Origin: Opitutales bacterium | Lineage (GTDB): Bacteria; Verrucomicrobiota; Verrucomicrobiia; Opitutales; JBHJGM01 | Assembly: GCA_050331815.1 (NCBI GenBank) | Contig: JBHJGM010000002.1 | Span: 153,627-217,626, forward strand | DNA length: 64,000 nt | Reading direction: 5' to 3' | Part shown: piece after piece, positions 1 through 64,000 of the stretch | Layout: the number at the start of each line of letters is the position of its first letter | How positions within the stretch are numbered: position 1 is the first letter of the stretch | Made by a program: the position numbers and the translations under genes | The notes under the pieces: generated by a model | Told to the model about the DNA's origin: nothing | The model's database searches: none | Seen by the model: the letters and a program-made list of their open reading frames with translations, nothing else

Positions 1-285
1 CGACGCATCGGCCTGGTGCACCAGTTCGAGGCGGGTGCCGGGCTCGAGCGGGCCAGCATCCTGTGGCGTGGCGGGGTGCCACCCGGAGGCATCGAGCGCT
101 TCCAAAAGCGATGCGCCCGCCAGGGCCGCTCCCGGTTGAAACCAGGTGGGCGCCTCGCGGTGCTCCGGCAACTGCTCGATCAGGCCGTCCGAAGACAGGA
201 AGACCGGCAGGGGTATCCACGTCGGTGCAGGCAATGGTGCACGAGCCCGTGGGCGCTCGCGCAGAAGGGAAGTGATAGATTCCAT
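1..285 (-). CDS. hypothetical protein, 5' part only (ORF runs off the left edge)
   Basis: Own translation of the minus strand: ATG at 285-283, then MESITSLLRERPRARAPLPAPTWIPLPVFLSSDGLIEQLPEH..., open to position 1. Lies 14 nt downstream of cheB on the same strand. No recognisable motif. Confidence 0.3.
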   Translation of the reverse strand, partial: MESITSLLRERPRARAPLPAPTWIPLPVFLSSDGLIEQLPEHREAPTWFQPGAALAGASLLEALDASGWHPATPQDAGPLEPGTRLELVHQADAS

Positions 286-298
286 GTTTGCGTAGCGT

Positions 299-1384
299 TC
301 ATCGTGCGATCGGAGTAGAAGGTGCCTGGACAGCGTCGCAGAGGACACGCGCCATCATCGGCAGGGGGACTTGTTTTTGAGAGGCACCCAGTTCGTCAGC
401 GGCTTTGGGCATTCCGTAGACGACGCAGGTATCTGCGGATTGGGTGAAAGTGTTGGCACCGCCTTTGCGCAATTCCAGCAGGCCTTCAGCGCCGTCTCGG
501 CCCATGCCAGTAAAGACGGCGGCGGTGGCGTGCGGAGCGGCCTTAGCGGCCACGGCGGAGCGAAAGAGCACATCGACGGCGGGGCGCTGGTGCCAGACGG
601 GCGGACCCATATTCAAGCCAATGCGGTAGGCACCGCCAACCCAGGTAACGGTCATGTGCTGATCGCCGGGAGCGACCAGGACCAGGCCCGGTTGCGTGCG
701 ATCGCCGTCCTTTGCTTCGCGGACTTCCAGCGCGCTCATCTGGTTCATGCGGTCGGCCCAGGCAGAACTGAAAAAGGCCGGGATGTGCTGAACGATGAGG
801 ATGGGCGGCATGCTGGCCGGCAGGGCGGAAATGACACTTTTGACCGCCTCCGTTCCCCCGGTGGACGAGCCGAGCAGAACAAGCTGCCGCGGATGGGCCC
901 CGCCGGAGCTTTGGAAGGGGGGAGCGGTGATGGGACGGCGCGCGAAAGGCGCACGGGTGGCATCGATGTGGGTCTGCAGCCGGCAGCGTGCGGCCGCCTT
1001 GACCTTGTGGGCCAGCAGGGAGCCGAGGTTGCCGATGTCGCGCGAGCTCTTGGGCTTGCCCAGAACCTCGACCGCGCCTCGGTTGAGCGCCTCCATGGCG
1101 ACGCTTGAGCCGGATTTGCTGAGTGAGCTGATGATCACCACCGGCAGCGGATGCTGCTTCATCAGGATGCCCAGAAAGGTCAGCCCATCCATTTTGGGCA
1201 TCTCGATATCGAGGGTGAGGACGTCGGGCTTGACCTTGAGGATGAGGTCGCGGGCCTCGTACGGGTCTCCGGCGGTGCCGACGATCTCGATCTCCGGATC
1301 GGCTGCAAGGAAACGTGAGATTTGTCGGCGTACTACCGCTGAGTCATCAACGATGAGCACCCGGACTGGCCCGGTCTCTCCCAT
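299..1384 (-). CDS. cheB: chemotaxis response regulator protein-glutamate methylesterase CheB
   Basis: N-terminal receiver (VRVLIVDDSAVVRR...DVLTLDIEMPKMDG) plus C-terminal methylesterase domain (LVLLGSSTGG, GMGRDG). 361 aa, directly after cheR. Confidence 0.9.
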   Translation of the reverse strand: MGETGPVRVLIVDDSAVVRRQISRFLAADPEIEIVGTAGDPYEARDLILKVKPDVLTLDIEMPKMDGLTFLGILMKQHPLPVVIISSLSKSGSSVAMEALNRGAVEVLGKPKSSRDIGNLGSLLAHKVKAAARCRLQTHIDATRAPFARRPITAPPFQSSGGAHPRQLVLLGSSTGGTEAVKSVISALPASMPPILIVQHIPAFFSSAWADRMNQMSALEVREAKDGDRTQPGLVLVAPGDQHMTVTWVGGAYRIGLNMGPPVWHQRPAVDVLFRSAVAAKAAPHATAAVFTGMGRDGAEGLLELRKGGANTFTQSADTCVVYGMPKAADELGASQKQVPLPMMARVLCDAVQAPSTPIAR

Positions 1385-1410
1385 ACGATATGTTAGACGT
1401 TGTTGCCGGT

Positions 1411-2259
1411 TTACACTTTTTTGTAAATCGACGGTTTGATGAGTTTCAATCCATGACGCACACCTGTCAAACTTTCCGAATGTCCAATAAAGAGATAACC
1501 TCCGGGAACAATGTGCTGGGCGATGCGTTGTACCAAGTCTTCCTGCGTTTCGCGGTCGAAATAGATCATGACGTTGCGGCAGAAGACGACCTGGAAGGGC
1601 TCGCGCCAGGGAAAGCTGCGATCCATCAGGTTCATGTGCGTGAAATTGAGCCGCCCGCGAACCGGTTCCTTGATGCGAAAGAGGACCTCGTTGCCGCGGC
1701 GTCCCTGCTCGAAGTACTTTTTCATCCAGTCGCGGCGGATTTTTTCAACCTGCGGCGGGGCGAAAATGCCCTCGCGGGCCTTGGCCAGGATGCGGGTTGA
1801 AATGTCGGTGCACTCGATGCGGTAGGCCTCCGATTGGCCTTTGAAGAACTGGTCGAGCACGATGCTGACCGAGTAGGGCTCCTCGCCGGAGGAACAGGCT
1901 GAGGACCAGACCCGAAAGGTGCCGCCGCCTGAAGCGAGTTCGGGCAGGGCCTGCTTGTAGAGGAATTCGAAGTGGGCCGGTTCGCGGAAAAAGAACGTGT
2001 AGTTGGTGGAGATGGAGTCGATCAGGTTGGTCCATTCCTCCTCGCTGTTGGGCCCCTGCAGCAGGTCGATGTAAGCCTTGAAGTTCGGGAGCTTGAGCGC
2101 GCGCAGGCGTTTGTTGAGGCGCGCCTTGACCAGTTCGCGTTTGTTGGGGCCGAGGTTGATGCGGCAGTGATCGTAAATAATCGAGCGGAAGTACTCGTAC
2201 TCGCGGTCGCTGAGGTCGTGGGTTTGGGGGGCGGAGGATTTGGCGGCGACGCTGCTCAT
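1411..2259 (-). CDS. cheR: chemotaxis protein methyltransferase CheR
   Basis: CheR-type N-terminal helical region (LSDREYEYFRSIIYDHCRINL) and SAM-methyltransferase core (RVWSSACSSGEEPYS, VFCRNVMIYFD). 282 aa. Confidence 0.9.
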   Translation of the reverse strand: MSSVAAKSSAPQTHDLSDREYEYFRSIIYDHCRINLGPNKRELVKARLNKRLRALKLPNFKAYIDLLQGPNSEEEWTNLIDSISTNYTFFFREPAHFEFLYKQALPELASGGGTFRVWSSACSSGEEPYSVSIVLDQFFKGQSEAYRIECTDISTRILAKAREGIFAPPQVEKIRRDWMKKYFEQGRRGNEVLFRIKEPVRGRLNFTHMNLMDRSFPWREPFQVVFCRNVMIYFDRETQEDLVQRIAQHIVPGGYLFIGHSESLTGVRHGLKLIKPSIYKKV

Positions 2260-2506
2260 GATCGGTTAGAGACTGAGGAATGCATTTCTAAGTCGGCCAA
2301 GCCGCGAGCAGATTTATAGGTGCGTTAGGGTCGGGCCCGATTTCGTTTCCCGATGGTTTACGTCCGCAGGCGGCAAAGGATGAACTCCCGCATCGGTGAA
2401 ACGCTGTAGGCAGAATGTTCCGAGGCGGGCAAAAGATGCGAGTAAAGCGGATGTCAAAGAATTTAAGCCGTTGAATGTGAATGGCTTATACTTACTTCAG
2501 ATGGCA

Positions 2507-2522
2507 TGGCATAGGCGATGCT
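2507..2522 (+). promoter_or_regulatory. candidate sigma-54 (-24/-12) promoter upstream of flgB
   Basis: TGGCAT-aggcg-ATGCT versus consensus TGGCAC-N5-TTGCW. GG and GC have the correct spacing. Lies 20 nt upstream of the flgB ATG in a lower-GC divergent intergenic region. Confidence 0.45.
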
Positions 2523-2542
2523 TGTAAGGGCCGCAATCCCTC

Positions 2543-2929
2543 ATGGAAACCCTCTTCAGCACCGAAAATTACTCCGTGGCGAAAACGCTTCTGGATGCCG
2601 CCGAGTTGCGTCACCAGGCGTTGGCCAGCAATCTTGCCAACGCCGAGACGCCGGGCTACCAGCGCGTGGACCTGGCGGTGGATTTCGAGGCGAAATTGCG
2701 CCAGGCCGTTGAGCGGCGCGAAGGCAGCCGCGCCATGGAGCAACTCCAGCCGGTTTTGGAACGCGACGTCCAGGCCCGCAGCCAGCGTGCGGACGGCAAC
2801 AACGTCTCCATCGAGCACGAGATGCAGCAGATCAATCGCAACACGATGGAGTTCGAATTCCTCAGCCGCTACGTGAGCGACAGCTTGAAGGGCCTCAAGC
2901 GAGCCATCACCGGCCGCACCACGTTCTAA
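2543..2929 (+). CDS. flgB: flagellar basal-body rod protein FlgB
   Basis: N-terminal rod motif LASNLANAETPGYQRVDL. 128 aa, first gene of the flgBC-fliE string. Confidence 0.9.
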   Translation: METLFSTENYSVAKTLLDAAELRHQALASNLANAETPGYQRVDLAVDFEAKLRQAVERREGSRAMEQLQPVLERDVQARSQRADGNNVSIEHEMQQINRNTMEFEFLSRYVSDSLKGLKRAITGRTTF

Positions 2930-2951
2930 AGCTTCTCGATTTTTTGATCCA

Positions 2952-3374
2952 ATGAACCTCCTCCCCGGCATTTCACCCAGTGTCCAGGCCTTGGACGCCG
3001 AGCGCGTCCGCATGGACCTGATCGCGCAGAACATCGCCAACGCCCATACGACCCGCGGACCCGACGGCGAAGTCTATCAGCGCAAGCTGGCGGTCTTCGA
3101 GAGCTTCATGGACCCCGAGATGCGGGGCGCGCAGGATCGCATGCTACGCGGGGTGCGTCTGGCGGGTGTGATGGACGACCCGGCGCAGGGTGAGCGCGTG
3201 TACAACCCCGGCCATCCGCACGCCGACCCTAATGGCATGGTCAGCATGCCCAACGTCAAGATGGCGCGCGAGATGGTGGACTTGATCACCTCGCAGCGAG
3301 GTTATCAGGCCAATCTGGAAGCGGTGCGCGCGGCCCGTGAGATGGCCCGCCACGCCCTGCAAATCTCCTCCTGA
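2952..3374 (+). CDS. flgC: flagellar basal-body rod protein FlgC
   Basis: IAQNIANAHTTRGPDGEVYQRK and C-terminal SQRGYQANLEA rod-family motifs. 140 aa. Confidence 0.9.
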   Translation: MNLLPGISPSVQALDAERVRMDLIAQNIANAHTTRGPDGEVYQRKLAVFESFMDPEMRGAQDRMLRGVRLAGVMDDPAQGERVYNPGHPHADPNGMVSMPNVKMAREMVDLITSQRGYQANLEAVRAAREMARHALQISS

Positions 3375-3400
3375 TCTACCGACCTCAAGACGCATTTCTC

Positions 3401-3790
3401 ATGGCAGGCATCGAAGGCATCACGGGACTGGGCTCCCTTCTGCAAGCACAGGACACAGCTTCTCTGCGTCAGGCGACGCCGCAGGAGACGCTGTCGAGCA
3501 TCAACCGCAATTTGGGGCAGATGGGAGTGGCGGGCGCCAGCGCGCCGTCCCAAGTGGACGCAGCTTCCCGGCCCTCCTTCGACTCGATGCTGAGCGATCT
3601 GGTCAACCAGGTCGACGCCAAGCAGAAGACTGGCCACGCCGAAGCCCGCAAGCTGATGAGCGGTGAAAGCGACAACCTGCACGGCAGCATGATCGCGATG
3701 CAGGAAGCCAGTGTCGCCTTTACCCTGCTGGTGGAGACCCGCAACAAGCTGGTCGAGTCCTACCAAGAGATCATGCGCATGCAGGTGTAG
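3401..3790 (+). CDS. fliE: flagellar hook-basal body complex protein FliE
   Basis: Size, position after flgC, and C-terminal FliE-like helix (AMQEASVAFTLLVETRNKLVESYQEIMRMQV). Confidence 0.8.
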   Translation: MAGIEGITGLGSLLQAQDTASLRQATPQETLSSINRNLGQMGVAGASAPSQVDAASRPSFDSMLSDLVNQVDAKQKTGHAEARKLMSGESDNLHGSMIAMQEASVAFTLLVETRNKLVESYQEIMRMQV

Positions 3791-3831
3791 TGATTTTTTG
3801 AATACTTTCCTTTGCGTCTTCCCCGAAACTG

Positions 3832-5415
3832 ATGAGCGGAATCACTTCCCAATTGACCCAATTCTGGACCGAGTTGTCCACGCCTCAACGTATGAGCATT
3901 GTCCTGGCGATCGCCGGGGTGTTCATCGGCATGGGTGCCTTGATGTACTGGTCGAGCCGACCTTCGATGCAGCTGCTGTACGGCGGTCTGGAGCCCGAAG
4001 AGATGGCCGAGGTGGTTCAGGAACTCGAGGCTCAGGGCGTGCCGCACGAACTGCGCTCCAACGGCCATGGCGTATGGGTACCTTCCGCGGACGTGCATTC
4101 GTTGCGGATGAGCCTGGCGGCCAAGGGTCTGCCGGCCACCGGCGGGGTCGGCTTCGAGATTTTTGACGAAGGCAACTTCGGCTACAGTGAGAAGCATCAG
4201 CAGATCAACTACATCCGCGCGATTCAGGGGGAGTTGAGCCGCACGATTTCTCAACTTAGCGGCGTGCGTGATGCCCGCGTGATGGTGGTTATGCCAGAGA
4301 ACCGCCTTCTGCTAGACAGTGCCAAGAATCGGGCGACTGCGTCGGTGTTTGTGGACACTGGGGGCCGCGTGCTGGACGAAAGCTCGATCAATGCCGTGCG
4401 TTTTCTGGTGGCCAATGCGGTCGAAGGGCTGGAGTTGAACGAAGTCGCAGTGGTGGACAGTCGCGGCAACGTTTTGTCGGAGCGGGTGCGTTCGGATGAG
4501 TCTTACAGTCTTGCCGGCGGGCATCTGCGCATGCAGCAGAAGCACGAGTCCTACCTGCAGGACAAGATTGAGCAGCTGCTCTTGCCGGTGGTTGGCCAGG
4601 GTAACGTGGTTGCGCGGGTTTCCGTGGATTTGGAGACCGAGGCCACCACGATGGTGGAAGAGATTTACGATCCCGAAGGCCAGGTGGTGGCGCGCCAGAC
4701 CAAGACGGAGGAGGGGACGGACTCAACCGAGAGTAGTGGCGGCAACACCGCCGCGGGAATCACCGCCAACCTGCCCGAGGAGCAGGCCGAGGGGGGTGCG
4801 GGCTCAATGAACCGCACCTCGGACACCCGCAAGAACACCGAGACGGAGTACCTCGTCAATCGGCAGACGCGCGAGACGCGCAAAAGCCCCGGGGATATTC
4901 GCAACGTGACTGCGGCCGTGTTTGTCGCCGCGCGGACGCAGCTCAACGCCGAGACCGGCGAGGTCGAGGCCGCCCCGCGCACGCCCGAGGAGATTCAGTC
5001 GATTCAGGAAATGGTCAGCAAGGCGTTGGGCTTGGCGGTGCCGCAGGGGACCAACGTGAAGCCGCAGGTTACTGTTTCTGAAATGCCTTTCATCGTGCCC
5101 GAGACCGAGGACGGGCTGTGGGCGATGATCAACGGGCCGCTCTACCGTTGGATGGAAACTGGCAAGAGCTTTCTGGCCGTGGGCGTGGCGGTGCTGCTGT
5201 TCATGATTTTCGTGCGCATGCTGCGCCGCCACCGCTTCGATCAGTTTGGCGTGGAAATCGTCGAAGATCGCGAACCCATCGTCCAGCCGGGGGAACGCCG
5301 ACAGCGCATGATGGCCAAGCCGACCCCGCAATTGCTGAACGACCTCATCTCGCAAAAGCCCGACAACGTGAGCATCGCGCTCAAGAACTGGATGACGAGC
5401 AACAGCAGCCGCTAG
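3832..5415 (+). CDS. fliF: flagellar MS-ring protein FliF
   Basis: 527 aa. N-terminal TM, YscJ/FliF-type ring domain (LYGGLEPEEMAEVVQELEAQGVPHEL..., RAIQGELSRTISQLSGVRDARV), C-terminal TM. Confidence 0.9.
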   Translation: MSGITSQLTQFWTELSTPQRMSIVLAIAGVFIGMGALMYWSSRPSMQLLYGGLEPEEMAEVVQELEAQGVPHELRSNGHGVWVPSADVHSLRMSLAAKGLPATGGVGFEIFDEGNFGYSEKHQQINYIRAIQGELSRTISQLSGVRDARVMVVMPENRLLLDSAKNRATASVFVDTGGRVLDESSINAVRFLVANAVEGLELNEVAVVDSRGNVLSERVRSDESYSLAGGHLRMQQKHESYLQDKIEQLLLPVVGQGNVVARVSVDLETEATTMVEEIYDPEGQVVARQTKTEEGTDSTESSGGNTAAGITANLPEEQAEGGAGSMNRTSDTRKNTETEYLVNRQTRETRKSPGDIRNVTAAVFVAARTQLNAETGEVEAAPRTPEEIQSIQEMVSKALGLAVPQGTNVKPQVTVSEMPFIVPETEDGLWAMINGPLYRWMETGKSFLAVGVAVLLFMIFVRMLRRHRFDQFGVEIVEDREPIVQPGERRQRMMAKPTPQLLNDLISQKPDNVSIALKNWMTSNSSR

Positions 5416-5439
5416 GCGCGGGTGCCAGAATAGACCACG

Positions 5440-6465
5440 ATGCCGCACATCAATAACGAGCCGGTCAAGTACGAGTCGCTGTCGAAGACGCAGCGCTTAG
5501 CGGTTTTTCTGATCGTGATAGGCCCGCAGGCCTCCGCACGTTTGCTTGAGGGTTTTGACGACTACGAACTGGAGCAGGTCTGCGGCGAAATTTCGAACAT
5601 CCGCATCATCGATGACGAGATGGCCGCCGCCGTTATCGAGGAGTTTTCGAAGATCATCGGCGAGAGCATGAACGCGATTCTGGGCGGCAATCAGTTTGCC
5701 CAGCGCGCGCTGGAGATGGCTCGAGGCGATTACAAAGCCGCTTCCATCCTGGGCCGGATCTCGCCGGTGGGGAACACGCCGGAGTTGATCGCGGAGATCT
5801 CCGAGATGGAGCCGCGACAGATTTTTAACCTGGTGCGTGATGAGCAGAGCCAGACGATCGCCTTTCTGGTGTCGCACCTGAACATCGACAAAGCGACGCA
5901 GGTGGTCGAGATGCTTGCGCCGGAAATGCGCGAGGACGTGATCGAGCGTATCGGCTCGATGGATACGACTTCGCTCGAGATGGTGGCCAAGGTCGTTACC
6001 TCGCTGAAGCAACACATCAGCACCAAGGAACGCTACACGCTGCACCACAGCGGCGGGCTGCGTCAGGTGGCGGACCTGCTTAACAACCTGGACAAGGACA
6101 TGTCCAAAACGCTGCTGAACAAGCTGGAGGAGCGCAACCCGGGTCTGGGTGCGGCGATTCGCAAGAAGATGTTCAGCTTCGACGACTTGCAGCGCCTGAA
6201 CGCGTCGGACCTTCAGCGCGTGACCCGGGAGGTGGAGATGTCGGATCTGGTCGTGGCCATGAAGTCGGCCCAAGCCATCCTGCAAGAGGCCATCTTTGCC
6301 TCAGTTTCCAAGCGAGCGGCCGAGACGCTCAAGGAGGAAATCGAGATGATGGGCCCGGTACGCCTCAAGGAAGTTGAAGCCGCCCAGGACCGGATTATCC
6401 AGACCGTGCGTCGTCTGGAAGAAGAGGAGGAGATCACGCTCGATGCCGAAGGCGACAAAGTTTAA
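5440..6465 (+). CDS. fliG: flagellar motor switch protein FliG
   Basis: 341 aa, FliG N/M/C organisation (AVFLIVIGPQASARLL..., MFSFDDLQRL, LKEEIEMMGPVRLKEVEAAQ). Confidence 0.9.
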   Translation: MPHINNEPVKYESLSKTQRLAVFLIVIGPQASARLLEGFDDYELEQVCGEISNIRIIDDEMAAAVIEEFSKIIGESMNAILGGNQFAQRALEMARGDYKAASILGRISPVGNTPELIAEISEMEPRQIFNLVRDEQSQTIAFLVSHLNIDKATQVVEMLAPEMREDVIERIGSMDTTSLEMVAKVVTSLKQHISTKERYTLHHSGGLRQVADLLNNLDKDMSKTLLNKLEERNPGLGAAIRKKMFSFDDLQRLNASDLQRVTREVEMSDLVVAMKSAQAILQEAIFASVSKRAAETLKEEIEMMGPVRLKEVEAAQDRIIQTVRRLEEEEEITLDAEGDKV

Positions 6466-7033
6466 AAAGACGTTGCGTCTGCCGCGTCCGCTTTCCCGCG
6501 TCGAAGTTCGGCGGGTGGGGGCACCCGCCGTGCCTGCGGAGGCGTTGCAAGGGCTCTGTCAACAGGCGCGCCAGGAGGGCCAGGCTTCGGTGGAGGAAGT
6601 CTGCAATCGGCAGATCCACGAAACGCGCGAGGAGATGCTGCACCTCCAGCAGCATGTGCTGCAAGCCGTGGAGAAGGAGTTTGCCGAGTTGAAACGCACG
6701 CTCAGCGAGCGCCTGCCGGAGCTTGTGCTGCGCGTGGCCGAGGAGGTGATGGGTGCCTTGCCCATCGACCAGCAACTCGTGCGCACTGTGGTGGAAAAAC
6801 ACGTGGCCGACGCTGCGCCAGGCGACAGCGAAGTCGAGGTCCGGCTGCATCCCGACGACCGCGGTCTGGTTGAAGGGCTCGATGCGCAGCTGGCCGAGCG
6901 TTACCCGCAACTGGTCTTCCGCGCGGATCCTGAACTGGCGCGCGGCGACTGCCAGGTGCGCACGCGTTTTGGGCTGGTGGACGCCCGTCGGGAAACCCGT
7001 CTGCGCAATCTGGCCGAACAAATTTCAAACTAA
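6443..7033 (+). CDS. fliH: flagellar assembly protein FliH (start chosen at the internal ATG at 6443)
   Basis: Lies between fliG and fliI. Charged, helical, with a C-terminal FliH/YscL-like region (GDCQVRTRFGLVDARRETRLRNL). The tracked ORF starts at 6374 but would overlap fliG by 92 nt; the ATG at 6443 gives a 23-nt overlap. Confidence 0.65.
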   Translation: MPKATKFKKTLRLPRPLSRVEVRRVGAPAVPAEALQGLCQQARQEGQASVEEVCNRQIHETREEMLHLQQHVLQAVEKEFAELKRTLSERLPELVLRVAEEVMGALPIDQQLVRTVVEKHVADAAPGDSEVEVRLHPDDRGLVEGLDAQLAERYPQLVFRADPELARGDCQVRTRFGLVDARRETRLRNLAEQISN

Positions 7034-7036
7034 TCC

Positions 7037-8359
7037 ATGCTAACAGATATCACAGAAAGCCTCGACTGGATGTCGTACCAGTTATCCGCCGCTCAGACGG
7101 TGGAGAAGGTTGGGCGCGTCGTGCAGGTGACCGGCTTGATTATCGAGTCCGAGGGTCCGGACGTGGCATTGGGCGATTTGTGCGAGATCGTTTCCGACCG
7201 CAAGCAGGTGTCGACGACCGCCGAGGTGGTGGGTTTTCGCGACAACCGGGTGCTGCTGATGCCGCTTGGCGAGGTGCGCGATCTACACGCGGGCTGTCGG
7301 GCGGTGGCGGTTGCCGGGCGTAACGCGGTGCCCACCGGAGCAGCGCTGCTGGGACGGGTGCTGGATGGCTTGGGCCGGCCGATGGATGGCTTGGGGCGCA
7401 TCGGCGCACGTCAGAATGCGGCTCCGCGTTCAGGCCTGCCCAACCCGATGAAGCGCCAGCGTATCCGCACGCCTTTCGCCACCGGCGTGCGTGCGATTGA
7501 TACGTTTGTGCCGCTGGGCCAAGGGCAGCGGCTGGGCATCTTTGCCGGCAGCGGGGTGGGCAAATCCACGCTGCTGGGGATGATCGCCCGTGGCGGTCAG
7601 GCCGATGTCAACGTAATCGCCCTAGTGGGCGAACGTGGGCGCGAGCTACGGGAGTTTATCGAAAACGATCTGGGGCCAGAGGGTCTGGCGCGCTCGGTTC
7701 TGGTGGTTTCGACCTCCGACGAAAGCGCACCGATGCGCCTGCACGCGGCCGAACTGGCCACGCGCATTGCGGAGGGTTTTCGCGACGAGGGGAAGAACGT
7801 TTTGCTGCTGATGGATTCGGTTACGCGACTGGCGATGGCGCAACGCGAGATCGGTCTGGCAGTGGGCGAGCCACCGACCTCGCGCGGTTACACGCCGTCG
7901 GTATTTTCGTTGTTGCCGCGCTTGCTGGAGCGGTCGGGCATGGGCGAGACCGGTTCGATCACGGCGTTTTACACCGTGCTGGTTGAGGGTGATGATCTGA
8001 ACGAGCCGGTGACCGATGCCGTGCGCGGTATTTTAGACGGGCACATCGTGCTGGATCGCTCGTTGGCAGCGGCCAACCACTATCCGGCGATCGATGTGCT
8101 CGGCAGCATCAGCCGGTTGCAGACCACTCTGCTCTCCGGTGAGGAACTGGCGCTCGTCTCCAAAGCGCGCGACCTGCTCACCCTCTACAAGCGCAACGAA
8201 GACCTCATTAACATCGGAGCGTACGCCGCCGGAAGTAACCAGAAACTGGATACGGCCATCGCCCGTCACGAACCGCTGCAGCGCTTTCTCAGGCAGTCGT
8301 CGAGTCAGCTGAGCGAGCGTGCGGAGTCGTTAAAAATTTTGGGGGAAATCGCCGCGTGA
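7037..8359 (+). CDS. fliI: flagellum-specific ATP synthase FliI
   Basis: Walker A GSGVGKSTLLGMI, Walker B LLLMDSVTR, F1/T3SS ATPase length (440 aa). Confidence 0.95.
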   Translation: MLTDITESLDWMSYQLSAAQTVEKVGRVVQVTGLIIESEGPDVALGDLCEIVSDRKQVSTTAEVVGFRDNRVLLMPLGEVRDLHAGCRAVAVAGRNAVPTGAALLGRVLDGLGRPMDGLGRIGARQNAAPRSGLPNPMKRQRIRTPFATGVRAIDTFVPLGQGQRLGIFAGSGVGKSTLLGMIARGGQADVNVIALVGERGRELREFIENDLGPEGLARSVLVVSTSDESAPMRLHAAELATRIAEGFRDEGKNVLLLMDSVTRLAMAQREIGLAVGEPPTSRGYTPSVFSLLPRLLERSGMGETGSITAFYTVLVEGDDLNEPVTDAVRGILDGHIVLDRSLAAANHYPAIDVLGSISRLQTTLLSGEELALVSKARDLLTLYKRNEDLINIGAYAAGSNQKLDTAIARHEPLQRFLRQSSSQLSERAESLKILGEIAA

Positions 8360-8835
8360 AGCCTTTTCGTTTCAATCTCGAAGCGCTGCTGCGCTTGCGC
8401 GAATCGGAAAAGGAGCGTGCGCAGGGCGTACTCGTTCAGGCGATGCAGCAGCGTCGTCAGGCTCAGGCGGTGATCGATGCCGCCCTCAAGGCCAAGGCGG
8501 TACTGGGCGAGTCGATGAAAGCCGGACGGGCGCACACTTTCAACGTCTCCTCGCAACAGCAGTTGCTGCTTTCCCAGGAAGGTCTCTCGCAGCATCTGAT
8601 GCAGGCGCGCATTGAGGAACAAAAGCGAGCGGATGCTGAAGCGCAGGCGCGTGTGGGCTACAACCAGGCGCGTATGCAGGTGGAGGTGTTGGAACGCTTG
8701 CGCGAGCGGCGGCGGTGTGCTCACGAGCAAACACAAGCGCGGGCAGAGGAGCGTCAGCTTGAGGAATTGGCCAACCTGCGCCGGGCTTTTACGGGGCGCG
8801 CGTCTCTGGCTGAAGGAGGCATCCTGGCCTCATGA
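8356..8835 (+). CDS. fliJ: flagellar export chaperone-like protein FliJ
   Basis: Coiled-coil 159-aa protein starting MKPFRFNLEALLRLRE. GTGA overlap with the fliI stop. Confidence 0.7.
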   Translation: MKPFRFNLEALLRLRESEKERAQGVLVQAMQQRRQAQAVIDAALKAKAVLGESMKAGRAHTFNVSSQQQLLLSQEGLSQHLMQARIEEQKRADAEAQARVGYNQARMQVEVLERLRERRRCAHEQTQARAEERQLEELANLRRAFTGRASLAEGGILAS

Positions 8836-9425
8836 AGTTTTTGCAAACAGCCTGGGGGCTGGCGCTCTTCGCGCTGGTCGTGAATGTCGTGACCTCGGTC
8901 TTCCTGAGTATTCGGATGATGGATACGATCCTGCCCGAGAAGGAGGAGGACTTCGGCCTCGTTGAAGGAACCGCCGAGCATTTCAACTTCTTTACCCGGG
9001 AGATCGATACGCTCTCGGACGATCTGCTGACACAGATCGAGGATATCGAGGTCAGGGAGTTTGAACTGCAGCGCTTTGAAGAGCGTTTGGCGGCGGAACG
9101 CGCTGAGCTGGAGCGGCTGCGCACGGACATGCAGATAGTGCGCGACCAACTTTCTAAGGTCATTATCGAGGTGCAGGAGAGCGAGGTGAAAAACATCAAA
9201 AACCTGGCCTCAATTTATGCCGACATGCCGCCTGGGGACGTGATCCAGATTTTCCGTGAATTGGAGGATGATTTCATCGTGAAAATCCTCACCAACATGC
9301 CGCGCGATGCCATTGGGCCCATCTTCATGGAGATGTCCAACGATCCAGAGTCACCCGAGTTAATGCGCCAGCGCGTGGCTAAGCTGACCGAGATGATGCG
9401 CATGATGGTCAGCGGCAAAAAATAA
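8832..9425 (+). CDS. membrane-anchored MgtE_N-like flagellar protein (YlxF/MotE-type)
   Basis: N-terminal TM helix, coiled coil, then an MgtE-intracellular-N-like segment (PPGDVIQIFRELEDDFIVKILTNMPRDAIGPIFMEM). Same slot as ylxF in the Bacillus fla/che operon. ATGA overlap with fliJ. Confidence 0.6.
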   Translation: MKFLQTAWGLALFALVVNVVTSVFLSIRMMDTILPEKEEDFGLVEGTAEHFNFFTREIDTLSDDLLTQIEDIEVREFELQRFEERLAAERAELERLRTDMQIVRDQLSKVIIEVQESEVKNIKNLASIYADMPPGDVIQIFRELEDDFIVKILTNMPRDAIGPIFMEMSNDPESPELMRQRVAKLTEMMRMMVSGKK

Positions 9426-9444
9426 CCCTCGATCACCAATTACC

Positions 9445-11124
9445 GTGCAACATCCGCCAGCCAAAATCCAGTTCGCACTCCCGGCCCGTAACACGTTTGA
9501 GCCAGGTGTGCCGCGTCCGCGCCCGCGTTCGGATGCCCCACTTTTTGAGTTACCTGAAGAGCGCCGCTTGGAGACTGAGCCCCAGGGACAGGAGGAGAAT
9601 AAGCTACCCACTGACGCCCAAAGGCGACTGGAGACGGATAATTCCGCGGCCCAATTGAGACCGGTGCCGATGCCTCCGAAGAGTGAGGTTTCGGACACCG
9701 AAGCCGAAGGTGCAGCGGAGCCTTTGTTGAGAAAAGATGCTGCCGAGGACGGCGAGCCCGTGCTCGTTCACCCGCAACAGCTGAAGCGAGATGTCAACGC
9801 GCAAGCCAGTCACACGAAGGCAAGTGCCGAGGTGCCGACCTCGCCTATGGGGGCTGCGACGATGCGTTCAACTATTGAAAAATCGCCCGAGCCGGCGGCG
9901 ACCGAGCCACATCAGATTGCGTCGAAGGCAGCGCTGCGAGCCAAGGCTCAAGCTGCACCTCAGACATCCGCAGGCGAGCGAAACGGAACGCGCGTTGAGG
10001 TTCAGGAGGCAGCCCAACATTCGCAGGAGCGCACCGCTCAAAAGTCTGAGGCGGCAGTCGCTGGAGCTCCGGCAAAATCGCAGCGAGCATCACAAACGAT
10101 GGGCCAGCCTCCGCTTACGCAGGAGGCGACCATGGCTGCGGAAGGCGCTGAAAACAAGACCGTCCCCGCGCAAGCATCGGTATCGTATGCTTCAGATCGA
10201 TTTGCTGCCGAAACGACTGCTGCGAAGCCGAAAGAACTGGCCGTAAAGTCAATGGTGTCAGAGCCGGCGATTCAACCTGAAGCGAGCAAAAAGCCCGTGC
10301 AAACCACGCTGGGTGCCGAGTTGAACAAAGCGGATGCGGCACGCGCGCAGCTGACGGGTTTGGGCGCACCTGCGGAACCCGCCGTACTTGCGGAAATTAT
10401 TGCCGCCCGCGCCCCGGAACAGACAAGCACACGGGGCTCGGAGTCTATCTTTAGGGCACTTTCTGAAATTATGTTAAGCGTTGCAGAACAGGTCTTTAAG
10501 GGACAGTCAAAAGTCGGTGGCACAGCGGTTGCTCAGGAAACCGAAGCTCCGATGAAAGTCACCAACCCTGAGATCGAAACGCGGCCTTCGCCACATGCCT
10601 TACGCTCTGGTTTTAATGGACTGGGCGGCAGCGGGTTTGGCGCTTCGAGCGGGTCTTTTAGTGGCTTTAGTGGTGACTCGCGCGAACAGTCCTTTGGCCA
10701 GGGGCGTTCGCGTGACGGGCGCACTTCTTTGACTGGTAACGTGATGGCCCGTGACAATGCCGGTCCGAGCTTTGAACAGGCCCAGCAGAGCGCCGAGGCT
10801 CAGCGCGGTTTTGGCTCCGCTGGGGCACAACGAGCGGCAGAAGTCGTGCCAGCGGTTTTGCAGCAGATCGAGCGTTTGCGTCGCAGCGGCACGGAACGCC
10901 TCAACGTGACCCTGCCGCTCGAAGACGGGCAGATTGTCGACCTCCGGCTCAAGCTTTTTGGTGGCAGCCGCGTTCAGATTACGCTGGGCGAGATGCCAGA
11001 AGCCCTGCGTGCGTCTCTGCGCGAAGGCTGGGGCGCATTGGCCGACGAAGCGGCGACCCGTGGCCTGGCCATCGATTTTCAATGGGACGCGCAGCCGAAG
11101 CTGCCGCGCGCCCGCTTTGCATAG
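9445..11124 (+). CDS. fliK: flagellar hook-length control protein FliK (GTG start)
   Basis: 559 aa of Ala/Pro/Glu/Gln-rich low complexity with a C-terminal Flg_hook-like block (RLNVTLPLEDGQIVDLRLKLFGGSRVQITL). Lies between the fliJ block and flgD. Confidence 0.65.
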   Translation: MQHPPAKIQFALPARNTFEPGVPRPRPRSDAPLFELPEERRLETEPQGQEENKLPTDAQRRLETDNSAAQLRPVPMPPKSEVSDTEAEGAAEPLLRKDAAEDGEPVLVHPQQLKRDVNAQASHTKASAEVPTSPMGAATMRSTIEKSPEPAATEPHQIASKAALRAKAQAAPQTSAGERNGTRVEVQEAAQHSQERTAQKSEAAVAGAPAKSQRASQTMGQPPLTQEATMAAEGAENKTVPAQASVSYASDRFAAETTAAKPKELAVKSMVSEPAIQPEASKKPVQTTLGAELNKADAARAQLTGLGAPAEPAVLAEIIAARAPEQTSTRGSESIFRALSEIMLSVAEQVFKGQSKVGGTAVAQETEAPMKVTNPEIETRPSPHALRSGFNGLGGSGFGASSGSFSGFSGDSREQSFGQGRSRDGRTSLTGNVMARDNAGPSFEQAQQSAEAQRGFGSAGAQRAAEVVPAVLQQIERLRRSGTERLNVTLPLEDGQIVDLRLKLFGGSRVQITLGEMPEALRASLREGWGALADEAATRGLAIDFQWDAQPKLPRARFA

Positions 11125-11151
11125 TACCTCAAATCCCCAACTACCCAACTC

Positions 11152-11613
11152 ATGACACTCGAAGCATCGGATTTTGTAAGCGGCGGCGTGGACCTATCGC
11201 TTTTTCAAGCCGCACCGGCGCGGGAGATCAAAAAGGAGCTTGGCTCCGATGATTTCCTGAAATTGCTGACAACCCAGATGGTCAATCAGGACCCGCTGGA
11301 GCCGATGGACGACACTTCGTTCATCGCTGAAATGGCCAACTTTACCTCGCTCGAGCAGATGCAGACGCTCGTGGAAGAGTTCAGTGCCTTTAGCAGCGAG
11401 CAGCAACTGACTAGCGCGCAAAACTTTATCGGCATGGAGGTCAAATGGTTCGTCAAGGGTGCCACGGCGCAGGACGACCTGGAAGTAACCGGAATCGTGG
11501 AGGAAGTCCGCGCGATTGATAGTCCGGATGGCACACGCCGCATCGAAGCGATGATCGACGGTGTCGGCTACGACACGCGTTACATCCAGGAAGTGCGCCA
11601 ACCCGCAGGCTAA
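11152..11613 (+). CDS. flgD: flagellar hook capping/assembly protein FlgD
   Basis: LGSDDFLKLLTTQMVNQDPLEPMDDTSFIAEMANFTSLEQM is the FlgD signature. 153 aa. Confidence 0.85.
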   Translation: MTLEASDFVSGGVDLSLFQAAPAREIKKELGSDDFLKLLTTQMVNQDPLEPMDDTSFIAEMANFTSLEQMQTLVEEFSAFSSEQQLTSAQNFIGMEVKWFVKGATAQDDLEVTGIVEEVRAIDSPDGTRRIEAMIDGVGYDTRYIQEVRQPAG

Positions 11614-11661
11614 GGCCGGCAGACGAACCCAAACCAACTCATAACCTCAGTTTAACCGACC

Positions 11662-12684
11662 ATGGCACTCATCAACTCACTTACCAGCGGCGTCAGCGCG
11701 ATCAAGACCTACACCAAGGGCCTTGAAGTGATCGGCAACAACATCGCCAACGTCAACACCTCGGCCTTCAAGAAGCAACGCGTGGAGTACGCCGACTCGT
11801 TTTATAACACGTTGCGCAATTCGGCGGCGTCCGACCCCGCGGGCGGCTCAAACCAAACCGCGGCCCAGGTGGGTAACGGCGTGGGCGTATCCGGCATCAC
11901 CTCCAGTTACACCCAGGGCCCGATCGAGGCGACCGGTATCCCCAGCGATCTGGCGATTGAGGGCGATGGCTTCTTTGCGGTGCGCGACTCAATCAGCGAC
12001 CGTCAATTCGTGACCCGCATGGGCAATTTCCGCGTCGATGACCAAGGCTACATCGTCACGCAGGGCGGGTTTCGGGTGCAGGGTCTGATCGACGACAATC
12101 TGTCCTTTACCGCGACCGGCGCGGACCTTGCGAGTGTCAGCTTTGCGGTTGGTACGCCGAACCTGGCCTTTGGGGATCTGCGCGTGCCACAGCCGGCGCT
12201 GACCGTGGGTACTGACATCACCAACAACACCGACACGGACGGTACCACGCCAGGTAACCAAATCATTCCCAACGCCGATATTCAGAATCTGGCCAAGGAG
12301 CAGCTGAAGATCGACTCGTTCACTTTTGACGAGACGGGCAATTTCGTGGTGCTGCTGGCCAACGGTAAAACTGTGACGGTTGGACAGGTGTTGCTGCATA
12401 CCTTCAACGATCCGCAGGCACTGGTGCGCGAGGGTAACGGGCTCTTCACCGGCATGGATGCGGCCGGCCCCAAGAGCGGCACGCTGGCGATGAGCGTGGC
12501 GGAGAACTCACCCGGAGCGGGCGGGCGCGGCATCATCCGCAGTGCGGCCATCGAGTTGTCGAACGTGGATTTGACCGAGGAGTTCTCGAACATGATCACC
12601 GTGCAGCGCAGTTTCCAGGCGGGTGCGCGGGTCATCACCACCTCCGACGAGTTCCTGCAGGAGATCGTCAACCTCAAGCGCTAG
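11662..12684 (+). CDS. flgE: flagellar hook protein FlgE
   Basis: N-terminal GLEVIGNNIANVNTSAFK and C-terminal LSNVDLTEEFSNMITVQRSFQAGARVITTSDEFLQEIVNLKR axial-protein motifs. 340 aa, short for FlgE. Confidence 0.85.
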   Translation: MALINSLTSGVSAIKTYTKGLEVIGNNIANVNTSAFKKQRVEYADSFYNTLRNSAASDPAGGSNQTAAQVGNGVGVSGITSSYTQGPIEATGIPSDLAIEGDGFFAVRDSISDRQFVTRMGNFRVDDQGYIVTQGGFRVQGLIDDNLSFTATGADLASVSFAVGTPNLAFGDLRVPQPALTVGTDITNNTDTDGTTPGNQIIPNADIQNLAKEQLKIDSFTFDETGNFVVLLANGKTVTVGQVLLHTFNDPQALVREGNGLFTGMDAAGPKSGTLAMSVAENSPGAGGRGIIRSAAIELSNVDLTEEFSNMITVQRSFQAGARVITTSDEFLQEIVNLKR

Positions 12685-12731
12685 GCCCACCAGCCGCGCT
12701 TTCACCGCAAGCTCACTGAACGGAGGCCGTC

Positions 12732-13289
12732 ATGGCAGATGAACCGCAGATTGAAGAAATTACGCAGGCCGAGGGCCAGGACGTCCAGGCCAGTAAAAGG
12801 GGCGCTGGCGGCAGCCCGATCATCCCGCTGGCGGTGGTGTCCATCCTGATGCCTTTGCTGACGTTTGCGCTGTTTGAGTTTGTGCTCATGCCGCGGGCGG
12901 CTGACAAGCTGGGCTTGAGCGCTGAAGGTAAGGGTCATGGGGACAGCCACGCGGAAGGGCATGGCGACGAGGAAGATTACCACGGCCCTGTGCACACCGC
13001 GGAGTTCAACGGGATTGTCTCCAACATCCGGGGAACCGTGGGCAGCCGCTACATCAAGGTGAGCTTCACGATCGAAGGTCGTGACGAAAAGTTCTCTGAG
13101 ATTGTGGAAAAAAACCACCCGCGCATTCAGGACGCCACCATCAGCATCCTGCAGGAGCTGACCCTAACCGAACTCGATCAGCCGGGCATCAAGAACGTCG
13201 TGCGCAGCGACTTGCTCAACGAATATGCGTCGGTCTTGAAGGGCCGGGTGATCGAGAAGCTCTATTTCACCGAATTTGTGATTCAGTAG
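12732..13289 (+). CDS. fliL: flagellar basal body-associated protein FliL
   Basis: Single TM followed by a FliL domain (RYIKVSFTIEGRDEKFSEIVEKNHPRIQDATISIL...EKLYFTEFVIQ). Confidence 0.8.
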   Translation: MADEPQIEEITQAEGQDVQASKRGAGGSPIIPLAVVSILMPLLTFALFEFVLMPRAADKLGLSAEGKGHGDSHAEGHGDEEDYHGPVHTAEFNGIVSNIRGTVGSRYIKVSFTIEGRDEKFSEIVEKNHPRIQDATISILQELTLTELDQPGIKNVVRSDLLNEYASVLKGRVIEKLYFTEFVIQ

Positions 13290-13310
13290 CTACGCGTTCG
13301 AAAGCAGACG

Positions 13311-14357
13311 ATGTCCGACGACGAAGAGAATCCATTGCTGCCCGATGGCGAAACCGATTTCAGCGATCTGCTGAGTCAGGGCGACATCGATGCGCTCATG
13401 GAAGAGGCGAGCGCCGAGCAGAAAGAGTCCATCTACAGCTGCAACGGCGAGCTCTTCAGCAGTCACGACCGCGTCAATGTGGAGGTCTACGACTTTCGCA
13501 ACCCGGTCTTTCTGACCGAGGTCGAACTGCGGCAAGTGCGTATCCGGCACGAGAACTTCGTGCACTACCTTTCGGCGCGCCTGGCGATGTTCCTGCGCAT
13601 GGAGTTTTCGATGAAAATGTCGAAACTGGGGACGGCGCCCTACGCGAAATTCATCGAGTCGATCCCCAACCCAACGCACATCGCACTTTTCAAAATTGAC
13701 CCGCTTTCGGGCGTCGGGGTGGTGGATATCAATCCGCGTCTGGCGCTGACGATCGTCAACCGTATGCTCGGTGGCCAGGGGCACTCCATCCATGAGGAGC
13801 GCTACCTGACCGAGATCGAGCAGGCGCTGATGGACGACGTGATGAACATCGTGTTGGACGAATGGTGCCGGCAGTGGGAGGAGGCCGACGACCTCAACGC
13901 CTCCATTATCGGGCGTGAGAACAATGGGCGCTTTTTGCAAACCTCCCCGAGCGATTCGATTATGCTGGTGCTCGATATCGAAGCGGCCATCGGCGACTGC
14001 TCGGAGATGCTGCAGATCGCCGTGCCGTTTTACATGATCGAGCCGATCGTCAAACGGATGCAGGCCGCCAACCGACGCTTCGGGCAAGGTACTGATATGG
14101 ACCGCCACGCCAAGTGGCTGCCGGTGTACAAAGGGATCAACGTGCCGGTCTACGCCGAATGGGACGCCTTCGATCTGACCGTGCAGGACCTGCTCGCCTT
14201 GCGTCCGGGAGATGTCTTGGAACTGCCCGAAACGATCAACCGCGAAACGCGTCTGCGTTTTCACAACACCACCCGCTATCTGGGTGAGGCGGGCGTGGAG
14301 AATGGACACGTCGCAGTCAAGGTCACCGAAAAGCTGGAGCAGGAAGCAGAAGGGTAA
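13311..14357 (+). CDS. fliM: flagellar motor switch protein FliM
   Basis: N-terminal CheY-P binding motif LLSQGDIDALM. FliM middle domain and C-terminal SpoA-like domain. 348 aa. Confidence 0.9.
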   Translation: MSDDEENPLLPDGETDFSDLLSQGDIDALMEEASAEQKESIYSCNGELFSSHDRVNVEVYDFRNPVFLTEVELRQVRIRHENFVHYLSARLAMFLRMEFSMKMSKLGTAPYAKFIESIPNPTHIALFKIDPLSGVGVVDINPRLALTIVNRMLGGQGHSIHEERYLTEIEQALMDDVMNIVLDEWCRQWEEADDLNASIIGRENNGRFLQTSPSDSIMLVLDIEAAIGDCSEMLQIAVPFYMIEPIVKRMQAANRRFGQGTDMDRHAKWLPVYKGINVPVYAEWDAFDLTVQDLLALRPGDVLELPETINRETRLRFHNTTRYLGEAGVENGHVAVKVTEKLEQEAEG

Positions 14358-14363
14358 TTTACT

Positions 14364-14621
14364 ATGGAAAGTGCGCTGCAATCACAAAATCTGGACGTCG
14401 TCCTGGATGTTAAAGTGCGCGTCACCGTGCAGCTCGGTACGGCGGACTTGCCGATGCGCGAAATCGTCGAGTTGGCTCCGGGCTCCATCGTGCAGTTACA
14501 CCAGGAGGCCAAGGATCCGGTGGGGCTGTTCGTGAACGGCAAGTTGGTGGCTTATGGAGAAGTCGTTGTGGTCGAGGATCACTTCGGTATCAAAATCACT
14601 GAGCTGGTTGGAGAGAGCTGA
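14364..14621 (+). CDS. fliN: flagellar motor switch protein FliN
   Basis: 85-aa SpoA domain (LDVKVRVTVQLGTADLPMREIVELAPGSIVQL...GEVVVVEDHFGIKITEL). Confidence 0.9.
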   Translation: MESALQSQNLDVVLDVKVRVTVQLGTADLPMREIVELAPGSIVQLHQEAKDPVGLFVNGKLVAYGEVVVVEDHFGIKITELVGES

Positions 14622-14624
14622 TCG

Positions 14625-15179
14625 ATGGCATGGAGCAGGGGACTGCGAACGGGATGGATTGTGGCATGGGCCCTCTTGGGGTGGATGCCAGCCATGCCGG
14701 TTGCCCTGGCTGATGACCTCAGCAGCGACGTGGCCGCCGCGGAAAGCGACTACATTTATCCCGGCAAGACACGTTCCGAGGAAGCGGTCAAAGCCGCTGC
14801 GGAGGATACCACCGATGCCCCGGCTGGTTTTGTGAGCGGTCTGATTCAGGCGCTTATTTTCCTATCTATTTTAGGCGCGGGGGGCTTTTTGCTGGTCCAG
14901 CGCATGCGCCAGGGCAAGGGGCCGCTGAAATCGCGTATCAATCGTGCGCTCGGTCAAACTGAGGGCGGCCTGAAGATCGAGGAGACGCGCATGCTTGGAA
15001 ACAAGCAGTACCTGGTGGTCGTCGCGTACGCGGACAAGAAGATGCTCATAGGAGTCGGGCCCGGCCTGATCAATCACCTGTGCTACCTCAACGATAACTT
15101 CGCTCAGGCCTTCTCGGATTCGGTCGAGGACACCCCCGAGGATGACCTGACGGTGCAGGCGCGAAACGGCCAAAACTAG
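14625..15179 (+). CDS. fliO: flagellar biosynthesis protein FliO/FliZ-like
   Basis: Lies between fliN and fliP. One TM (LIFLSILGAGGFLLV) followed by a FliO-like segment (IEETRMLGNKQYLVVVAYADKKMLIGVGPG). Confidence 0.6.
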   Translation: MAWSRGLRTGWIVAWALLGWMPAMPVALADDLSSDVAAAESDYIYPGKTRSEEAVKAAAEDTTDAPAGFVSGLIQALIFLSILGAGGFLLVQRMRQGKGPLKSRINRALGQTEGGLKIEETRMLGNKQYLVVVAYADKKMLIGVGPGLINHLCYLNDNFAQAFSDSVEDTPEDDLTVQARNGQN

Positions 15180-15182
15180 GCG

Positions 15183-16025
15183 ATGCGTTCGGCCTTCCAT
15201 ATATTTTCACCGCGCTGGCGGGCCGTGTGCGTCACGCTGTTTTGGTTGGCGTGCCTGGCGGGTTGGCCGGATCAGCTGCAGGCACAGACACCGGTGACAC
15301 CGGTCGAGCCGGTGGTGCCCACCCAGCCGGAAGGCGAGACCGTCGCGCCCAGTGGCGGTGGCATCAACATCTCAATCGATGGGGGCGACAGCAGCGACGA
15401 TGTCGGCGTGGGTATCCAGCTGCTGGTTGTCATGACGCTGCTGACCTTGGCTCCGTCCATGGTCATGCTGACCACCTGTTTTACGCGGATTGTGATTGTG
15501 CTGGGCTTTGTACGTAGCGCCATCGGGGTGAACAGTGCGCCCTCCAATCAGATCGTTATCGGGCTTTCGCTTTTTCTGACGTTTTTCATCATGGCCCCGG
15601 TGTGGGAGCGCATCCATGCCGAGGCGGTGACCCCTTACCTGGACGATCAAATCGCATCCGGCGAAGCGCTTGAGATTGGGGGCAACTATCTGAAGGCCTT
15701 CATGCTGCGCCATGCGCGTGACTCCGACCTCGAGTTTTTTCTCGAGATGTCCGGACAGGGCCCGACGCTGCGTGAGGAGCTTCCGCTGAAGGTAGTGGTG
15801 CCTTCCTTCGTGCTGAGCGAGTTGCGGACGGCGTTCCAGATGGGCTTTCTGATCTTCGTACCTTTTCTGGTGATCGACTTCATCGTGGCCTCCACGTTGA
15901 TGGCCATGGGCATGATGATGATGCCGCCGGCGATCATTTCGCTACCCTTCAAGCTGTTGCTGTTCGTGTTGGTGGATGGCTGGTACCTCGTCGTAAAATC
16001 CCTCGTCCAAAGTTTTGCCGTATGA
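15183..16025 (+). CDS. fliP: flagellar export apparatus protein FliP
   Basis: Long signal/N-terminal region, then conserved FliP core (LTLAPSMVMLTTCFTRIVIVLGFVRSAIG, FQMGFLIFVPFLVIDFIVASTLMAMGMMMMPP). Confidence 0.95.
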   Translation: MRSAFHIFSPRWRAVCVTLFWLACLAGWPDQLQAQTPVTPVEPVVPTQPEGETVAPSGGGINISIDGGDSSDDVGVGIQLLVVMTLLTLAPSMVMLTTCFTRIVIVLGFVRSAIGVNSAPSNQIVIGLSLFLTFFIMAPVWERIHAEAVTPYLDDQIASGEALEIGGNYLKAFMLRHARDSDLEFFLEMSGQGPTLREELPLKVVVPSFVLSELRTAFQMGFLIFVPFLVIDFIVASTLMAMGMMMMPPAIISLPFKLLLFVLVDGWYLVVKSLVQSFAV

Positions 16026-16291
16026 ACGTTGAACTTGCCGTCGATATCGTCCGCCAGACCCTGACCGAGTCACTGTTGCTGGTGGCACCGATCATGGCCA
16101 CCGCGATTGCCGTGGGCGTGTTTGTCAGTCTGATGCAATCGGTAACCAGCATCCAAGAGCAGACGCTCACCTTTGTACCGAAGCTGGTCTGCGTGGCGGT
16201 CGTGATCGTGATCTCGGCCAACTGGATGTTGCGCTCGCTAATGGACTTCACCATGGGCCTGATCGCGCGTATCCCCGAAATCGCGGTCTAA
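16022..16291 (+). CDS. fliQ: flagellar export apparatus protein FliQ
   Basis: 89 aa, two TM helices, SIQEQTLTFVPKL motif. ATGA overlap with fliP. Confidence 0.9.
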   Translation: MNVELAVDIVRQTLTESLLLVAPIMATAIAVGVFVSLMQSVTSIQEQTLTFVPKLVCVAVVIVISANWMLRSLMDFTMGLIARIPEIAV

Positions 16292-16314
16292 CCCGCAGTT
16301 GCCGAGGGCTTGCC

Positions 16315-17076
16315 GTGTCCATCCCGGTCGACTCGGTTCTGTTGTGGGCCCTGGTGTTTACCCGGCTGGGAGCGCTGTTGGGGTTTCTGCCGGCGATTGG
16401 TGAGCGTTCCATCCCCATCCGCATTCGCGTGGCCCTGGCCGGACTGACGTCACTGGTTTTCGTGCCGCTGCTGCCTCCGACGGACGCCATCGCCCTGAAC
16501 GCATCCTACCTCGTGGTGCTTTTTCTGAAGGAGCTCTCGGTGGGCGTCTTGATGGGACTGGCCGCACGCATGACTTTTTATCTGGTCGATTTGGCCGGAC
16601 GCATCATTGCCCAGGAAGCCGGTCTGGCGCGACTGGACTCCTTTGACCCGATCTCGCAAACGCAATCCACTGCGCTGACGGTGCTCTACTTCAACCTGGC
16701 TGCCGTCGCCATGATGAGCCTCGGCATCCACCATGAGATCATCGCCGCCTGCGTGCGCAGTTTTCATCTCGTCCCGATCGGGAACGTCTGGCCCGCCCCT
16801 TTTGGCGTCGAAACCTTTGTGCGGACTACGAACGACCTGTTCGAAATCGCCGTACGCATGGCGGGTCCGGTCATCGCGGTCAACCTGGTCATCAACCTGA
16901 CGTTTGCCGTCTTGGGCAAGGCGGCGCCAAAAATCAACGTCTTCATCACCAGCTTTGCAGTGCGCGTGCTGGCCGGACTCTGGTTGCTGGGTGCCACCGT
17001 GGGGCTGATCGCCAGCTATATCGTGGGCAGCCTGCAGGATGCCCCGCTGCGGATGCTGCATTTCCTTGGGCTGTAA
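16315..17076 (+). CDS. fliR: flagellar export apparatus protein FliR (GTG start)
   Basis: 253-aa polytopic protein following fliQ. FliR-like N-terminus (LLWALVFTRLGALLGFLPAIG). Confidence 0.85.
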   Translation: MSIPVDSVLLWALVFTRLGALLGFLPAIGERSIPIRIRVALAGLTSLVFVPLLPPTDAIALNASYLVVLFLKELSVGVLMGLAARMTFYLVDLAGRIIAQEAGLARLDSFDPISQTQSTALTVLYFNLAAVAMMSLGIHHEIIAACVRSFHLVPIGNVWPAPFGVETFVRTTNDLFEIAVRMAGPVIAVNLVINLTFAVLGKAAPKINVFITSFAVRVLAGLWLLGATVGLIASYIVGSLQDAPLRMLHFLGL

Positions 17077-17234
17077 CCAGCCACTGAGGAGGTTGAAACC
17101 ACTCAAGCCCACCCGGAAAAAAACTCCGGATTTTGCTAAAGTTTTCGGGGTTGGACGCGACTTCGAGGGGGCAGATTTTGCCTCTCGGTATCGAAGAGTA
17201 ATCTAAGCAATTGCATATCAACGATTTAAAATGC

Positions 17235-17250
17235 TGGCACCGGCATTGCT
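17235..17250 (+). promoter_or_regulatory. sigma-54 (-24/-12) promoter upstream of flhB
   Basis: TGGCAC-cggca-TTGCT is a perfect match to TGGCAC-N5-TTGCW. It lies 58 nt upstream of the flhB ATG in a 230-bp lower-GC gap. An IHF-consensus-like TATCAAcgatTTA sits at 17216-17228. Confidence 0.6.
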
Positions 17251-17307
17251 TAGTGGGGAAGTGGCTCAGGCGGTTTGCCGTCGCGAGTCTGCCCAAGCTT
17301 CCCTCAT

Positions 17308-18411
17308 ATGGCCGACACCGATAAGAGCTCGAAGACAGAACAGCCAACCACCAAACGCCTCGACGAAGCGCGCCGCAAGGGCAACTTCGCCAAGGCGGCG
17401 GAGATCGGCGTGACGGCTTTGATGATCGCCGGTTCAGCGGCGCTGGCCTTCGGCGGCGCCTCAATGGGCGCAGAGGTGATGACCTTCTCTCGGGACCTGC
17501 TGGGAAGTCTGAACGAGTTCACGCCCTCGCAGCAAAACGCCGCCCATACCTTTGGCCAGGTGGCCCTGTTGACCGGTTCGGTAACCGCGCCCGTGCTGCT
17601 GGGCTGCGTCTTCGCCTCGATTCTGGCCGGCGGACTTCAATCCGGCTTTCGCCTGACGCCGGACGTTCTGAAGGTGAACTTCAACAAGTTCAATCCGGTC
17701 AACGGCTTCAAACGCATCTTCTCCTCGCGCAGTCTGATGCAGTTTTTCGTTGACCTGGCAAAGTTCGGCCTGGTGGGCGCGGTCATCTACGGAGCGATTC
17801 TGCAGGCGATGGCCGACCCGATTTTCTACGCGCCGGTCGGCATCGATCACATCGTCTGGTTCCTGGGCCACACCTCCGCGCTGCTGATGATCCGGCTGAT
17901 CGCGGTTTTGGCCATAATTGCCTTCATCCACTACCTCTTCGAGCGCCGCAAGACCAATGGCGACCTGAAGATGACCAAGCAGGAGGTCCGCGATGAGCGC
18001 AAAAACGCCGAGGGTGATCCGAAGGTGCGCGGTGAAATGCGCCGGCGCGCCCTGCGTGCGTTGCAAACGCAGATGCTCGACGAGGTGCCCAACGCCGACG
18101 TCGTCGTCACCAACCCGACCCACTACGCCATTGCACTGAAGTACGAACGTGGCCGCGATCTGGCCCCGGTCATTCTGGCCAAGGGCGAAAACCTCTTTGC
18201 CAAGCGCATCAAGGCGATCGCGGCCCAGCACGGTGTGCCCACTGTAGAAAACAAGCCGGTGGCCCGCCTGCTTTTCCGCGTGGGACGCGTCGGCGAGCCC
18301 GTTCCTTATGAACTGTACGAGGTAATCGCGAAGATCCTCTCTCACGTCTACCGCACCCACCGGTACTACTTCCACCAACTGCGCCAGCGCCGCCTGGCGA
18401 TGGCTTCCTAA
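17308..18411 (+). CDS. flhB: flagellar export switch protein FlhB (start at the ATG at 17308)
   Basis: MADTDKSSKTEQPTTKRLDEARRKGNFAKAAE N-terminus, four TM helices, NPTH autocleavage motif (VVVTNPTHYAIAL). Confidence 0.9.
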   Translation: MADTDKSSKTEQPTTKRLDEARRKGNFAKAAEIGVTALMIAGSAALAFGGASMGAEVMTFSRDLLGSLNEFTPSQQNAAHTFGQVALLTGSVTAPVLLGCVFASILAGGLQSGFRLTPDVLKVNFNKFNPVNGFKRIFSSRSLMQFFVDLAKFGLVGAVIYGAILQAMADPIFYAPVGIDHIVWFLGHTSALLMIRLIAVLAIIAFIHYLFERRKTNGDLKMTKQEVRDERKNAEGDPKVRGEMRRRALRALQTQMLDEVPNADVVVTNPTHYAIALKYERGRDLAPVILAKGENLFAKRIKAIAAQHGVPTVENKPVARLLFRVGRVGEPVPYELYEVIAKILSHVYRTHRYYFHQLRQRRLAMAS

Positions 18412-18417
18412 GCAGGC

Positions 18418-20652
18418 ATGGCGCAGCAGGAACCAACGATGAAGGCCACAGGGCCGGGGCGCGGGCGCTGGGACGTGTTGCTGGGCAACAGCGACCTGCT
18501 CTTCACCTTTGCCCTCTTCGGCATCATCACGCTGCTGATTCTGCCGGTGGCGCCGGTCTTTCTCGATCTGCTGCTGGCCGCCAGCATCGGGCTTTCGCTG
18601 CTGGTGCTGCTGGTGGTGATTTACCTGCGCGACCCCACGGAGTTTTCCATCTTTCCGACCATGCTGCTGGCCGTGACGCTCTTTCGTCTCGGCCTCAACG
18701 TTGCTTCGACCCGCCTCATTCTGGTGGACGGTTACGCCGGTAGCATCATCCAGTCGTTCGGCGATTTTGTGGTGCAGGGCAACTACGTGGTGGGCGTGGT
18801 GGTGTTCAGCATCCTCGTGGTGATCAACTTTGTCGTCATCACCAAGGGTGCCGGGCGCATCGCCGAGGTTACAGCCCGCTTCACCCTCGACGCCATGCCC
18901 GGCAAGCAGATGGCTATCGATGCCGAGCTAAACGCCGGGCTCATCGACGAAGCCGCCGCCACCCAGCGTCGCAAGAAAATCCAGGACGAAGCCGATTTTT
19001 ATGGCGCGATGGACGGTGCCAGCTAGTTCGTACGCGGCGACGCGGTGGCTGGAATCCTCATCACGCTGATCAACATCGTGGGCGGCATCGCCATTGGTGC
19101 CTGGCAGCGCGGCCTGCCCATCATGGAGGCGATGCAGACCTACACGTTGCTGTCGATCGGCGACGGGCTGGTCTCCCAGATTCCGGCCCTTATCGTCAGC
19201 GTGGGCGCGGGTATGCTGGTGACCCGGACGGCCACGGGTTCGAACCTCGGGTCGGAAATCGCTCGGCAGTTTTCCATTTATCCGCGGGCCCTAGCTATCG
19301 GGGGCGCGATGCTTTTCATCTTCGCACTAGTGCCCGGTCTGCCGACCCTGCCTTTCGGCATGCTGGGGGTCGCGTGCGTGACCGCCGCCTGGTTCCTTGA
19401 GAAAAAAGGCGGTGCGGCTAAGGCCCGGGCAGCCAGCGGTATGCTTGAAAACGCGCCCGGCCAGCCCGCGTTACCCGGTGGGGCCAACGTCTCGCCGGAC
19501 GCGACACCCGAAAAGCCGCGCCCTGGCTCGATCGAGGAATTGCAGACGATGATCGGCACGGACCGCTTCGCCATCGAACTCGGTTACAACCTGCTCAGCC
19601 TGGCCAGCGAAGCCGATCAGGGCGACCTGCTGCAGCGCGTCACGGGCGTGCGCCAGAAGTTCGCCCGGGAGCTTGGGTTGATCGTTCCGCCCTTGGCCGT
19701 CCGCGACAACCTCGAGCTCGAAGGCAACGAGTACCGCTTCCTTTTGCGCGGCAAAGAGGTCGCCCGCGCCACGCTCGAGCCGAAGCGCTGGCTGGCGATG
19801 AACGTCTCGGGCAGCCCAGTTGAACTTAAGGGGACGCCCACGGTCGAGCCGGTCTTTGGCCTGGATGCGGTTTGGGTGGCCGACGAGGAGCGCAAGAATG
19901 CCGAGATTCATGGCTTCACCGTGGTCGATGCGGGCTCGGTCTTGATCACTCACCTTTCCGAGGTCCTGCGCGACAACGCTCATCAACTGATCGAGCGTCA
20001 GGATGTCCAGCAGTTGATTGATGCGGTCAAGGATAAGAATGCCACGCTCATCAGTGAGTTGCTGCCGGATCTCGTATCCGTAGGATTAATACAGCGGGTT
20101 CTACAGAACCTGCTGCGCGAGCAGGTGCCGATTCGCAACCTCACACTCATTTTGGAGACCATCGCCGACTACGCGCCCTTGACCAAGAGCGCCGACGAAC
20201 TCTCTGAACAAGCCCGTCGCCGTCTGGGCCCGTATTTCATTACCGCGCTACACGATGCCCAGGGTCAGTTGCCCGCGTTGACCCTTGAGCCCCGGTTGGA
20301 GCAGGCCCTGGTTTCCCGCGTTAAGCGCACGCAGTTCGAGGTCGGCCTGATGATGGACCCGGAATTGACGGGCTTTTTGCTGGAGCAACTCACGCTCTGC
20401 ACCAAGCAGCTTTCAGACGAAGGCCAGGAAGCCATCCTCATCACCACAAGCGAGGTACGCCTGGCTTTCCGGCGCTTCTTCGAGCCGAACTTTCCCCGCC
20501 TGTGTGTCCTGGCCTACCAGGAAGTGCCCGCGCAGACGGAGATTCGCAACCTGGGCGTTATCACCGCTCCGCTGCCGCGTGGCGGTGAAGTTACCCCGAT
20601 GCCTCAGGCACAGATGCCGCAGTCGCCCAACGCCGAAGCGATGACCGCCTAA
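18418..20652 (+). pseudogene. flhA: flagellar export gate protein FlhA, interrupted by one in-frame TAG at 19024-19026
   Basis: ORF 18418-19026 ends ...[12 protein letters not shown]. The same frame continues FVRGDAVAGILITLINIVGGIAIG... to 20652. Together they reconstruct a full-length FlhA (~744 codons) with the stop replacing the Lys of the conserved GASKFVRGD motif. Confidence 0.85.
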
Positions 20653-20681
20653 GTCCTTCGTAACCAACTTTTGAATACACG

Positions 20682-21902
20682 ATGACGACACTTAAGGACC
20701 AGCCCACCGAATCCCTTGTCGGACGCAAGTTCCGCTTTATCGTCAGTTCGGCGGAAGAGGCGGTCACGCTCATCCGGGAGAATCTCGGTCCGCAGGCACG
20801 CGTGCTCACCGTCAAGCAGGTCGATGGCAAGGGGCTCACCCGGTTTCTGGGCAGCCCGAAGTTGGAGGTCATCGCAACCATTCCCAAAGACGCTGACTCT
20901 ACCGAGCAGACGCCCAAACAGCATAAGCCAGGCGAAGCCGAGCCCGAGCGCAGCAGTGCACCGTACGTACGCCCGGCGGAGGATACCCGCGATTCAGGGG
21001 TTCAATACGCGCGACCGGCAGCCGTCCCGCAGTCCGTGGCCGATTCATTTTCTGCAAACGCGGCTGCAGCCGGCACAGGTGAGACGCCCGACAAAGAAGA
21101 AGCCCCGGCCTCCCCGTTGCTGCGCGAGCCCAAGCCAGCCCGTCGCCCGACGAACGCCCTGGCGGATCTGTTGCGTAAGGCCCAGTTCGATGAAGGCCTG
21201 CTCTCGCGTCTGGAAAACGCCCCGGAGTGGCCGAGGCTCTGTGGATTGCCACGGGAACAGGCTCTGGGAGAAGTGTTTCAATGGCTGGGACGTGAACTGC
21301 GCCAGGTTGAGGAGCGCCCGCTCGGTCCGCGCATCGCTTTTTTGGGTACGCCCGGGGTGGGCAAGACCACGGCTCTCTGCAAGCAACTGGCCCAGGAGGT
21401 TTTCTTCGACCAGACGCAGAACCTCAACGTGCTCAAGCTCGATCACGAGGAGCCTAACCCGGACGACGCCCTGCGTACCTACTGCGATGTGCTCGGCCTG
21501 CCCTTGCTGCGCGAAGGCGACAGCCGCGATTCCCTCACCGCCGAAAGCATCATTTTCTACGACTTGCCGGGTGTGACACTGCGCGACGCTATGGGCTGGG
21601 CCAGTGCGCGCCAGCGCCTGGATGATGAAGCTGTCGACACGCGTGTGCTGGTGTTAAACGCCGCCTACGATCTCCAGCTTTTGAAGGAAGGTGTCCAAGC
21701 CGGCCATGAGATCGGCGCGACGCACCTGGTCTTCACGCACCTGGATGAGATCGGACAGCCCAACCGCCTGTGGCCCTGCCTGCTGCGCTCGGGTTTGCCC
21801 ACGCTGTTCTTCAGCGAAGGCCCCGGCATCAGCGGCGAATGCTCGCGCGACGTGCAAGGCTTCATGATGGACCGCGCGCTTCCCGCCCTCATCGGTCGCT
21901 AA
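20682..21902 (+). CDS. flhF: flagellar biosynthesis SRP-type GTPase FlhF
   Basis: G1 FLGTPGVGKTT, G3 DLPG, G4-like THLDE. Basic/disordered N-terminal B-domain. Lies after flhA. Confidence 0.8.
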   Translation: MTTLKDQPTESLVGRKFRFIVSSAEEAVTLIRENLGPQARVLTVKQVDGKGLTRFLGSPKLEVIATIPKDADSTEQTPKQHKPGEAEPERSSAPYVRPAEDTRDSGVQYARPAAVPQSVADSFSANAAAAGTGETPDKEEAPASPLLREPKPARRPTNALADLLRKAQFDEGLLSRLENAPEWPRLCGLPREQALGEVFQWLGRELRQVEERPLGPRIAFLGTPGVGKTTALCKQLAQEVFFDQTQNLNVLKLDHEEPNPDDALRTYCDVLGLPLLREGDSRDSLTAESIIFYDLPGVTLRDAMGWASARQRLDDEAVDTRVLVLNAAYDLQLLKEGVQAGHEIGATHLVFTHLDEIGQPNRLWPCLLRSGLPTLFFSEGPGISGECSRDVQGFMMDRALPALIGR

Positions 21903-21920
21903 CGCTTTGATTACTGTATC

Positions 21921-22385
21921 GTGAAAATCGTCGTCAAAGAAGGTAAGTTCATGTTGGCCCTGGGTGGTTTCGCCGGGTTCATGGCCTGTTTCTTTGGCAC
22001 GATGTTGGGTTCGGGCGACCCGTTCATCGCGTTGCGCAACGGCTCCATTGGCTGCCTGCTGGGCTTTTTTATGTGCAAGGGCGCGATGCTGGTTGTGCTC
22101 AACAACATGCAGTCGGTGCTGGAGCGGAAGTACCGCGAGCGTGTGCGCGAGGCGCGCGCTCTAGCAGAAAAAGCGGCTGCTGAGGAAGCCGCCGCTTCGG
22201 AAAAGGCCGCCGCCGAAGCCCTGGGCCAGGTAAATGAACGCCTGCGCCGGACCCGCGAGCATGCCAACGCCGCCGCTGCCGAAGCTGCCCAGAAAGCTTC
22301 CGAAAAGGAAACAGCCACGGCTGGTGCACCTGCGCCTGAATCCGCAGCTGCATCGCCTTCCGAGCCCGTCGGGGCGGAGGCGTAA
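21921..22385 (+). CDS. hypothetical small membrane protein with an Ala/Glu-rich coiled-coil tail (start GTG 21921 or ATG 21951)
   Basis: Two predicted TM helices (LALGGFAGFMACFFGTMLG; IGCLLGFFMCKGAMLVVL), then REARALAEKAAAEEAAASEKAAAEAL.... High GC3, co-directional, occupies the flhG slot between flhF and fliA. Confidence 0.45.
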   Translation: MKIVVKEGKFMLALGGFAGFMACFFGTMLGSGDPFIALRNGSIGCLLGFFMCKGAMLVVLNNMQSVLERKYRERVREARALAEKAAAEEAAASEKAAAEALGQVNERLRRTREHANAAAAEAAQKASEKETATAGAPAPESAAASPSEPVGAEA

Positions 22386-22432
22386 TCAAAACTTTTGCTA
22401 CTGGTTTCTGATACTCCCAACGAAAGCATACA

Positions 22433-23248
22433 ATGGCTACGACAACTGAAAAAAAGGTTTCCCCCGCAGTGAAAGCGACTGAGACGGGCCGAAGTCAGCA
22501 GGCCACCAAGGCCTATGGAAAACAGACCAAGGAAAAGCGCGAACCGCGCTGGGACCTCGTGGAAAGCTACCTTCCCCTGGTCAAGTCCATCGTGTCGCGC
22601 ATGCGCATCTACTTTCCGTCGCACATCGACCCCGAGGATATTTACTCGGTCGGCGTGAGTGGTTTGATCACCGCCTCGCGCAAATTCGATCCGAAAAAGG
22701 GCCACTCCTTTGGCAATTATGCCTCGCTGCGGGTGCGCGGTGCCCTTCTCGATGAACTGCGCCGCATCGACTGGATGCCCCGCATCGACCGCATCAACGC
22801 TAAGAAGTACCGTAAGGCTGTTGAGGAGCTGGAGCAGCGCATCAACCGCGAGGCCACCGACGAGGAGATCTGCAAGGAACTGGGCCTAACCAAGGAGCAG
22901 CACGAACGCCTGCGCGAGCAACGCCGCTCCATCTACATGGTGCCGCTCGACAGCGCGCCCACCTCGGACGACCCGGAGGCCCCTTCGTTGCACGACGCCA
23001 TTTCGGACGCCACCCAGATGAACGGCCGTGACGTGGCCGAGGACAACGAGACGCTGGAACTGTTGCGCGAGCGCTTGAAGGAACTTCCCGACACGCCCCG
23101 TCGCGTGCTCACGATGTACTACCTGCAGGGCATGCGTCTGGCCGAAATCGCGGCGGTCTTCAACCTGACCGAGTCGCGCATCTGCCAGATTCACTCGCAG
23201 GCGATTGTCGGGCTGCGGGCTTATCTCAAGCGCATGATTAATAAGTAG
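22433..23248 (+). CDS. fliA: flagellar RNA polymerase sigma factor FliA (sigma-28/SigD family)
   Basis: Region 2 (YLPLVKSIVSRM...DIYSVGVSGLITASRKFDPKKGHSFGNYASLRVRGALLDELRRIDW) and region 4 (LTMYYLQGMRLAEIAAVFNLTESRICQIHSQAI). Confidence 0.9.
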   Translation: MATTTEKKVSPAVKATETGRSQQATKAYGKQTKEKREPRWDLVESYLPLVKSIVSRMRIYFPSHIDPEDIYSVGVSGLITASRKFDPKKGHSFGNYASLRVRGALLDELRRIDWMPRIDRINAKKYRKAVEELEQRINREATDEEICKELGLTKEQHERLREQRRSIYMVPLDSAPTSDDPEAPSLHDAISDATQMNGRDVAEDNETLELLRERLKELPDTPRRVLTMYYLQGMRLAEIAAVFNLTESRICQIHSQAIVGLRAYLKRMINK

Positions 23249-23301
23249 GCTCGCGCGGGCGACTTACACGGTAGGGCCTGTCTGCTACGGCCCGCTTTGC
23301 C

Positions 23302-24165
23302 ATGCTCCTGATAGTCGGATTTCTCGTCGTCATCTTGTCGACGCTCGGTGGTTTCATGATCGCCGGGGGTAATCCCATTGTGCTCCTTCACTTGTCCGAG
23401 TTCGTGGTGATTGGTGGGATCGCCATCGGCGTGCTCATGATCGCCAGCCCGCCCTCGGTCGTCAAAGCGCTCATGGGCGACATCAAGGGCAGCATCTCCG
23501 GCCACGGCGCGGGTAAGGAGGACTTCATGGATCTTTTGAAAATGCTCTACGAGATCTTCATGATCGGTCGACGCAACGGTCTTATCGCGCTGGATGAGCA
23601 CGTCTCCGACCCGAAAAACAGCAGCATTTTTCAGCGCTACCCGAGCGTCAGCCACGAGCCCGAGCGCATCCAGTTTCTCTGCAACGCGCTGCGCCCGATC
23701 ATCGACGGCAAGATCAAGCCCGACCAGCTCGAGGACATCCTTGACAGCGAAATCGACGCCAAGGAAGAGCAGGCACACGGACCGGTCGGCGTGCTCAACC
23801 TGGTGGGCGACTCGCTGCCGGGTATCGGCATCGTCGCGGCGGTGCTGGGTATCATTAACACGATGGGCGCCATCGCCGAAGGTCCGGAAATGGTCGGCTA
23901 CAAGGTGGCGGCTGCGCTCACGGGCACGTTTCTCGGGGTCTTCGGTGCGTACGGCTTCATCAATCCGCTCTGTAAACGCATCAGTTTCAATCACCGCTCC
24001 CATTTTCAATATTTCGGCGTCATGTCCAAGTCCGTGTCCGGCTTTGCCAAGGGGCTCGCGCCACTCATGGCCATTGAGATCGCCCGCCGCACGCTCGACT
24101 CCGAAATGCAGCCCGAGGCCGATGAGCTTGAGCAGATCCTCAAATCCCTCGGAGGGGCCAAGTAG
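23302..24165 (+). CDS. motA: flagellar stator protein MotA
   Basis: 287 aa, MotA/TolQ/ExbB channel motifs (LPGIGIVAAVLGIINTMGAI, ALTGTFLGVFGAYGF). Confidence 0.9.
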   Translation: MLLIVGFLVVILSTLGGFMIAGGNPIVLLHLSEFVVIGGIAIGVLMIASPPSVVKALMGDIKGSISGHGAGKEDFMDLLKMLYEIFMIGRRNGLIALDEHVSDPKNSSIFQRYPSVSHEPERIQFLCNALRPIIDGKIKPDQLEDILDSEIDAKEEQAHGPVGVLNLVGDSLPGIGIVAAVLGIINTMGAIAEGPEMVGYKVAAALTGTFLGVFGAYGFINPLCKRISFNHRSHFQYFGVMSKSVSGFAKGLAPLMAIEIARRTLDSEMQPEADELEQILKSLGGAK

Positions 24166-24179
24166 GCCGCGTTCGCTAA

Positions 24180-24932
24180 ATGGCCCGCAAAAAAAAGAAG
24201 CACGGTGAGCACCACGGCGGTGCCTGGAAAGTGGCCTACGCGGACTTCGTGACTGCGATGATGGCGCTGTTTATGGTTTTGTGGATCTGTTCGCAGGACG
24301 AGGAGATCGTGAAGGCGACCTCTCGCTACTTTCAGAATCCATTTGACGCGCCCGATCAGCAGGGGCCCAGCCTCTTCGACTTTCAGGCCGGCTCGCCCGC
24401 TCAGTCCAGTCTGGAGAACAGCCCGCCCAATGGCCAAAGCCGCGTCAACATGGAGATGCTTCAGGAGATTTCGGACGAGTTTTACAAGCTGATGAACATC
24501 AATCAGGAGGAAGCGCAGAAGCCGGTGGAGATCGAGGTCACCCAGGAAGGTTTGCGCATTACTCTGTACGACCGGCCTGGCAAGCCGCTGTTCAAGCGCC
24601 ACACCTCCGAATTCACAACCTGGGGCAACTACGCCGTGCAAAACCTTTCCTGGCTGATGGATCGCTACGAGCTTCGCGTGCGCATCGATGCCTACACCCC
24701 GGCTGGCTACCCGACGATTTCCGAGAACTACGGGGTCTGGGAATTGACCGCTGACCGCGCGAACGCTACCCGTCGTCTGCTTGAGCACTTTGCCCTCGAT
24801 CCTGCGAAAGTATCCCAGATCAGCGGCTACGGCGATCGTCACGGGCTTCCGGGCATTGAACCGGAGGACCCCTCTAATCAGCGCATCGAATTGAGCCTCG
24901 AAGTTCAGGAAGCCGACAAAGTCTCTTTCTAG
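24180..24932 (+). CDS. motB: flagellar stator protein MotB (OmpA-like C-terminus)
   Basis: WKVAYADFVTAMMALFMVLW plug/TM segment with the conserved Asp. C-terminal OmpA-like peptidoglycan-binding region (NQRIELSL). Confidence 0.9.
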   Translation: MARKKKKHGEHHGGAWKVAYADFVTAMMALFMVLWICSQDEEIVKATSRYFQNPFDAPDQQGPSLFDFQAGSPAQSSLENSPPNGQSRVNMEMLQEISDEFYKLMNINQEEAQKPVEIEVTQEGLRITLYDRPGKPLFKRHTSEFTTWGNYAVQNLSWLMDRYELRVRIDAYTPAGYPTISENYGVWELTADRANATRRLLEHFALDPAKVSQISGYGDRHGLPGIEPEDPSNQRIELSLEVQEADKVSF

Positions 24933-24960
24933 GCCATCGTCAGATTTTTCCCTCTACATC

Positions 24961-25245
24961 ATGGAAGACCTCGCCAGCAACTGCCCCAAGCTGTCCGCCC
25001 CTGATGCGCGTGGTGGCGACCCATCGGGCTTCGCCAGTCTGGCCGATCACTACGCCAGGCCCCGTCAGAAAGCTTCGCCGGCTACGGTGGACGAGCCGCA
25101 GTGCATTTATGCGGACGCTGATGACCCGGAAGCGCCGACGGTGGAAGTGATCAGCGAGGATAACATAGTTCGACACATCATTGTGACCTACGCTGGCGGT
25201 ACGAATCAGATCGAGCTGGACTGCCAGTACGACGGCTCCGTCTGA
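24961..25245 (+). CDS. hypothetical 94-aa protein downstream of motB
   Basis: ORF only. Acidic/disordered N-terminal half and a beta-looking C-terminal half (VEVISEDNIVRHIIVTYAGGTNQIELDCQY). No family recognised. Confidence 0.35.
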   Translation: MEDLASNCPKLSAPDARGGDPSGFASLADHYARPRQKASPATVDEPQCIYADADDPEAPTVEVISEDNIVRHIIVTYAGGTNQIELDCQYDGSV

Positions 25246-25431
25246 ATGGGCGACCGGTGCAGGCTTGCCGGTCTCAGGCCTTTACGCGCCGCTCGTCGGG
25301 TCTTTACCCGATGCGCCAGTTGCTTCGATTTTTACGTCCTTTACGTTCGGGTTGTCACGGGGCGGGCAACTCCTTCCGGCGCCGGCTCGGTTAAGATTTT
25401 ATTTCGTTGTCAATCAATGACTTAATATCTC

Positions 25432-25447
25432 TGGCACCCTCGCTGCT
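25432..25447 (+). promoter_or_regulatory. candidate sigma-54 promoter immediately upstream of flgF
   Basis: TGGCAC-cctcg-CTGCT with correct GG/GC spacing. The -12 element is only ~12 nt from the flgF ATG, so the transcript would be nearly leaderless, which lowers confidence. Confidence 0.4.
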
Positions 25448-25458
25448 CAACAGGTTGC

Positions 25459-26205
25459 ATGAACATCGGCCTGTATCAGGGAGCCGCCTCGCTCGACAGT
25501 CTGGAGCAATGGCAGAATGCCACCGCGCACAACCTCGCGTTTGCCACGGCGGCGGGTTTCAAAAAGGCGGGCATGGCGTTCAACGCCGTGGAGATGGGGG
25601 CGATGCCTTCAGTTACCGGGCGGCAATTTGAGCAGGTTGTCGGCGGTCTGACACCATCAGGACACACCGAGATCATCCACAGCCAGGGCGCGATGGTTTA
25701 CTCCGAGCAGCCCACCCACGCCGCGCTGCAGGGCCCGGGTTTCTTCGAGGTTGAGGACATCAACGGTGACACCATCTACACCCGCGACGGCCAATTTTTG
25801 CTCAACAACGAGGGCCGCCTGGTCACCAAGAGCGGTTTGGAGGTGAAAGGTCAGGGCGGTTCCATCCAGACGGTCCCAGGTCAGGGCACGGTGCATTACG
25901 ATGCGCGTGGCAACGTCTTCCAGGGCACCACTCAGATCGGTTCGCTGGCGATTTCAAAGGTGGACGCGCTCGACCAGCTCGTCCCGCGCGGGACCGGCTT
26001 CGCGCTACCGGCGGGCTCGGATGCGATTGTAGAGCCACTGCTCGAGGCGCAAGTGGTCCCGGGTGCCTACGAGGCCAGCAACGTTTCCCCGGTCGAGGAG
26101 ATGGTGAAGATGATCCAGATATCGCGCGCCTACGAGGCGAGCCAGGAAGTCATTCAAACCTACGATGAGCGCTACGAGCAATCCGCTACGGCCTTCCGCG
26201 TGTAG
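25459..26205 (+). CDS. flgF: flagellar proximal rod protein FlgF
   Basis: MNIGLYQGAASLDSLEQWQNATAHNLAFATAAGFKK N-terminus, C-terminal SNVSPVEEMVKMIQISRAYEA. Precedes flgG. Confidence 0.85.
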   Translation: MNIGLYQGAASLDSLEQWQNATAHNLAFATAAGFKKAGMAFNAVEMGAMPSVTGRQFEQVVGGLTPSGHTEIIHSQGAMVYSEQPTHAALQGPGFFEVEDINGDTIYTRDGQFLLNNEGRLVTKSGLEVKGQGGSIQTVPGQGTVHYDARGNVFQGTTQIGSLAISKVDALDQLVPRGTGFALPAGSDAIVEPLLEAQVVPGAYEASNVSPVEEMVKMIQISRAYEASQEVIQTYDERYEQSATAFRV

Positions 26206-26258
26206 CCATTTTTTCGATACGCACCTCGAAACCTTCCCAATCCCTCAAAGCAGCTTTT

Positions 26259-27038
26259 ATGAACCTTTCCCTTTATTCCTCGGCCACGGGCATGGAAGCC
26301 CAGCAGCTCAACCTCAACGCCATCTCCAACAACATCTCCAACGTCAACACGACGGGCTTCAAGAAGAGCAAGCTGGAGTTTCAGGACCTGCTCTATCAGC
26401 AGCTGCGCCAGCCCGGCACCGAAGTGGGCAACGGCAACGTGCGGCCCTCCGGAGTGGCGCTGGGCAATGGGGTGGAAGTCGTTTCCACGACCAAGGTTTT
26501 CAGCCAGGGTCAGCTCACCCAGACCACCAAGGAGACCGACGTGGCCATTGAGGGCGTGGGTTTCTTTGAGGTGGAACTGCCGGACGGCTCGCGCGCTTAC
26601 ACCCGCGACGGTGCCTGGAAGGTGGACTCCAACGGGCGCATCGTAAACAACGATGGCTACCCGATTTCTGGCCTGCAAAACCTGCCCTCGGATTACCTCG
26701 ACTTCGCTATTGCACCTGGCGGCGAGGTGACGGTGCGCAGCCCCGGTGGCCAGTCGAGCTTCACGGTTGGCATGGTTCGCTTCGCCAATCCGACCGGTCT
26801 GCGTTCTCTCGGCGGAAACCTCTACCAGGAAACACCTGCCAGCGGCACGCCCGAGTCCGGCAGCCCCGGCGAGAACGGCTTCGGTCAACTGCGCCAGGGC
26901 TTTTTGGAGATGTCCAATGTGAACGTCGTTCAGGAAATGGTGGACATGATCGTCGCCCAGCGTGCGTACGAGATCAACTCCAAGGCCATTCAGACCAGCG
27001 ACGACATGCTCTCCCGGGTCGTCCAGCTCAAGCGCTGA
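26259..27038 (+). CDS. flgG: flagellar distal rod protein FlgG
   Basis: LYSSATGMEAQQLNLNAISNNISNVNTTGFKK and EMSNVNVVQEMVDMIVAQRAYEINSKAIQTSDDML. 259 aa. Confidence 0.95.
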   Translation: MNLSLYSSATGMEAQQLNLNAISNNISNVNTTGFKKSKLEFQDLLYQQLRQPGTEVGNGNVRPSGVALGNGVEVVSTTKVFSQGQLTQTTKETDVAIEGVGFFEVELPDGSRAYTRDGAWKVDSNGRIVNNDGYPISGLQNLPSDYLDFAIAPGGEVTVRSPGGQSSFTVGMVRFANPTGLRSLGGNLYQETPASGTPESGSPGENGFGQLRQGFLEMSNVNVVQEMVDMIVAQRAYEINSKAIQTSDDMLSRVVQLKR

Positions 27039-27056
27039 ATCTTTTCGCTCCTTTTC

Positions 27057-27869
27057 ATGATCATTCCTCGTCTGAAACTTGCCTTGAATTTCTGCTGCTT
27101 CGGTTTTTGCGCCGCGGCCCTGGCGGATCTGAACTCGCTGCTTGAGCCGGTTAACGAACCGCCTGGACCGGTTGCCGTGCGCGTCAGTCCCGTCGAGTCA
27201 GCAGTGCTGCCAAAGTCGACTCGGGAGCTTCCGCCGATCATCGATCAGGAAGCGATCGCACAGCGTCTGGCCATGCTTTTGCAGGCGCGCATGAACGAAG
27301 CGGGCAAACTACGCCTGAAGTTTTTGAAGGCTTGGCGTCCGTTGCAGCCACGCACTGACAACTGGCACGTCGAGATTCTCGAGTACCCGGCTTCCGGTTT
27401 CACTCGCAGCTTTCTGCTGAGCTTTAAGCTCGAGGTCGACGGACAGGATGCAGGGACCTTTCAAATGCCCGTCCGGGCCGAACTGTGGCGCGATGTTTAC
27501 TTTGCCCGCCGCGCCATGACCACCGAAGCCCTGGTCGACGCCGACGAACTGCTCATCCGCAACATCGATTTGCTCGAGCTGCACAACCCGGCCATCCCTG
27601 CCGATGCGGACCTGCGCGACTACGAAATGACGCGCTCCGTCAGTGCCGGCCGTCCCTTGCTCTGGCGCGACGTCAAGCTAATCCCGCTGGTGCGCGAGGG
27701 TGAGGTCGTCGAGGCTGTCTGCGAGGAGGGCATGCTGTCGATCACCATGAAGGCCGTTGCGCTCGAAAGTGGCGGTCGCTCCGATTTTATCCGTATTCGC
27801 AATCCCCAATCTCACAAAGACATTCAAGCCGAGGTCATCGATGACAAGAAGGTTCGCGTCCACTTTTAG
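27057..27869 (+). CDS. flgA: flagellar P-ring assembly chaperone FlgA
   Basis: Signal peptide. C-terminal SAF-like region (LWRDVKLIPLVREGEVVEAV...IRIRNPQSHKDIQAEVIDDKKVRV). Lies before flgH. Confidence 0.7.
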   Translation: MIIPRLKLALNFCCFGFCAAALADLNSLLEPVNEPPGPVAVRVSPVESAVLPKSTRELPPIIDQEAIAQRLAMLLQARMNEAGKLRLKFLKAWRPLQPRTDNWHVEILEYPASGFTRSFLLSFKLEVDGQDAGTFQMPVRAELWRDVYFARRAMTTEALVDADELLIRNIDLLELHNPAIPADADLRDYEMTRSVSAGRPLLWRDVKLIPLVREGEVVEAVCEEGMLSITMKAVALESGGRSDFIRIRNPQSHKDIQAEVIDDKKVRVHF

Positions 27870-28482
27870 CCGCTACTGGCTGCCGCTGCTCGGTGCCCTG
27901 GCGTTTACGCCCGGGGCACCCGCACAGTCGCTCTGGCTGAGCGCTTCCAACACTGAACGCAGTATGTTTGCCGACCCGAAGGCCGCGGCCCGGGGCGATA
28001 TCCTGACCGTGATCGTCAGCGAAACCAGCAACGTGGTCACCACGCTGCGCCTGTCTACGGATAAGGATGCCTCCATCCAAAATCAGGTTTCGCAGTGGCT
28101 GTTTTCGGCGGCGGCCAGCAACTTTGGCACGCACAATGGCGAGTTGCCGGCGACCGATATCGACGGTTCCAACCAATACTCCGGCGGCGGCGAGGTTTCC
28201 AACAGCCAGAGCCTGAGCGCGACCATCTCGGTGGTCGTGATCGATCAATTGCCCAATGGCGTGCTGGTCGTGGAGGGCGGACGTGCGATTTCGACCTCGG
28301 GTGAAACTATCTACGCGGTCTTTCGCGGGCTGGTTCGACCGGCCGACATTTCCGCCAGCAATCAGATCGCTTCCGACCGCGTGGCCGATGCGCGGCTCGA
28401 GTTCCTGAACGCGGGCGCGCTGACCGAGGCCCAGAAAAAAGGCTGGCTGCTGCGCTTCAACGACCGCGTCAACCCCTTCTAA
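27841..28482 (+). CDS. flgH: flagellar L-ring lipoprotein FlgH (start at the ATG at 27841)
   Basis: SLW...MFADPKAARGDILTVIVSE and VVEGGRAISTSGETIYAVFRGLVRPADI are FlgH motifs. 29-nt overlap with flgA. Confidence 0.85.
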   Translation: MTRRFASTFSRYWLPLLGALAFTPGAPAQSLWLSASNTERSMFADPKAAARGDILTVIVSETSNVVTTLRLSTDKDASIQNQVSQWLFSAAASNFGTHNGELPATDIDGSNQYSGGGEVSNSQSLSATISVVVIDQLPNGVLVVEGGRAISTSGETIYAVFRGLVRPADISASNQIASDRVADARLEFLNAGALTEAQKKGWLLRFNDRVNPF

Positions 28483-28519
28483 AATTTTGAGCACACACTT
28501 TCCTGGACACCTTGCCCCG

Positions 28520-29650
28520 ATGACACGGTTGCCGCTACGCACCTACTCGAAAGCTGCTCTGGCTCTGGTGGCTGTCCTGCTCTGGCTTATCACCGGCCAG
28601 GGCAGGGCGGACGCCTCTCGCATCAAGGACCTTACCGAGGTCAGCGGGGTGCGATCCAACCAGTTGACCGGACTCGGTTTAATCACTGGCTTAGCGGGCA
28701 CGGGCGACAGCCAGATCGATTTTCGCGATCAGGCCGTGGCCAACATGCTGTTGCGCTACGGGCTGACCGTCGAGCCCGACTCCATCAAAAGCGACAACGT
28801 GGCGGTGGTTATGATCACGGCGGAGATTCCGCCCTTTGCCCGCCCCGGCACGCGAATCGACGTCACGGTTTCCACCCTCGGCGATGCGGAAACCCTTCAG
28901 GGGGGCACGCTGCTGCAAACGCCGCTGGTTGGAGCCGATGGAAATGTCTACGCCGTAGCCCAGGGTGCGATCGCTATCGGCGGTTTTCTGCAGGGCGTGG
29001 GTGGACCTGGCGGGGCCACAGTCCAGCAGAATCACCCGACGGTCGGCACCATCCCAGGCGGAGCGATGGTGGAGCGCGAGGTGCCCATGCGTTTGGGCGC
29101 GGACAACTCCCTGGAACTCATGCTGCTCAACCCCGATTTTACCTCGGCGGTGCGCGTCGCTGACGCCATCAACGCCTCCTTCCCCGGCACCGCGCATCCG
29201 CTGGACTCGGCTACGGTTACGATCACGATCCCGCCCGAATACACACCGCACGTGACCAAGTTTGTTTCCGATGTGGGCCAGCTCGACGTTGAGCCCGACC
29301 TCACCGCCCGGGTCGTCATCAACGAAAAGACCGGCACTATCGTGGCTACTTCGAACGTGCGTATCTCGACGGTTGCCGTCAGCCACGGCTCGCTCACGAT
29401 TACCATCGCGCGGCAGGAGAATGTGTCCCAGCCGCCGGCCTTCAGCGAGGGCACCACCGAAACCACCGACGCCGCCAACGTCACCGTCAACGAACGCCAT
29501 GGTGGCTTCCAGGTATTGCCCGACTACCCGACCATCGAACGCCTGACTACCGCCTTGAACGCTCTGGGCGTTTCCACGCGCGAGATGATGTCCATCCTGC
29601 AGTCGCTCAAAAAGGCCGGTGCGCTGCAGGCCGAATTGGTCCTCAACTGA
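28520..29650 (+). CDS. flgI: flagellar P-ring protein FlgI (ATG 28520; alternative TTG 28487)
   Basis: RIKDLTEVSGVRSNQLTGLGLITGLAGTGD, GTLLQTPLVGADGNVYAVAQG, ALNALGVSTREMMSILQSLKKAGALQAELV. Confidence 0.9.
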   Translation: MTRLPLRTYSKAALALVAVLLWLITGQGRADASRIKDLTEVSGVRSNQLTGLGLITGLAGTGDSQIDFRDQAVANMLLRYGLTVEPDSIKSDNVAVVMITAEIPPFARPGTRIDVTVSTLGDAETLQGGTLLQTPLVGADGNVYAVAQGAIAIGGFLQGVGGPGGATVQQNHPTVGTIPGGAMVEREVPMRLGADNSLELMLLNPDFTSAVRVADAINASFPGTAHPLDSATVTITIPPEYTPHVTKFVSDVGQLDVEPDLTARVVINEKTGTIVATSNVRISTVAVSHGSLTITIARQENVSQPPAFSEGTTETTDAANVTVNERHGGFQVLPDYPTIERLTTALNALGVSTREMMSILQSLKKAGALQAELVLN

Positions 29651-29666
29651 CCCTTGTTTTTCCCTG

Positions 29667-30017
29667 ATGAACGTCGATGCCTCCCAATTGACTGCGGCCA
29701 CGCCGCTGATGGATACCGCCCAGCTGCAATCGCTGATGGCGGACAAGGCGGTCTCGGCCCAAGCGCAACAGGCGGAGGCAGCCCGGCAGTTCGAGGCGGT
29801 CATGCTGCGTCAGATCGCCCGCGAGGCTTTCGAACCGCTCTTTTCTGGCTCGATGGGCTCGGGCAGCGGCGGCGCCGTCTATGAATATTTTCTCACCGAT
29901 GCCATCGCCCAGGGCCTCAGCCAGGGCGGGGGCCTCGGGCTTACTTCCGTCCTCCAGCAACAGTTGACGCAATACACGCCAACAGGCCCTGAAAACGCTA
30001 CGCATTCCTCGCTATGA
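29667..30017 (+). CDS. flgJ: rod-binding protein (FlgJ N-terminal domain only, no glycoside hydrolase domain)
   Basis: AARQFEAVMLRQIAREAFEPLFSG...YEYFLTDAIAQGLSQGGGLGL matches the Rod-binding domain. 116 aa from the internal ATG at 29667. Confidence 0.7.
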   Translation: MNVDASQLTAATPLMDTAQLQSLMADKAVSAQAQQAEAARQFEAVMLRQIAREAFEPLFSGSMGSGSGGAVYEYFLTDAIAQGLSQGGGLGLTSVLQQQLTQYTPTGPENATHSSL

Positions 30018-30532
30018 TCGAAACGCCAACCCAGACTGATCGCGCCGAACACCTAGTGGAGCTCCTTCGCGCGGAGCTAGAAGGCTACGGCGAACTGCTC
30101 TCGCTGCTCAATGCGCAGCAGCAGGGCATCCTCCGTCGTGAGCCCGAAGCTGTCTCCGCGCATGCAAGTGATGTTGACGAGGCCAGCGAGCGCGCCTCGG
30201 CCTTGCGGTCCAGCCGCGAGGCGTGGGTCCGCGAGTGTGTCGTTGAGGCTGGCCTGGATGCGGAGGCCACCGTGCACGACTGGCTGCCGTTTTGTCCGCG
30301 CGCCAGCCAGCCGCTGATCGAAGGCCTTGTCGACGAAATCAACCGCACCCTCGACCGCTCGCAGCAACGCGCCCGGCAAAATCAGGTGCTCTTGGCTCGG
30401 GCCATTCAGACCATCGAACAGATCGTGCGACTCATCCAGCCCGATGTCGGCACCCGCACGTATACGCGCCAGGGTCAGATGTCGCACCGCGGCCCCGTCG
30501 CGGCTGGCGGACGCATCCTCGGCACCGTCTGA
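30014..30532 (+). CDS. flgN: FlgN-like flagellar export chaperone
   Basis: Helical 172-aa protein directly upstream of flgK-flgL (LVELLRAELEGYGELLSLLNAQQQGILRREPEAV). ATGA overlap with flgJ. Confidence 0.5.
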   Translation: MIETPTQTDRAEHLVELLRAELEGYGELLSLLNAQQQGILRREPEAVSAHASDVDEASERASALRSSREAWVRECVVEAGLDAEATVHDWLPFCPRASQPLIEGLVDEINRTLDRSQQRARQNQVLLARAIQTIEQIVRLIQPDVGTRTYTRQGQMSHRGPVAAGGRILGTV

Positions 30533-30553
30533 GAATTTTTAATATTTCCTGCC

Positions 30554-31984
30554 ATGTCCGGTCTCTTTTCAGCTTTAAGTACCAACGCGAAGGCCCTGCA
30601 GATTCACGGCCTCGGGGCCGAGATCACGGGCAAGAATCTCGCCAACATCAACAACCCGGACTACGCCCGCCAGCGTGTCAACGTGACTAACCTGGGTTCG
30701 GTGGAGACGCCCTTTGGGCCGATGTCCATGGGGTTGACCGTTGAGGGCCTTTCCCACAGTCGGGACCGGCTGCTGGATGCGGCCCTTTTGCGCGAAGTCT
30801 CCAATGAGGCTAAGCTGGCCGGCGAGTACGACCTGGCGCGCCAGCTCGAAACGGCCCTGGGCGAATCCATCGACCGCTCCGATTCGACCAGCATCGCCGA
30901 TGGCAGCAGCGAACTGAGCACCAGCCCCGGGCTCTTCGGCGCGGTCGGTCGCTACTTTGAAGCCCTGGATGGCGTGGCCTCCAATCCCTCGGACCCGAGC
31001 CAGCGGGACTTGTTGTTCAAGCGCGCGGAAGCGCTGATCGCCGAGTTTCGGGCCGTTGACACCAACATCAATCAGGCGATTGCCGACGGCACCGACCTGA
31101 TTCAAAACCAGGTCGGCCGCGTAAACGAGATCCTGAAGGACGTTGCTGATCTGAACCGCCAAATCACGCGCTTTGAATTGCAGCACCCGCAATCCGCCGT
31201 GGACCTCCGCGACAAGCGCCAGTCTGCTCTGGAGGAACTAGCCCAATACACGGACTTTCGCACGGTCGGTAACGACGGTACCCTGCAGGTCATTTTCACC
31301 GCAGAAACCAGTGGGACCGACCTGGTGGCGGTCGATGGACAGAAGCTCGAAAATACGCTGACCATGGTCACGGCGGACACCTTTCAGATGGCTGGCAGCA
31401 ACGTCTCGATGACGCGCGGCAGCATTCACGGTATCAGCGAAGCCATCACAAGCCAGGCGGTCGAATCGCTCGCCGAAGTCAACGAGCTGGCCGCGGAACT
31501 GGTCACGCGCGTCAACACGGCTTTCAATCCCGGCAGCAATCCGGACTACGACTTTTTCGAGGCCACGGGCCTGACGGCCGCGACCATCAGCGTGGACAAC
31601 AACATGCCCGCCAATTTCCGCACCAACAATACAGGCGACGCCAGTGACTCCACGTTGATCCTCAATGCCGCCAAAGTCGGCGATGACAACGGTATCGTCT
31701 TTGCTCCGGCAGGCGGCGACAGCTTTACCGGCGACTTCAGGCAGTACGCGTCCCAGATCGCTTCAAACTTGGGTACGTATGTCAGCTCCGTCGAAAGAAG
31801 CCTGGAAAACCAAAGCCTGGTGACCACGCACGTGCGCGCGCAGCGCGACTCCATCTCGGCGGTCTCCATGGACGAGGAGGTCGCCAATCTGGTGAAGTAC
31901 CAGCGCGCCTTCCAGGCATCGGCCCGGGTGATTTCCGTGATCGACTCCCTGCTCGAAGTCGTGGTCAACGGCCTAAAACGCTAA
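30554..31984 (+). CDS. flgK: flagellar hook-associated protein 1 FlgK
   Basis: N-terminal ITGKNLANINNPDYARQRV and C-terminal SAVSMDEEVANLVKYQRAFQASARVISVIDSLLEVVVN. Confidence 0.85.
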   Translation: MSGLFSALSTNAKALQIHGLGAEITGKNLANINNPDYARQRVNVTNLGSVETPFGPMSMGLTVEGLSHSRDRLLDAALLREVSNEAKLAGEYDLARQLETALGESIDRSDSTSIADGSSELSTSPGLFGAVGRYFEALDGVASNPSDPSQRDLLFKRAEALIAEFRAVDTNINQAIADGTDLIQNQVGRVNEILKDVADLNRQITRFELQHPQSAVDLRDKRQSALEELAQYTDFRTVGNDGTLQVIFTAETSGTDLVAVDGQKLENTLTMVTADTFQMAGSNVSMTRGSIHGISEAITSQAVESLAEVNELAAELVTRVNTAFNPGSNPDYDFFEATGLTAATISVDNNMPANFRTNNTGDASDSTLILNAAKVGDDNGIVFAPAGGDSFTGDFRQYASQIASNLGTYVSSVERSLENQSLVTTHVRAQRDSISAVSMDEEVANLVKYQRAFQASARVISVIDSLLEVVVNGLKR

Positions 31985-32012
31985 GGTGCGATTTAACTGA
32001 AGGGCTCTCACG

Positions 32013-32912
32013 ATGCGCGTCCCCGATTCTAGTTTCGTCAACACGCTGATTCCGCAGTTGGAGCGGCTGAACTACCAGCAGCACAAGCTGCAAAATCAGG
32101 CAGCCACCGGGCAAAAGGTGTTTTTGCCTTCGGACGATCCCGCTGCGGTGGGCCGCGCGCTTGAGCTTCAGGGCGAAAAGGACCAGATTCAGCAGTTTCG
32201 CCGCAATATCTCGCGGGCGGATGCGCTCAGCCACGCCGCCTTCAACAGCGTCGAAAGCATGCAGCAGATCCTCCTGCAAGCGGGCGAAGTCGCCATCAAA
32301 GCCAACGGGCTGACCTCCGCGGACGGCTTCCCGGCCTACGCAATCGAAGTCGACAGCCTGCTGGAGGATTTCGTCAACTTGGCCAACAGCGATTACCTGG
32401 GCGAATACCTGCATGCGGGTACCGCCACCCAGACGGCGCCGTTCACCGTCACGCGGCCCGATCCGGACAACCTGATCAAGTCTGCGGCCTACGTCGGGCA
32501 TGCGACCAATCTGCCGACGTTTCGCATCACCGAGTCCCAGGACTTTTCTCCCTTCACGCGCACCTCGACCAATGCGGCCCTGGTCGATGGCATGAACAAC
32601 CTGATCGCGTTGCGCGATGCGCTGAACGCTGAAGACGTGAGCGCCATTCAGGCCGCCCAGGAGAACATCCGCGCCCAGGAGGACATCCTGGTGGAGGAGA
32701 TGTCCCTCATCGGCTCGCATCTGACCACGCTCGAAATTGTTACCAACCGCAGCGACGTGGCTTTTTTCAACTACGAGCAAAACATCTCGAAGGAGGTCGA
32801 CGCCGACCTGGCTGAGACCCTCGTGCAACTCAACAGCACCAGCCTTGCCTATCAGGCTGCCCTGCAAAGTGGTTCACAAATCATGAACCTCTCCCTGCTC
32901 AATTATCTCTAA
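32013..32912 (+). CDS. flgL: flagellar hook-associated protein 3 FlgL
   Basis: Flagellin-family N/C helices (QNQAATGQKVFLPSDDPAAVGRALEL...LVQLNSTSLAYQAALQSGSQIMNLSLLNYL). Follows flgK. Confidence 0.8.
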   Translation: MRVPDSSFVNTLIPQLERLNYQQHKLQNQAATGQKVFLPSDDPAAVGRALELQGEKDQIQQFRRNISRADALSHAAFNSVESMQQILLQAGEVAIKANGLTSADGFPAYAIEVDSLLEDFVNLANSDYLGEYLHAGTATQTAPFTVTRPDPDNLIKSAAYVGHATNLPTFRITESQDFSPFTRTSTNAALVDGMNNLIALRDALNAEDVSAIQAAQENIRAQEDILVEEMSLIGSHLTTLEIVTNRSDVAFFNYEQNISKEVDADLAETLVQLNSTSLAYQAALQSGSQIMNLSLLNYL

Positions 32913-33015
32913 GCAGCCTCGGGCGGACTGACTCAGCGGTGGCCCAGCACCGCTGTGAAGCGCGGCACGTAAAAAAATACTTAAACGGTTCATCCTTTGT
33001 TCCGAATAGGTTCTC

Positions 33016-33453
33016 GTGGCTACTGCCGACATAGAGAAGAACGAAGCCGGTCTGGATACCAGCATCGTTGAACTGCCCGAGGGCATCATCGGTTTTCCCG
33101 AAATGAAGGAAGCCGAGATTGTCTTCAGTGAGGAGGAACTGCCGTTTCTGCGCCTGCGCGACAAGCAACCTGGTGGCCTCACCCTGCTTGTCGTGGAGCC
33201 CGGTCCGCTTGTTCCCGGCTATCAGCCTGAGATTCTCGACAACGACCTCGGCTTCCTTGAAATCACCAAGCCCGAGGAGGTCCTCTTGCTGAACATCGCT
33301 TCCATCCACGAGCAGGCCAGCGTGGAAGTCACCCTCAACCTGGTTGGTCCCATTGTGGTCAACCGCCGCAACCGTCGCGCCCGTCAGGTCGTGATCGGAA
33401 ACTTTCAGAACTACACTGCCCGCTTCAAGCTGTTTGAAGCCGAGGGCGACTGA
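33016..33453 (+). CDS. fliW: flagellar assembly factor FliW (GTG start)
   Basis: VELPEGIIGFPEMKEAEIV...PFLRLRDKQPGGLTLLVVEP...NLVGPIVVNRRNRRARQVV. Immediately upstream of csrA. Confidence 0.8.
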   Translation: MATADIEKNEAGLDTSIVELPEGIIGFPEMKEAEIVFSEEELPFLRLRDKQPGGLTLLVVEPGPLVPGYQPEILDNDLGFLEITKPEEVLLLNIASIHEQASVEVTLNLVGPIVVNRRNRRARQVVIGNFQNYTARFKLFEAEGD

Positions 33454-33506
33454 TCCGCTGCCACTCGCACGCCACTTTCTAAGCTCCGCCTAAAAAGGTT
33501 ATACCC

Positions 33507-33746
33507 ATGCTCGTGCTTTCCCGCAAAGTTGAGGAAGCCGTCGTCATCGACGGGCGCATCGAGGTACGGATCACCAAGGTCGAGGGCGATGTGGTGAAAA
33601 TCGGAATCAAGGCGCCTCGGGAAATTTCCGTCTATCGCAAGGAGTTATACGATTCTGTGCGCCAGAGTAATGAGGAAGCCGTAGCCGCCGCGCGCAAGAC
33701 GCGCTTCCCCGGGCGCGCCGCTGCCGCTGCGCGTAAGCGCTCTTGA
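33507..33746 (+). CDS. csrA: carbon storage regulator CsrA (FliW-partnered type with C-terminal extension)
   Basis: [48 protein letters not shown]. 79 aa. Confidence 0.95.
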
Positions 33747-33900
33747 GGCAGCAAGAGGAAGCCGTGATCAGGCTTACCATTTGATCGTTGGGATAAGGGT
33801 GTCTGTAAAGCTGCGAGCTACAGGAGGACTCAAGGTTACTCCTTGGCTATCATCAGTTAACTGTATCTGTCCTTTAGCGAACTTTTTACCGTGAATGCGG

Positions 33901-33927
33901 TAAGGCCACGTCATTACTGGACGATGA
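33901..33927 (+). promoter_or_regulatory. weak sigma-28-like promoter candidate upstream of the MCP gene
   Basis: TAAG-N15-GACGATGA versus TAAA-N15-GCCGATAA (3/4 and 6/8 matches). ~70 nt upstream of the ATG at 34001. Confidence 0.25.
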
Positions 33928-34000
33928 TTAGTCCGTCGTGCTTCAGGTCGCTTTGCCTCAGCAGATGACGTCAGTTCCACACATTTTGCCTGTCTGATTT

Positions 34001-35695
34001 ATGAAACTTGGGACCAAGATTATCGGGAGCGCCGTGGGCGCCGTCACCTTAACCACCGCGGTGGCCCTCTACGTGCAGAGCGGAGTCGCCCACGACCTTG
34101 GCGTCGAAATGCTCGAGCACGAGTTGCGGGCCACCCTGGTGCAGGCCGAAAGCGTGCGCGATGCCTTTTCCGAACTCAGCCAGGCCAACGCTTTTGATAT
34201 CGAAACCCTTTCCGCCGAGTTGGAAGATGCTAACGGCGACTACAAGTCCACCACCTTTTACAAGACCGTTCCGGTCGTAGCTGCCTGGGACGGGCTGAAG
34301 GAAGTCGCCGCTTTGGAGGGCTTTCAGTTTCGCGTGGTTCGGGAAGACCCGCGCAACCGCGAGAACCGCCCGGATGCGTTCGAGCTCGAGATTTTGAGTC
34401 AGCTTGAAGCCGGCGCTGAAGAGGTCTTCATCGAGCGTGACGACATCAACGCGGTGACCTTCGCCCGCCCGGTCTTCATCACCGAGGACTGCCTCTTCTG
34501 TCACGGCGACCCCAAGAACAGCCCCACCGGCGACGGCAAGGATGTGCTCGGTTTCGCCATGGAAGATTGGGATGTGGGCGACCTTCGCGGCGCGTTCATT
34601 TTGACTGCCGACTTGGAAGGCGTCGATGAGGTCGCACAGGCCGGCATCATCGAGGTGATTTTCTGGGCGATACCTGTAGTCATCATAATTTGCGGCGGAT
34701 TGTACTTTCTCGTGCGCAAAGCGGTTACCTTGCCATTGGGCCGCGCTATCGAAGATCTCAACACCGCCTCGGAACAGTCCGGTTCGGCGACCACCGAGAT
34801 TTCCAGCGCAAGTTCCTCGCTGGCTAACAGTTGCTCCGAACAAGCGGCCGCGCTGGAGCAGACCCGCGCCTCCGTTGACGAAATTTCCGGCCTGGCCGGT
34901 CGCAACAGCGAGAGTGCTCGCAAGGCGCTCGAACTTGCCGAGCAGGCCAGCGATGTGGCCCGTGAAGGCAGCAGCGGCATGGAGCAGATGAACGAGGCCA
35001 TGCTCGCCATCAAGGATTTCAGCGACCAGATCGCCAAGACCATGAAGACGATCGACGAGATCGCCTTCCAGACGAACATCCTCGCCCTCAACGCTGCTGT
35101 CGAGGCCGCGCGGGCCGGGGAAGCCGGTGCCGGATTCTCCGTGGTCGCCGATGAGGTGCGCGCCCTCGCGCAGCGTTCCGCGCAGGCTGCTCAGGACACC
35201 TCATCACTGCTCACCGAGGCAAGCGCCCGCAGTGAGCACGGCGTAACGCTCTGTTCAAACGTTCGCGAGAAAATCGACCGCATCGTCGAAACCGTCGCCA
35301 CCGTGAACGAGTTTGTGACCTCCGTCACGCAGGCCAGCGATGAGCAATCCAGCGGACTGCGCGAAGTTGTCCAGGCGGTCGCTCAGGTCGACGGTGCCAC
35401 CCAAACCAACGCCGCCAACGCCGAAGAAACAGCCTCTGCCTGCTCGGAACTCGAGGCGCAGATCGAAGCGCTCCGTGGCGTTGTCGTCGGTCTGGTGGGT
35501 GTGATGGACGGGGGCGCCACCCTGCCGCCGCAGTCGAATTTCAATGCGTCCAAAGGCGGGGGTGCTTCAGGCCAACAAAAAGGTTTTTCCATCCGTCCGG
35601 AAGCGCCCGCAATTCAGGGTGGCGGCGACCTGAACTTCCCCCAGCGTCAGAACGAAGAAGAATTCGTCGTCTCAGACGGTGGCTGGAAGAACTGA
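34001..35695 (+). CDS. methyl-accepting chemotaxis protein with a CXXCH (haem-c) periplasmic sensor domain
   Basis: TM1, ~190-aa periplasmic domain containing CLFCH (nt 34490-34504), TM2, then the conserved MCP signalling hairpin (IDEIAFQTNILALNAAVEAARAGEAGAGFSVVADEVRALAQRS). Confidence 0.9.
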   Translation: MKLGTKIIGSAVGAVTLTTAVALYVQSGVAHDLGVEMLEHELRATLVQAESVRDAFSELSQANAFDIETLSAELEDANGDYKSTTFYKTVPVVAAWDGLKEVAALEGFQFRVVREDPRNRENRPDAFELEILSQLEAGAEEVFIERDDINAVTFARPVFITEDCLFCHGDPKNSPTGDGKDVLGFAMEDWDVGDLRGAFILTADLEGVDEVAQAGIIEVIFWAIPVVIIICGGLYFLVRKAVTLPLGRAIEDLNTASEQSGSATTEISSASSSLANSCSEQAAALEQTRASVDEISGLAGRNSESARKALELAEQASDVAREGSSGMEQMNEAMLAIKDFSDQIAKTMKTIDEIAFQTNILALNAAVEAARAGEAGAGFSVVADEVRALAQRSAQAAQDTSSLLTEASARSEHGVTLCSNVREKIDRIVETVATVNEFVTSVTQASDEQSSGLREVVQAVAQVDGATQTNAANAEETASACSELEAQIEALRGVVVGLVGVMDGGATLPPQSNFNASKGGGASGQQKGFSIRPEAPAIQGGGDLNFPQRQNEEEFVVSDGGWKN

Positions 35696-35723
35696 GCGGA
35701 CGCTCCCGGCCAAGCTTTTTTCC

Positions 35724-35758
35724 AACGGCTCCCCGCACCTGGGGAGCCGTTTGCTTTT
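35724..35758 (+). terminator. rho-independent terminator after the MCP gene
   Basis: Perfect 11-bp stem AACGGCTCCCC / GGGGAGCCGTT, 6-nt loop, then TGCTTTT. Confidence 0.7.
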
Positions 35759-35844
35759 ATAGAGCCTATACTGCGGATTTTGAAGCCTTTGGCGCTTCAG
35801 GGGAGCCCGTATCTTGACGATTCATGCATAGCTAAGATCGCAAA

Positions 35845-37794
35845 ATGGCTATTAAATTCATAGGCCGTGATTCCGAGATCGATCGCCTTACCCGGGATAT
35901 CGGGCGCGGCTTTCGTGGCAACGGCGTGCCCACGGTCACGTGCGTCTACGGGCCCACCGGTATCGGCAAGTCCGCGTTTCTGGAGTTTTTTTGGGAGCGC
36001 ATCTCCAGCCTGCAAATTCCGTCCGTCTGCATCCGTGCCAAAGTCCCCGCGGAAGGCGCCGACGTGCGCGCCTGGCTGGAAGCGATCACACCGGACATCC
36101 GGGCCAGCCATCCCGCCATTCAAAAGCGCCTGGTCCGCTTTCGCCATGCCTTTGCCCAGAAAATGGCCTACCTCGACCACGGCACGCGACCGCCCTTCGA
36201 CCCGCAGCGTCCCGACGCCGCGCTGTTTGAATGGTGGCTGACCGAGCTGTGCGTCAACCTCATCGACCCGGACCAGAAAGAAGGCCGGCGGATCTCCCAG
36301 GTGCGGCTCTTCTGGTACCTCGACGATTTTGAACGCTGGCCGCCGATTTGTGAAACTTGGTTCGGCGTCTGGCTCCCGCGCGTTTTCAAGGCGCATGCGG
36401 AATCCTGTGAGCAGCGCTTTTTCACGGTGCTCGAAAAGGAACCCGCTGCGGTCACCGGATTTAAGGCTATCTGGGAGCGCGTGGGCGAGGTCACTGCGCC
36501 CATCGAACTGGCACCCTTCAGCAAGCAGCAGACGGCGGCGTTTCTGGAGTCCGCCAACCTGCCTGCCGATCAGCTCGACCATGCCTACGAGACCACCGGC
36601 GGGGTACCGGGACGCCTGGCCGAGTACCTAGACAGTCAGTCGAATGCGGGCAGCGAGCAGGAGGTCTCGCTGGTCGAAGGCGTCTTCAAGGGCAAGAGCC
36701 AGCGGGAGAACCAGTTCATTCTCTGGGCCGCGCACCTGCGTTGGTTCAGCCGCGAGTTTTTGCGATTCTTCGCCGGAAGCACCACCGGCGACGACGCCTT
36801 TGCCTACCTCAAGTTGCGCCTGGAGTTGGAACTGACGCCCACCTCCGGAGGCTATCAGGTAAGCGGGGCGGTGGCCGACGCATTGACTGCCTGGCACAAG
36901 CAGCGCCAGCCCGAAGAGTACGAGGCCTTCGAACGACGGGCTCAAATCTGCATGGACCTGTTTCACTCGGTTGGCAACGCCGCCGATTTGGGGATCCTCT
37001 CGCTGCTGGCCCGCTTTCGTTTCTTCAACAACCAGCTGATCGAACAGATCCTCCCGACCGACTCAAAGACGGTCCGCCTGTTCATCAAGGCCAACCCCCA
37101 CTTCTTTTACGAAACCGAGCACAATCAGGCTGTCGCGGATCCCTTTCGCTCACAGTTCAACGAGTACAACAGTCTGGTTGCTCACCCACAGGAACGCGAG
37201 CTGCGCGAAAAAATCCAGAACGCCTGGAACGAGCGGCGCGACGGTGTGCTGCGCGAGATGCACGAGATCGACGAGTCCATCCAGCGCGAAGAAAAAACCC
37301 TGGAAGGCATCAGCGAGGAACTCAGCAAGATGAACGCTGACAACCGGGCCAAGCGCTTTGACGAAAAGCTGACGGAGTCGCCCGACGTCAAGGTGCAGTT
37401 TGCCGGACCCAGCCCAGCGGGTGGACTGAGCGTTTTCTGCCTGGTGGGCGTCCTCGGGCTTATTTTGGGTGTAATATTCCTTTATATGGGGATCCTTTTC
37501 GCCGATCATTTTTCCATGACCTACTGCGCGGTCGGCGTGATGTGCCTGGTAGTCGGCCTTTCCGTACCGTACCGCCGCCGTCCCCAACCCCGCTCCGCTC
37601 CGATCGCCGCCGTGTCCAAACCTCGACCCAAAGCGCCACCTCCGCCGCCTTCCGATTCGAATCAGCGTCTGCTCAATATGAAACTGACCAACCTCGAGAA
37701 CAAACGATCGCTCATCATCGAATCGCTGGCGCGCCAACGCCAACGCCTGGCCGAACTCGACAGCCTGCTCTGCGAACCGTACGCCAACGCGTAA
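35845..37794 (+). CDS. membrane-anchored P-loop NTPase (AAA_16/STAND-like N-terminus, coiled coil, TM hairpin, Pro-rich/coiled-coil tail)
   Basis: FIGRDSEIDRL lead-in, Walker A GPTGIGKS (nt 35950-35973), Walker B-like RLFWYLDDFE. Also a coiled coil (ELREKIQNAWNERRDGVLREMHEIDESIQREEKTLEGISEELSKM), two adjacent TM helices (LSVFCLVGVLGLILGVIFLYMGILF; YCAVGVMCLVVGLSV) and a PKAPPPPPS tail. Confidence 0.6.
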   Translation: MAIKFIGRDSEIDRLTRDIGRGFRGNGVPTVTCVYGPTGIGKSAFLEFFWERISSLQIPSVCIRAKVPAEGADVRAWLEAITPDIRASHPAIQKRLVRFRHAFAQKMAYLDHGTRPPFDPQRPDAALFEWWLTELCVNLIDPDQKEGRRISQVRLFWYLDDFERWPPICETWFGVWLPRVFKAHAESCEQRFFTVLEKEPAAVTGFKAIWERVGEVTAPIELAPFSKQQTAAFLESANLPADQLDHAYETTGGVPGRLAEYLDSQSNAGSEQEVSLVEGVFKGKSQRENQFILWAAHLRWFSREFLRFFAGSTTGDDAFAYLKLRLELELTPTSGGYQVSGAVADALTAWHKQRQPEEYEAFERRAQICMDLFHSVGNAADLGILSLLARFRFFNNQLIEQILPTDSKTVRLFIKANPHFFYETEHNQAVADPFRSQFNEYNSLVAHPQERELREKIQNAWNERRDGVLREMHEIDESIQREEKTLEGISEELSKMNADNRAKRFDEKLTESPDVKVQFAGPSPAGGLSVFCLVGVLGLILGVIFLYMGILFADHFSMTYCAVGVMCLVVGLSVPYRRRPQPRSAPIAAVSKPRPKAPPPPPSDSNQRLLNMKLTNLENKRSLIIESLARQRQRLAELDSLLCEPYANA

Positions 37795-37834
37795 GCGGTC
37801 AGCCTCACACTAACTTTCAGGCGAACGGATACTT

Positions 37835-38356
37835 GTGGGCGGCGCTCCTTCCATTGGCGGAATTTTTACCCAGCGTATCGTGGTGGGCGTGGGGGACCAG
37901 GCGGTCTCCAACAACGCCACGGCCACGGTCAGCACCTACGCGCTGGGCTCCTGCGTGGCGGTGGTCACCTTCGACAAGGGTACTGGGGTGGGGGGCATCC
38001 TGCACGTGATGCTACCCGAGTCGAAGCTCTCGCCGGACAAGGCACGCAATCAGCCTGCCATGTTCGCAGATACAGGTCTACGCGTGTTCTTTCGCGATCT
38101 GCAGGGCCTGGGCGCGAACACCCGCAACCAGCGCATCGTGCTCGCCGGCGGTGCCGCGGTGCTCAGCGGCAGCGACAGTTTCAAGATTGGCGAACGCAAC
38201 ACGGCGGCCATCCGCCAGATCCTCAACGGCGCGGGCCTGCGTGCCTGTTTTGAGGATGTCGGCGGCGTGACCAACCGCACCCTCCACCTCACGCTCTCCA
38301 ATGGCACCCTCGAAATCAAGATGCCTTCGGGTAATCGCTACGTGGAGATGGCATGA
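37835..38356 (+). CDS. cheD: chemoreceptor glutamine deamidase CheD (GTG start)
   Basis: VSTYALGSCVAVVTFDKGTGVGGILHVMLPES and IGERNTAAIRQIL motifs. 173 aa. Confidence 0.85.
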   Translation: MGGAPSIGGIFTQRIVVGVGDQAVSNNATATVSTYALGSCVAVVTFDKGTGVGGILHVMLPESKLSPDKARNQPAMFADTGLRVFFRDLQGLGANTRNQRIVLAGGAAVLSGSDSFKIGERNTAAIRQILNGAGLRACFEDVGGVTNRTLHLTLSNGTLEIKMPSGNRYVEMA

Positions 38357-39210
38357 CACTCGAATCACTTATCAAACAAACCGAGAAGCTCCTGCCTAGC
38401 CCGCAGGTGCTGCCGCGTTTGCTCACCGTACTCGAAAGCGATGACGCCTGCGCCTGGGACATCGTCGACTTGGTCAAGCTCGACGCCGCCCTGACCACGC
38501 AAGTCCTCGCCCTGAGCAACAGCGCCTTTTACGGCTTTGCCAGCACAAGCACCGATCTGGAGGAAGCCGTCAACCGACTCGGCTTCCGCGAATTGTACAA
38601 GCTCGTCAGCCTGGTGCTTTGCCGCAAGCTGATCGGCAAGGATAGCCTCGAAGCGTACCTGCTCGCCGAGGGCCAGCTCTGGGAGCATTCTCTCGCCACT
38701 GCCGTGGCCGCCGAAAACATCGCTGGGCTGGCCGCTGAGGATTCCTCACTGGCTTATACGGTCGGTTTGATGCATTGCATCGGCAAGCTGGCTATCAACC
38801 AGTTGGGCTCCGGACACTACGAAGCAGTCTACCGTAAAATCGAGGAGGAGAACCTCACCATGCTCGAAGCCGAGCGCGCCGTCATGGGCTTCGACCATGC
38901 CGAGGCCACCGCCGCGCTGCTGCGTCACTGGAATTTTCCGGAGGAGGCCTGGAAACCGATCCAGCACCAGTACGTGCCCGCAGAGGCCGTCGCCCACAAG
39001 GGCATGACCGCGGTGCTGCACACGGCTGTTTACGTGGCCGCCATCACCGGTACGAACCATGGCCGCGACGCCTGGGCCTTCCGTTTGGACGACAACGCTT
39101 TGAAGATGGCCCGCCAGACGCCCGAGTCGATTCAGGAGATCGTCATCCAGGTCGTCGAGCGTCTGGAGACCGTCAAGGGCCTGATCGGCACCAACGCGAA
39201 CAACAAGTAA
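38353..39210 (+). CDS. HDOD domain protein
   Basis: LPSPQVLPRLLTVLESDDACAWDIVDLVKLDAALTTQVLALSNSAFYGF...GLMHCIGKLAI...GFDHAEATAALLRHWNFPEE. ATGA overlap with cheD. Confidence 0.8.
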   Translation: MTLESLIKQTEKLLPSPQVLPRLLTVLESDDACAWDIVDLVKLDAALTTQVLALSNSAFYGFASTSTDLEEAVNRLGFRELYKLVSLVLCRKLIGKDSLEAYLLAEGQLWEHSLATAVAAENIAGLAAEDSSLAYTVGLMHCIGKLAINQLGSGHYEAVYRKIEEENLTMLEAERAVMGFDHAEATAALLRHWNFPEEAWKPIQHQYVPAEAVAHKGMTAVLHTAVYVAAITGTNHGRDAWAFRLDDNALKMARQTPESIQEIVIQVVERLETVKGLIGTNANNK

Positions 39211-39231
39211 ATCCGCTTTACGCTCAACGTT

Positions 39232-40164
39232 ATGCTGTCTGCCCGCAAAAAGGAACCCACCACGCTCGCCGACCAGCCGGTGGGCGATCTCGATGTGCTG
39301 AAGCAGAAGGTCGACGATTGCCCGATGCTGCCCTCGCTGCGGCGCATCGGCGAGTCCCTTAAAGAACTGCTCGAAGGCGAGAACGCGACCTCGGCCTCCA
39401 TCGCTGAAATCGTCGAACGCGACCCCAGTCTTTCCACCCGCGTGATGAAGATCGTCAATTCGGCGCTCTTCGGTCTGTCCCGGAAGGTCGAGGCCATCGA
39501 GGACGCCGTCTTTTACCTGGGTGTGCGCCAGATTCGCGAGCTGGCCATGAGCCTGCCGGTTATCGACGAAACCTCTTCAATGTGCGCGGGCAGCGCCTCG
39601 GGAGCCACCTGGCAAAGTTTCTGGGAGCACAGCCTTGCCGTGGCCGTGACCAATCGCGAAATCCACGGTTTGGCCAATTTGAACGAGGAGTTCGATGTCG
39701 GTTACATTTCCGGGCTGGTCCACAACATTGGGCTGATCGCCCAGGCGCAGATTTTTCCGGTCGAGTTCGCGCGCAACCTCGCGTTGCCCCCGTTGGATAG
39801 TGCGCAGGCCTTCACCGCTTTTGAACGCGAAAACATCGGTTGGGACCACGGCCTGATCGGTTCATTTTACCTGGCGCGGCACCAGATGGGTGCGGAGATT
39901 CTCGAGAGCGTGCAGTTCCACGTCGCGCCGAGTTTGGCCGTGGAACATCCTAAGTTTGCCGCCGCCGTCGAGCTTGCCGAGTCCATTGCGCGCTGCAGCG
40001 GCCTGATCGGAGCCGAGCCCATCGAGCTGCCCCATCAGGACGACTGGACGCGTTCCAACTCCCTCGAAATCCTCTTTCCGGAAGAGAGCATTCGCACCCG
40101 CGCGGTGGAGCGGCTCGAGCGTTTTGCCGGCAAGCTGCCGCTGGCGCTCGACGTTTTGAAGTAG
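39232..40164 (+). CDS. HDOD domain protein (second copy)
   Basis: LPSLRRIGESLKELLEGENATSASIAEIVERDPSLSTRVMKIVNSALFGL...GLVHNIGLIAQ...GWDHGLIGSFYLARHQMG. Confidence 0.8.
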   Translation: MLSARKKEPTTLADQPVGDLDVLKQKVDDCPMLPSLRRIGESLKELLEGENATSASIAEIVERDPSLSTRVMKIVNSALFGLSRKVEAIEDAVFYLGVRQIRELAMSLPVIDETSSMCAGSASGATWQSFWEHSLAVAVTNREIHGLANLNEEFDVGYISGLVHNIGLIAQAQIFPVEFARNLALPPLDSAQAFTAFERENIGWDHGLIGSFYLARHQMGAEILESVQFHVAPSLAVEHPKFAAAVELAESIARCSGLIGAEPIELPHQDDWTRSNSLEILFPEESIRTRAVERLERFAGKLPLALDVLK

Positions 40165-40207
40165 CGCCGGCTGCCCTGCGGGTGGGAACGATACCCGGGG
40201 CCAGATC

Positions 40208-40414
40208 CTACCGACAGCGCGCGACGAAAAAGCGCTGCGAAGTACCTTGGCTGCCCACGCGTACCCGCACGGATTTCCCGCAACTGGGGCAGCAACCGGT
40301 GTACGCGCTGCCGTCCGGCAGACGATACAGCCTGCCGTAGACGGAGCAATCGGCAAAGTAAACCCCGAGGAAGGGCTTTGCGGAGGCTCCGGCTGAGGGC
40401 GCTTGTGTTTTCAT
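40208..40414 (-). CDS. hypothetical small Cys-containing protein (possible zinc-ribbon-like)
   Basis: 68 aa from the internal ATG: MKTQAPSAGASAKPFLGVYFADCSVYGRLYRLPDGSAYTGCCPSCGKSVRVRVGS.... Cys at C-x17-CC-x2-C. Convergent with the HDOD genes. ORF evidence only. Confidence 0.3.
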   Translation of the reverse strand: MKTQAPSAGASAKPFLGVYFADCSVYGRLYRLPDGSAYTGCCPSCGKSVRVRVGSQGTSQRFFVARCR

Positions 40415-40496
40415 TTGGTGGGGAAATCGGCACATTTTCACCGATTGTTAATCTTTTTTACATATTTTCTTACGTCGATGTGATTGGGCTAGAGGC

Positions 40497-40523
40497 TAAA
40501 GCCAGTCTCTCCAACTCCGATTA
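40497..40523 (+). promoter_or_regulatory. sigma-28 (FliA)-type promoter candidate upstream of cheW
   Basis: TAAA-N15-TCCGATTA versus TAAA-N15-GCCGATAA (4/4 and 6/8). 50 nt upstream of the cheW ATG, in an AT-rich gap. Confidence 0.4.
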
Positions 40524-40573
40524 GGGCTCTAACAAACCGATTTTCTTTCAACGCAGAGCTTACACACCGAGCC

Positions 40574-41086
40574 ATGTCCGCATCGACCGCTACCGAGACC
40601 GCCACCGAAACCAAGAAAAACACCCACCGCGCCACTGTCGCCGAAAAGTACCTCACCTTTACCCTGGGCGCGGAGACTTACGGCCTGGCCGTTTTGCGCA
40701 TCAAGGAGATCATTCAGCATCAGCAGATTACCGCAGTGCCTCAGGTGCCTAGCTACATTAAGGGCGTGCTCAATCTGCGTGGTAAGGTCATCCCCGTGAT
40801 CGACATGCGAGTGAAGTTTTGCCTCGGCCACGAGCAGGTCGACGAGCGCACCTGTATCATTGTGGTGCAGGTTCAGTGTGAAAACCGCGGGCAGGTTTTG
40901 GTTGGCCTCATCGTGGATGCCGTCGAGGAGGTACTCAACATCAACGCCGCGCAGATCGAGGAGAAGCCCGACCTGGGCGGACGCGTCGACAATCAGTTCA
41001 TCCACGGCATCGCCAAGGTCGAGGGGAAGGTCAAAACCCTCCTCGATATCGAGACGATCATCCTCGGCGAGAACATGCAGTTCTAA
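40574..41086 (+). CDS. cheW: chemotaxis coupling protein CheW
   Basis: KYLTFTLGAETYGLAVLRIKEIIQHQQITAVPQVPSYIKGVLNLRGKVIPVIDMRVKF. 170 aa. Confidence 0.9.
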   Translation: MSASTATETATETKKNTHRATVAEKYLTFTLGAETYGLAVLRIKEIIQHQQITAVPQVPSYIKGVLNLRGKVIPVIDMRVKFCLGHEQVDERTCIIVVQVQCENRGQVLVGLIVDAVEEVLNINAAQIEEKPDLGGRVDNQFIHGIAKVEGKVKTLLDIETIILGENMQF

Positions 41087-41139
41087 GGCCAGGCTTTTAA
41101 CACTTTTACACTTGCTTCCGCAGGAAGTGGGATGGGGAG

Positions 41140-41178
41140 AAAATCTCCGGCGTCACCATGCGCCGGAGATTTTGTTTT
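41140..41178 (+). terminator. rho-independent terminator after cheW
   Basis: Perfect 13-bp stem AAAATCTCCGGCG / CGCCGGAGATTTT, 8-nt loop, followed by GTTTT. The A-tract upstream makes it potentially bidirectional. Confidence 0.75.
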
Positions 41179-41222
41179 AACTTCCTGTAAAAAGCCATGC
41201 CCGCTGGGCGATCACTGCTTGG

Positions 41223-41238
41223 TGGCATCGACGCTGCT
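41223..41238 (+). promoter_or_regulatory. candidate sigma-54 promoter upstream of the 175-aa hypothetical ORF
   Basis: TGGCAT-cgacg-CTGCT with correct GG/GC spacing, ~70 nt upstream of the ATG at 41307. Same -12 variant (CTGCT) as the flgF candidate. Confidence 0.4.
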
Positions 41239-41306
41239 CCTATGCAGGCAGATTCCCCGATGGCAGATTCTGCCTGCCTTCGACTTCCTCAAGACCCTGA
41301 CTGCTG

Positions 41307-41834
41307 ATGTACCCGATCCTCGCTTCCGGCCTGATGGCCGCCGGACACCGCCTCCTCGAAGGCGTCATTGCCCCCACCGCCCAGCGCGCGCTCAACGCTG
41401 TCGGCGAGGCCTTCTCCGGAGAATCCATCCAGGCCCCCACGCAGGCAAAAGCGGTCTCCCCGCTCAGCCAGCGCCTGTCCGCTCAGGGCGTGACCGATGC
41501 CCAGGGGCTGGCCAATCATCGCTTTCACCTGCAACAGCAGTTGCTGCAGCATCCGGAAGTCCGTTCCTTCCTGGACCAATTCGATCCGGGTGCCGGCATC
41601 AGTCTGAGCCTTGAACAGGGTTCGCTCTTTACGCTCAAGGGACCCGATGGTCGCTCCTTGAGTTTTCCGGCGGATTCGGAACTCGGCCAGCTCGCCATGG
41701 AATTGCATCAGGTGGCCAGCGTCGACGAGGCGCTCAAGCAGCAACCCGGGCTTTCGCTCTTTGATGTGGCGGACCAGGTGTCCGAAGCGCCCGGGCTGCA
41801 AGCCAACTGGGTGCTGCGCTCAAGTATCGCCTGA
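41307..41834 (+). CDS. hypothetical protein (175 aa)
   Basis: ORF with high GC3. No TM helix and no motif recognised (…RFHLQQQLLQHPEVRSFLDQFDPGAGISLSLEQGSLFTLKGPDGRSLSFPADSELGQLAMELHQ…). Confidence 0.45.
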   Translation: MYPILASGLMAAGHRLLEGVIAPTAQRALNAVGEAFSGESIQAPTQAKAVSPLSQRLSAQGVTDAQGLANHRFHLQQQLLQHPEVRSFLDQFDPGAGISLSLEQGSLFTLKGPDGRSLSFPADSELGQLAMELHQVASVDEALKQQPGLSLFDVADQVSEAPGLQANWVLRSSIA

Positions 41835-41906
41835 ACTCGCTTCGGCGTTTCCCACAGCTGAATTCTTCGCTTCACCTGGCGACGGCTACGTCCGTCGCGG
41901 CTGCGT

Positions 41907-45044
<3,138 letters not shown>

Positions 45045-45218
45045 ATGAAGGTTGGTGGCGCTGATCCCAGGCTGTACGAAATCCGCGCGCCGAAACGCCC
45101 GCCTTTTGCCAGGTGAAAGGCGCTTCTTATAAGTCGCCCGCCGGGACAGGACCTTTACGGCTGCACGCCCCTAATCATGCATTTGAACGGAATTTGCATA
45201 CCGTTCAAAATCAATAGG

Positions 45219-46073
45219 TTATTGGACCGGCTGAGCGCTCGTGGCGATACTCAGTCCTTCGGTAAGCGGACTGTAAGTGTCACCGTAGTACAGGATACGT
45301 GTATGCCCTTCCAGGTGCACAGGTCCAAGTCCTTCGATGACCGCGTAGGCCTGCCTGGAATCCTGCTGAAATTCGTACGGCTCGCGGTTGAGCAGGACCC
45401 ACTTCAGACCCGCATCCGTGTCGGAGCACTGATACAGAGACGCTTCCCCCTTGGGCGAAAGCTCAATGCGTCGATGCCCGTGACCTTCGCCCGTGACCCA
45501 GACCTTGCAAAAGTCCTGACGAAAAACTTCGAGAATCTTGGAATCGCCGATGGGTTTGGCTTCAACGGTCTCTTCCAGGCTGCGTCGCTCGAGGCTTCCT
45601 TTCACGCTCCAGCCGATCAGCATAAAGCCAAAGATCAGCAGGCACACGCCGATGGATTTGCACTCCTTGAGACTGCGATACTTGCGGCGTTTTTTCGCGG
45701 GAAGATTGTCTGCCGGTTCATCCAGAACCGCGCGGGGCCTCACCCCATTGAGCATATCGGCAAAGGCCTGCGGTGTGACCGGCAGGTTCGAGCGGTTGGG
45801 ATCTCCGGGCACGCTGGCAAAGAGCTGTGCGCCTGTACGCTCGATGCGGTACTCGATGGTGTCCGAGCGCAGGCGTAGCTGCACCTCACACGTTGCCGGA
45901 ACCTTGGCCTGCAGCAGATTATCCAACCACTGCGCGATCTGCGGCGTATCCATCTCTCCGAGGGACTCCGGCAGAGCCGGGCCTTCTGGCGGCGTTAAAT
46001 CCCTGGTCAGCCCATGCAGTGTAACCGCCCACAGGTGACGCGTCGATTCACCAACTGGGGGCTGAGGTTCCAT
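45219..46073 (-). CDS. hypothetical single-pass membrane protein
   Basis: ORF with a central TM helix (IGVCLLIFGFMLIGW) preceded by a KKRRKYR stop-transfer patch. Downstream of and overlapping the pseudopilin-like gene. Start uncertain (46121 or 46073). Confidence 0.4.
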   Translation of the reverse strand: MEPQPPVGESTRHLWAVTLHGLTRDLTPPEGPALPESLGEMDTPQIAQWLDNLLQAKVPATCEVQLRLRSDTIEYRIERTGAQLFASVPGDPNRSNLPVTPQAFADMLNGVRPRAVLDEPADNLPAKKRRKYRSLKECKSIGVCLLIFGFMLIGWSVKGSLERRSLEETVEAKPIGDSKILEVFRQDFCKVWVTGEGHGHRRIELSPKGEASLYQCSDTDAGLKWVLLNREPYEFQQDSRQAYAVIEGLGPVHLEGHTRILYYGDTYSPLTEGLSIATSAQPVQ

Positions 46074-46620
46074 TCTTATCGTGTTCCTTGGCGATTGCTT
46101 GATAGGAGGCGTAGGTGCCATCCAGGATCAGGATGGGCATGTTTTGAAAACCCTGACGAAAGTTGCCGGTCGAGAGGTTGCCGTCGTCGATGGCCTGATC
46201 GATGGCGGCCAGTTGCTCGGGGCTGGCGCGCACCGGTACCTGCGCCGTGCCCGAGCTATAGTCACCGATGGAGATCACGGCGGGCCAGGGCACGCCGCTG
46301 TGCAAGCGCAAGCTGTCGAAGAAAAAGCTCCCGCCCAGGCTGCTGGACTCTTCCCAGCCGCTGCCCTCAAGGTATGACTCCATGCCGCTCGGAAACGACT
46401 GGTCCCGCGGTTGATCGGGTGGCCAGGCGCCGTTTTCCGTGCGGTAGGTTTCAAAAGCGCCGCTGAAGGTGCGCAGATCCGCCATGAACTTGGCGTTTTG
46501 CGCGCTTTCAAGATGCGTCTTGAAAAGCGGCACCGCGATCGCGAGCATGATTCCAATCAAGGCGACCACTGCTGCGATTTCGACAAGGGTAAACCCCCTT
46601 TTACTGGATTTCGGTGACAT
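46048..46620 (-). CDS. prepilin-type N-terminal cleavage/methylation domain protein (pseudopilin-like)
   Basis: KRGFTLVEIAAVVALIGIMLAIAVPLF is the class III signal/N-methylation motif. Start chosen at the internal ATG at 46620. Confidence 0.75.
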   Translation of the reverse strand: MSPKSSKRGFTLVEIAAVVALIGIMLAIAVPLFKTHLESAQNAKFMADLRTFSGAFETYRTENGAWPPDQPRDQSFPSGMESYLEGSGWEESSSLGGSFFFDSLRLHSGVPWPAVISIGDYSSGTAQVPVRASPEQLAAIDQAIDDGNLSTGNFRQGFQNMPILILDGTYASYQAIAKEHDKNGTSAPSW

Positions 46621-46715
46621 GTCCCTGCGGCAGCCAAATCCAGGAAACTCCCGTTCAGCCAATTATCTAATGTCGTTTACCCTGCGTAGATATTAAATCC
46701 GTCTGCCTTCCGCGT

Positions 46716-47105
46716 GTGACTTACTGGGGCTATCATCTCATTTTCACTTTGCCGCTGATCGCGTTGTTGCTGTGGTTCGGGCGCCATCGTCTGCGGCGCG
46801 CGCACTTTCTGGTGATCGCGGTGGTTGCGCTGATCGCCTTCACTTACACAACGCCCTGGGATAATTACGCGGTCTGGCTGGGTATCTGGAGCTTTGGCGA
46901 AAATGTCTCCCTGGGCTACCCGCTGAGCAATTGGGCGGCTTCTGCGGAAAATCCCGACGGCTCGACCCTCGTGGGGCACATCCCCTTCGAGGAGTACAGC
47001 TTCTTCATCATCGAAACCGTCCTGGTCTGCCTGTTGGCCGTGTTCTTTTTGCCCAAGCCCGAAGCTGCTTCAAGTTCCGGCAAGCCGCCCCCCGCCAAAC
47101 CGTGA
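46716..47105 (+). CDS. lycopene cyclase domain-containing membrane protein (single CrtYc/d-like domain, GTG start)
   Basis: 129 aa, three TM helices. TPWDNYAVWLGIWSF and IPFEEYSFFIIETVLV resemble the heterodimeric lycopene cyclase domain motifs. Confidence 0.6.
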   Translation: MTYWGYHLIFTLPLIALLLWFGRHRLRRAHFLVIAVVALIAFTYTTPWDNYAVWLGIWSFGENVSLGYPLSNWAASAENPDGSTLVGHIPFEEYSFFIIETVLVCLLAVFFLPKPEAASSSGKPPPAKP

Positions 47106-48370
47106 AGCTGGCCTCCACCTTCCCGCGCTACGGCGAATACGAGCCTCAGGTCCCCGTCTGGTGCCTAACGCCCAAGGAGGGCCGCTGCATCCATCGCTTC
47201 TTCGACACGCCGGCCCTGTCGCCGTCGAACCGTTTCGCCGCGGTCACGCGCTTTCCTTTCGAGGATCGCTTGCCCCGCCCAGGAGAAAAGGCAGCGATCG
47301 TCCTCATCGATTTGGAAACCGGTACTGAGAAAGTCGTTTACGAAACCGCCGGCTGGGAAACGCAACTTGGGGCCAACCTCAACTGGGGCGTGGACGATAG
47401 CACCCTCTTTTTCAACGATACCGACCTGCAAACCTGGCAGCCGGTGACGGTCCGCCTGAACCCACACACCGGGAACTTCGAGAAATTCGGGCGTGGCGTC
47501 TACCATGTGTCTCCAGACGGGAAGTGGGCGCTGTGCGCTGCCCTCGAACGGACGCGACGCACGCAGTTTGGCTACGGTGTCATGATCCCCGATGAAAAGG
47601 TGCCCATCCACTGGGACCCACCCGCCGACACCGGGCTGTACCTGACTTCGTTGGAAACCGGCGAGTGCCGCCTGCTGCTCTCGCTGGCCGATTTTATTCA
47701 GGCCCTCATTCCCGAACATGAACGCCCGGCCGTTGCGGGACGGTGTTACTACGGGTTTCACGCCCAATGGTCGCCCGCGGGCACGCACCTGCTCTTCACC
47801 GTACGCGGCGTTCACCATGCCTGGGCGCTGGGCATGTCGACCATCAGCAATCACCCGCTGCACTTCTACATCGCCACGATGGCCGCCGACGGCAGCGACC
47901 TGAAGCTGGCCATGGGCGCCTCCTTTTGGAACCGCCCCGGGCACCACACCCGTTTTACGCCCGACGGGCTGTCGCTGACCTGTAACAACCAGTTTCACTA
48001 CGATCGCCTGCACTTTGTCATCATGAACCGCGACGGCAGCGACAAGCGTCTGCTGATCGAAAACGTCCACGGCTCCGGCCACCCGACGCTTTCCCCGGAT
48101 CAGAAATTCATTCTGACCGACACCTACACCAAGGAAAGGGCAGGGCCGGGCGACGGGACCAGCCTGCTACGCTGGATCGACCTCGAAACCGGCTCCGACC
48201 GTACCATCGTACGCATCCGCACCAGCCAACCTAGCAGCAACGGAGCCCTGCGCATCGACCCGCACCCTGCCTGGGACCGCAGCGGCCGCTTCGTGGTCTT
48301 CAACGGCGCTCCCGATGGCCAGACCCGACGCGTTTTTCTGGCCGATTTGGGGCCGCTGCTGGGTGGCTGA
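47102..48370 (+). CDS. TolB/oligogalacturonate-lyase-like beta-propeller protein (GTG start overlapping the upstream stop)
   Basis: Repeated SPDG/FTPDG/LSPDQ blade motifs and a terminal IDPHPAWDRSGRFVVFNGAPDGQTRRVFLADL. The tracked ORF begins at 46931, inside the upstream gene. The GTGA junction at 47102 is the plausible start. Confidence 0.5.
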   Translation: MKLASTFPRYGEYEPQVPVWCLTPKEGRCIHRFFDTPALSPSNRFAAVTRFPFEDRLPRPGEKAAIVLIDLETGTEKVVYETAGWETQLGANLNWGVDDSTLFFNDTDLQTWQPVTVRLNPHTGNFEKFGRGVYHVSPDGKWALCAALERTRRTQFGYGVMIPDEKVPIHWDPPADTGLYLTSLETGECRLLLSLADFIQALIPEHERPAVAGRCYYGFHAQWSPAGTHLLFTVRGVHHAWALGMSTISNHPLHFYIATMAADGSDLKLAMGASFWNRPGHHTRFTPDGLSLTCNNQFHYDRLHFVIMNRDGSDKRLLIENVHGSGHPTLSPDQKFILTDTYTKERAGPGDGTSLLRWIDLETGSDRTIVRIRTSQPSSNGALRIDPHPAWDRSGRFVVFNGAPDGQTRRVFLADLGPLLGG

Positions 48371-48574
48371 TCCCGGTTTGTTTGGACTTGCCGAAAGCGC
48401 CCAAACCATTCATCTTCTCGACTTTGCGCTAGAAGTCTGCTCAACGAAAGGGCACGCTTCGACGGTTGAGCCAGCCTCCTTGGGTGCTGGTTTGAGCGGG
48501 GCCTACGGCGAGTGGCTGGGGTCCGGCGGGTGCAGTTCGCCCGTCCTCAACCGCAGTCCGACGATACACACCGA

Positions 48575-48844
48575 ATGGCTCAGCATACCGTTGATAAAGA
48601 CCAGATCATAAAAGACTTCCAACTGAAGGAAGGCGACACGGGCTCCTGCGAGGTGCAGATTGCCCTGCTCACCGCACGCGTGGTCCACCTGACCGAGCAT
48701 TTGCGCAGTCACCGCAAGGACTTCCACAGTCGCCGCGGTCTCATCCTGATGACCAACAAGCGCCGCAAGCTGCTGGATTACCTCAAGCGCACGGATTTGG
48801 ACCGCTACAACGCGATTCTTCAGCGCTTGAATCTCCGCCGCTAG
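48575..48844 (+). CDS. rpsO: 30S ribosomal protein S15
   Basis: [53 protein letters not shown]. 89 aa from the ATG at 48575. Confidence 0.95.
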
Positions 48845-49035
48845 TTACAGTGGCTCACCTCGACGCCAGCCGACCCGAGCGCATGCGTGCCGTTAAAAGC
48901 ACCGTATGCGTCCGTTAGTTGTAAACTGGCTCCCGCTTTGAATCCTGCCTGCCGGCGTGGATCACCCGATCCCGTCCATCCGGCGTCCCAGCCGCCCACA
49001 GGCCCAAAAAAACCTAAGCAACGCTACCTACTACT

Positions 49036-51321
49036 ATGAAACAAGCACACGCCGTAGTTGACGAGAAACTCGGCATCACCATCTCGACCGGCACCATCGC
49101 CAAGCAGGCCAACGGCGCGGTCGTCATTTCGCTCGGCGAAACCGAAGTCTTTGTCGCCGCGACCGCCGCCAACACCCTGCGTCCCGACCAGGACTTTTTC
49201 CCGCTCACGGTCGATTACCGTGAAAAGTTTCAAGCCGCCGGACGTTTTCCGGGCGGTTATTTCAAGCGCGAGGGGCGTCCTTCCGAAAAGGAAATCCTCA
49301 CCTCCCGCTTGTGCGACCGTCCGTTGCGCCCGCTCTTTCCAAAGGGCTTCATGAACGAGGTGCAGGTCATTGGCTCGCTTATGTCGACCGATCTGGTTCA
49401 CGAGCCGGATATCCTGATGGTCAACGGTGCCTCCGCTGCGCTGATGTGTTCGGACATCCCCTGGAACGGCCCTATCGGCTGCGTCCGGCTGGCCGAGGTC
49501 GATGGCAACTTTGTCGTCAATCCGACCAACGAGGAGATCTTCGAATCCTCTCTGGATTTGATCTACGTCGGCAATGAGAAGGAGATGATGATGATCGAGG
49601 GCTCGGCCGACCAGATGCCCGAGGACAGGTTCATCGAGGCGCTCGAAACCGCCCACGAGGCCATTCAGAGCATCATCGACGCGCAGAAGGAACTTGCCGC
49701 CAAAATCGCCAAGGAAAAGCGCGCCTTCGACCTCTACTTTGCTGAGGAAAAGTACCTGGAGCGCTGCCGCGAAATCGTCGGTGACCGGCTCAAGGCGGCG
49801 GTCTTCCAAGACAAGAAGCAGGACCGCCAGGACGCCGTCGACGCTCTCGAGGATGAGTGCAAGGAAAAGCTTGAAGCCGAGATTGGTGAAGATGACTTCG
49901 ACGCCAATCAAGTGCGCCTGTCCTTCGAGGAATTGCAGGAAGCTGTTTACCGCCAAAACATCCTGGAGCAGGGCAAGCGCGTGGATGGGCGCGGACCCGC
50001 GGATCTGCGCGCCATCACCTGCGAAGTCGGTGTGCTGCCCCGCGTGCATGGCTCGGCCATCTTCAGTCGTGGCGAAACCCAGGGGCTGATCACCACCACC
50101 CTCGGTACCTGCAAGGACGCCCAGGAACTGGATGGGCTGACTGGTGGTACGCGGATGAAGTCCTTCATCCTGCACTACAATTTTCCGCCCTACTCCGTGG
50201 GCGAAACCGGGCGTTTTGGCTCACCGGGACGCCGCGAAATCGGTCACGGTGCCTTGGCTGAGCGCTCATTGTTACCGGTGATTCCGCCGGAAGACGAGTT
50301 CGCTTACTCAATTCGTATCGTCTCCGACATCATGGAGTCCAACGGCTCGACCTCGATGGCCTCCGTCTGCGGCGGTTGCCTGAGCATGCTCGACGCCGGG
50401 GTGCCGCTGTTGGCTCCGGTAGCCGGCATTTCATGCGGCCTGGTCACCAAGTTTGATGACAACAAGACGATCAAGAAGCACGTCATCCTAACCGACATCC
50501 TCGGTGCCGAGGACCACTTCGGCGACATGGACTTCAAGATTTGCGGTACGCGCGAAGGGGTCACCGGTTTCCAGCTGGACCTGAAGATTCAGGGGCTGCC
50601 CTTCGACATCGCCAAGGCCGCCATCGCTCAGAACCGCGACGCGCGTCTGAAGATTCTCGACGCCATGGCCGAGACCATGCCGGAGCACCGTACCGAGCTC
50701 AAGGAACACGCCCCGCGTATCGAATCCATCCAGATCGACCCGGAGAAGATCGGTGCGCTTATTGGCCCCGGCGGTAAGACCATCAAGCGCATCACCGAGT
50801 TCAGCGGCGCGCAGATTGACATCGCCCCGGACGACAGCGGCAAGGTCAGCATCTTCTCCACGTCAAAGGAGTCTCTGCAGCGCGCCCTCGACGAGATTGA
50901 ACTCGTCACCGGTGATATCGAGGTCGGCAAGACCTACAAAGGTATCGTTCGCTCGATTAAGGAGTTCGGTGCGTTTGTTGAATGCCTGCCGGGCAAGGAA
51001 GGTCTCGTCCACATCTCTGAACTGGCTGACTTCCGCGTCGAAAAGACCGAGGACGTTTGCAAGCTGGGCGACGAGATTCTGGTCAAGTGCATCGGCATCG
51101 ACGATAAGGGGCGCGTGCGCCTCTCCCGCCATGCCGCCATCTGCGAGCAAAAGGGCATTCCCTACGAGCCGCCGCCCAAGCCCGAAGGTGGTGGCGGTGG
51201 CCGAGGCCGCGACCGCGACGGTGGCGGCAAGGGTGGCCGAGGCCGGGGTGGCGATCGCGACGGTGGTCGTGGCCGTGGGGGCAAGGGCGGCGGTCGTCGC
51301 CGCGAGTCCGCCAACGCCTGA
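49036..51321 (+). CDS. pnp: polyribonucleotide nucleotidyltransferase (PNPase) with an Arg/Gly-rich C-terminal tail
   Basis: Two RNase PH domains ([32 protein letters not shown]; [13 protein letters not shown]), KH ([11 protein letters not shown]), S1 ([33 protein letters not shown]), then [39 protein letters not shown]. Confidence 0.95.
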
Positions 51322-51340
51322 CGAAGCAGTCTTTTTTCAA

Positions 51341-51378
51341 AGGCCCGGTTGCTCCGCAGCGGCCGGGCCTTTTTCTTT
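51341..51378 (+). terminator. rho-independent terminator after pnp
   Basis: 8-bp stem AGGCCCGG / CCGGGCCT with a 14-nt loop, followed by TTTTCTTT. Confidence 0.7.
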
Positions 51379-51394
51379 CCTTCTTGGTTTGGCC

Positions 51395-52168
51395 ATGCGT
51401 CCGCACCTGCTCATCTCCAACGACGACGGCATCGACAGCGTCTTTTTGCGCAAGCTCGTCGAGGCCCACCGCACCGACTTCGACATCACGGTGGTTGCAC
51501 CCAAGCACGAGCAAAGCTGGACCGGGCGCTCCATGACACGGCGGCGGAACCTGCGCGTCGAACCGCAGAAGGCGTATCCGGTTCCTGCATACAGCGTCGA
51601 TGGTACCCCTACCGATTGCGTGAATCTGGCGCTTGGCCACCTGTTGTCCGAGCCGCCCGTCGCGGTACTCTCCGGCGTCAATGTCGGCATCAACTGCTCG
51701 CTCACACTTTTTTTGAATTCCGGCACGGTGGCCGCAGCGTCCGAGGGTGCCATCTGGGGTCTGCCCGCGCTGGCCTTTTCCCAGCAGGTGCCCAAGCCCT
51801 TCTTCGAAGCGATCGCCGCAGGCCGTCAGGACGAATGGCCGGAGGTGATGCAGTCGATCGAGATCAGCTGCCAGCGTGCGGTTGAGTTCACCCTTGCCCG
51901 CCTGGCCGAGCCCACCGATCCAACCCAGGCGCGCATCGACAACATCAACTTCCCAAACCCCATCCAAGCCGACAGCCCGGTTCGCCGTACGCGCCTCTGG
52001 CGTCGCCGGGGCGCTCCGCTGCACACCTGTCAGCCTGATGGTACCTATGCCTTTGGCTACCAAAAGGGCGAATCCCTGCAAATCGACGATGACCACGACG
52101 CCGCTTGGCTGGAAAAGAAACACATCAGCCACAGTGTTGTCTGTTTGGGTGCGTTGGCTGCAGACTGA
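51395..52168 (+). CDS. surE: 5'/3'-nucleotidase SurE
   Basis: MRPHLLISNDDGIDSVFLRKLVEA...VVAPKHEQSWTGRSMT...VLSGVNVGINCS. Start is the ATG at 51395, within a longer spurious ORF. Confidence 0.9.
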   Translation: MRPHLLISNDDGIDSVFLRKLVEAHRTDFDITVVAPKHEQSWTGRSMTRRRNLRVEPQKAYPVPAYSVDGTPTDCVNLALGHLLSEPPVAVLSGVNVGINCSLTLFLNSGTVAAASEGAIWGLPALAFSQQVPKPFFEAIAAGRQDEWPEVMQSIEISCQRAVEFTLARLAEPTDPTQARIDNINFPNPIQADSPVRRTRLWRRRGAPLHTCQPDGTYAFGYQKGESLQIDDDHDAAWLEKKHISHSVVCLGALAAD

Positions 52169-52240
52169 GACTTCAAACTGCGGTCTGGAAATCCCCTTCA
52201 AGTACCCCTAAACTGAAAGCGTATTCAGTCTTCAATTGCT

Positions 52241-53230
52241 ATGTTTCGACCCATGAAGACGCTGATTTTTTACTTCACCCTACTCGCGGTTCTTGCGACC
52301 AACCTTTCAGGTCAGGACATGCCTTCGGATGCCGCCAAGGCGCTTGAAAACCCGCCCATTTCCAAAGTGCTCAAACCGTACCTCTGGGAAAACCGGCTGC
52401 TTTTGATCCTCACGCCATCGGCGAACGATCCCGAGTACCGCCACTACCTTGAGGAGATCGACCGCACGACCGCGCTTTGGGAAGCGCGCGACCTGCTCAT
52501 CGGGCGCTTTGTCATCGGTCAAGGCGGCACGCTCGGCCCGAACTACTATTCCGCCGACGATCTGCGGCGTATCCGCGCGGATTTCGAACTCCCCAAGGAA
52601 GGTCTGGTCACCGCGCTGGTGGGCAAGGATGGCTCGGTCAAGCTTCAGCTGAGCGGAACCATCCCGCTCACCCAGCTGATCTCTTTCATCGATCGCATGC
52701 CGATGCGGCAGCTTGAGATGCGTCACGAAGAGGCGCTGGCTACCAAAGAGGCCAAGGAAGCTCGTGAGGCTGAAATTGCCGCGCAGATGAAAGCCGAGTT
52801 GTGGAAATCGGGGGCGCCGCGCACCTACCAGGCCATAGCAGCCGCCTTTCTCGATGCGCACAAACGCGAGGACATGCTCAGCGTTCTGGAGCTTGTCTAC
52901 ATGGAAGCCTCGCCCCCGTTTATCCGGCAGCAACTGGTGCGCAGCTTTGAGGAAGATTTTCGCTACCACATCGATCGCATCCGCATCGAGCCGGCCAAGA
53001 AAGATCAGCTGAATAGTTACACGTATCAAGGAATCAAATACGTCACCACGCTACCCGTGCTCGCTAACATGGTGCTGGAGTACGGCGACCTGATCGATCC
53101 CAACGCGAAAACCGGGCTCAGTGCCAAGAGCCAGGAGGAAGCCGAGGAATTCACCGGGACGACGTATCCGCTCGGCATCAAGAACGGGCGCGTTTACATC
53201 GTCACCGCGATGGAGGCTCCCGGGGAGTAG
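52241..53230 (+). CDS. secreted hypothetical protein with an N-terminal DUF4174-like region
   Basis: Signal peptide (LIFYFTLLAVLATNLSG). WENRLLLILTPSANDPEY...ARDLLI resembles DUF4174. The remainder is unrecognised. Confidence 0.5.
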   Translation: MFRPMKTLIFYFTLLAVLATNLSGQDMPSDAAKALENPPISKVLKPYLWENRLLLILTPSANDPEYRHYLEEIDRTTALWEARDLLIGRFVIGQGGTLGPNYYSADDLRRIRADFELPKEGLVTALVGKDGSVKLQLSGTIPLTQLISFIDRMPMRQLEMRHEEALATKEAKEAREAEIAAQMKAELWKSGAPRTYQAIAAAFLDAHKREDMLSVLELVYMEASPPFIRQQLVRSFEEDFRYHIDRIRIEPAKKDQLNSYTYQGIKYVTTLPVLANMVLEYGDLIDPNAKTGLSAKSQEEAEEFTGTTYPLGIKNGRVYIVTAMEAPGE

Positions 53231-53240
53231 TGCCCATCGG

Positions 53241-54644
53241 CTAGTCGCGAGCTTGGACTGGCAGCATGGCCGCGTCGCGCATGCCATGGATGATCTTTTT
53301 GTCGGGGGGGCAAAAGGTGGCCAGGACACCGCTGAGGTGGCTGGTTCCTTCCTGAACAAAGTAGTACGGGCACAGCCGCAAACGGCCTTCCATTTCGCTG
53401 ACGCTGCCGTCTTCCCGGTAGACGGGGTGGGGCACTCGTATGGGCTTGCGGTAGTCCTGCAAAATATGCAGCACCTCATCGCTCATCGAAACCGCCTCGC
53501 GCAAGGCGCTGGTCCATTCTTCGCGCGAGCTGTCGCTGCCGAGCACCACGCTGCGCGCTCCCCAGGCAGTTTCATGGAAGCCGCTGGCCTTGAGGATGAG
53601 GTTGCGCTCTTTCTGGGAGGCCTCGCCGAGTTCTTCCCATTCGCGGATGGGTTTGCCACCCACCCAGGGCGAATCCAGCACGGCGTTCGGCGGCAATTCC
53701 ACCGGATCGACCACCCAGCTTTGTGGCACGATTTTTTTCAGCTGCTTGAAGGCGCCGCGCGAGAGGTTTTCGCGCCAGAAATCCTCCAAAACGTGATGAT
53801 GCAGCAGGGCCAAGCTTAGCTTTTCCTCCTGAAAAGGGCGCATGGGCGGGCTCACCACCACCTCACCATTCTCGGCAGCGCGGGTAATGTGGTGGGCCGT
53901 GGCCACGTTCTCTAGATCGAAGAGCTCGAAGAACCGGTAGATGATGTCGATTTTGATCGGATTGCCCTCGATAGGCGCGCAGAGCGTGGAGCCCAGCGGC
54001 ATGATCTCGCTGGGATGAAAGCAATGCACGCGGCAAGCACGGTGCCGCAGCTGCTCGGCCAGCCACTCAAACTCGGGCAGGTATGTCGCAGCCTCGTCAC
54101 TGACGACAATGGCGATCAATGGATCATCTTGTTCGGGCAGCAGACTGGATAGCGCGTCGTAAAAATCGGTGACTATGCTCTCGGCGGTGCCGACCAGTTT
54201 GAAGGGGCCGTCGCCGTAGAGCTTGTTCAAAAAAGCGGTCAGGCCCACGCCTCCGGGCACGGCGTCCAGTTCGGTCAGGGCAAAGCCGTCCTCGGTCAGC
54301 AATAGGTCGGGGCGCAACACGTTGGGCAGCGTGTTTTTCAAGGCGGGATGGCGCGCGTGCTCGACGAGCGCCGCCGGCTTACCACGATCGAGGTAGCCTG
54401 CCACCCAGGGGGCCTCCAGCTTGCGGTTGCGCATGAGGTTTTTCCGCTGCCAGGAGCGGCTGTAGAGCAGTTCCAGTGCGCGGTGAAATTCCACGCAGGC
54501 CTGTCCGATCCGCTCCAACTCGCCGACTTGCTTGGCGCTCAGGGCGATGGGCTCGGGCGAGAGCTGCCAGGTCTTTTCGGCGAAGAGCGTGGTGGCTTCA
54601 AAAACCTGTTGCAGGACCGGGTGGCTGAGGGCGGACGTCGTCAT
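53241..54644 (-). CDS. hypothetical protein, possibly ATP-grasp/glutathionylspermidine-synthase-like
   Basis: 467-aa soluble ORF. Weak resemblance to circularly permuted ATP-grasp proteins (RPDLLLTEDGFALTELDAVPGGVG, NLILKASGFHETAWGARSVVLG). The function call is tentative. Confidence 0.3.
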   Translation of the reverse strand: MTTSALSHPVLQQVFEATTLFAEKTWQLSPEPIALSAKQVGELERIGQACVEFHRALELLYSRSWQRKNLMRNRKLEAPWVAGYLDRGKPAALVEHARHPALKNTLPNVLRPDLLLTEDGFALTELDAVPGGVGLTAFLNKLYGDGPFKLVGTAESIVTDFYDALSSLLPEQDDPLIAIVVSDEAATYLPEFEWLAEQLRHRACRVHCFHPSEIMPLGSTLCAPIEGNPIKIDIIYRFFELFDLENVATAHHITRAAENGEVVVSPPMRPFQEEKLSLALLHHHVLEDFWRENLSRGAFKQLKKIVPQSWVVDPVELPPNAVLDSPWVGGKPIREWEELGEASQKERNLILKASGFHETAWGARSVVLGSDSSREEWTSALREAVSMSDEVLHILQDYRKPIRVPHPVYREDGSVSEMEGRLRLCPYYFVQEGTSHLSGVLATFCPPDKKIIHGMRDAAMLPVQARD

Positions 54645-54650
54645 GGGGGT

Positions 54651-55800
54651 TCAATCATCCTCCAGTTTGACGCCTTCGGCTCGGGTACGCGGACCTCCCG
54701 CGCGCAGCCACGCATTGATGAAAAGGTCGATGTCGCCGTCCATCACGGCCTGAATGTTACCCGTTTCCGAGCCGGTGCGCAGGTCCTTGACCATCTGGTA
54801 CGGCTGGAAGACGTAACTGCGGATTTGGTTGCCCCAGCCAATCTCACCCTTTTCCCCGTAAAAGCGCTCCATCTCGCTGCGCTTCTCGTCCTGCAGCTTT
54901 TCGTATAGCTTCGACTTGAGCATGCGCATGGCCGTGGCCTTGTTCTTGTGCTGGGAGCGTTCGTTTTGACACGCCGCCACAATGCCGGTGGGCAGGTGCG
55001 TCAGCCGCACGGCCGACTCGGTCCGGTTGACGTGCTGGCCGCCCTTGCCACTGGAGCGGTAGGTATCCACCCGCAGATCCTCGTCGTTGATCTCCAGATC
55101 GATGTCGTCGTCGACTTCCGCCACGATGTCGACCGAGCAAAACGAGGTGTGCCGACGCTTCTGCGCGTCAAAGGGGCTGATCCGCACCAGCCGGTGCACG
55201 CCGCGTTCGGCCTTCGCGTAGCCATAGGCGTTGGGGCCTTCCAGCCGCAGAATCGCTTCGCGCACGCCGGCCTCTTCCCCCTGTTGCAAATCGTCGAGCG
55301 AGACGGTGAAACCGCGACGTTCACCCCAGCGCGTGTACATGCGCAGCAGCATCTCAGCCCAGTCGCAGGATTCGGTCCCACCGGCTCCGGCGTGGATGGT
55401 CAGGATGGCGTTATTGGCGTCGAGTTCGCCGCTCAAAAAGGAGCTGATCTCCAGCGAGTCGACCTCGGCCATCATGGCCTCGGCTTGTTCGCGCAATTCC
55501 CCGGCCATGGCCGCGCCGTCGGTCTCGTCGGCTTCGTCGACCAGTTCCTGCATGGCCAGAAGGTCGTCGGCCCGCTGCTTGAAGGTGGCCAGCGGGTTGA
55601 CCACCGTCTTCAGGCGGTTGGCTTCGCTGATGGTTGTCTGGGCGCTTTCCGGGTCATCCCAAAAGGAGCCCTCGCCCATCTTTGCTTCCAGCTCCTCGAT
55701 GCGGCTTTGCTTCTTCGGGACGTCAAAGATACCTCCACAGATACCCACAGCGCTTGTGAATTTCTTCAATCTGGGAGCGGATTTCGGGCGCGAGGAGCAT
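54651..55800 (-). CDS. prfB: peptide chain release factor 2, requiring a programmed +1 frameshift
   Basis: Frame 0: ATG 55800, [25 protein letters not shown], then TGA (55725-55723). The +1 frame continues [13 protein letters not shown]...SPF...[19 protein letters not shown] (GGQ motif). The site GGAGG-TAT-CTT-TGA-C is the canonical RF2 recoding signal. Confidence 0.9.
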
Positions 55801-55902
55801 GGCTAAAAGTACTTGGCGGGTTTCTTTGTCTTGGTATCGCTAGAAGATGCGGACTGGACGCCCGAACGGCAACCCTTCACGGAGCCTTTCGCCCTGAATC
55901 AC

Positions 55903-56655
55903 CTAAATGTGAAAATCGTAGCGGTGGCTCACCTCGTGCAGTCCGCACTCGCGCTTGACCCCGTTGAAGCGTGTCTGCTCCTCGGTCATGCCCGGGTCGA
56001 GCTTACGCGTTGAATGCCAGTCGCCCACTGAGACGTATCCCTCGTCCCAAAGCGGGTGATAGGGCAGGTCGAATTTTTTCAGATACTGGTAAATATCGCG
56101 GCTGTTCCAATCGAGGATGGGATGAATTTTCACCGTGCGGCGCTGCGTTTGCACCACGGGCAGCTCCTGGCGCGAATTGGATTGCTCGCGGCGCAAACCC
56201 GCCAGCCAGGCGTACCCTCCCAGTTCCTTAAGCGCCCGGTTCATGGGCTCAACCTTGTTCTCGAAGTTATAGGCCTCGAGCTTTTCCGCGTCCATTTCCC
56301 AGCGTTTGCCCTCGACGGCTTCCTGTTGGGCGGCGCTGCGGAGCGGTTGGTAGGTTTTCAGGTTCAGGCGCAGGCGCTGGGCCAGGGCGTCCGCAAAGCG
56401 ATAGGTCTCCGCAAAGAGATAGCCGGTGTCGATAAAGATGACGGGAATGTTGGGCACGACCTGCGTCACCAGGTGCAGCATGACCGCCGACTGCACCCCG
56501 AAGCTGGTGCTCATTACCAGCTCATCGCCAAACTCCTGATGCGCCCACGCCACACGCTCGGCGGCACTGAGCGTCTCCAAATACTCGGATTGGGCCTTGA
56601 GCGCTTCGGGGTCGCCCTGCATCTTGACCCATGGAATCTGTGTGAACATGATCAT
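55903..56655 (-). CDS. cysH: phosphoadenosine phosphosulfate (PAPS) reductase CysH
   Basis: [28 protein letters not shown]-terminal KRECGLH. No CC...CXXC Fe-S cluster motif, so the PAPS-type is favoured over the APS-type. Confidence 0.9.
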
Positions 56656-56743
56656 TTTTTGACCTCCTAAGGCAATATAGTCAATTAGTCGTTTTAGATT
56701 CCTCCAACTTCAGGTTTATTCCAACAAACGGGCGTTTATATTC

Positions 56744-58189
56744 ATGAGCCCCACGGACACCCTGAACCACCTTTCCTGGCTCCCCACAAGCGAAGCAGCG
56801 GCCGTCAGCACCCTGGCTCAGGACGCGCAATCGCTGGGCGCTCAGGCGCTGCTGGTCGGTGGCTGCGTGCGTGATGCCCTGCTGGGCCTTCGCCCGAAAG
56901 ACGTTGATGTTGAGGTGTTTGGGATGGAGACGGATACTTTGGAAGCCCTGCTAAAAAGGCGCTTCAAAGTCGCCACCGTCGGCAAGGCTTTCGGGGTTTT
57001 TAAACTGAAAGGCCTTGAAATCGACGTCAGCCTGCCGCGGCGCGAGTCCAAGCTGGGAACCGGTCACAAGGGGTTTGTTGTCGAAGGTGACCCTCACCTA
57101 TCGCCCGCTAAAGCCGCCGCCCGGCGCGATTTCACCATCAACGCGATTTCTTTCGATCCGCTCAATTTTGAGCTTATCGACCCGCTGGGAGGGGTGAACG
57201 ATCTCCAGCAGAGGTACTTGCGGCATTGCTCGGATCAGTTTGGTGAGGATCCGCTGCGCGTATTGCGGGCGATGCAGTTCATCGCTCGCTTCGAGCTGGA
57301 GGTAGCGGCGGAGACTCTCGAAATTTGCCGCCAGATCGAGCCGGAAGATTTGCCGCCCGAGCGCCAGTTCGAGGAATGGAGCAAACTTCTGCTACGGGGA
57401 AGGAAACCCTCCCTGGGCCTGCACTTTTTGAAAGCGGTCGGCTGGGTCGGTTACTATCCCGAACTGGAGGCGCTCATCGGCTGCCCGCAGGATCCGCTCT
57501 GGCATCCCGAGGGGGATGTCTGGACGCATACGCTGCATTGTCTCGATGCCTTTGCTCGCTGGCGCAGCGGCGATCCTCGCGAGGATCTCGTCGTCGGGTT
57601 GGCTGTGCTTTGCCATGACCTGGGCAAGCCCCAGGCGACCGTCACCGCTGAGGACGGGCGCATTCGATCGCCCGGACATGAAAAAGTTGGCCTTGGGCCC
57701 ACCGAGTCTTTCCTGCGTCGTTTGACCGCTCAGACCGATCTTATTGAAGGCGTGCTTCCGCTGGTCGAGACGCACATGCGCCCGGGCGCCCTGTACGACG
57801 GCCGCTCCTCGGATAGCGCCGTGCGTCGACTGGCCAACAAAGTGGGCCGCATCGACCGGCTCGTACGTGTCTGCCAGGCCGATGCCGCCGGGCGTCCGCC
57901 GCTGCCTGGGGATTTCCCGGCAGGCAGCTGGCTGCTCGAGCGCTCCGCCTCACTCGAAATCGCCGATAGCGCGCCCAAGCCCCTCGTGATGGGCCGCCAC
58001 CTGATTGCGCAGGGCCTGAAGCCGGGACCCCGCTTTGGCACGATCCTCAATGCCTGTTTCGAAGCCCAACTCGACGGAGCGTTCGACGACGAAGCCGGCG
58101 GCCTGGCGTTTTTGAAGCAACTATTGAAGTCAGGGCCGGAGCCGGCTGCTCAGGCATCGTTAGGGGATTCGGAATCGGAGGCAGGTTGA
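56744..58189 (+). CDS. cca: CCA-adding tRNA nucleotidyltransferase with HD domain
   Basis: LLVGGCVRDALLGLRPKDVDVEV, RRDFTINA, RAMQF, then an HD region (HTLHCLD...LCHDLGKP). Confidence 0.85.
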   Translation: MSPTDTLNHLSWLPTSEAAAVSTLAQDAQSLGAQALLVGGCVRDALLGLRPKDVDVEVFGMETDTLEALLKRRFKVATVGKAFGVFKLKGLEIDVSLPRRESKLGTGHKGFVVEGDPHLSPAKAAARRDFTINAISFDPLNFELIDPLGGVNDLQQRYLRHCSDQFGEDPLRVLRAMQFIARFELEVAAETLEICRQIEPEDLPPERQFEEWSKLLLRGRKPSLGLHFLKAVGWVGYYPELEALIGCPQDPLWHPEGDVWTHTLHCLDAFARWRSGDPREDLVVGLAVLCHDLGKPQATVTAEDGRIRSPGHEKVGLGPTESFLRRLTAQTDLIEGVLPLVETHMRPGALYDGRSSDSAVRRLANKVGRIDRLVRVCQADAAGRPPLPGDFPAGSWLLERSASLEIADSAPKPLVMGRHLIAQGLKPGPRFGTILNACFEAQLDGAFDDEAGGLAFLKQLLKSGPEPAAQASLGDSESEAG

Positions 58190-59400
58190 CCGGACTGCAG
58201 CGCAGCCCGCAGGGCGAAACCCAACGCGAGAATCGCCAGCGAGGCTAGAATCACCGGCCACTGGATGAAAGGCAGCAGCCCCACGCATCCTGCGAGCCCG
58301 GCGATGGCGATCGCGGGCGGATACAGTCGCTGCGCCTTCGTCAGGCGCAAGGCGCACAGATTGGCAAATCCGTAATAGACCAGCACGGTGAAGGCGCTGA
58401 AAGCCCAGATGTTTTCGGTGAGCGCACCGAGTTGAGACACCGGCATAAAGGCACCGATCAGCAAAGCCACTCCGATGATGGCGCGATTAGGCTCGCCCGA
58501 GCGATTCAGGCGCGCAAAACCCGCGGGCATGTCCTGGCGTCGGCTCATGGCCAGCAGCATGCGGGAGAGTCCCAGCAGCAGATTCAGGACGATGCCACAC
58601 AGGGCGATGATGGCGCCGGCCTGGAAAAAAATCGACGGCTCGCGTCCCGAGACAGCCAGGGGGACCAGCGCATAGAGCAGCCCGGCCGCAGCCACCGTCA
58701 GCATGACCGCTTTGGGGATGTTACGCCGCGGGTCGAGGATCTCCTCACCCAGGGTGGCTACCCGACCGTAACCGGTGAAGCCCACGAAAATCAACGCGAT
58801 GGCTCCCGGGACGGCCGCCCAGATGGGCGTGCCCGTAGCAGGTGCCGTTTCCAACTGCATGCCGAAACTGCTATCCATGGCTACGAGGATCCATTCGGCG
58901 AAAATTGCTGCCGTGGAGCAGACTACGATGGTAGTATTCAGAATTTGGGTACGCCTCAGCCCGAAGAGTACAGCCACCGTCAGCGAAAGCCAGATCAGCA
59001 CAGCCATCCGCAGGTTAGCGTAAGGCGCGTTTAGGTCGATTTCGAGGAGCCGCCCCAGCAGTTGCCCAGCCACCACACAGGCTGCAGCCGCGCTGGCGCT
59101 TTTAGCCAGCAGAAACGCCCAGCCCGCGGCAAAGCCTGCGAACGGGGAGAGCAGCCGGCAGCCGTATTCGTAGGTCCCGCCCGAGACGGGAAAGTTCGCC
59201 GCCAACTGTGCACTGCTCAGGCCGTTGCACAGGGCCAGTAGACCCGCAGCAAGGATAACTGGAAAAATCCATACACCCATCTCCGTCGCCACCTGCCAAC
59301 TGACGAAAAAGATGCCCGTGCCCACCATCGAGCCCAGACCCAGCATGAGCGCGCCAAAGAGCCCGACCTGCCGTTTGAGTTGCTGTGCCGCCGCGGCCAT
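58150..59400 (-). CDS. APC-superfamily amino acid permease
   Basis: 416 aa, ~12 TM helices, N-terminal LKRQVGLFGALMLGLGSMVGTGIF motif. Its 3' end overlaps the convergent cca 3' end by 40 nt. Confidence 0.8.
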   Translation of the reverse strand: MAAAAQQLKRQVGLFGALMLGLGSMVGTGIFFVSWQVATEMGVWIFPVILAAGLLALCNGLSSAQLAANFPVSGGTYEYGCRLLSPFAGFAAGWAFLLAKSASAAAACVVAGQLLGRLLEIDLNAPYANLRMAVLIWLSLTVAVLFGLRRTQILNTTIVVCSTAAIFAEWILVAMDSSFGMQLETAPATGTPIWAAVPGAIALIFVGFTGYGRVATLGEEILDPRRNIPKAVMLTVAAAGLLYALVPLAVSGREPSIFFQAGAIIALCGIVLNLLLGLSRMLLAMSRRQDMPAGFARLNRSGEPNRAIIGVALLIGAFMPVSQLGALTENIWAFSAFTVLVYYGFANLCALRLTKAQRLYPPAIAIAGLAGCVGLLPFIQWPVILASLAILALGFALRAALQSGQPASDSESPNDA

Positions 59401-59436
59401 CGCATATCCAGTTTTCGGGGACGCGGGCGCGCTGGC

Positions 59437-60174
59437 TTAGCGGATGGAGCCGACCTTGACCGAGCCTTTCGGGTCGGTGTCGATGCGGTCCACCGTGCCG
59501 TCCTTGATCCAGAGGATGCGGTCGCTCTGCGCGAGCATCTTGTGGTCGTGGGTGGCCGAAATGACGGTGACGCCGCGCTCCTCGGAAAGCTCCGCCATCA
59601 GGTGGATGATCTCCTGGCCGGTGTGGATGTCGAGGTTGGCCGTGGGCTCGTCGGCCAGGATGATAAGCGGGTCGTTGGCGAGAGCGCGGGCGATGGCCAC
59701 GCGTTGCTGCTGTCCGCCGGAAAGCTCGTCGGGCCGGTGCGTCACCCGGTGGCCCAGACCGACGCGGTGCAGCGTCTCCTCAGCTTTCTTGCGGGCATCT
59801 TCCAGCGGCACGCCGGAAAAGATCAAGGGGAGCGCCACGTTCTCAATCGCGCTGTAGGCGTAGATCAAATTGTAGGACTGGAAGACGTAGCCAATATAGT
59901 TGCCGCGAAAATACGCCAGCTGCCGGCTGGTTAGCTTCGTCAGGTCGACGCCAGAAACATCGACCTCCCCGGAGGTCGGCACATCCAGCGCGCCGATCAT
60001 GTTGAAGAGTGTGCTTTTGCCCGAGCCCGACGGGCCCATGATCGAGAGGTACTCGCCGTCGTAGACTTCCAGGTTGATGTCACGCAGGGCGTGAATCTCC
60101 AGCTTGCCGAGCCGGAAGACCTTATTCATCTGGGAGACCTTGATGAGGCACTCGCCTGTGCTGGCGTTGGACAT
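59437..60174 (-). CDS. ABC transporter ATP-binding protein (MacB/LolD/FtsE-like)
   Basis: Walker A GPSGSGKSTL, signature LSGGQQQRVAIARAL, Walker B IILADEPTANLD. 245 aa. Confidence 0.9.
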   Translation of the reverse strand: MSNASTGECLIKVSQMNKVFRLGKLEIHALRDINLEVYDGEYLSIMGPSGSGKSTLFNMIGALDVPTSGEVDVSGVDLTKLTSRQLAYFRGNYIGYVFQSYNLIYAYSAIENVALPLIFSGVPLEDARKKAEETLHRVGLGHRVTHRPDELSGGQQQRVAIARALANDPLIILADEPTANLDIHTGQEIIHLMAELSEERGVTVISATHDHKMLAQSDRILWIKDGTVDRIDTDPKGSVKVGSIR

Positions 60175-60198
60175 CGTGGGGGGAGCGATCTCTGGAAG

Positions 60199-62229
60199 TT
60201 AAAACGCGAATTGAATCGCGGCGCGTGATAGGAAGGTTAATCCGATACTCACCATGGTTATCAGGCCGTATCCGCAAAAGAATCCAGCCGCCACGACCGG
60301 AATGTACTGCCGCCACTTCAGCCCCAGTTTGCGCTGGAAGTAGTAGCGCCCGATGAGCGCACCGATGAAGTTAGGCAGAATGATGTGCGGCATCGACTGG
60401 TTCAGTCCTTTGACGACTCCGTAGGTGAGGAAGATCGGGGCCTGAACCAAACGCATGACCGCGAACAGCCCGAGCCCCATCGACGCGCCGACCCCCACCG
60501 TTGTCCAACTGAAGGCCTGTTCGAAGGTCGAGTAGTCACCGAGGGTGGCACTGAAGACGATCGAGCGATTCTTTGCGTCGAGGTCCCAGTACTCCTCAGC
60601 AAACGGATAGCGCGCCGAGGGCACCTCCGCGAGGCTCCAGATGAAACTGGCAAAGAAGACCTGGCAGACGAGAATGATCGGATACAAGAGCAGGGTGGCT
60701 TTCCAAAGGCTCTTGAAACTCGTGCCGGTCAGTTCGCACTCGCGGTAGCGCACGGTGATCTGCCCCAGGCCGACCATCGAGATTGCGGGCATGGGCAGAA
60801 ACCAGACGGCCACGCCGCTGTAGCCGCTCAAGATAAACATCGCCTCCTTGATCATGGGGATCTCCACAACCTGTCCGGCTAGCCCCTCCAGGCGCGCGGT
60901 CACGTAGCCCAGTAACGGCGTGTAGAAAAATCCTAGAAAGATCAGCACGGCCATCACCTGCGTGTGCCAGTCGATCAGGTAACCGCAAACGAGTATCCAG
61001 AAGACCGTGACGGCCAGATACACCGAGAGGATGATCCAGGCCTTGATGTCGCCACGCCCGATGGGCGTCTGGGCGCGCTGGTCGAGCCGTCCTTCGGGCA
61101 CATCCTGCTGGATATTTTTGAGCGGGTTTTTCCGGAAGATGGCGACGCACTGGGCGATGCCCACCAGGGCCACCGCCGCACTGATGCCGATGTTGAAACT
61201 CAGGTAAACGTCGACGTTGTTAAGGAAGAGCGTGTCGACAGTTCCATCGCCCGGTTTCCACTCCTGCAAAATCTGAAAGCGATACAGGATCGGGTTGGCA
61301 ATGAACGTGACGACCACTCCGATAAAGCTGCCGACCATGGCCCAGAAGGGCAGGACCATCCCGATAATGATGTGCGAGAGGTCGAAGCTGAAACCAGTGG
61401 CCACGGCGGGAAGGATCGAGGCGGTGTCCGTCGTCAGATCGACCCAGGGCTGCGGCAGGATCATGATCGGCTGCGTCGCGAAGATGGTCGAAAGCGTTGT
61501 GATGCCCAGATAGATGAACCCGAAACCCATGCCGAGCGCGCCGCCGATGGAAAACACCCGCCAGCGCCAGGAGGTGTCGTTGTCCTTACGCTCGGAAGTG
61601 TCCTCCGCCAGCGAGAGCACGCCCTGCGCGCCCACCGTGGCCAGCGGGAAGGGCAGCCGCTCGATGTCGCTGGTCAGCTTGAAGAGTCCGTAGCCAAGGA
61701 TCACCTGGCTGATTTGGCCGATCAAAATCTTCATCCCAACCAGCAGGATAACCACCAGCCACTTCGACTGGAAAAACGATCGTGTGTCGTACGAGCTGCC
61801 TTCCGGGGTGGGGGCGTACCAGGTGGGCACGTCGTTGGCGATGCCCATGGCGTAGGCCGCTTCGCTGGTGCGGTAAAACTGGTTCCACAAAAGCGTTTCG
61901 TGAAAGGGTATGTGCACGGCGATGCCCGCCATGAAAAACAGGATGAAGATCTCAGCCTTCTTCAGATTTTGTTGCGCGCGTCGGGCCGCCTCGATAAAGA
62001 GGATGATCGTGACCCACTGCGCGGCCGGGCCCACGTTGATGTTGCCGGCCAAGAGCTCCATGTAGAGCGCCCCCGGGATCATGATGAGCCCGATAAAGAG
62101 CGCGCCTAAAAACGTCTTGAAATTGAAGCCGTCCTCGAAGGTCGAGGGTACTTCCATCAGGCTGCGAAACTGCTCGATTTCCGAGTCCTGCTTGCGTGGG
62201 CGTTTCAGGAATTTCGAAAGGGCGGCCAT
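60199..62229 (-). CDS. large polytopic membrane protein of unknown function (>=14 predicted TM helices)
   Basis: 676-aa hydrophobic ORF between the FtsX-like permease and the ABC ATPase genes. No family confidently recognised; possibly OPT-like. Confidence 0.5.
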   Translation of the reverse strand: MAALSKFLKRPRKQDSEIEQFRSLMEVPSTFEDGFNFKTFLGALFIGLIMIPGALYMELLAGNINVGPAAQWVTIILFIEAARRAQQNLKKAEIFILFFMAGIAVHIPFHETLLWNQFYRTSEAAYAMGIANDVPTWYAPTPEGSSYDTRSFFQSKWLVVILLVGMKILIGQISQVILGYGLFKLTSDIERLPFPLATVGAQGVLSLAEDTSERKDNDTSWRWRVFSIGGALGMGFGFIYLGITTLSTIFATQPIMILPQPWVDLTTDTASILPAVATGFSFDLSHIIIGMVLPFWAMVGSFIGVVVTFIANPILYRFQILQEWKPGDGTVDTLFLNNVDVYLSFNIGISAAVALVGIAQCVAIFRKNPLKNIQQDVPEGRLDQRAQTPIGRGDIKAWIILSVYLAVTVFWILVCGYLIDWHTQVMAVLIFLGFFYTPLLGYVTARLEGLAGQVVEIPMIKEAMFILSGYSGVAVWFLPMPAISMVGLGQITVRYRECELTGTSFKSLWKATLLLYPIILVCQVFFASFIWSLAEVPSARYPFAEEYWDLDAKNRSIVFSATLGDYSTFEQAFSWTTVGVGASMGLGLFAVMRLVQAPIFLTYGVVKGLNQSMPHIILPNFIGALIGRYYFQRKLGLKWRQYIPVVAAGFFCGYGLITMVSIGLTFLSRAAIQFAF

Positions 62230-62277
62230 GAAGGAAGGGAAGCGAAAGGAGGCAAGGGGTGTTTAGGCAAGTTCGAG

Positions 62278-64000
62278 CTAGGCGGTGGCGGGCTGGGCGG
62301 TTTCCTCAAGCTTGTTGAGTTCCTGCAGGGTGCGCATGCGGTAGGTTTCCATGGTCTCGCGAGGGATGGATCGCCAGATTAGAAACTGCTTTCGCAAGTC
62401 GTCCATCAGGACTTTGTTCAAGCGCGCCCAGTCCTTGGGTTGCCCGGAGAGGCGCGTGATTTGGATTTTCACCTCGTCGATGCCGGGTATCTGGCTCGGA
62501 GCTGAATACAGACGAAAGTCCTGAGTGACGCCCAGATCGAACGGAGCTAGCGCCAGACGCGCGCGCAGGCCCACGGAGCTTTTGTCCGGTGAGAAAAACT
62601 CGGTATCGCGCGACATGAACGAGCCCATGCCAGTGTCCTTATAGGCGTCGAAGTGCTCCTTGAGGAAGCTGACCACGCCGGTGATGTCGTACTCGGAGAC
62701 GGTGAAGGGAAAGGTGATGTCGAGCAGGTCGTCCTTGGGCGCGGGCAGTTTCCAGTTGCGCATGACCCCTGGATTGGCACTGCGCGAAGCTTTCAAGGCC
62801 GGGAAGACCGCCGAGATCAAGACCGTCAGCATGACGATGAAGATGGTGAAGATGGCGTTGGTCGAAGAGTAGTTGATCTCCGGGACCGTGATCAGGCCGA
62901 GGGCAGCCAACTCTGTGAGGATTGCCAGCACCCCCTGTGCGAAGAGATAGCCGCCCATCCCACCGATGACCGAGTACACCAGCGCCTCAGCAAAGAAGAG
63001 GCCCGTGACGTGTGGTGGCGCCAGCCCCAGGGCGCTGAAGGTGTAGATCTCTTTCTCGCGATCGGCGACCGAGCCGAGCATTGTCCCGAAGATAACCAGC
63101 CCACCCAGCAGCACCGGGAAGAACAGATCGCGCAGGCCGCTGGCCTGCAGGACCGCTCCGGGCACATGGCGGTAGACGCCGTCGGTGCGAGTGGCGTTGA
63201 CAGGGGCGTTCAGCATAGAGGCGAGCTCCTCGCCGATCTCGATGGCGGTGATCGCGTCGTCGGTGTAAATATGCAACGTGCGCATGTCGCCGCCCAATCT
63301 CTCGGCCACCTGGTTTGAGACAATCGCGATGCTGTCGACCAGTAGCGGCTCCCAACTTTGAGAGGCCGCGGTGGTCTCCGAGTCTTCACTGTTGTGCTGC
63401 GAGGAGATTTCGGGATCGTCGAGGTCCACCGGTAAAATGCTGCTGCCGTCCATATCGGTGATGTTAAGCATTTTCACCGGATCGAGGATGGGCCCGAGTT
63501 TGAGCGTGAGGCCACCCATCATCACGTTATCGCCTGGAGAGGCCCCTAACTGCTCGGCGACCGGTTCGGTGACCCAGATCGTCGCGTCGAAGTCGCTGAG
63601 TTCATTGCCGAGCATCGATGCGATGTTCGTGCGTAGCTCGGCGTCCGCGCGGTCCAGCCCCAAAATGCCGCGCAAGACGATGGGGTTGTCCGCGTTGCCA
63701 TCGGTCAGGATGCGTCCAGGATTGTGCGTGGGTGTTTCTGCGTTCGCGCGCTCGGGGACGATCCAGATGCGCGGGGCGATCGCGAGCACGCCTTCCTTTT
63801 CGGCCCAGCGGCTAGTCGACAATTCGGCCACCTCCACCGGCACGCGCCCCCAGCTGACCCGGTGGTAATTGACCCCCGTGTAACCAGGCGTGCCCTGCTC
63901 AAAAATTTTGACGATCCCGATCTCTCGTCCGAAGGAGGCAAAGCAGAGGATGGTAAAGGTCAGCAGCGTGACGGTGGCGGCGGTCAGTGCGGTGCGCAGC
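62278..64000 (-). CDS. FtsX/MacB-type ABC permease with a C-terminal soluble extension (5' end beyond the window)
   Basis: The frame stays open upstream of the tracked GTG at 63843 to the window edge (…LRTALTAATVTLLTFTILCFASFGREIG… = TM1). Then a large extracytoplasmic domain and an FtsX TM bundle (LFFPVLLGGLVIFGTMLGSVADREKEIYTFSALGLAP). A ~190-aa extra C-terminal domain follows. Confidence 0.75.
   Translation of the reverse strand, partial: LRTALTAATVTLLTFTILCFASFGREIGIVKIFEQGTPGYTGVNYHRVSWGRVPVEVAELSTSRWAEKEGVLAIAPRIWIVPERANAETPTHNPGRILTDGNADNPIVLRGILGLDRADAELRTNIASMLGNELSDFDATIWVTEPVAEQLGASPGDNVMMGGLTLKLGPILDPVKMLNITDMDGSSILPVDLDDPEISSQHNSEDSETTAASQSWEPLLVDSIAIVSNQVAERLGGDMRTLHIYTDDAITAIEIGEELASMLNAPVNATRTDGVYRHVPGAVLQASGLRDLFFPVLLGGLVIFGTMLGSVADREKEIYTFSALGLAPPHVTGLFFAEALVYSVIGGMGGYLFAQGVLAILTELAALGLITVPEINYSSTNAIFTIFIVMLTVLISAVFPALKASRSANPGVMRNWKLPAPKDDLLDITFPFTVSEYDITGVVSFLKEHFDAYKDTGMGSFMSRDTEFFSPDKSSVGLRARLALAPFDLGVTQDFRLYSAPSQIPGIDEVKIQITRLSGQPKDWARLNKVLMDDLRKQFLIWRSIPRETMETYRMRTLQELNKLEETAQPATA

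Follow-up and report, generated by a model that had tools for sequence, protein, structure and literature searches.

The gene for the flagellar export-gate protein FlhA in an Opitutales bacterium is interrupted by a single in-frame amber codon, and our analysis suggests that this codon probably reflects a real AAG>TAG nonsense mutation of very recent date, which is the reading that best accounts for the sequence data. The finding comes from a 64,000-nt stretch of assembly GCA_050331815.1 (contig JBHJGM010000002.1, positions 153,627-217,626 of the forward strand), referred to below as the window. In a cell carrying such an allele, translation would stop after 202 residues, within the loop between transmembrane helices 4 and 5 (TM4-TM5). 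The resulting stub, without the remaining transmembrane part and without any of the cytoplasmic ring domain, would not form an export gate; no rod, hook or filament protein would be exported, and the cell would be devoid of flagella and non-motile. Indeed, from what is established about the export apparatus, a fragment of 202 residues should be unable to form the nonameric gate, because it ends in the TM4-TM5 loop. In addition, the 1.6 kb of mRNA left untranslated may exert polarity and lower the expression of flhF, fliA and motAB, the genes that come next on this strand after short intervals. The stop codon, its position, its one-step descent from AAG, the integrity of the remaining gene and cluster and the ordinary use of TAG as a terminator are read from the sequence data; this phenotype, the polarity and the reality of the allele, as opposed to a base-call error, are inferred.

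A single flhA gene cut by a stop codon

The flhA gene, encoding the flagellar type III export-gate protein of the FHIPEP family, occupies positions 18418..20652 of the plus strand and comprises 744 codons. Its frame is set by the ATG at 18418 and runs to a TAA terminator at 20650-20652, with a single internal stop at codon 203. This stop is the amber TAG at 19024..19026 (+), which stands in place of Lys-203 and differs from the ancestral AAG by an A-to-T change at 19024. The upstream ORF (18418..19026, +) encodes 202 aa, exactly the length given for the stub in the initial annotation, and is predicted to cover the first four transmembrane helices and most of the TM4-TM5 loop. The remainder of the gene beyond the stop (19027..20652, +) consists of 541 codons, which specify the remaining transmembrane part, the linker and the cytoplasmic domain, and is undegraded. 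In the list of ORFs, a second entry in the same frame as the stub, 535 aa long, extends from the GTG at 19045 to 20652. This GTG is codon 210, lies 18 nt after the stop and is the earliest in-frame start past the TAG.

In a Pfam search, the N-terminal piece matched positions 1-169 of the FHIPEP profile (PF00771) with an E-value of 2.5e-90, and the C-terminal piece matched positions 177-656 of the 657 in the profile with an E-value of 3.9e-145, in the same frame as the N-terminal piece. Profile positions 170-176, at the junction, are the sole unmatched part. Since both pieces match FHIPEP in one frame, they represent one flhA cut by a stop and neither two genes nor the result of a frameshift. 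The match to the family is thus nearly end-to-end; an uninterrupted full-length ORF is lacking. The genomic context is likewise that of flhA, with the order flhB-flhA-flhF inside a flagellar cluster. By sequence and context alike it belongs to the FlhA/FHIPEP family, but as written it is a pseudogene allele.

Conservation of Lys-203 and the age of the lesion

For the search for homologues we used a repaired FlhA query, in which Lys was placed at position 203. The query retrieved thousands of homologues, the best of them from Opitutales/Opitutae (Verrucomicrobia); the top match is an intact protein of 734 aa with 86% identity. When the best 120 of these thousands were aligned, column 203 turned out to be Lys in all 120. 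At the level of DNA, codon 203 in 40 related loci is AAG (27 loci) or AAA (13 loci) and in no case a stop. A scan of metagenomes with a 30-nt pattern, made up of the exact 13 and 14 flanking bases with NNN at codon 203, returned 35 contigs, all of them distant (at most 72% nucleotide identity), with 22 AAG and 13 AAA codons and no stop. In the Opitutales, codon 203 is AAG in each of the five genome loci examined, namely those of the two nearest relatives, L001 and L003, and of three further members of the order. Therefore, the ancestral codon was AAG, and one A-to-T transversion at 19024 is sufficient to produce the TAG. These results bear out the initial annotation, which had placed the TAG at a conserved lysine where AAG is expected, one A-to-T change away and with no frameshift involved, and which had proposed comparing the site in close relatives.

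The position of the stop can also be related to a known structure. The alignment of the window FlhA with the 692-aa FlhA of PDB entry 36hw spans residues 28-328 of the latter, and over residues 131-233 of the query it is gap-free against residues 131-233 of the structure, with residue 203 of the query falling on residue 203. Accordingly, the stop sits at the equivalent of Lys-203 of Salmonella FlhA. The same lysine is also kept in the injectisome homologue (MDGAMKFVKGDA). As for the group of charged residues K203, R206, D208, D249 and R270 (Salmonella numbering), the last four are encoded at the aligned positions in the window and the first is the stop codon, leaving the KFVRGD motif complete except for K203. 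Lys-203 and its surroundings are assigned to the FHIPEP loop, which joins TM4 to TM5 on the cytoplasmic side (Hara et al. 2011, PMC3139655). In Salmonella, FlhA K203A complements 'to some degree' and supports FlgD secretion at the wild-type level, K203W is impaired in a bypass background, and D208A does not complement at all (PMC3139655).

How long the gene has been interrupted can be judged from the rest of its sequence. In the alignment of the 120 homologues, 187 columns reach a conservation of 97% or more; at two of these the window deviates, namely at the stop itself and at A592. The A592 variant is also present in the closest relative, P0001, and is therefore an ancestral change and no sign of flhA decay. 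At the 105 conserved columns downstream of the stop there are no window-specific deviations, which (0/105) sets a 95% upper bound of about 0.012 on the neutral substitutions per site accumulated since inactivation, as compared with a dS of about 1.05 to the nearest relative. The dN/dS ratio is 0.102 upstream of the stop and 0.095 downstream. L001 groups with L003 (94% identity), and the window stands as outgroup to this pair (84%). Where five other sequences concur, 7 amino-acid changes are unique to the window, compared with 4 and 4 on the much shorter branches of L001 and L003; by this count there is no excess of unique FlhA changes on the window lineage. An old flhA pseudogene evolving under relaxed selection is ruled out by the conserved columns, the dN/dS ratios and the lineage-specific change counts. 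By these measures, flhA was under full purifying selection until very recently, which leaves a stop of very young age or one that is not real.

The flagellar cluster and other genes of the window

The motility and chemotaxis genes form a cluster of about 41 kb, an extent that agrees with the initial annotation, running from cheB and cheR (299-2259, minus strand) to cheW (40574-41086). The former two genes are followed by a 131-aa ORF without a family match that is possibly flgB (2481-2876) and then by flgC, fliE, fliF, fliG, fliH, fliI and fliJ. After fliJ come a 197-aa ORF, a fliK-like gene, flgD, flgE and fliL through fliR. Next to flhA itself, an intact flhB (17275..18411, +), matching positions 2-335 of the 335 in the Bac_export_2 profile, ends 6 nt upstream, and an intact flhF-like gene (20682..21902, +) begins 29 nt downstream; the latter encodes 406 aa against 407 in L001, with 71% identity. 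Further on there are a 154-aa ORF, fliA, motA, motB, a 94-aa ORF, flgF, flgG, flgA, flgH, flgI, flgJ, flgN, flgK and flgL, and, past flgL, fliW, csrA, an MCP gene, an AAA ATPase gene, cheD, genes for two HDOD proteins and cheW.

Colinearity with the corresponding locus of L001, the nearest relative (contig CAYOPI010000002.1), extends from the 197-aa ORF behind fliJ to flgN. All 26 other flagellar genes compared with L001 have near-identical lengths and contain no internal stop, and their dN/dS ratios range from 0.01 to 0.41. Pfam domains are covered in full or almost in full in flgC, fliE, fliF, fliG, fliH, fliI, flgK, fliW, csrA and the che genes; flgL was identified by a weaker, partial Flagellin_N match. 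The initial impression that the other flagellar genes are intact is thus well founded. Among 56 well-supported genes of the window, flhA alone has an internal stop in its listed ORF.

Several features of the cluster deserve mention in their own right. The flhF-like gene scores 73 bits against TIGR03499, for which the cutoff is 174, and has no Pfam match at E<=0.001. It is not followed by a MinD-like flhG; the 154-aa ORF found there, without a family match, is on the plus strand as well (20682-22385 for the two together) and is conserved in L001 as a 138-aa ORF with 67% identity. The 85-aa protein encoded by fliN (14364-14621, +) is 100% identical to that of L001 despite a dS of 0.94 (dN/dS 0.011), an unusually strong constraint beside the dN/dS of 0.05-0.4 in its neighbours. 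At the other extreme is the 559-aa ORF (9445-11124, +) in the position of fliK, the gene for hook-length control. It has no Pfam or NCBIfam match, shares 37% identity with its 575-aa counterpart in L001 and, with a dN/dS of 0.39, is the fastest-evolving gene of the cluster. The chemotaxis block after fliW-csrA contains an MCP with a Tll0287-like sensor domain, a 649-aa AAA_16 ATPase, CheD, two HDOD proteins and CheW. Genes for flagellin, fliD and fliS are absent from the window (the region in question being 32013-41086), and the genes for the filament must be located in another part of the genome.

Besides flhA, the sole interrupted reading frame among the window genes is that of prfB, encoding release factor 2 (TIGR00020, 506.7 bits; 54651-55800, minus strand), the N-terminal 25 codons of which lie outside the ORF tested in the count of internal stops in 56 genes. 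This is a canonical case of programmed +1 frameshifting. Frame 0 starts with the ATG at 55800 and runs for 25 codons up to CTT TGA C at 55728-55722 (codons 25-26, with CTT for Leu-25); a Shine-Dalgarno-like GGAGG is located 3 nt upstream of the shift site, and past this site the +1 frame stays open as far as the stop at 54651. The prfB frameshift signal is conserved across bacteria. Although this is known biology, prfB would pass for a broken gene in a naive scan. In having an in-frame stop inside a conserved, essential gene, prfB resembles flhA; however, prfB possesses a canonical recoding signal, whereas the flhA TAG has none and occurs in no relative.

Outside the flagellar cluster, two further ORFs were noticed. 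Shortly after the stop of pnp at 51321 there is a gene (~51330-52168, +; MRPHLLISNDDGIDS...) that we take to be surE-like by recognition of its motif (MRPHLLISNDDGIDS); a longer mechanical ORF (50651-52168), overlapping pnp in a different frame, conceals it, and in lists of ORFs it is easily missed. A 204-aa ORF (46048-46662, minus strand) has an N-terminal motif (KRGFTLVEIAAV...) that is presumably of the prepilin type, again a call made by motif recognition; it belongs to a region (45219-48370) whose neighbouring ORFs have no family match. As to the composition of the window, the tetranucleotide CTAG is under-represented, with 31 occurrences observed against about 51 expected from trinucleotide frequencies, and the flhA mutation creates one copy. 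Genuine gene starts in the window are generally not preceded by a Shine-Dalgarno sequence.

Competing explanations and known flhA lesions

The main rival to a recent nonsense allele is an error of sequencing, polishing or consensus calling, in which case the real sequence would be AAG, the T at 19024 an artefact and flhA intact. We regard this as the less probable explanation, yet one to be taken seriously. An flhA that is flawless in every other respect is the pattern that an error would also leave, and the protein, contig, genome and metagenome collections that were searched hold no sequence from the same species that would confirm the T. The DNA nearest to the window flhA is 79% identical, relatives in the genome collection have at most 84% amino-acid identity, and neither the 202-aa stub nor FlhF had an exact match in the collections. 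On the other hand, the A-to-T change is a substitution and lies in no homopolymer or repeat, and the window has the appearance of a sequence with a low per-base error rate: throughout its 64 kb there is no N, no frameshift and, in the 56 genes, no other internal stop. Base-level quality is further indicated by the preserved canonical +1 frameshift site of prfB and by the 26 flagellar genes that match the lengths of their L001 counterparts. Of the 6696 possible single-base changes in flhA, 172 (2.6%) create a stop, and 119 of these 172 give TAG. That a chance error should fall among this 2.6% seems to us less likely than a real pseudogenising mutation, a weighing based on typical assembly error rates and pseudogene frequencies.

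If the TAG is real, it might still be decoded, whether by a suppressor tRNA(CUA), as pyrrolysine or through leaky near-cognate readthrough, so that some full-length FlhA would be made and motility would be kept or become conditional. The export gate holds a nonameric ring of FlhA, and only a handful of copies are needed; with so few copies per gate, a little readthrough might suffice. Moreover, position 203 partly tolerates substitution, as K203A demonstrates (PMC3139655). Since Lys-203 substitutions are partly tolerated, a readthrough product would, by analogy, probably retain some function. Nevertheless, we consider decoding of the stop very unlikely. The stop is not conserved, being found in 0 of 120 homologues and 0 of 40 DNA loci, and TAG terminates 16 of the 56 well-supported window genes, 11 of them flagellar, which is unlike what efficient suppression or reassignment would be expected to show. 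Reassignment of TAG in the genetic code was rejected on the same count, TAG not being depleted as a terminator. The base after the flhA stop is U, and U in this position makes a strong termination context in E. coli. Within the 64-kb window we detected neither tRNA genes nor Rfam elements, and the window proteins that were scanned included no pyl-like gene or family. As regards a stimulatory RNA structure, the segment 19015-19120 is no more stable than shuffled controls (z = +1.28). The release factor encoded in the window was set aside as evidence on UAG termination; it is RF2 (prfB), which does not read UAG, and it is silent on RF1. Low or conditional decoding of UAG by a suppressor or pyrrolysine-type tRNA encoded elsewhere in the genome or by near-cognate readthrough, acting as a conditional or stochastic motility switch, is in our estimate extremely improbable; were it true, flagellar assembly in a verrucomicrobium would depend on readthrough at a substitution-tolerant position. 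A programmed on/off (phase-variable) switch of flhA, or a gene naturally split in two in this lineage, fares worst, and this explanation is effectively refuted. Phase-variable flhA alleles based on homopolymer tracts are mentioned for other bacteria (PMC10956519), and the in-frame GTG 18 nt after the stop might be viewed as a second start. However, homopolymers, short tandem repeats and inverted repeats are all absent from 19024 and its surroundings; the only tandem repeat is at 18597-18615, no inverted repeat brackets the stop, and a point substitution does not make a high-frequency reversible switch. Codons 203-209 (KFVRGDA) would be in neither piece, and Asp-208 is indispensable (D208A, PMC3139655), on which grounds reinitiation yielding a two-piece FlhA was also discarded. 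The absence of a Shine-Dalgarno sequence before the GTG at 19045 is not informative, because the genuine starts of the window lack one too. A natural split in the lineage had been named in the initial annotation as a finding that would overturn the case for a broken gene, but L001, L003 and all 120 homologues have a single continuous flhA of 697-787 aa. Of the four options that the same annotation had offered without choosing among them, a recent nonsense mutation, or an allele polymorphic in the population, is thus favoured; an error is less likely, and functional readthrough is unlikely.

A genuine nonsense allele of very recent origin remains, in our judgement, the probable explanation. Counting against it, A:T to T:A transversions are not a common class of spontaneous mutation. 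With about 40 flagellar genes, loss of motility presents a large mutational target. If the allele is real, the strain or population is predicted to be aflagellate and non-motile despite a complete, selectively maintained cluster of about 41 kb, a call based on gene presence would wrongly predict 'motile', and the case would be a further example of quick loss of flagella, probably in culture. The annotation would then have to record flhA as one pseudogene instead of two genes. The lesion opens no new mechanistic question: point nonsense mutations that knock out the export gate and leave the remainder of the regulon intact are a familiar phenomenon, and there is nothing new here in kind.

The comparison with known systems leads to two sets of flhA mutations. 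One is the charged cluster around Lys-203 and Asp-208 of Salmonella enterica FlhA, where the window stop occupies the exact equivalent of Lys-203. However, the Salmonella work on K203 and D208 deals with missense substitutions, whereas the window codon is a terminator and the whole downstream protein would be lost; that the much-studied Lys-203 happens to be the codon hit is coincidental. Direct precedents are found in Vibrio. In V. cholerae A/20d, flhA Q533* (CAG>TAG) arose spontaneously during plain extended cultivation, and motility-defective isolates with this mutation had aberrant or normal flagella by EM (PMC10654082). In the polar-flagellum-deficient V. alginolyticus strain YM19, flhA Q295* (CAG>TAG) presumably explains the phenotype (PMC10956519). 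Taken together, these strains show impaired motility and flagella that are defective or missing. The allele described here differs from Q533* and Q295* in that it affects Lys-203 through a transversion (AAG>TAG), lies further upstream, in the TM4-TM5 loop, and belongs to a member of the Opitutales. What it has in common with the Vibrio ambers is a single base change to TAG in flhA, with the flagellar regulon otherwise intact.

What the first reader, a model, noticed from the sequence alone, without database searches (positions are those of the whole stretch)
35845..37794. Membrane-anchored STAND/AAA_16-like P-loop NTPase leading a cheD-HDOD-HDOD transcription unit
A strong terminator (35724-35758) closes the MCP gene. 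The next gene encodes a 649-aa protein, followed after 40 nt by cheD and then two HDOD genes, the first joined to cheD by an ATGA overlap. The protein has a FIGRDSEIDRL...GPTGIGKS Walker A and an hhhhDD Walker B N-terminus, typical of AAA_16/STAND-type signalling NTPases. This is followed by a helical region, a ~60-aa coiled coil, a two-helix TM hairpin and a Pro-rich plus coiled-coil tail. I know of no canonical chemotaxis or flagellar component with this architecture. It is not FlhG/MinD, ParA/ParC, CheA or FlhF. Its placement suggests a role in chemoreceptor-array or flagellar-pole organisation, or a new input into CheD/receptor modification. A coincidentally inserted STAND-type defence-like gene is also possible.
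Basis: partly seen in the sequence, partly recalled or inferred. Interest (0 to 1): 0.75.

Follow-up and report, generated by a model that had tools for sequence, protein, structure and literature searches.

The report
Membrane-tethered STAND-like ATPase partnered with HDOD/CheD
The gene encodes a member of an undescribed family of membrane-anchored switch-type ATPases that, across distantly related bacteria, sits beside HDOD proteins, a CheD receptor deamidase or flagellin genes, which points to an unstudied accessory module of bacterial motility or chemotaxis signalling.

Summary
In detail: a 649-aa ORF (35845-37794, +) with canonical Walker A (GPTGIGKS, K42) and Walker B (LDDFE), a long helix, a two-helix TM hairpin, a Pro-rich linker and a C-terminal helix. 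cheD follows after 40 nt, then two HDOD genes, the first joined by an ATGA overlap. Pfam AAA_16 just passes its threshold. An AlphaFold model (pLDDT 85) matches Orc1/Cdc6 and NB-ARC/STAND modules.

An exhaustive HMMER search finds about 120 clusters of end-to-end homologues at 17-30% identity. They share the TM hairpin and a C-terminal EP[Y/F] motif. None carries an informative name and I found no paper on them.

Gene contexts of 15 members:
- 9 have an HDOD gene next or next-but-one downstream (6 independent contexts, several with no flagellar genes nearby).
- 6 of those 9 have CheD in between.
- 3 others abut flagellin/FlgK genes.
- 3 have neither.

The linkage is therefore real, but HDOD rather than CheD is the core partner. 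There are no defence-system signatures and GC content is native. The terminator upstream is specific to this window.

Best reading: a nucleotide-dependent membrane scaffold or switch acting with HDOD adaptors, plus CheD in Opitutia, on chemotaxis or flagellar function. The mechanism is inferred, not shown. It is a new variant of a known kind.

The parts
34001..35695 (+). MCP gene with a Tll0287-like sensor and MCPsignal domain. It lies immediately upstream and is conserved in that position in the four closest loci. It carries two methylation/deamidation consensus sites, one of them an E-Q pair.
35724..35751 (+). Terminator-like hairpin (12-bp stem, 8 GC pairs, T-rich tail) after the MCP gene. 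It is specific to this window and was not found in L001 or L004.
35796..35822 (+). Upstream block TTCAG-N15-GACGATT, conserved in the three closest loci. It may be a promoter element. The sigma-28 reading is not supported.
35845..37794 (+). 649-aa membrane-anchored AAA_16/STAND-like P-loop NTPase (whole ORF including the stop codon).
35950..35973 (+). Walker A, GPTGIGKS (aa 36-43; K42 is nearly invariant in the family).
36307..36333 (+). Walker B, LFWYLDDFE (aa 155-163; D160 is conserved in the closer relatives, and the second acidic residue varies across the family).
36595..36612 (+). TGGVPG (aa 251-256), the GxP motif of the helical lid. G253 is invariant and P255 nearly invariant. It aligns with GGIPG of the archaeal ATPase 2fna.
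37192..37374 (+). 61-residue continuous helix (aa 450-510), highly charged with moderate heptad periodicity. It forms the stalk between the NOD and the membrane.
37426..37569 (+). Two-helix TM hairpin (aa 528-575) with a very short outer loop. Both ends are predicted to be cytoplasmic.
37570..37650 (+). Basic, Pro-rich linker (aa 576-602), predicted to be disordered.
37651..37791 (+). C-terminal helix plus L-x-E-P-Y motif (aa 603-649). It is 81% invariant among the three closest homologues, and the EP[Y/F] motif recurs across most of the family.
37835..38356 (+). cheD (173 aa). The catalytic Thr/Cys/His positions are conserved relative to T. maritima CheD (2f9z).
38353..39210 (+). HDOD gene 1 (H1 orthogroup), joined to cheD by an ATGA overlap. 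The HD doublet reads HC.
39232..40164 (+). HDOD gene 2 (H2 orthogroup). Of the two HDOD types, this is the one found with the NTPase beyond the window's own group. The HD doublet reads HN.
40208..40414 (-). Conserved convergent 68-aa Cys-rich ORF that marks the 3' end of the unit. It is 75% identical to its L001 counterpart.

Best explanation
The gene encodes a member of an undescribed and rarely sampled protein family.

Architecture:
- The cytoplasmic N-terminal two-thirds is an AAA+/STAND-type nucleotide-binding oligomerisation module: a P-loop NBD, a helical lid with a GxP motif, a winged-helix-like module and a family-specific helical domain.
- It has no recognisable sensor repeats and no effector domain.
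- A stalk helix of about 60 residues leads to a two-helix membrane hairpin that acts only as an anchor.
- A Pro-rich linker returns to the cytoplasm and ends in a strongly conserved helix with an L-x-E-P-Y motif at the C-terminus.

Proposed mechanism:
- The protein acts as a nucleotide-dependent switch or scaffold at the inner membrane, working with stand-alone HDOD proteins of two orthologous types.
- In Opitutia it also works with a catalytically intact CheD deamidase.
- The conserved tail is the likeliest docking element.
- The output is modulation of chemoreceptor modification and/or flagellar function.

What is shown and what is inferred:
- Shown: the architecture, the existence of the family, and the conserved gene linkage to HDOD, CheD and flagellar filament genes.
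- Inferred: physical interaction, oligomerisation, the role of the tail, and the motility output.
For: Fold and motifs:
- AAA_16 scores above its gathering threshold.
- The IELxPF...GGxPG segment aligns with the archaeal ATPase_2 protein 2fna.
- The AlphaFold model has mean pLDDT 85.1.
- The top Foldseek matches are Orc1/Cdc6 and the NB-ARC modules of NLRs, Dark/Apaf-1 and Avs4.

Family:
- 122 representatives at E <= 1e-3, most aligning end to end at 17-30% identity.
- They share the TM hairpin and the C-terminal EP[Y/F] motif.

Linkage:
- NTPase-CheD-HDOD-HDOD occurs in the window, P0002, P0003 and P0004.
- NTPase-CheD-HDOD occurs in housekeeping neighbourhoods in P0009 and P0007, with the H2-type HDOD 7-8 kb away.
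- NTPase-HDOD without CheD occurs in L012, L016 and L017.
- The NTPase lies directly after flagellin arrays, or divergent from FlgN-FlgK-FlgL-flagellin, in P0018, P0151 and P0014.

Partners and origin:
- The CheD catalytic residues are kept in all six cassettes.
- The NTPase gene's GC content equals that of its surroundings.
- Independent literature links stand-alone HDOD proteins to swimming motility (PSPTO_4229, PMC11813219) and to adaptor function (SadB, PMC12075610).
Against: - No experiment or interaction prediction supports physical coupling.
- 3 of the 15 sampled members (P0005, P0022, P0039) have neither HDOD nor flagellar neighbours.
- Five HDOD-linked loci (L005, L009, L012, L016, L017) show no flagellar genes in the DNA held. 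One of them is from a MAG labelled Coraliomargarita akajimensis, a species I recall as non-motile. The module may therefore not be strictly flagellar.
- In about half of the 33 aligned members the residue after the Walker A lysine is not Ser/Thr, and Walker B is degenerate. Hydrolysis is therefore not a conserved property, although this window's protein is canonical.
- The NTPases contain no MCP-like CheD substrate motif.
- The sample of contexts is small. Apart from the Opitutales/Opitutia MAGs and one MAG labelled Coraliomargarita akajimensis, the members come from unlabelled metagenomes.
Confidence: 0.55

Rival explanations
1. It is a general membrane-associated HDOD-dependent signalling or adaptor system, for example controlling regulated proteolysis or second-messenger output. 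Under this reading it is not specific to motility, and its placement in the flagellar cluster of this genome, together with CheD, is a lineage-specific recruitment.
For: - HDOD is the most persistent partner, and five HDOD-linked loci (L005, L009, L012, L016, L017) show no flagellar genes in the DNA held.
- The HDOD protein SadB acts as a proteolysis adaptor (PMC12075610).
- Three members have no informative neighbours.
Against: - Three independent subfamilies lie directly beside flagellin or FlgK/FlgL genes.
- Four members are embedded in a flagellar/chemotaxis supercluster.
- CheD, a dedicated chemoreceptor-modifying enzyme with intact catalytic residues, lies inside the cassette in six members.
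Confidence: 0.2
2. It is a flagellar assembly, placement or number factor: a membrane landmark or checkpoint acting on late (filament) stages, analogous in role to FlhF/FlhG or to flagellin-synthesis checkpoints. Under this reading CheD and HDOD are only co-regulated neighbours.
For: - The gene lies adjacent to flagellin, FlgK/FlgL, FliW-CsrA or FlbT-FlaF genes in seven members.
- This window has only a very divergent FlhF-like ORF, and there is no room for an FlhG gene between it and the sigma factor gene.
Against: - The tight NTPase-(CheD)-HDOD cassette persists outside flagellar clusters.
- There is no sequence relationship to MinD/FlhG (no deviant Walker A) or to the SRP-type FlhF.
Confidence: 0.15
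3. It is a STAND-type anti-phage or conflict system in which the NTPase senses an invader and CheD-like deamidase and HD-type proteins act as effectors.
For: - The fold resembles Avs4 and NLR NB-ARC modules.
- From my own knowledge, deamidases and HD phosphohydrolases occur as effectors in conflict systems.
Against: - PADLOC gives no significant hit for the NTPase, its distant relatives, CheD or the HDODs. There are only generic P-loop or HD matches at E of about 1e-3 to 1e-2.
- The GC content is native.
- The flanks are syntenic housekeeping or flagellar genes, with no integrases, restriction-modification or toxin-antitoxin genes.
- The HD doublet is lost in all 13 HDOD proteins examined.
- There are no sensor repeats.
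Confidence: 0.07
4. The adjacency is chance or mere colinearity, and the NTPase is functionally unrelated to its neighbours.
For: The three closest genomes are colinear over more than 20 kb, so their synteny alone is uninformative.
Against: An HDOD gene lies immediately downstream in six independent genomic contexts, with NTPases at about 20-30% identity to the window protein and with unrelated flanking genes. The same two HDOD orthogroups recur in these contexts.
Confidence: 0.03

Closest known systems
STAND NTPases with an AAA_16 / NB-ARC-type NOD (for example MalT-like regulators, plant NLRs, Apaf-1/Dark, Avs)
   Same: It has a P-loop NBD with an N-terminal FIGRxxEL segment, a Walker B of the hhhhDD type, a helical lid with a GxP motif and a following winged-helix-like module. 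Pfam AAA_16 scores above threshold, and Foldseek hits include Roq1, NRC3, RPP1, Sr35, Dark and Avs4.
   Different: It has no TPR, WD40 or LRR sensor repeats and no fused effector domain. In their place it has a stalk helix, a TM hairpin and a conserved C-terminal EPY helix. Its partners (HDOD, CheD) are encoded in trans. Walker motifs are degenerate in many family members.
Archaeal Orc1/Cdc6 and archaeal ATPase_2 proteins (PF01637, for example 2fna)
   Same: These give the best Foldseek E-values (2v1u, 1w5t, 1fnn, 2qby). 2fna matches by sequence over the Walker B-to-lid region, including IELxPF...GGxPG.
   Different: TM-scores are low (0.2-0.4). Sequence scores are far below family thresholds (TIGR02928 19.9 bits against 181.3; ATPase_2 21.4 against 33.2). 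It is membrane-anchored, and nothing in its genomic context points to replication.
CheC/CheD (and CheX) accessory chemotaxis system of Bacillus and Thermotoga
   Same: The cassette contains a bona fide CheD with conserved catalytic residues, encoded beside a partner protein and, in this genome, an MCP.
   Different: No CheC, CheX or FliY-like gene is present in the cassette. The CheD neighbours are a STAND-like NTPase and HDOD proteins. The NTPase has no receptor-like substrate motif of the kind by which CheC mimics receptors (the CheC mimicry is from my knowledge of Chao et al. 2006).
Stand-alone HDOD motility regulators (P. syringae PSPTO_4229; Pseudomonas SadB)
   Same: The partner proteins are single-domain HDOD proteins of about 280-310 aa, like PSPTO_4229 (273 aa). 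Deletion or overexpression of PSPTO_4229 alters swimming (PMC11813219). SadB is an HDOD adaptor (PMC12075610).
   Different: Neither of the two papers read here (PMC11813219, PMC12075610) describes a P-loop partner for those proteins. Here two HDOD orthogroups co-occur with a membrane NTPase.
FlhF/FlhG (flagellar P-loop regulators)
   Same: They are P-loop NTPases encoded in flagellar clusters, with membrane association.
   Different: The P-loop classes are different: FlhF is an SRP-type GTPase and FlhG a MinD/ParA-type ATPase with a deviant Walker A. No Pfam or NCBIfam match to either was found.

Membership tests
Pfam AAA_16 (PF13191) | Score at or above the curated gathering threshold | tested here: met
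   35.9 bits against 32.6, E = 1.4e-8, aa 4-147. For several relatives the hit is only weak, faint or absent.
STAND NTPase class | P-loop NBD with Walker A GxxxxGK[ST] and Walker B hhhhD[DE] | tested here: met
   GPTGIGKS and LFWYLDDFE are present in the window protein. Across the 33 aligned members the residue after the Lys is S/T in only about half, and Walker B varies.
STAND NTPase class | Helical lid (HD1/ARC1) with a GxP motif, followed by a winged-helix domain | tested here: met
   The TxGxPG motif has G253 invariant and P255 nearly invariant. The model shows a lid at aa 227-281 and an alpha+beta module at aa 286-340. Foldseek aligns about 400 columns with NB-ARC and Orc1 proteins. This is evidence from a model only.
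STAND NTPase class | C-terminal ligand-sensing repeat domain (TPR, WD40, LRR) and/or a fused effector domain | tested here: not met
   No repeat or effector domain was found by Pfam. The C-terminus is a stalk helix, a TM hairpin and a further helix.
STAND NTPase class | Nucleotide-dependent, ligand-induced oligomerisation | not testable with these tools
   This needs biochemistry or multimer modelling.
Orc1/Cdc6 (TIGR02928) and archaeal ATPase_2 (PF01637) | Full-length profile match above the curated cut-off | tested here: not met
   TIGR02928 scores 19.9 bits against 181.3, over the N-terminal 50 aa only. ATPase_2 scores 21.4 against 33.2.
Known anti-phage STAND systems (Avs and others in PADLOC) | Match to a defence-system protein model, and a defence-island context | tested here: not met
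   The best PADLOC hit is E = 0.01. Partners and distant relatives give nothing significant. The flanks are flagellar or housekeeping genes.
FlhG/MinD/ParA and FlhF | Deviant Walker A (KGGxGK[ST]) or SRP54-type GTPase domain | tested here: not met
   No Pfam or NCBIfam hit to these families was found, and the Walker A is the classical GxxxxGKS.
CheD (PF03975), for the downstream gene | Family match plus the catalytic Thr/Cys/His of T. maritima CheD | tested here: met
   PF03975 scores 87.6 bits against 25. It aligns to 2f9z at E = 1.3e-21, and the T...GSC...H positions are conserved in all six cassettes. The identity of the catalytic residues is from my knowledge of Chao et al. 2006.
HDOD (PF08668), for the two downstream genes | Family match, with the catalytic HD doublet typically degenerate | tested here: met
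   Scores are 161.2 and 131.1 bits against 22.9. The doublet reads HC and HN. Metal or ligand binding was not tested; some HDOD domains bind di-iron (PMC12075610).

The most novel reading that the evidence does not exclude
A previously unrecognised signalling module. A membrane-tethered STAND-like nucleotide switch, through its conserved EPY tail, assembles HDOD adaptor proteins at the inner membrane, together with CheD in Opitutia. This would control chemoreceptor modification and/or flagellar filament and motor function. It would give the orphan HDOD domain its first defined partner and mechanism, and it would add a new class of P-loop regulator to bacterial motility alongside FlhF and FlhG.
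Probability: 0.35. Interest if true: 0.75.

Novelty: new variant of a known kind. Interest (0 to 1): 0.6.

Why it matters
HDOD is a widespread signalling domain with repeated genetic links to motility and biofilm formation. It has no general biochemical mechanism, and the two HDOD papers I read describe no dedicated partner for it. A conserved, tightly linked P-loop partner gives a concrete experimental handle: interaction tests, nucleotide dependence, tail-motif mutants. It also shows STAND-type NODs used in a new format, membrane-anchored, without sensor repeats and with partners in trans, outside transcription control and immunity. Finally, it places CheD in a cassette with no CheC, which suggests a different way of controlling receptor deamidation in Verrucomicrobiota. 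The family carries no informative annotation ('AAA family ATPase' or 'hypothetical protein'), so flagging it improves the reading of flagellar and chemotaxis loci in PVC bacteria and in other lineages.

Tried and rejected
1. Sigma-28 promoter. The block TTCAG-N15-GACGATT upstream of the gene is conserved in the three closest loci. It does not recur upstream of other flagellar genes in the window, where the only other match lies inside fliF. It is barely conserved in L004. I dropped it.

2. Coiled coils as a receptor-like CheD substrate or mimic. None of the 10 NTPases tested has the [ASTG][ASTG]xx[EQ][EQ]xx[ASTG][ASTG] motif, whereas the adjacent MCP has two. Rejected.

3. Profile searches with the search for homologous proteins. 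The full-length family alignment was swamped by generic AAA_16 adenylate-cyclase and SARP proteins that match only about 7% of the query. The alignment of the C-terminal two-thirds returned only the close clade plus P0101. Neither gave taxonomy for the distant members.

4. The search for related loci. The narrower alignments gave only 2 genome loci and 1 metagenome locus.

5. Stand-alone 'TM hairpin plus tail' mini-proteins (P0051, P0056, P0093, P0095, P0100). At least one (P0095) shares its last 12 residues with longer or full-length entries (P0058, P0060). Some may be truncated gene calls, so I make no claim about them.

6. Defence-system reading. PADLOC was negative.

7. Sequence search of the PDB. 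It gave only generic P-loop matches and 2fna.
Full report
**1. Observation**

The ORF at 35845-37794 (+) exists as described and encodes 649 aa. The window is a flagellar/chemotaxis supercluster of an Opitutales MAG. The exact protein is on record as 'MAG: AAA family ATPase [Opitutales bacterium]'.

The cluster contains these genes:
- CheB and CheR on the minus strand.
- FliF, FliG, FliI, FliM, FlhB and FlhA.
- A FliA-like sigma factor, then MotA and MotB.
- FlgF, FlgG, FlgA, FlgI, FlgN, FlgK and FlgL.
- FliW and CsrA (33507-33746).
- An MCP with a Tll0287-like sensor (34001-35695).
- The NTPase, CheD, HDOD, HDOD, a small convergent ORF, CheW, and a hybrid histidine kinase.

- A 12-bp-stem hairpin with a T-rich tail lies at 35724-35751.
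- The gap to the cheD GTG start is 40 nt.
- cheD and HDOD1 overlap by ATGA.
- The gap to HDOD2 is 21 nt.

**2. The protein**

- **Family scans.** Pfam AAA_16 just passes its threshold, at 35.9 bits against 32.6. All other hits (ATPase_2, nSTAND1, Orc1/Cdc6 TIGR02928) are sub-threshold and cover only the first ~50 residues or so. PADLOC is negative.
- **Membrane topology.** Hydropathy gives two adjacent TM helices at aa 528-553 and 556-575, joined by a loop of roughly 3-5 residues and followed by RRRPQPR. The hairpin therefore leaves both the N-terminal bulk and the C-terminal tail in the cytoplasm.
- **Model.** An AlphaFold2 model built on 33 family sequences has mean pLDDT 85.1. It shows an alpha/beta NBD, a helical lid, two small alpha+beta/helical modules (aa 286-444), one continuous helix at aa 450-510, the TM hairpin, a disordered Pro-rich linker and a helix at aa 603-642.
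- **Fold search.** Foldseek against the PDB returns archaeal Orc1/Cdc6 first (2v1u, 1w5t, 1fnn, 2qby; E about 1e-5). Next come the NB-ARC modules of Roq1, NRC3, RPP1 and Sr35, then Dark, and further down Avs4.
- **Sequence search of the PDB.** A family profile matches only generic AAA+ P-loop regions, plus the archaeal ATPase 2fna across Walker B to the lid. The signature IELxPF...GGxPG, the GxP motif, lies in that stretch.
- **Conclusion.** The N-terminal ~440 residues form an AAA+/STAND-type NOD. The remainder has no known counterpart.

**3. The family**

The word-indexed search found only two relatives at 51-54% identity; the one named record among them is labelled an Opitutales MAG. The exhaustive HMMER scan of 1.84 billion representatives found 122 proteins at E <= 1e-3, 70 at <= 1e-10 and 20 at <= 1e-30. 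Most are 600-750 aa, and the 32 I aligned end to end share 17-54% identity with the window protein.

Features shared across the family:
- FIGRxxEL at the N-terminus.
- GxxGxGK (Walker A).
- A Walker B strand.
- EIxLxPL.
- TxGxPG.
- LSxFxxFN.
- A TM hairpin about 100 residues from the end.
- L-x-E-P-[Y/F]-x at or near the C-terminus.

Three further points:
- **Tail conservation.** Among the three closest sequences the C-terminal 47 residues are 81% invariant, against 26-56% for the other regions. The tail is under the strongest constraint.
- **Walker motifs.** The residue after the Walker A lysine is Ser/Thr in only about half of the 33 aligned members, and the second Walker B acidic residue varies. 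Nucleotide binding is likelier than hydrolysis to be the conserved property. The window protein itself is canonical.
- **Annotation.** No member carries an informative name, and no paper in the library connects CheD with HDOD or a STAND ATPase with flagella.

**4. Is the linkage conserved?**

I obtained genomic contexts for 15 distinct members, counting the window.

| Context | Members |
|---|---|
| MCP-NTPase-CheD-HDOD-HDOD inside a flagellar cluster | window, P0002, P0003, P0004 (30% identity; synteny breaks after HDOD2) |
| NTPase-CheD-HDOD(H1) among housekeeping genes, H2-type HDOD 7-8 kb away | P0009 (Opitutia bacterium UBA3534), P0007 |
| NTPase followed directly by HDOD, no CheD | L016 (MAG labelled Coraliomargarita akajimensis; H1-type), L012 (P0038, another subfamily; H2-type), L017 (H2-type) |
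| NTPase beside flagellar filament genes, no HDOD or CheD | P0018 (after three flagellin genes), P0151 (after a flagellin array), P0014 (divergent from FlgN-FlgK-FlgL-flagellin-FlbT-FlaF) |
| Neither | P0005, P0022, P0039 |

What follows from this:
- HDOD lies immediately or next-but-one downstream in 9 of 15 members. These represent six independent genomic contexts with unrelated flanks, in loci of 45-64% GC.
- The same two HDOD orthogroups recur across these contexts.
- This cannot be colinearity or chance. HDOD, and the H2 type in particular, is the core partner.
- CheD together with H1-type HDOD appears to be an elaboration within the window's broader group, whose labelled members are all Opitutia.
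- The flagellin-gene adjacency in three other subfamilies independently ties the family to motility.

**5. The partners**

- **CheD.** All six cassette CheDs keep the residues that align with the catalytic Thr, Cys and His of T. maritima CheD. The identity of those residues is from my knowledge of Chao et al. 2006.
- **HDOD.** All 13 HDOD proteins examined have lost the Asp of the HD doublet; they read HC, HN, HA, QG or FG. This is typical of HDOD, but it does not exclude metal or ligand binding, because some HDOD pockets bind di-iron (PMC12075610).
- **Relative divergence.** Identity to the window across the module for NTPase / CheD / H1 / H2 is 54/92/77/59 in L001, 32/60/51/36 in L004, 27/60/37/43 in L009 and 25/41/41/41 in L005. 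Apart from its tail, the NTPase is the fastest-evolving component.
- **A possible CheD substrate.** The adjacent MCP has two methylation/deamidation consensus sites, one an E-Q pair, so a CheD substrate is encoded next door. The NTPases have none.

**6. Transcription**

The hairpin terminator between the MCP gene and the NTPase gene is specific to this window. The same scan finds none on the + strand in L001 or L004.

A block TTCAG-N15-GACGATT is conserved upstream in the three closest loci. It does not behave as a recurrent sigma-28 element.

The NTPase-cheD gap is 11 nt in L005, 40-52 nt in the window clade and about 190-250 nt in L004 and L009. A four-gene transcript is plausible here. It would end before the conserved convergent 68-aa ORF at 40208-40414. 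It is unproven.

**7. Interpretation**

**Best-supported reading (confidence 0.55).** The protein is a nucleotide-dependent membrane scaffold or switch of STAND type whose partners are supplied in trans. The conserved cytoplasmic EPY helix is the likeliest docking element. The output is on chemoreceptor modification and/or flagellar function. The architecture, the family and the linkage are shown. The interaction, the oligomerisation and the output are inferred.

**Rivals:**
- A general HDOD signalling or adaptor module that is not specific to motility (0.2). In its favour, five HDOD-linked loci show no flagellar genes in the DNA held.
- A late flagellar assembly or placement factor (0.15).
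- A defence system (0.07). It is disfavoured by the PADLOC negatives, the native GC content and the flanks, which are not island-like.
- Chance adjacency (0.03).

**8. Novelty and score**

The NOD is a known kind (AAA_16/STAND). The membrane-anchored format without sensor repeats, the EPY tail and the HDOD/CheD partnership are undescribed in the libraries searched. I therefore rate it a new variant of a known kind.

Interest is 0.6. The family is real and conserved, and it makes HDOD function directly testable. There is no functional evidence yet, and the taxonomic and contextual sample is small.

Noticed in passing
window 20682-21902 (+), and the gap 21903-22432: The 406-aa ORF at the position where FlhF normally lies (after FlhA, before the sigma factor gene) has only sub-threshold SRP54 and MMR_HSR1 hits (E = 0.006 and 0.002). 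The roughly 530-bp gap before the FliA-like sigma gene leaves no room for an FlhG/MinD-type gene. This genome may have a very divergent FlhF and no linked FlhG.
   Followed up: partly
window 40208-40414 (-): A conserved 68-aa Cys-rich ORF (C...CPAC...C, zinc-ribbon-like) lies convergent to HDOD2, between HDOD2 and cheW. It is 75% identical to L001 14346-14552 and also present in L002. Neither counterpart has a Pfam family on record.
   Followed up: partly
window 41307-41834 (+): A 175-aa ORF downstream of cheW has no Pfam hit. It is conserved (69% identity) at the same position in L001 and is also called in L002. It may be an uncharacterised chemotaxis-cluster protein.
   Followed up: partly
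window 9445-11124 (+): A 559-aa ORF inside the flagellar operon, between the FliI/FliJ region and the hook genes, has no Pfam hit at E <= 1e-3. It may be a divergent FliK or hook-length protein.
   Followed up: no
window 35796-35822 (+); L001 and L002 upstream regions: The intergenic block GCGCTTCAG-N15-GACGATT is conserved upstream of the NTPase gene in the three closest genomes. It may be a promoter of unknown sigma specificity. It does not recur upstream of other flagellar genes in the window.
   Followed up: yes
window 41140-41173 (+): A strong terminator-like hairpin (14-bp stem, 7 GC pairs, T-rich tail) lies immediately after cheW (which ends at 41086). It suggests cheW ends its own transcript.
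   Followed up: no
window 34001-35695 (+); L001, L002, L004: The MCP upstream has a Tll0287-like periplasmic sensor domain and lacks a C-terminal NWETF-type pentapeptide; it ends ...SDGGWKN. It is conserved immediately upstream of the NTPase in all four flagellar-cluster loci.
   Followed up: partly
Representative-library proteins P0070, P0077, P0081, P0083, P0088, P0094, P0105, P0106, P0110: A subgroup of about 425-437-aa proteins matches only the NOD part of the family (up to about aa 405). They lack the TM hairpin and the EPY tail, so they are soluble relatives of the membrane-anchored family. A second subgroup of about 710-750 aa aligns with the window protein only from about aa 150-290 onward; its P-loop region did not align in the phmmer search.
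   Followed up: no
L007 11890-16988 and L018 1-7889: In distant members the NTPase neighbours three tandem hybrid-cluster (Prismane) genes (L007) or an array of full and fragmentary flagellin genes (L018). The fragmentary flagellin calls in L018 suggest pseudogenisation or assembly or frameshift problems.
   Followed up: no
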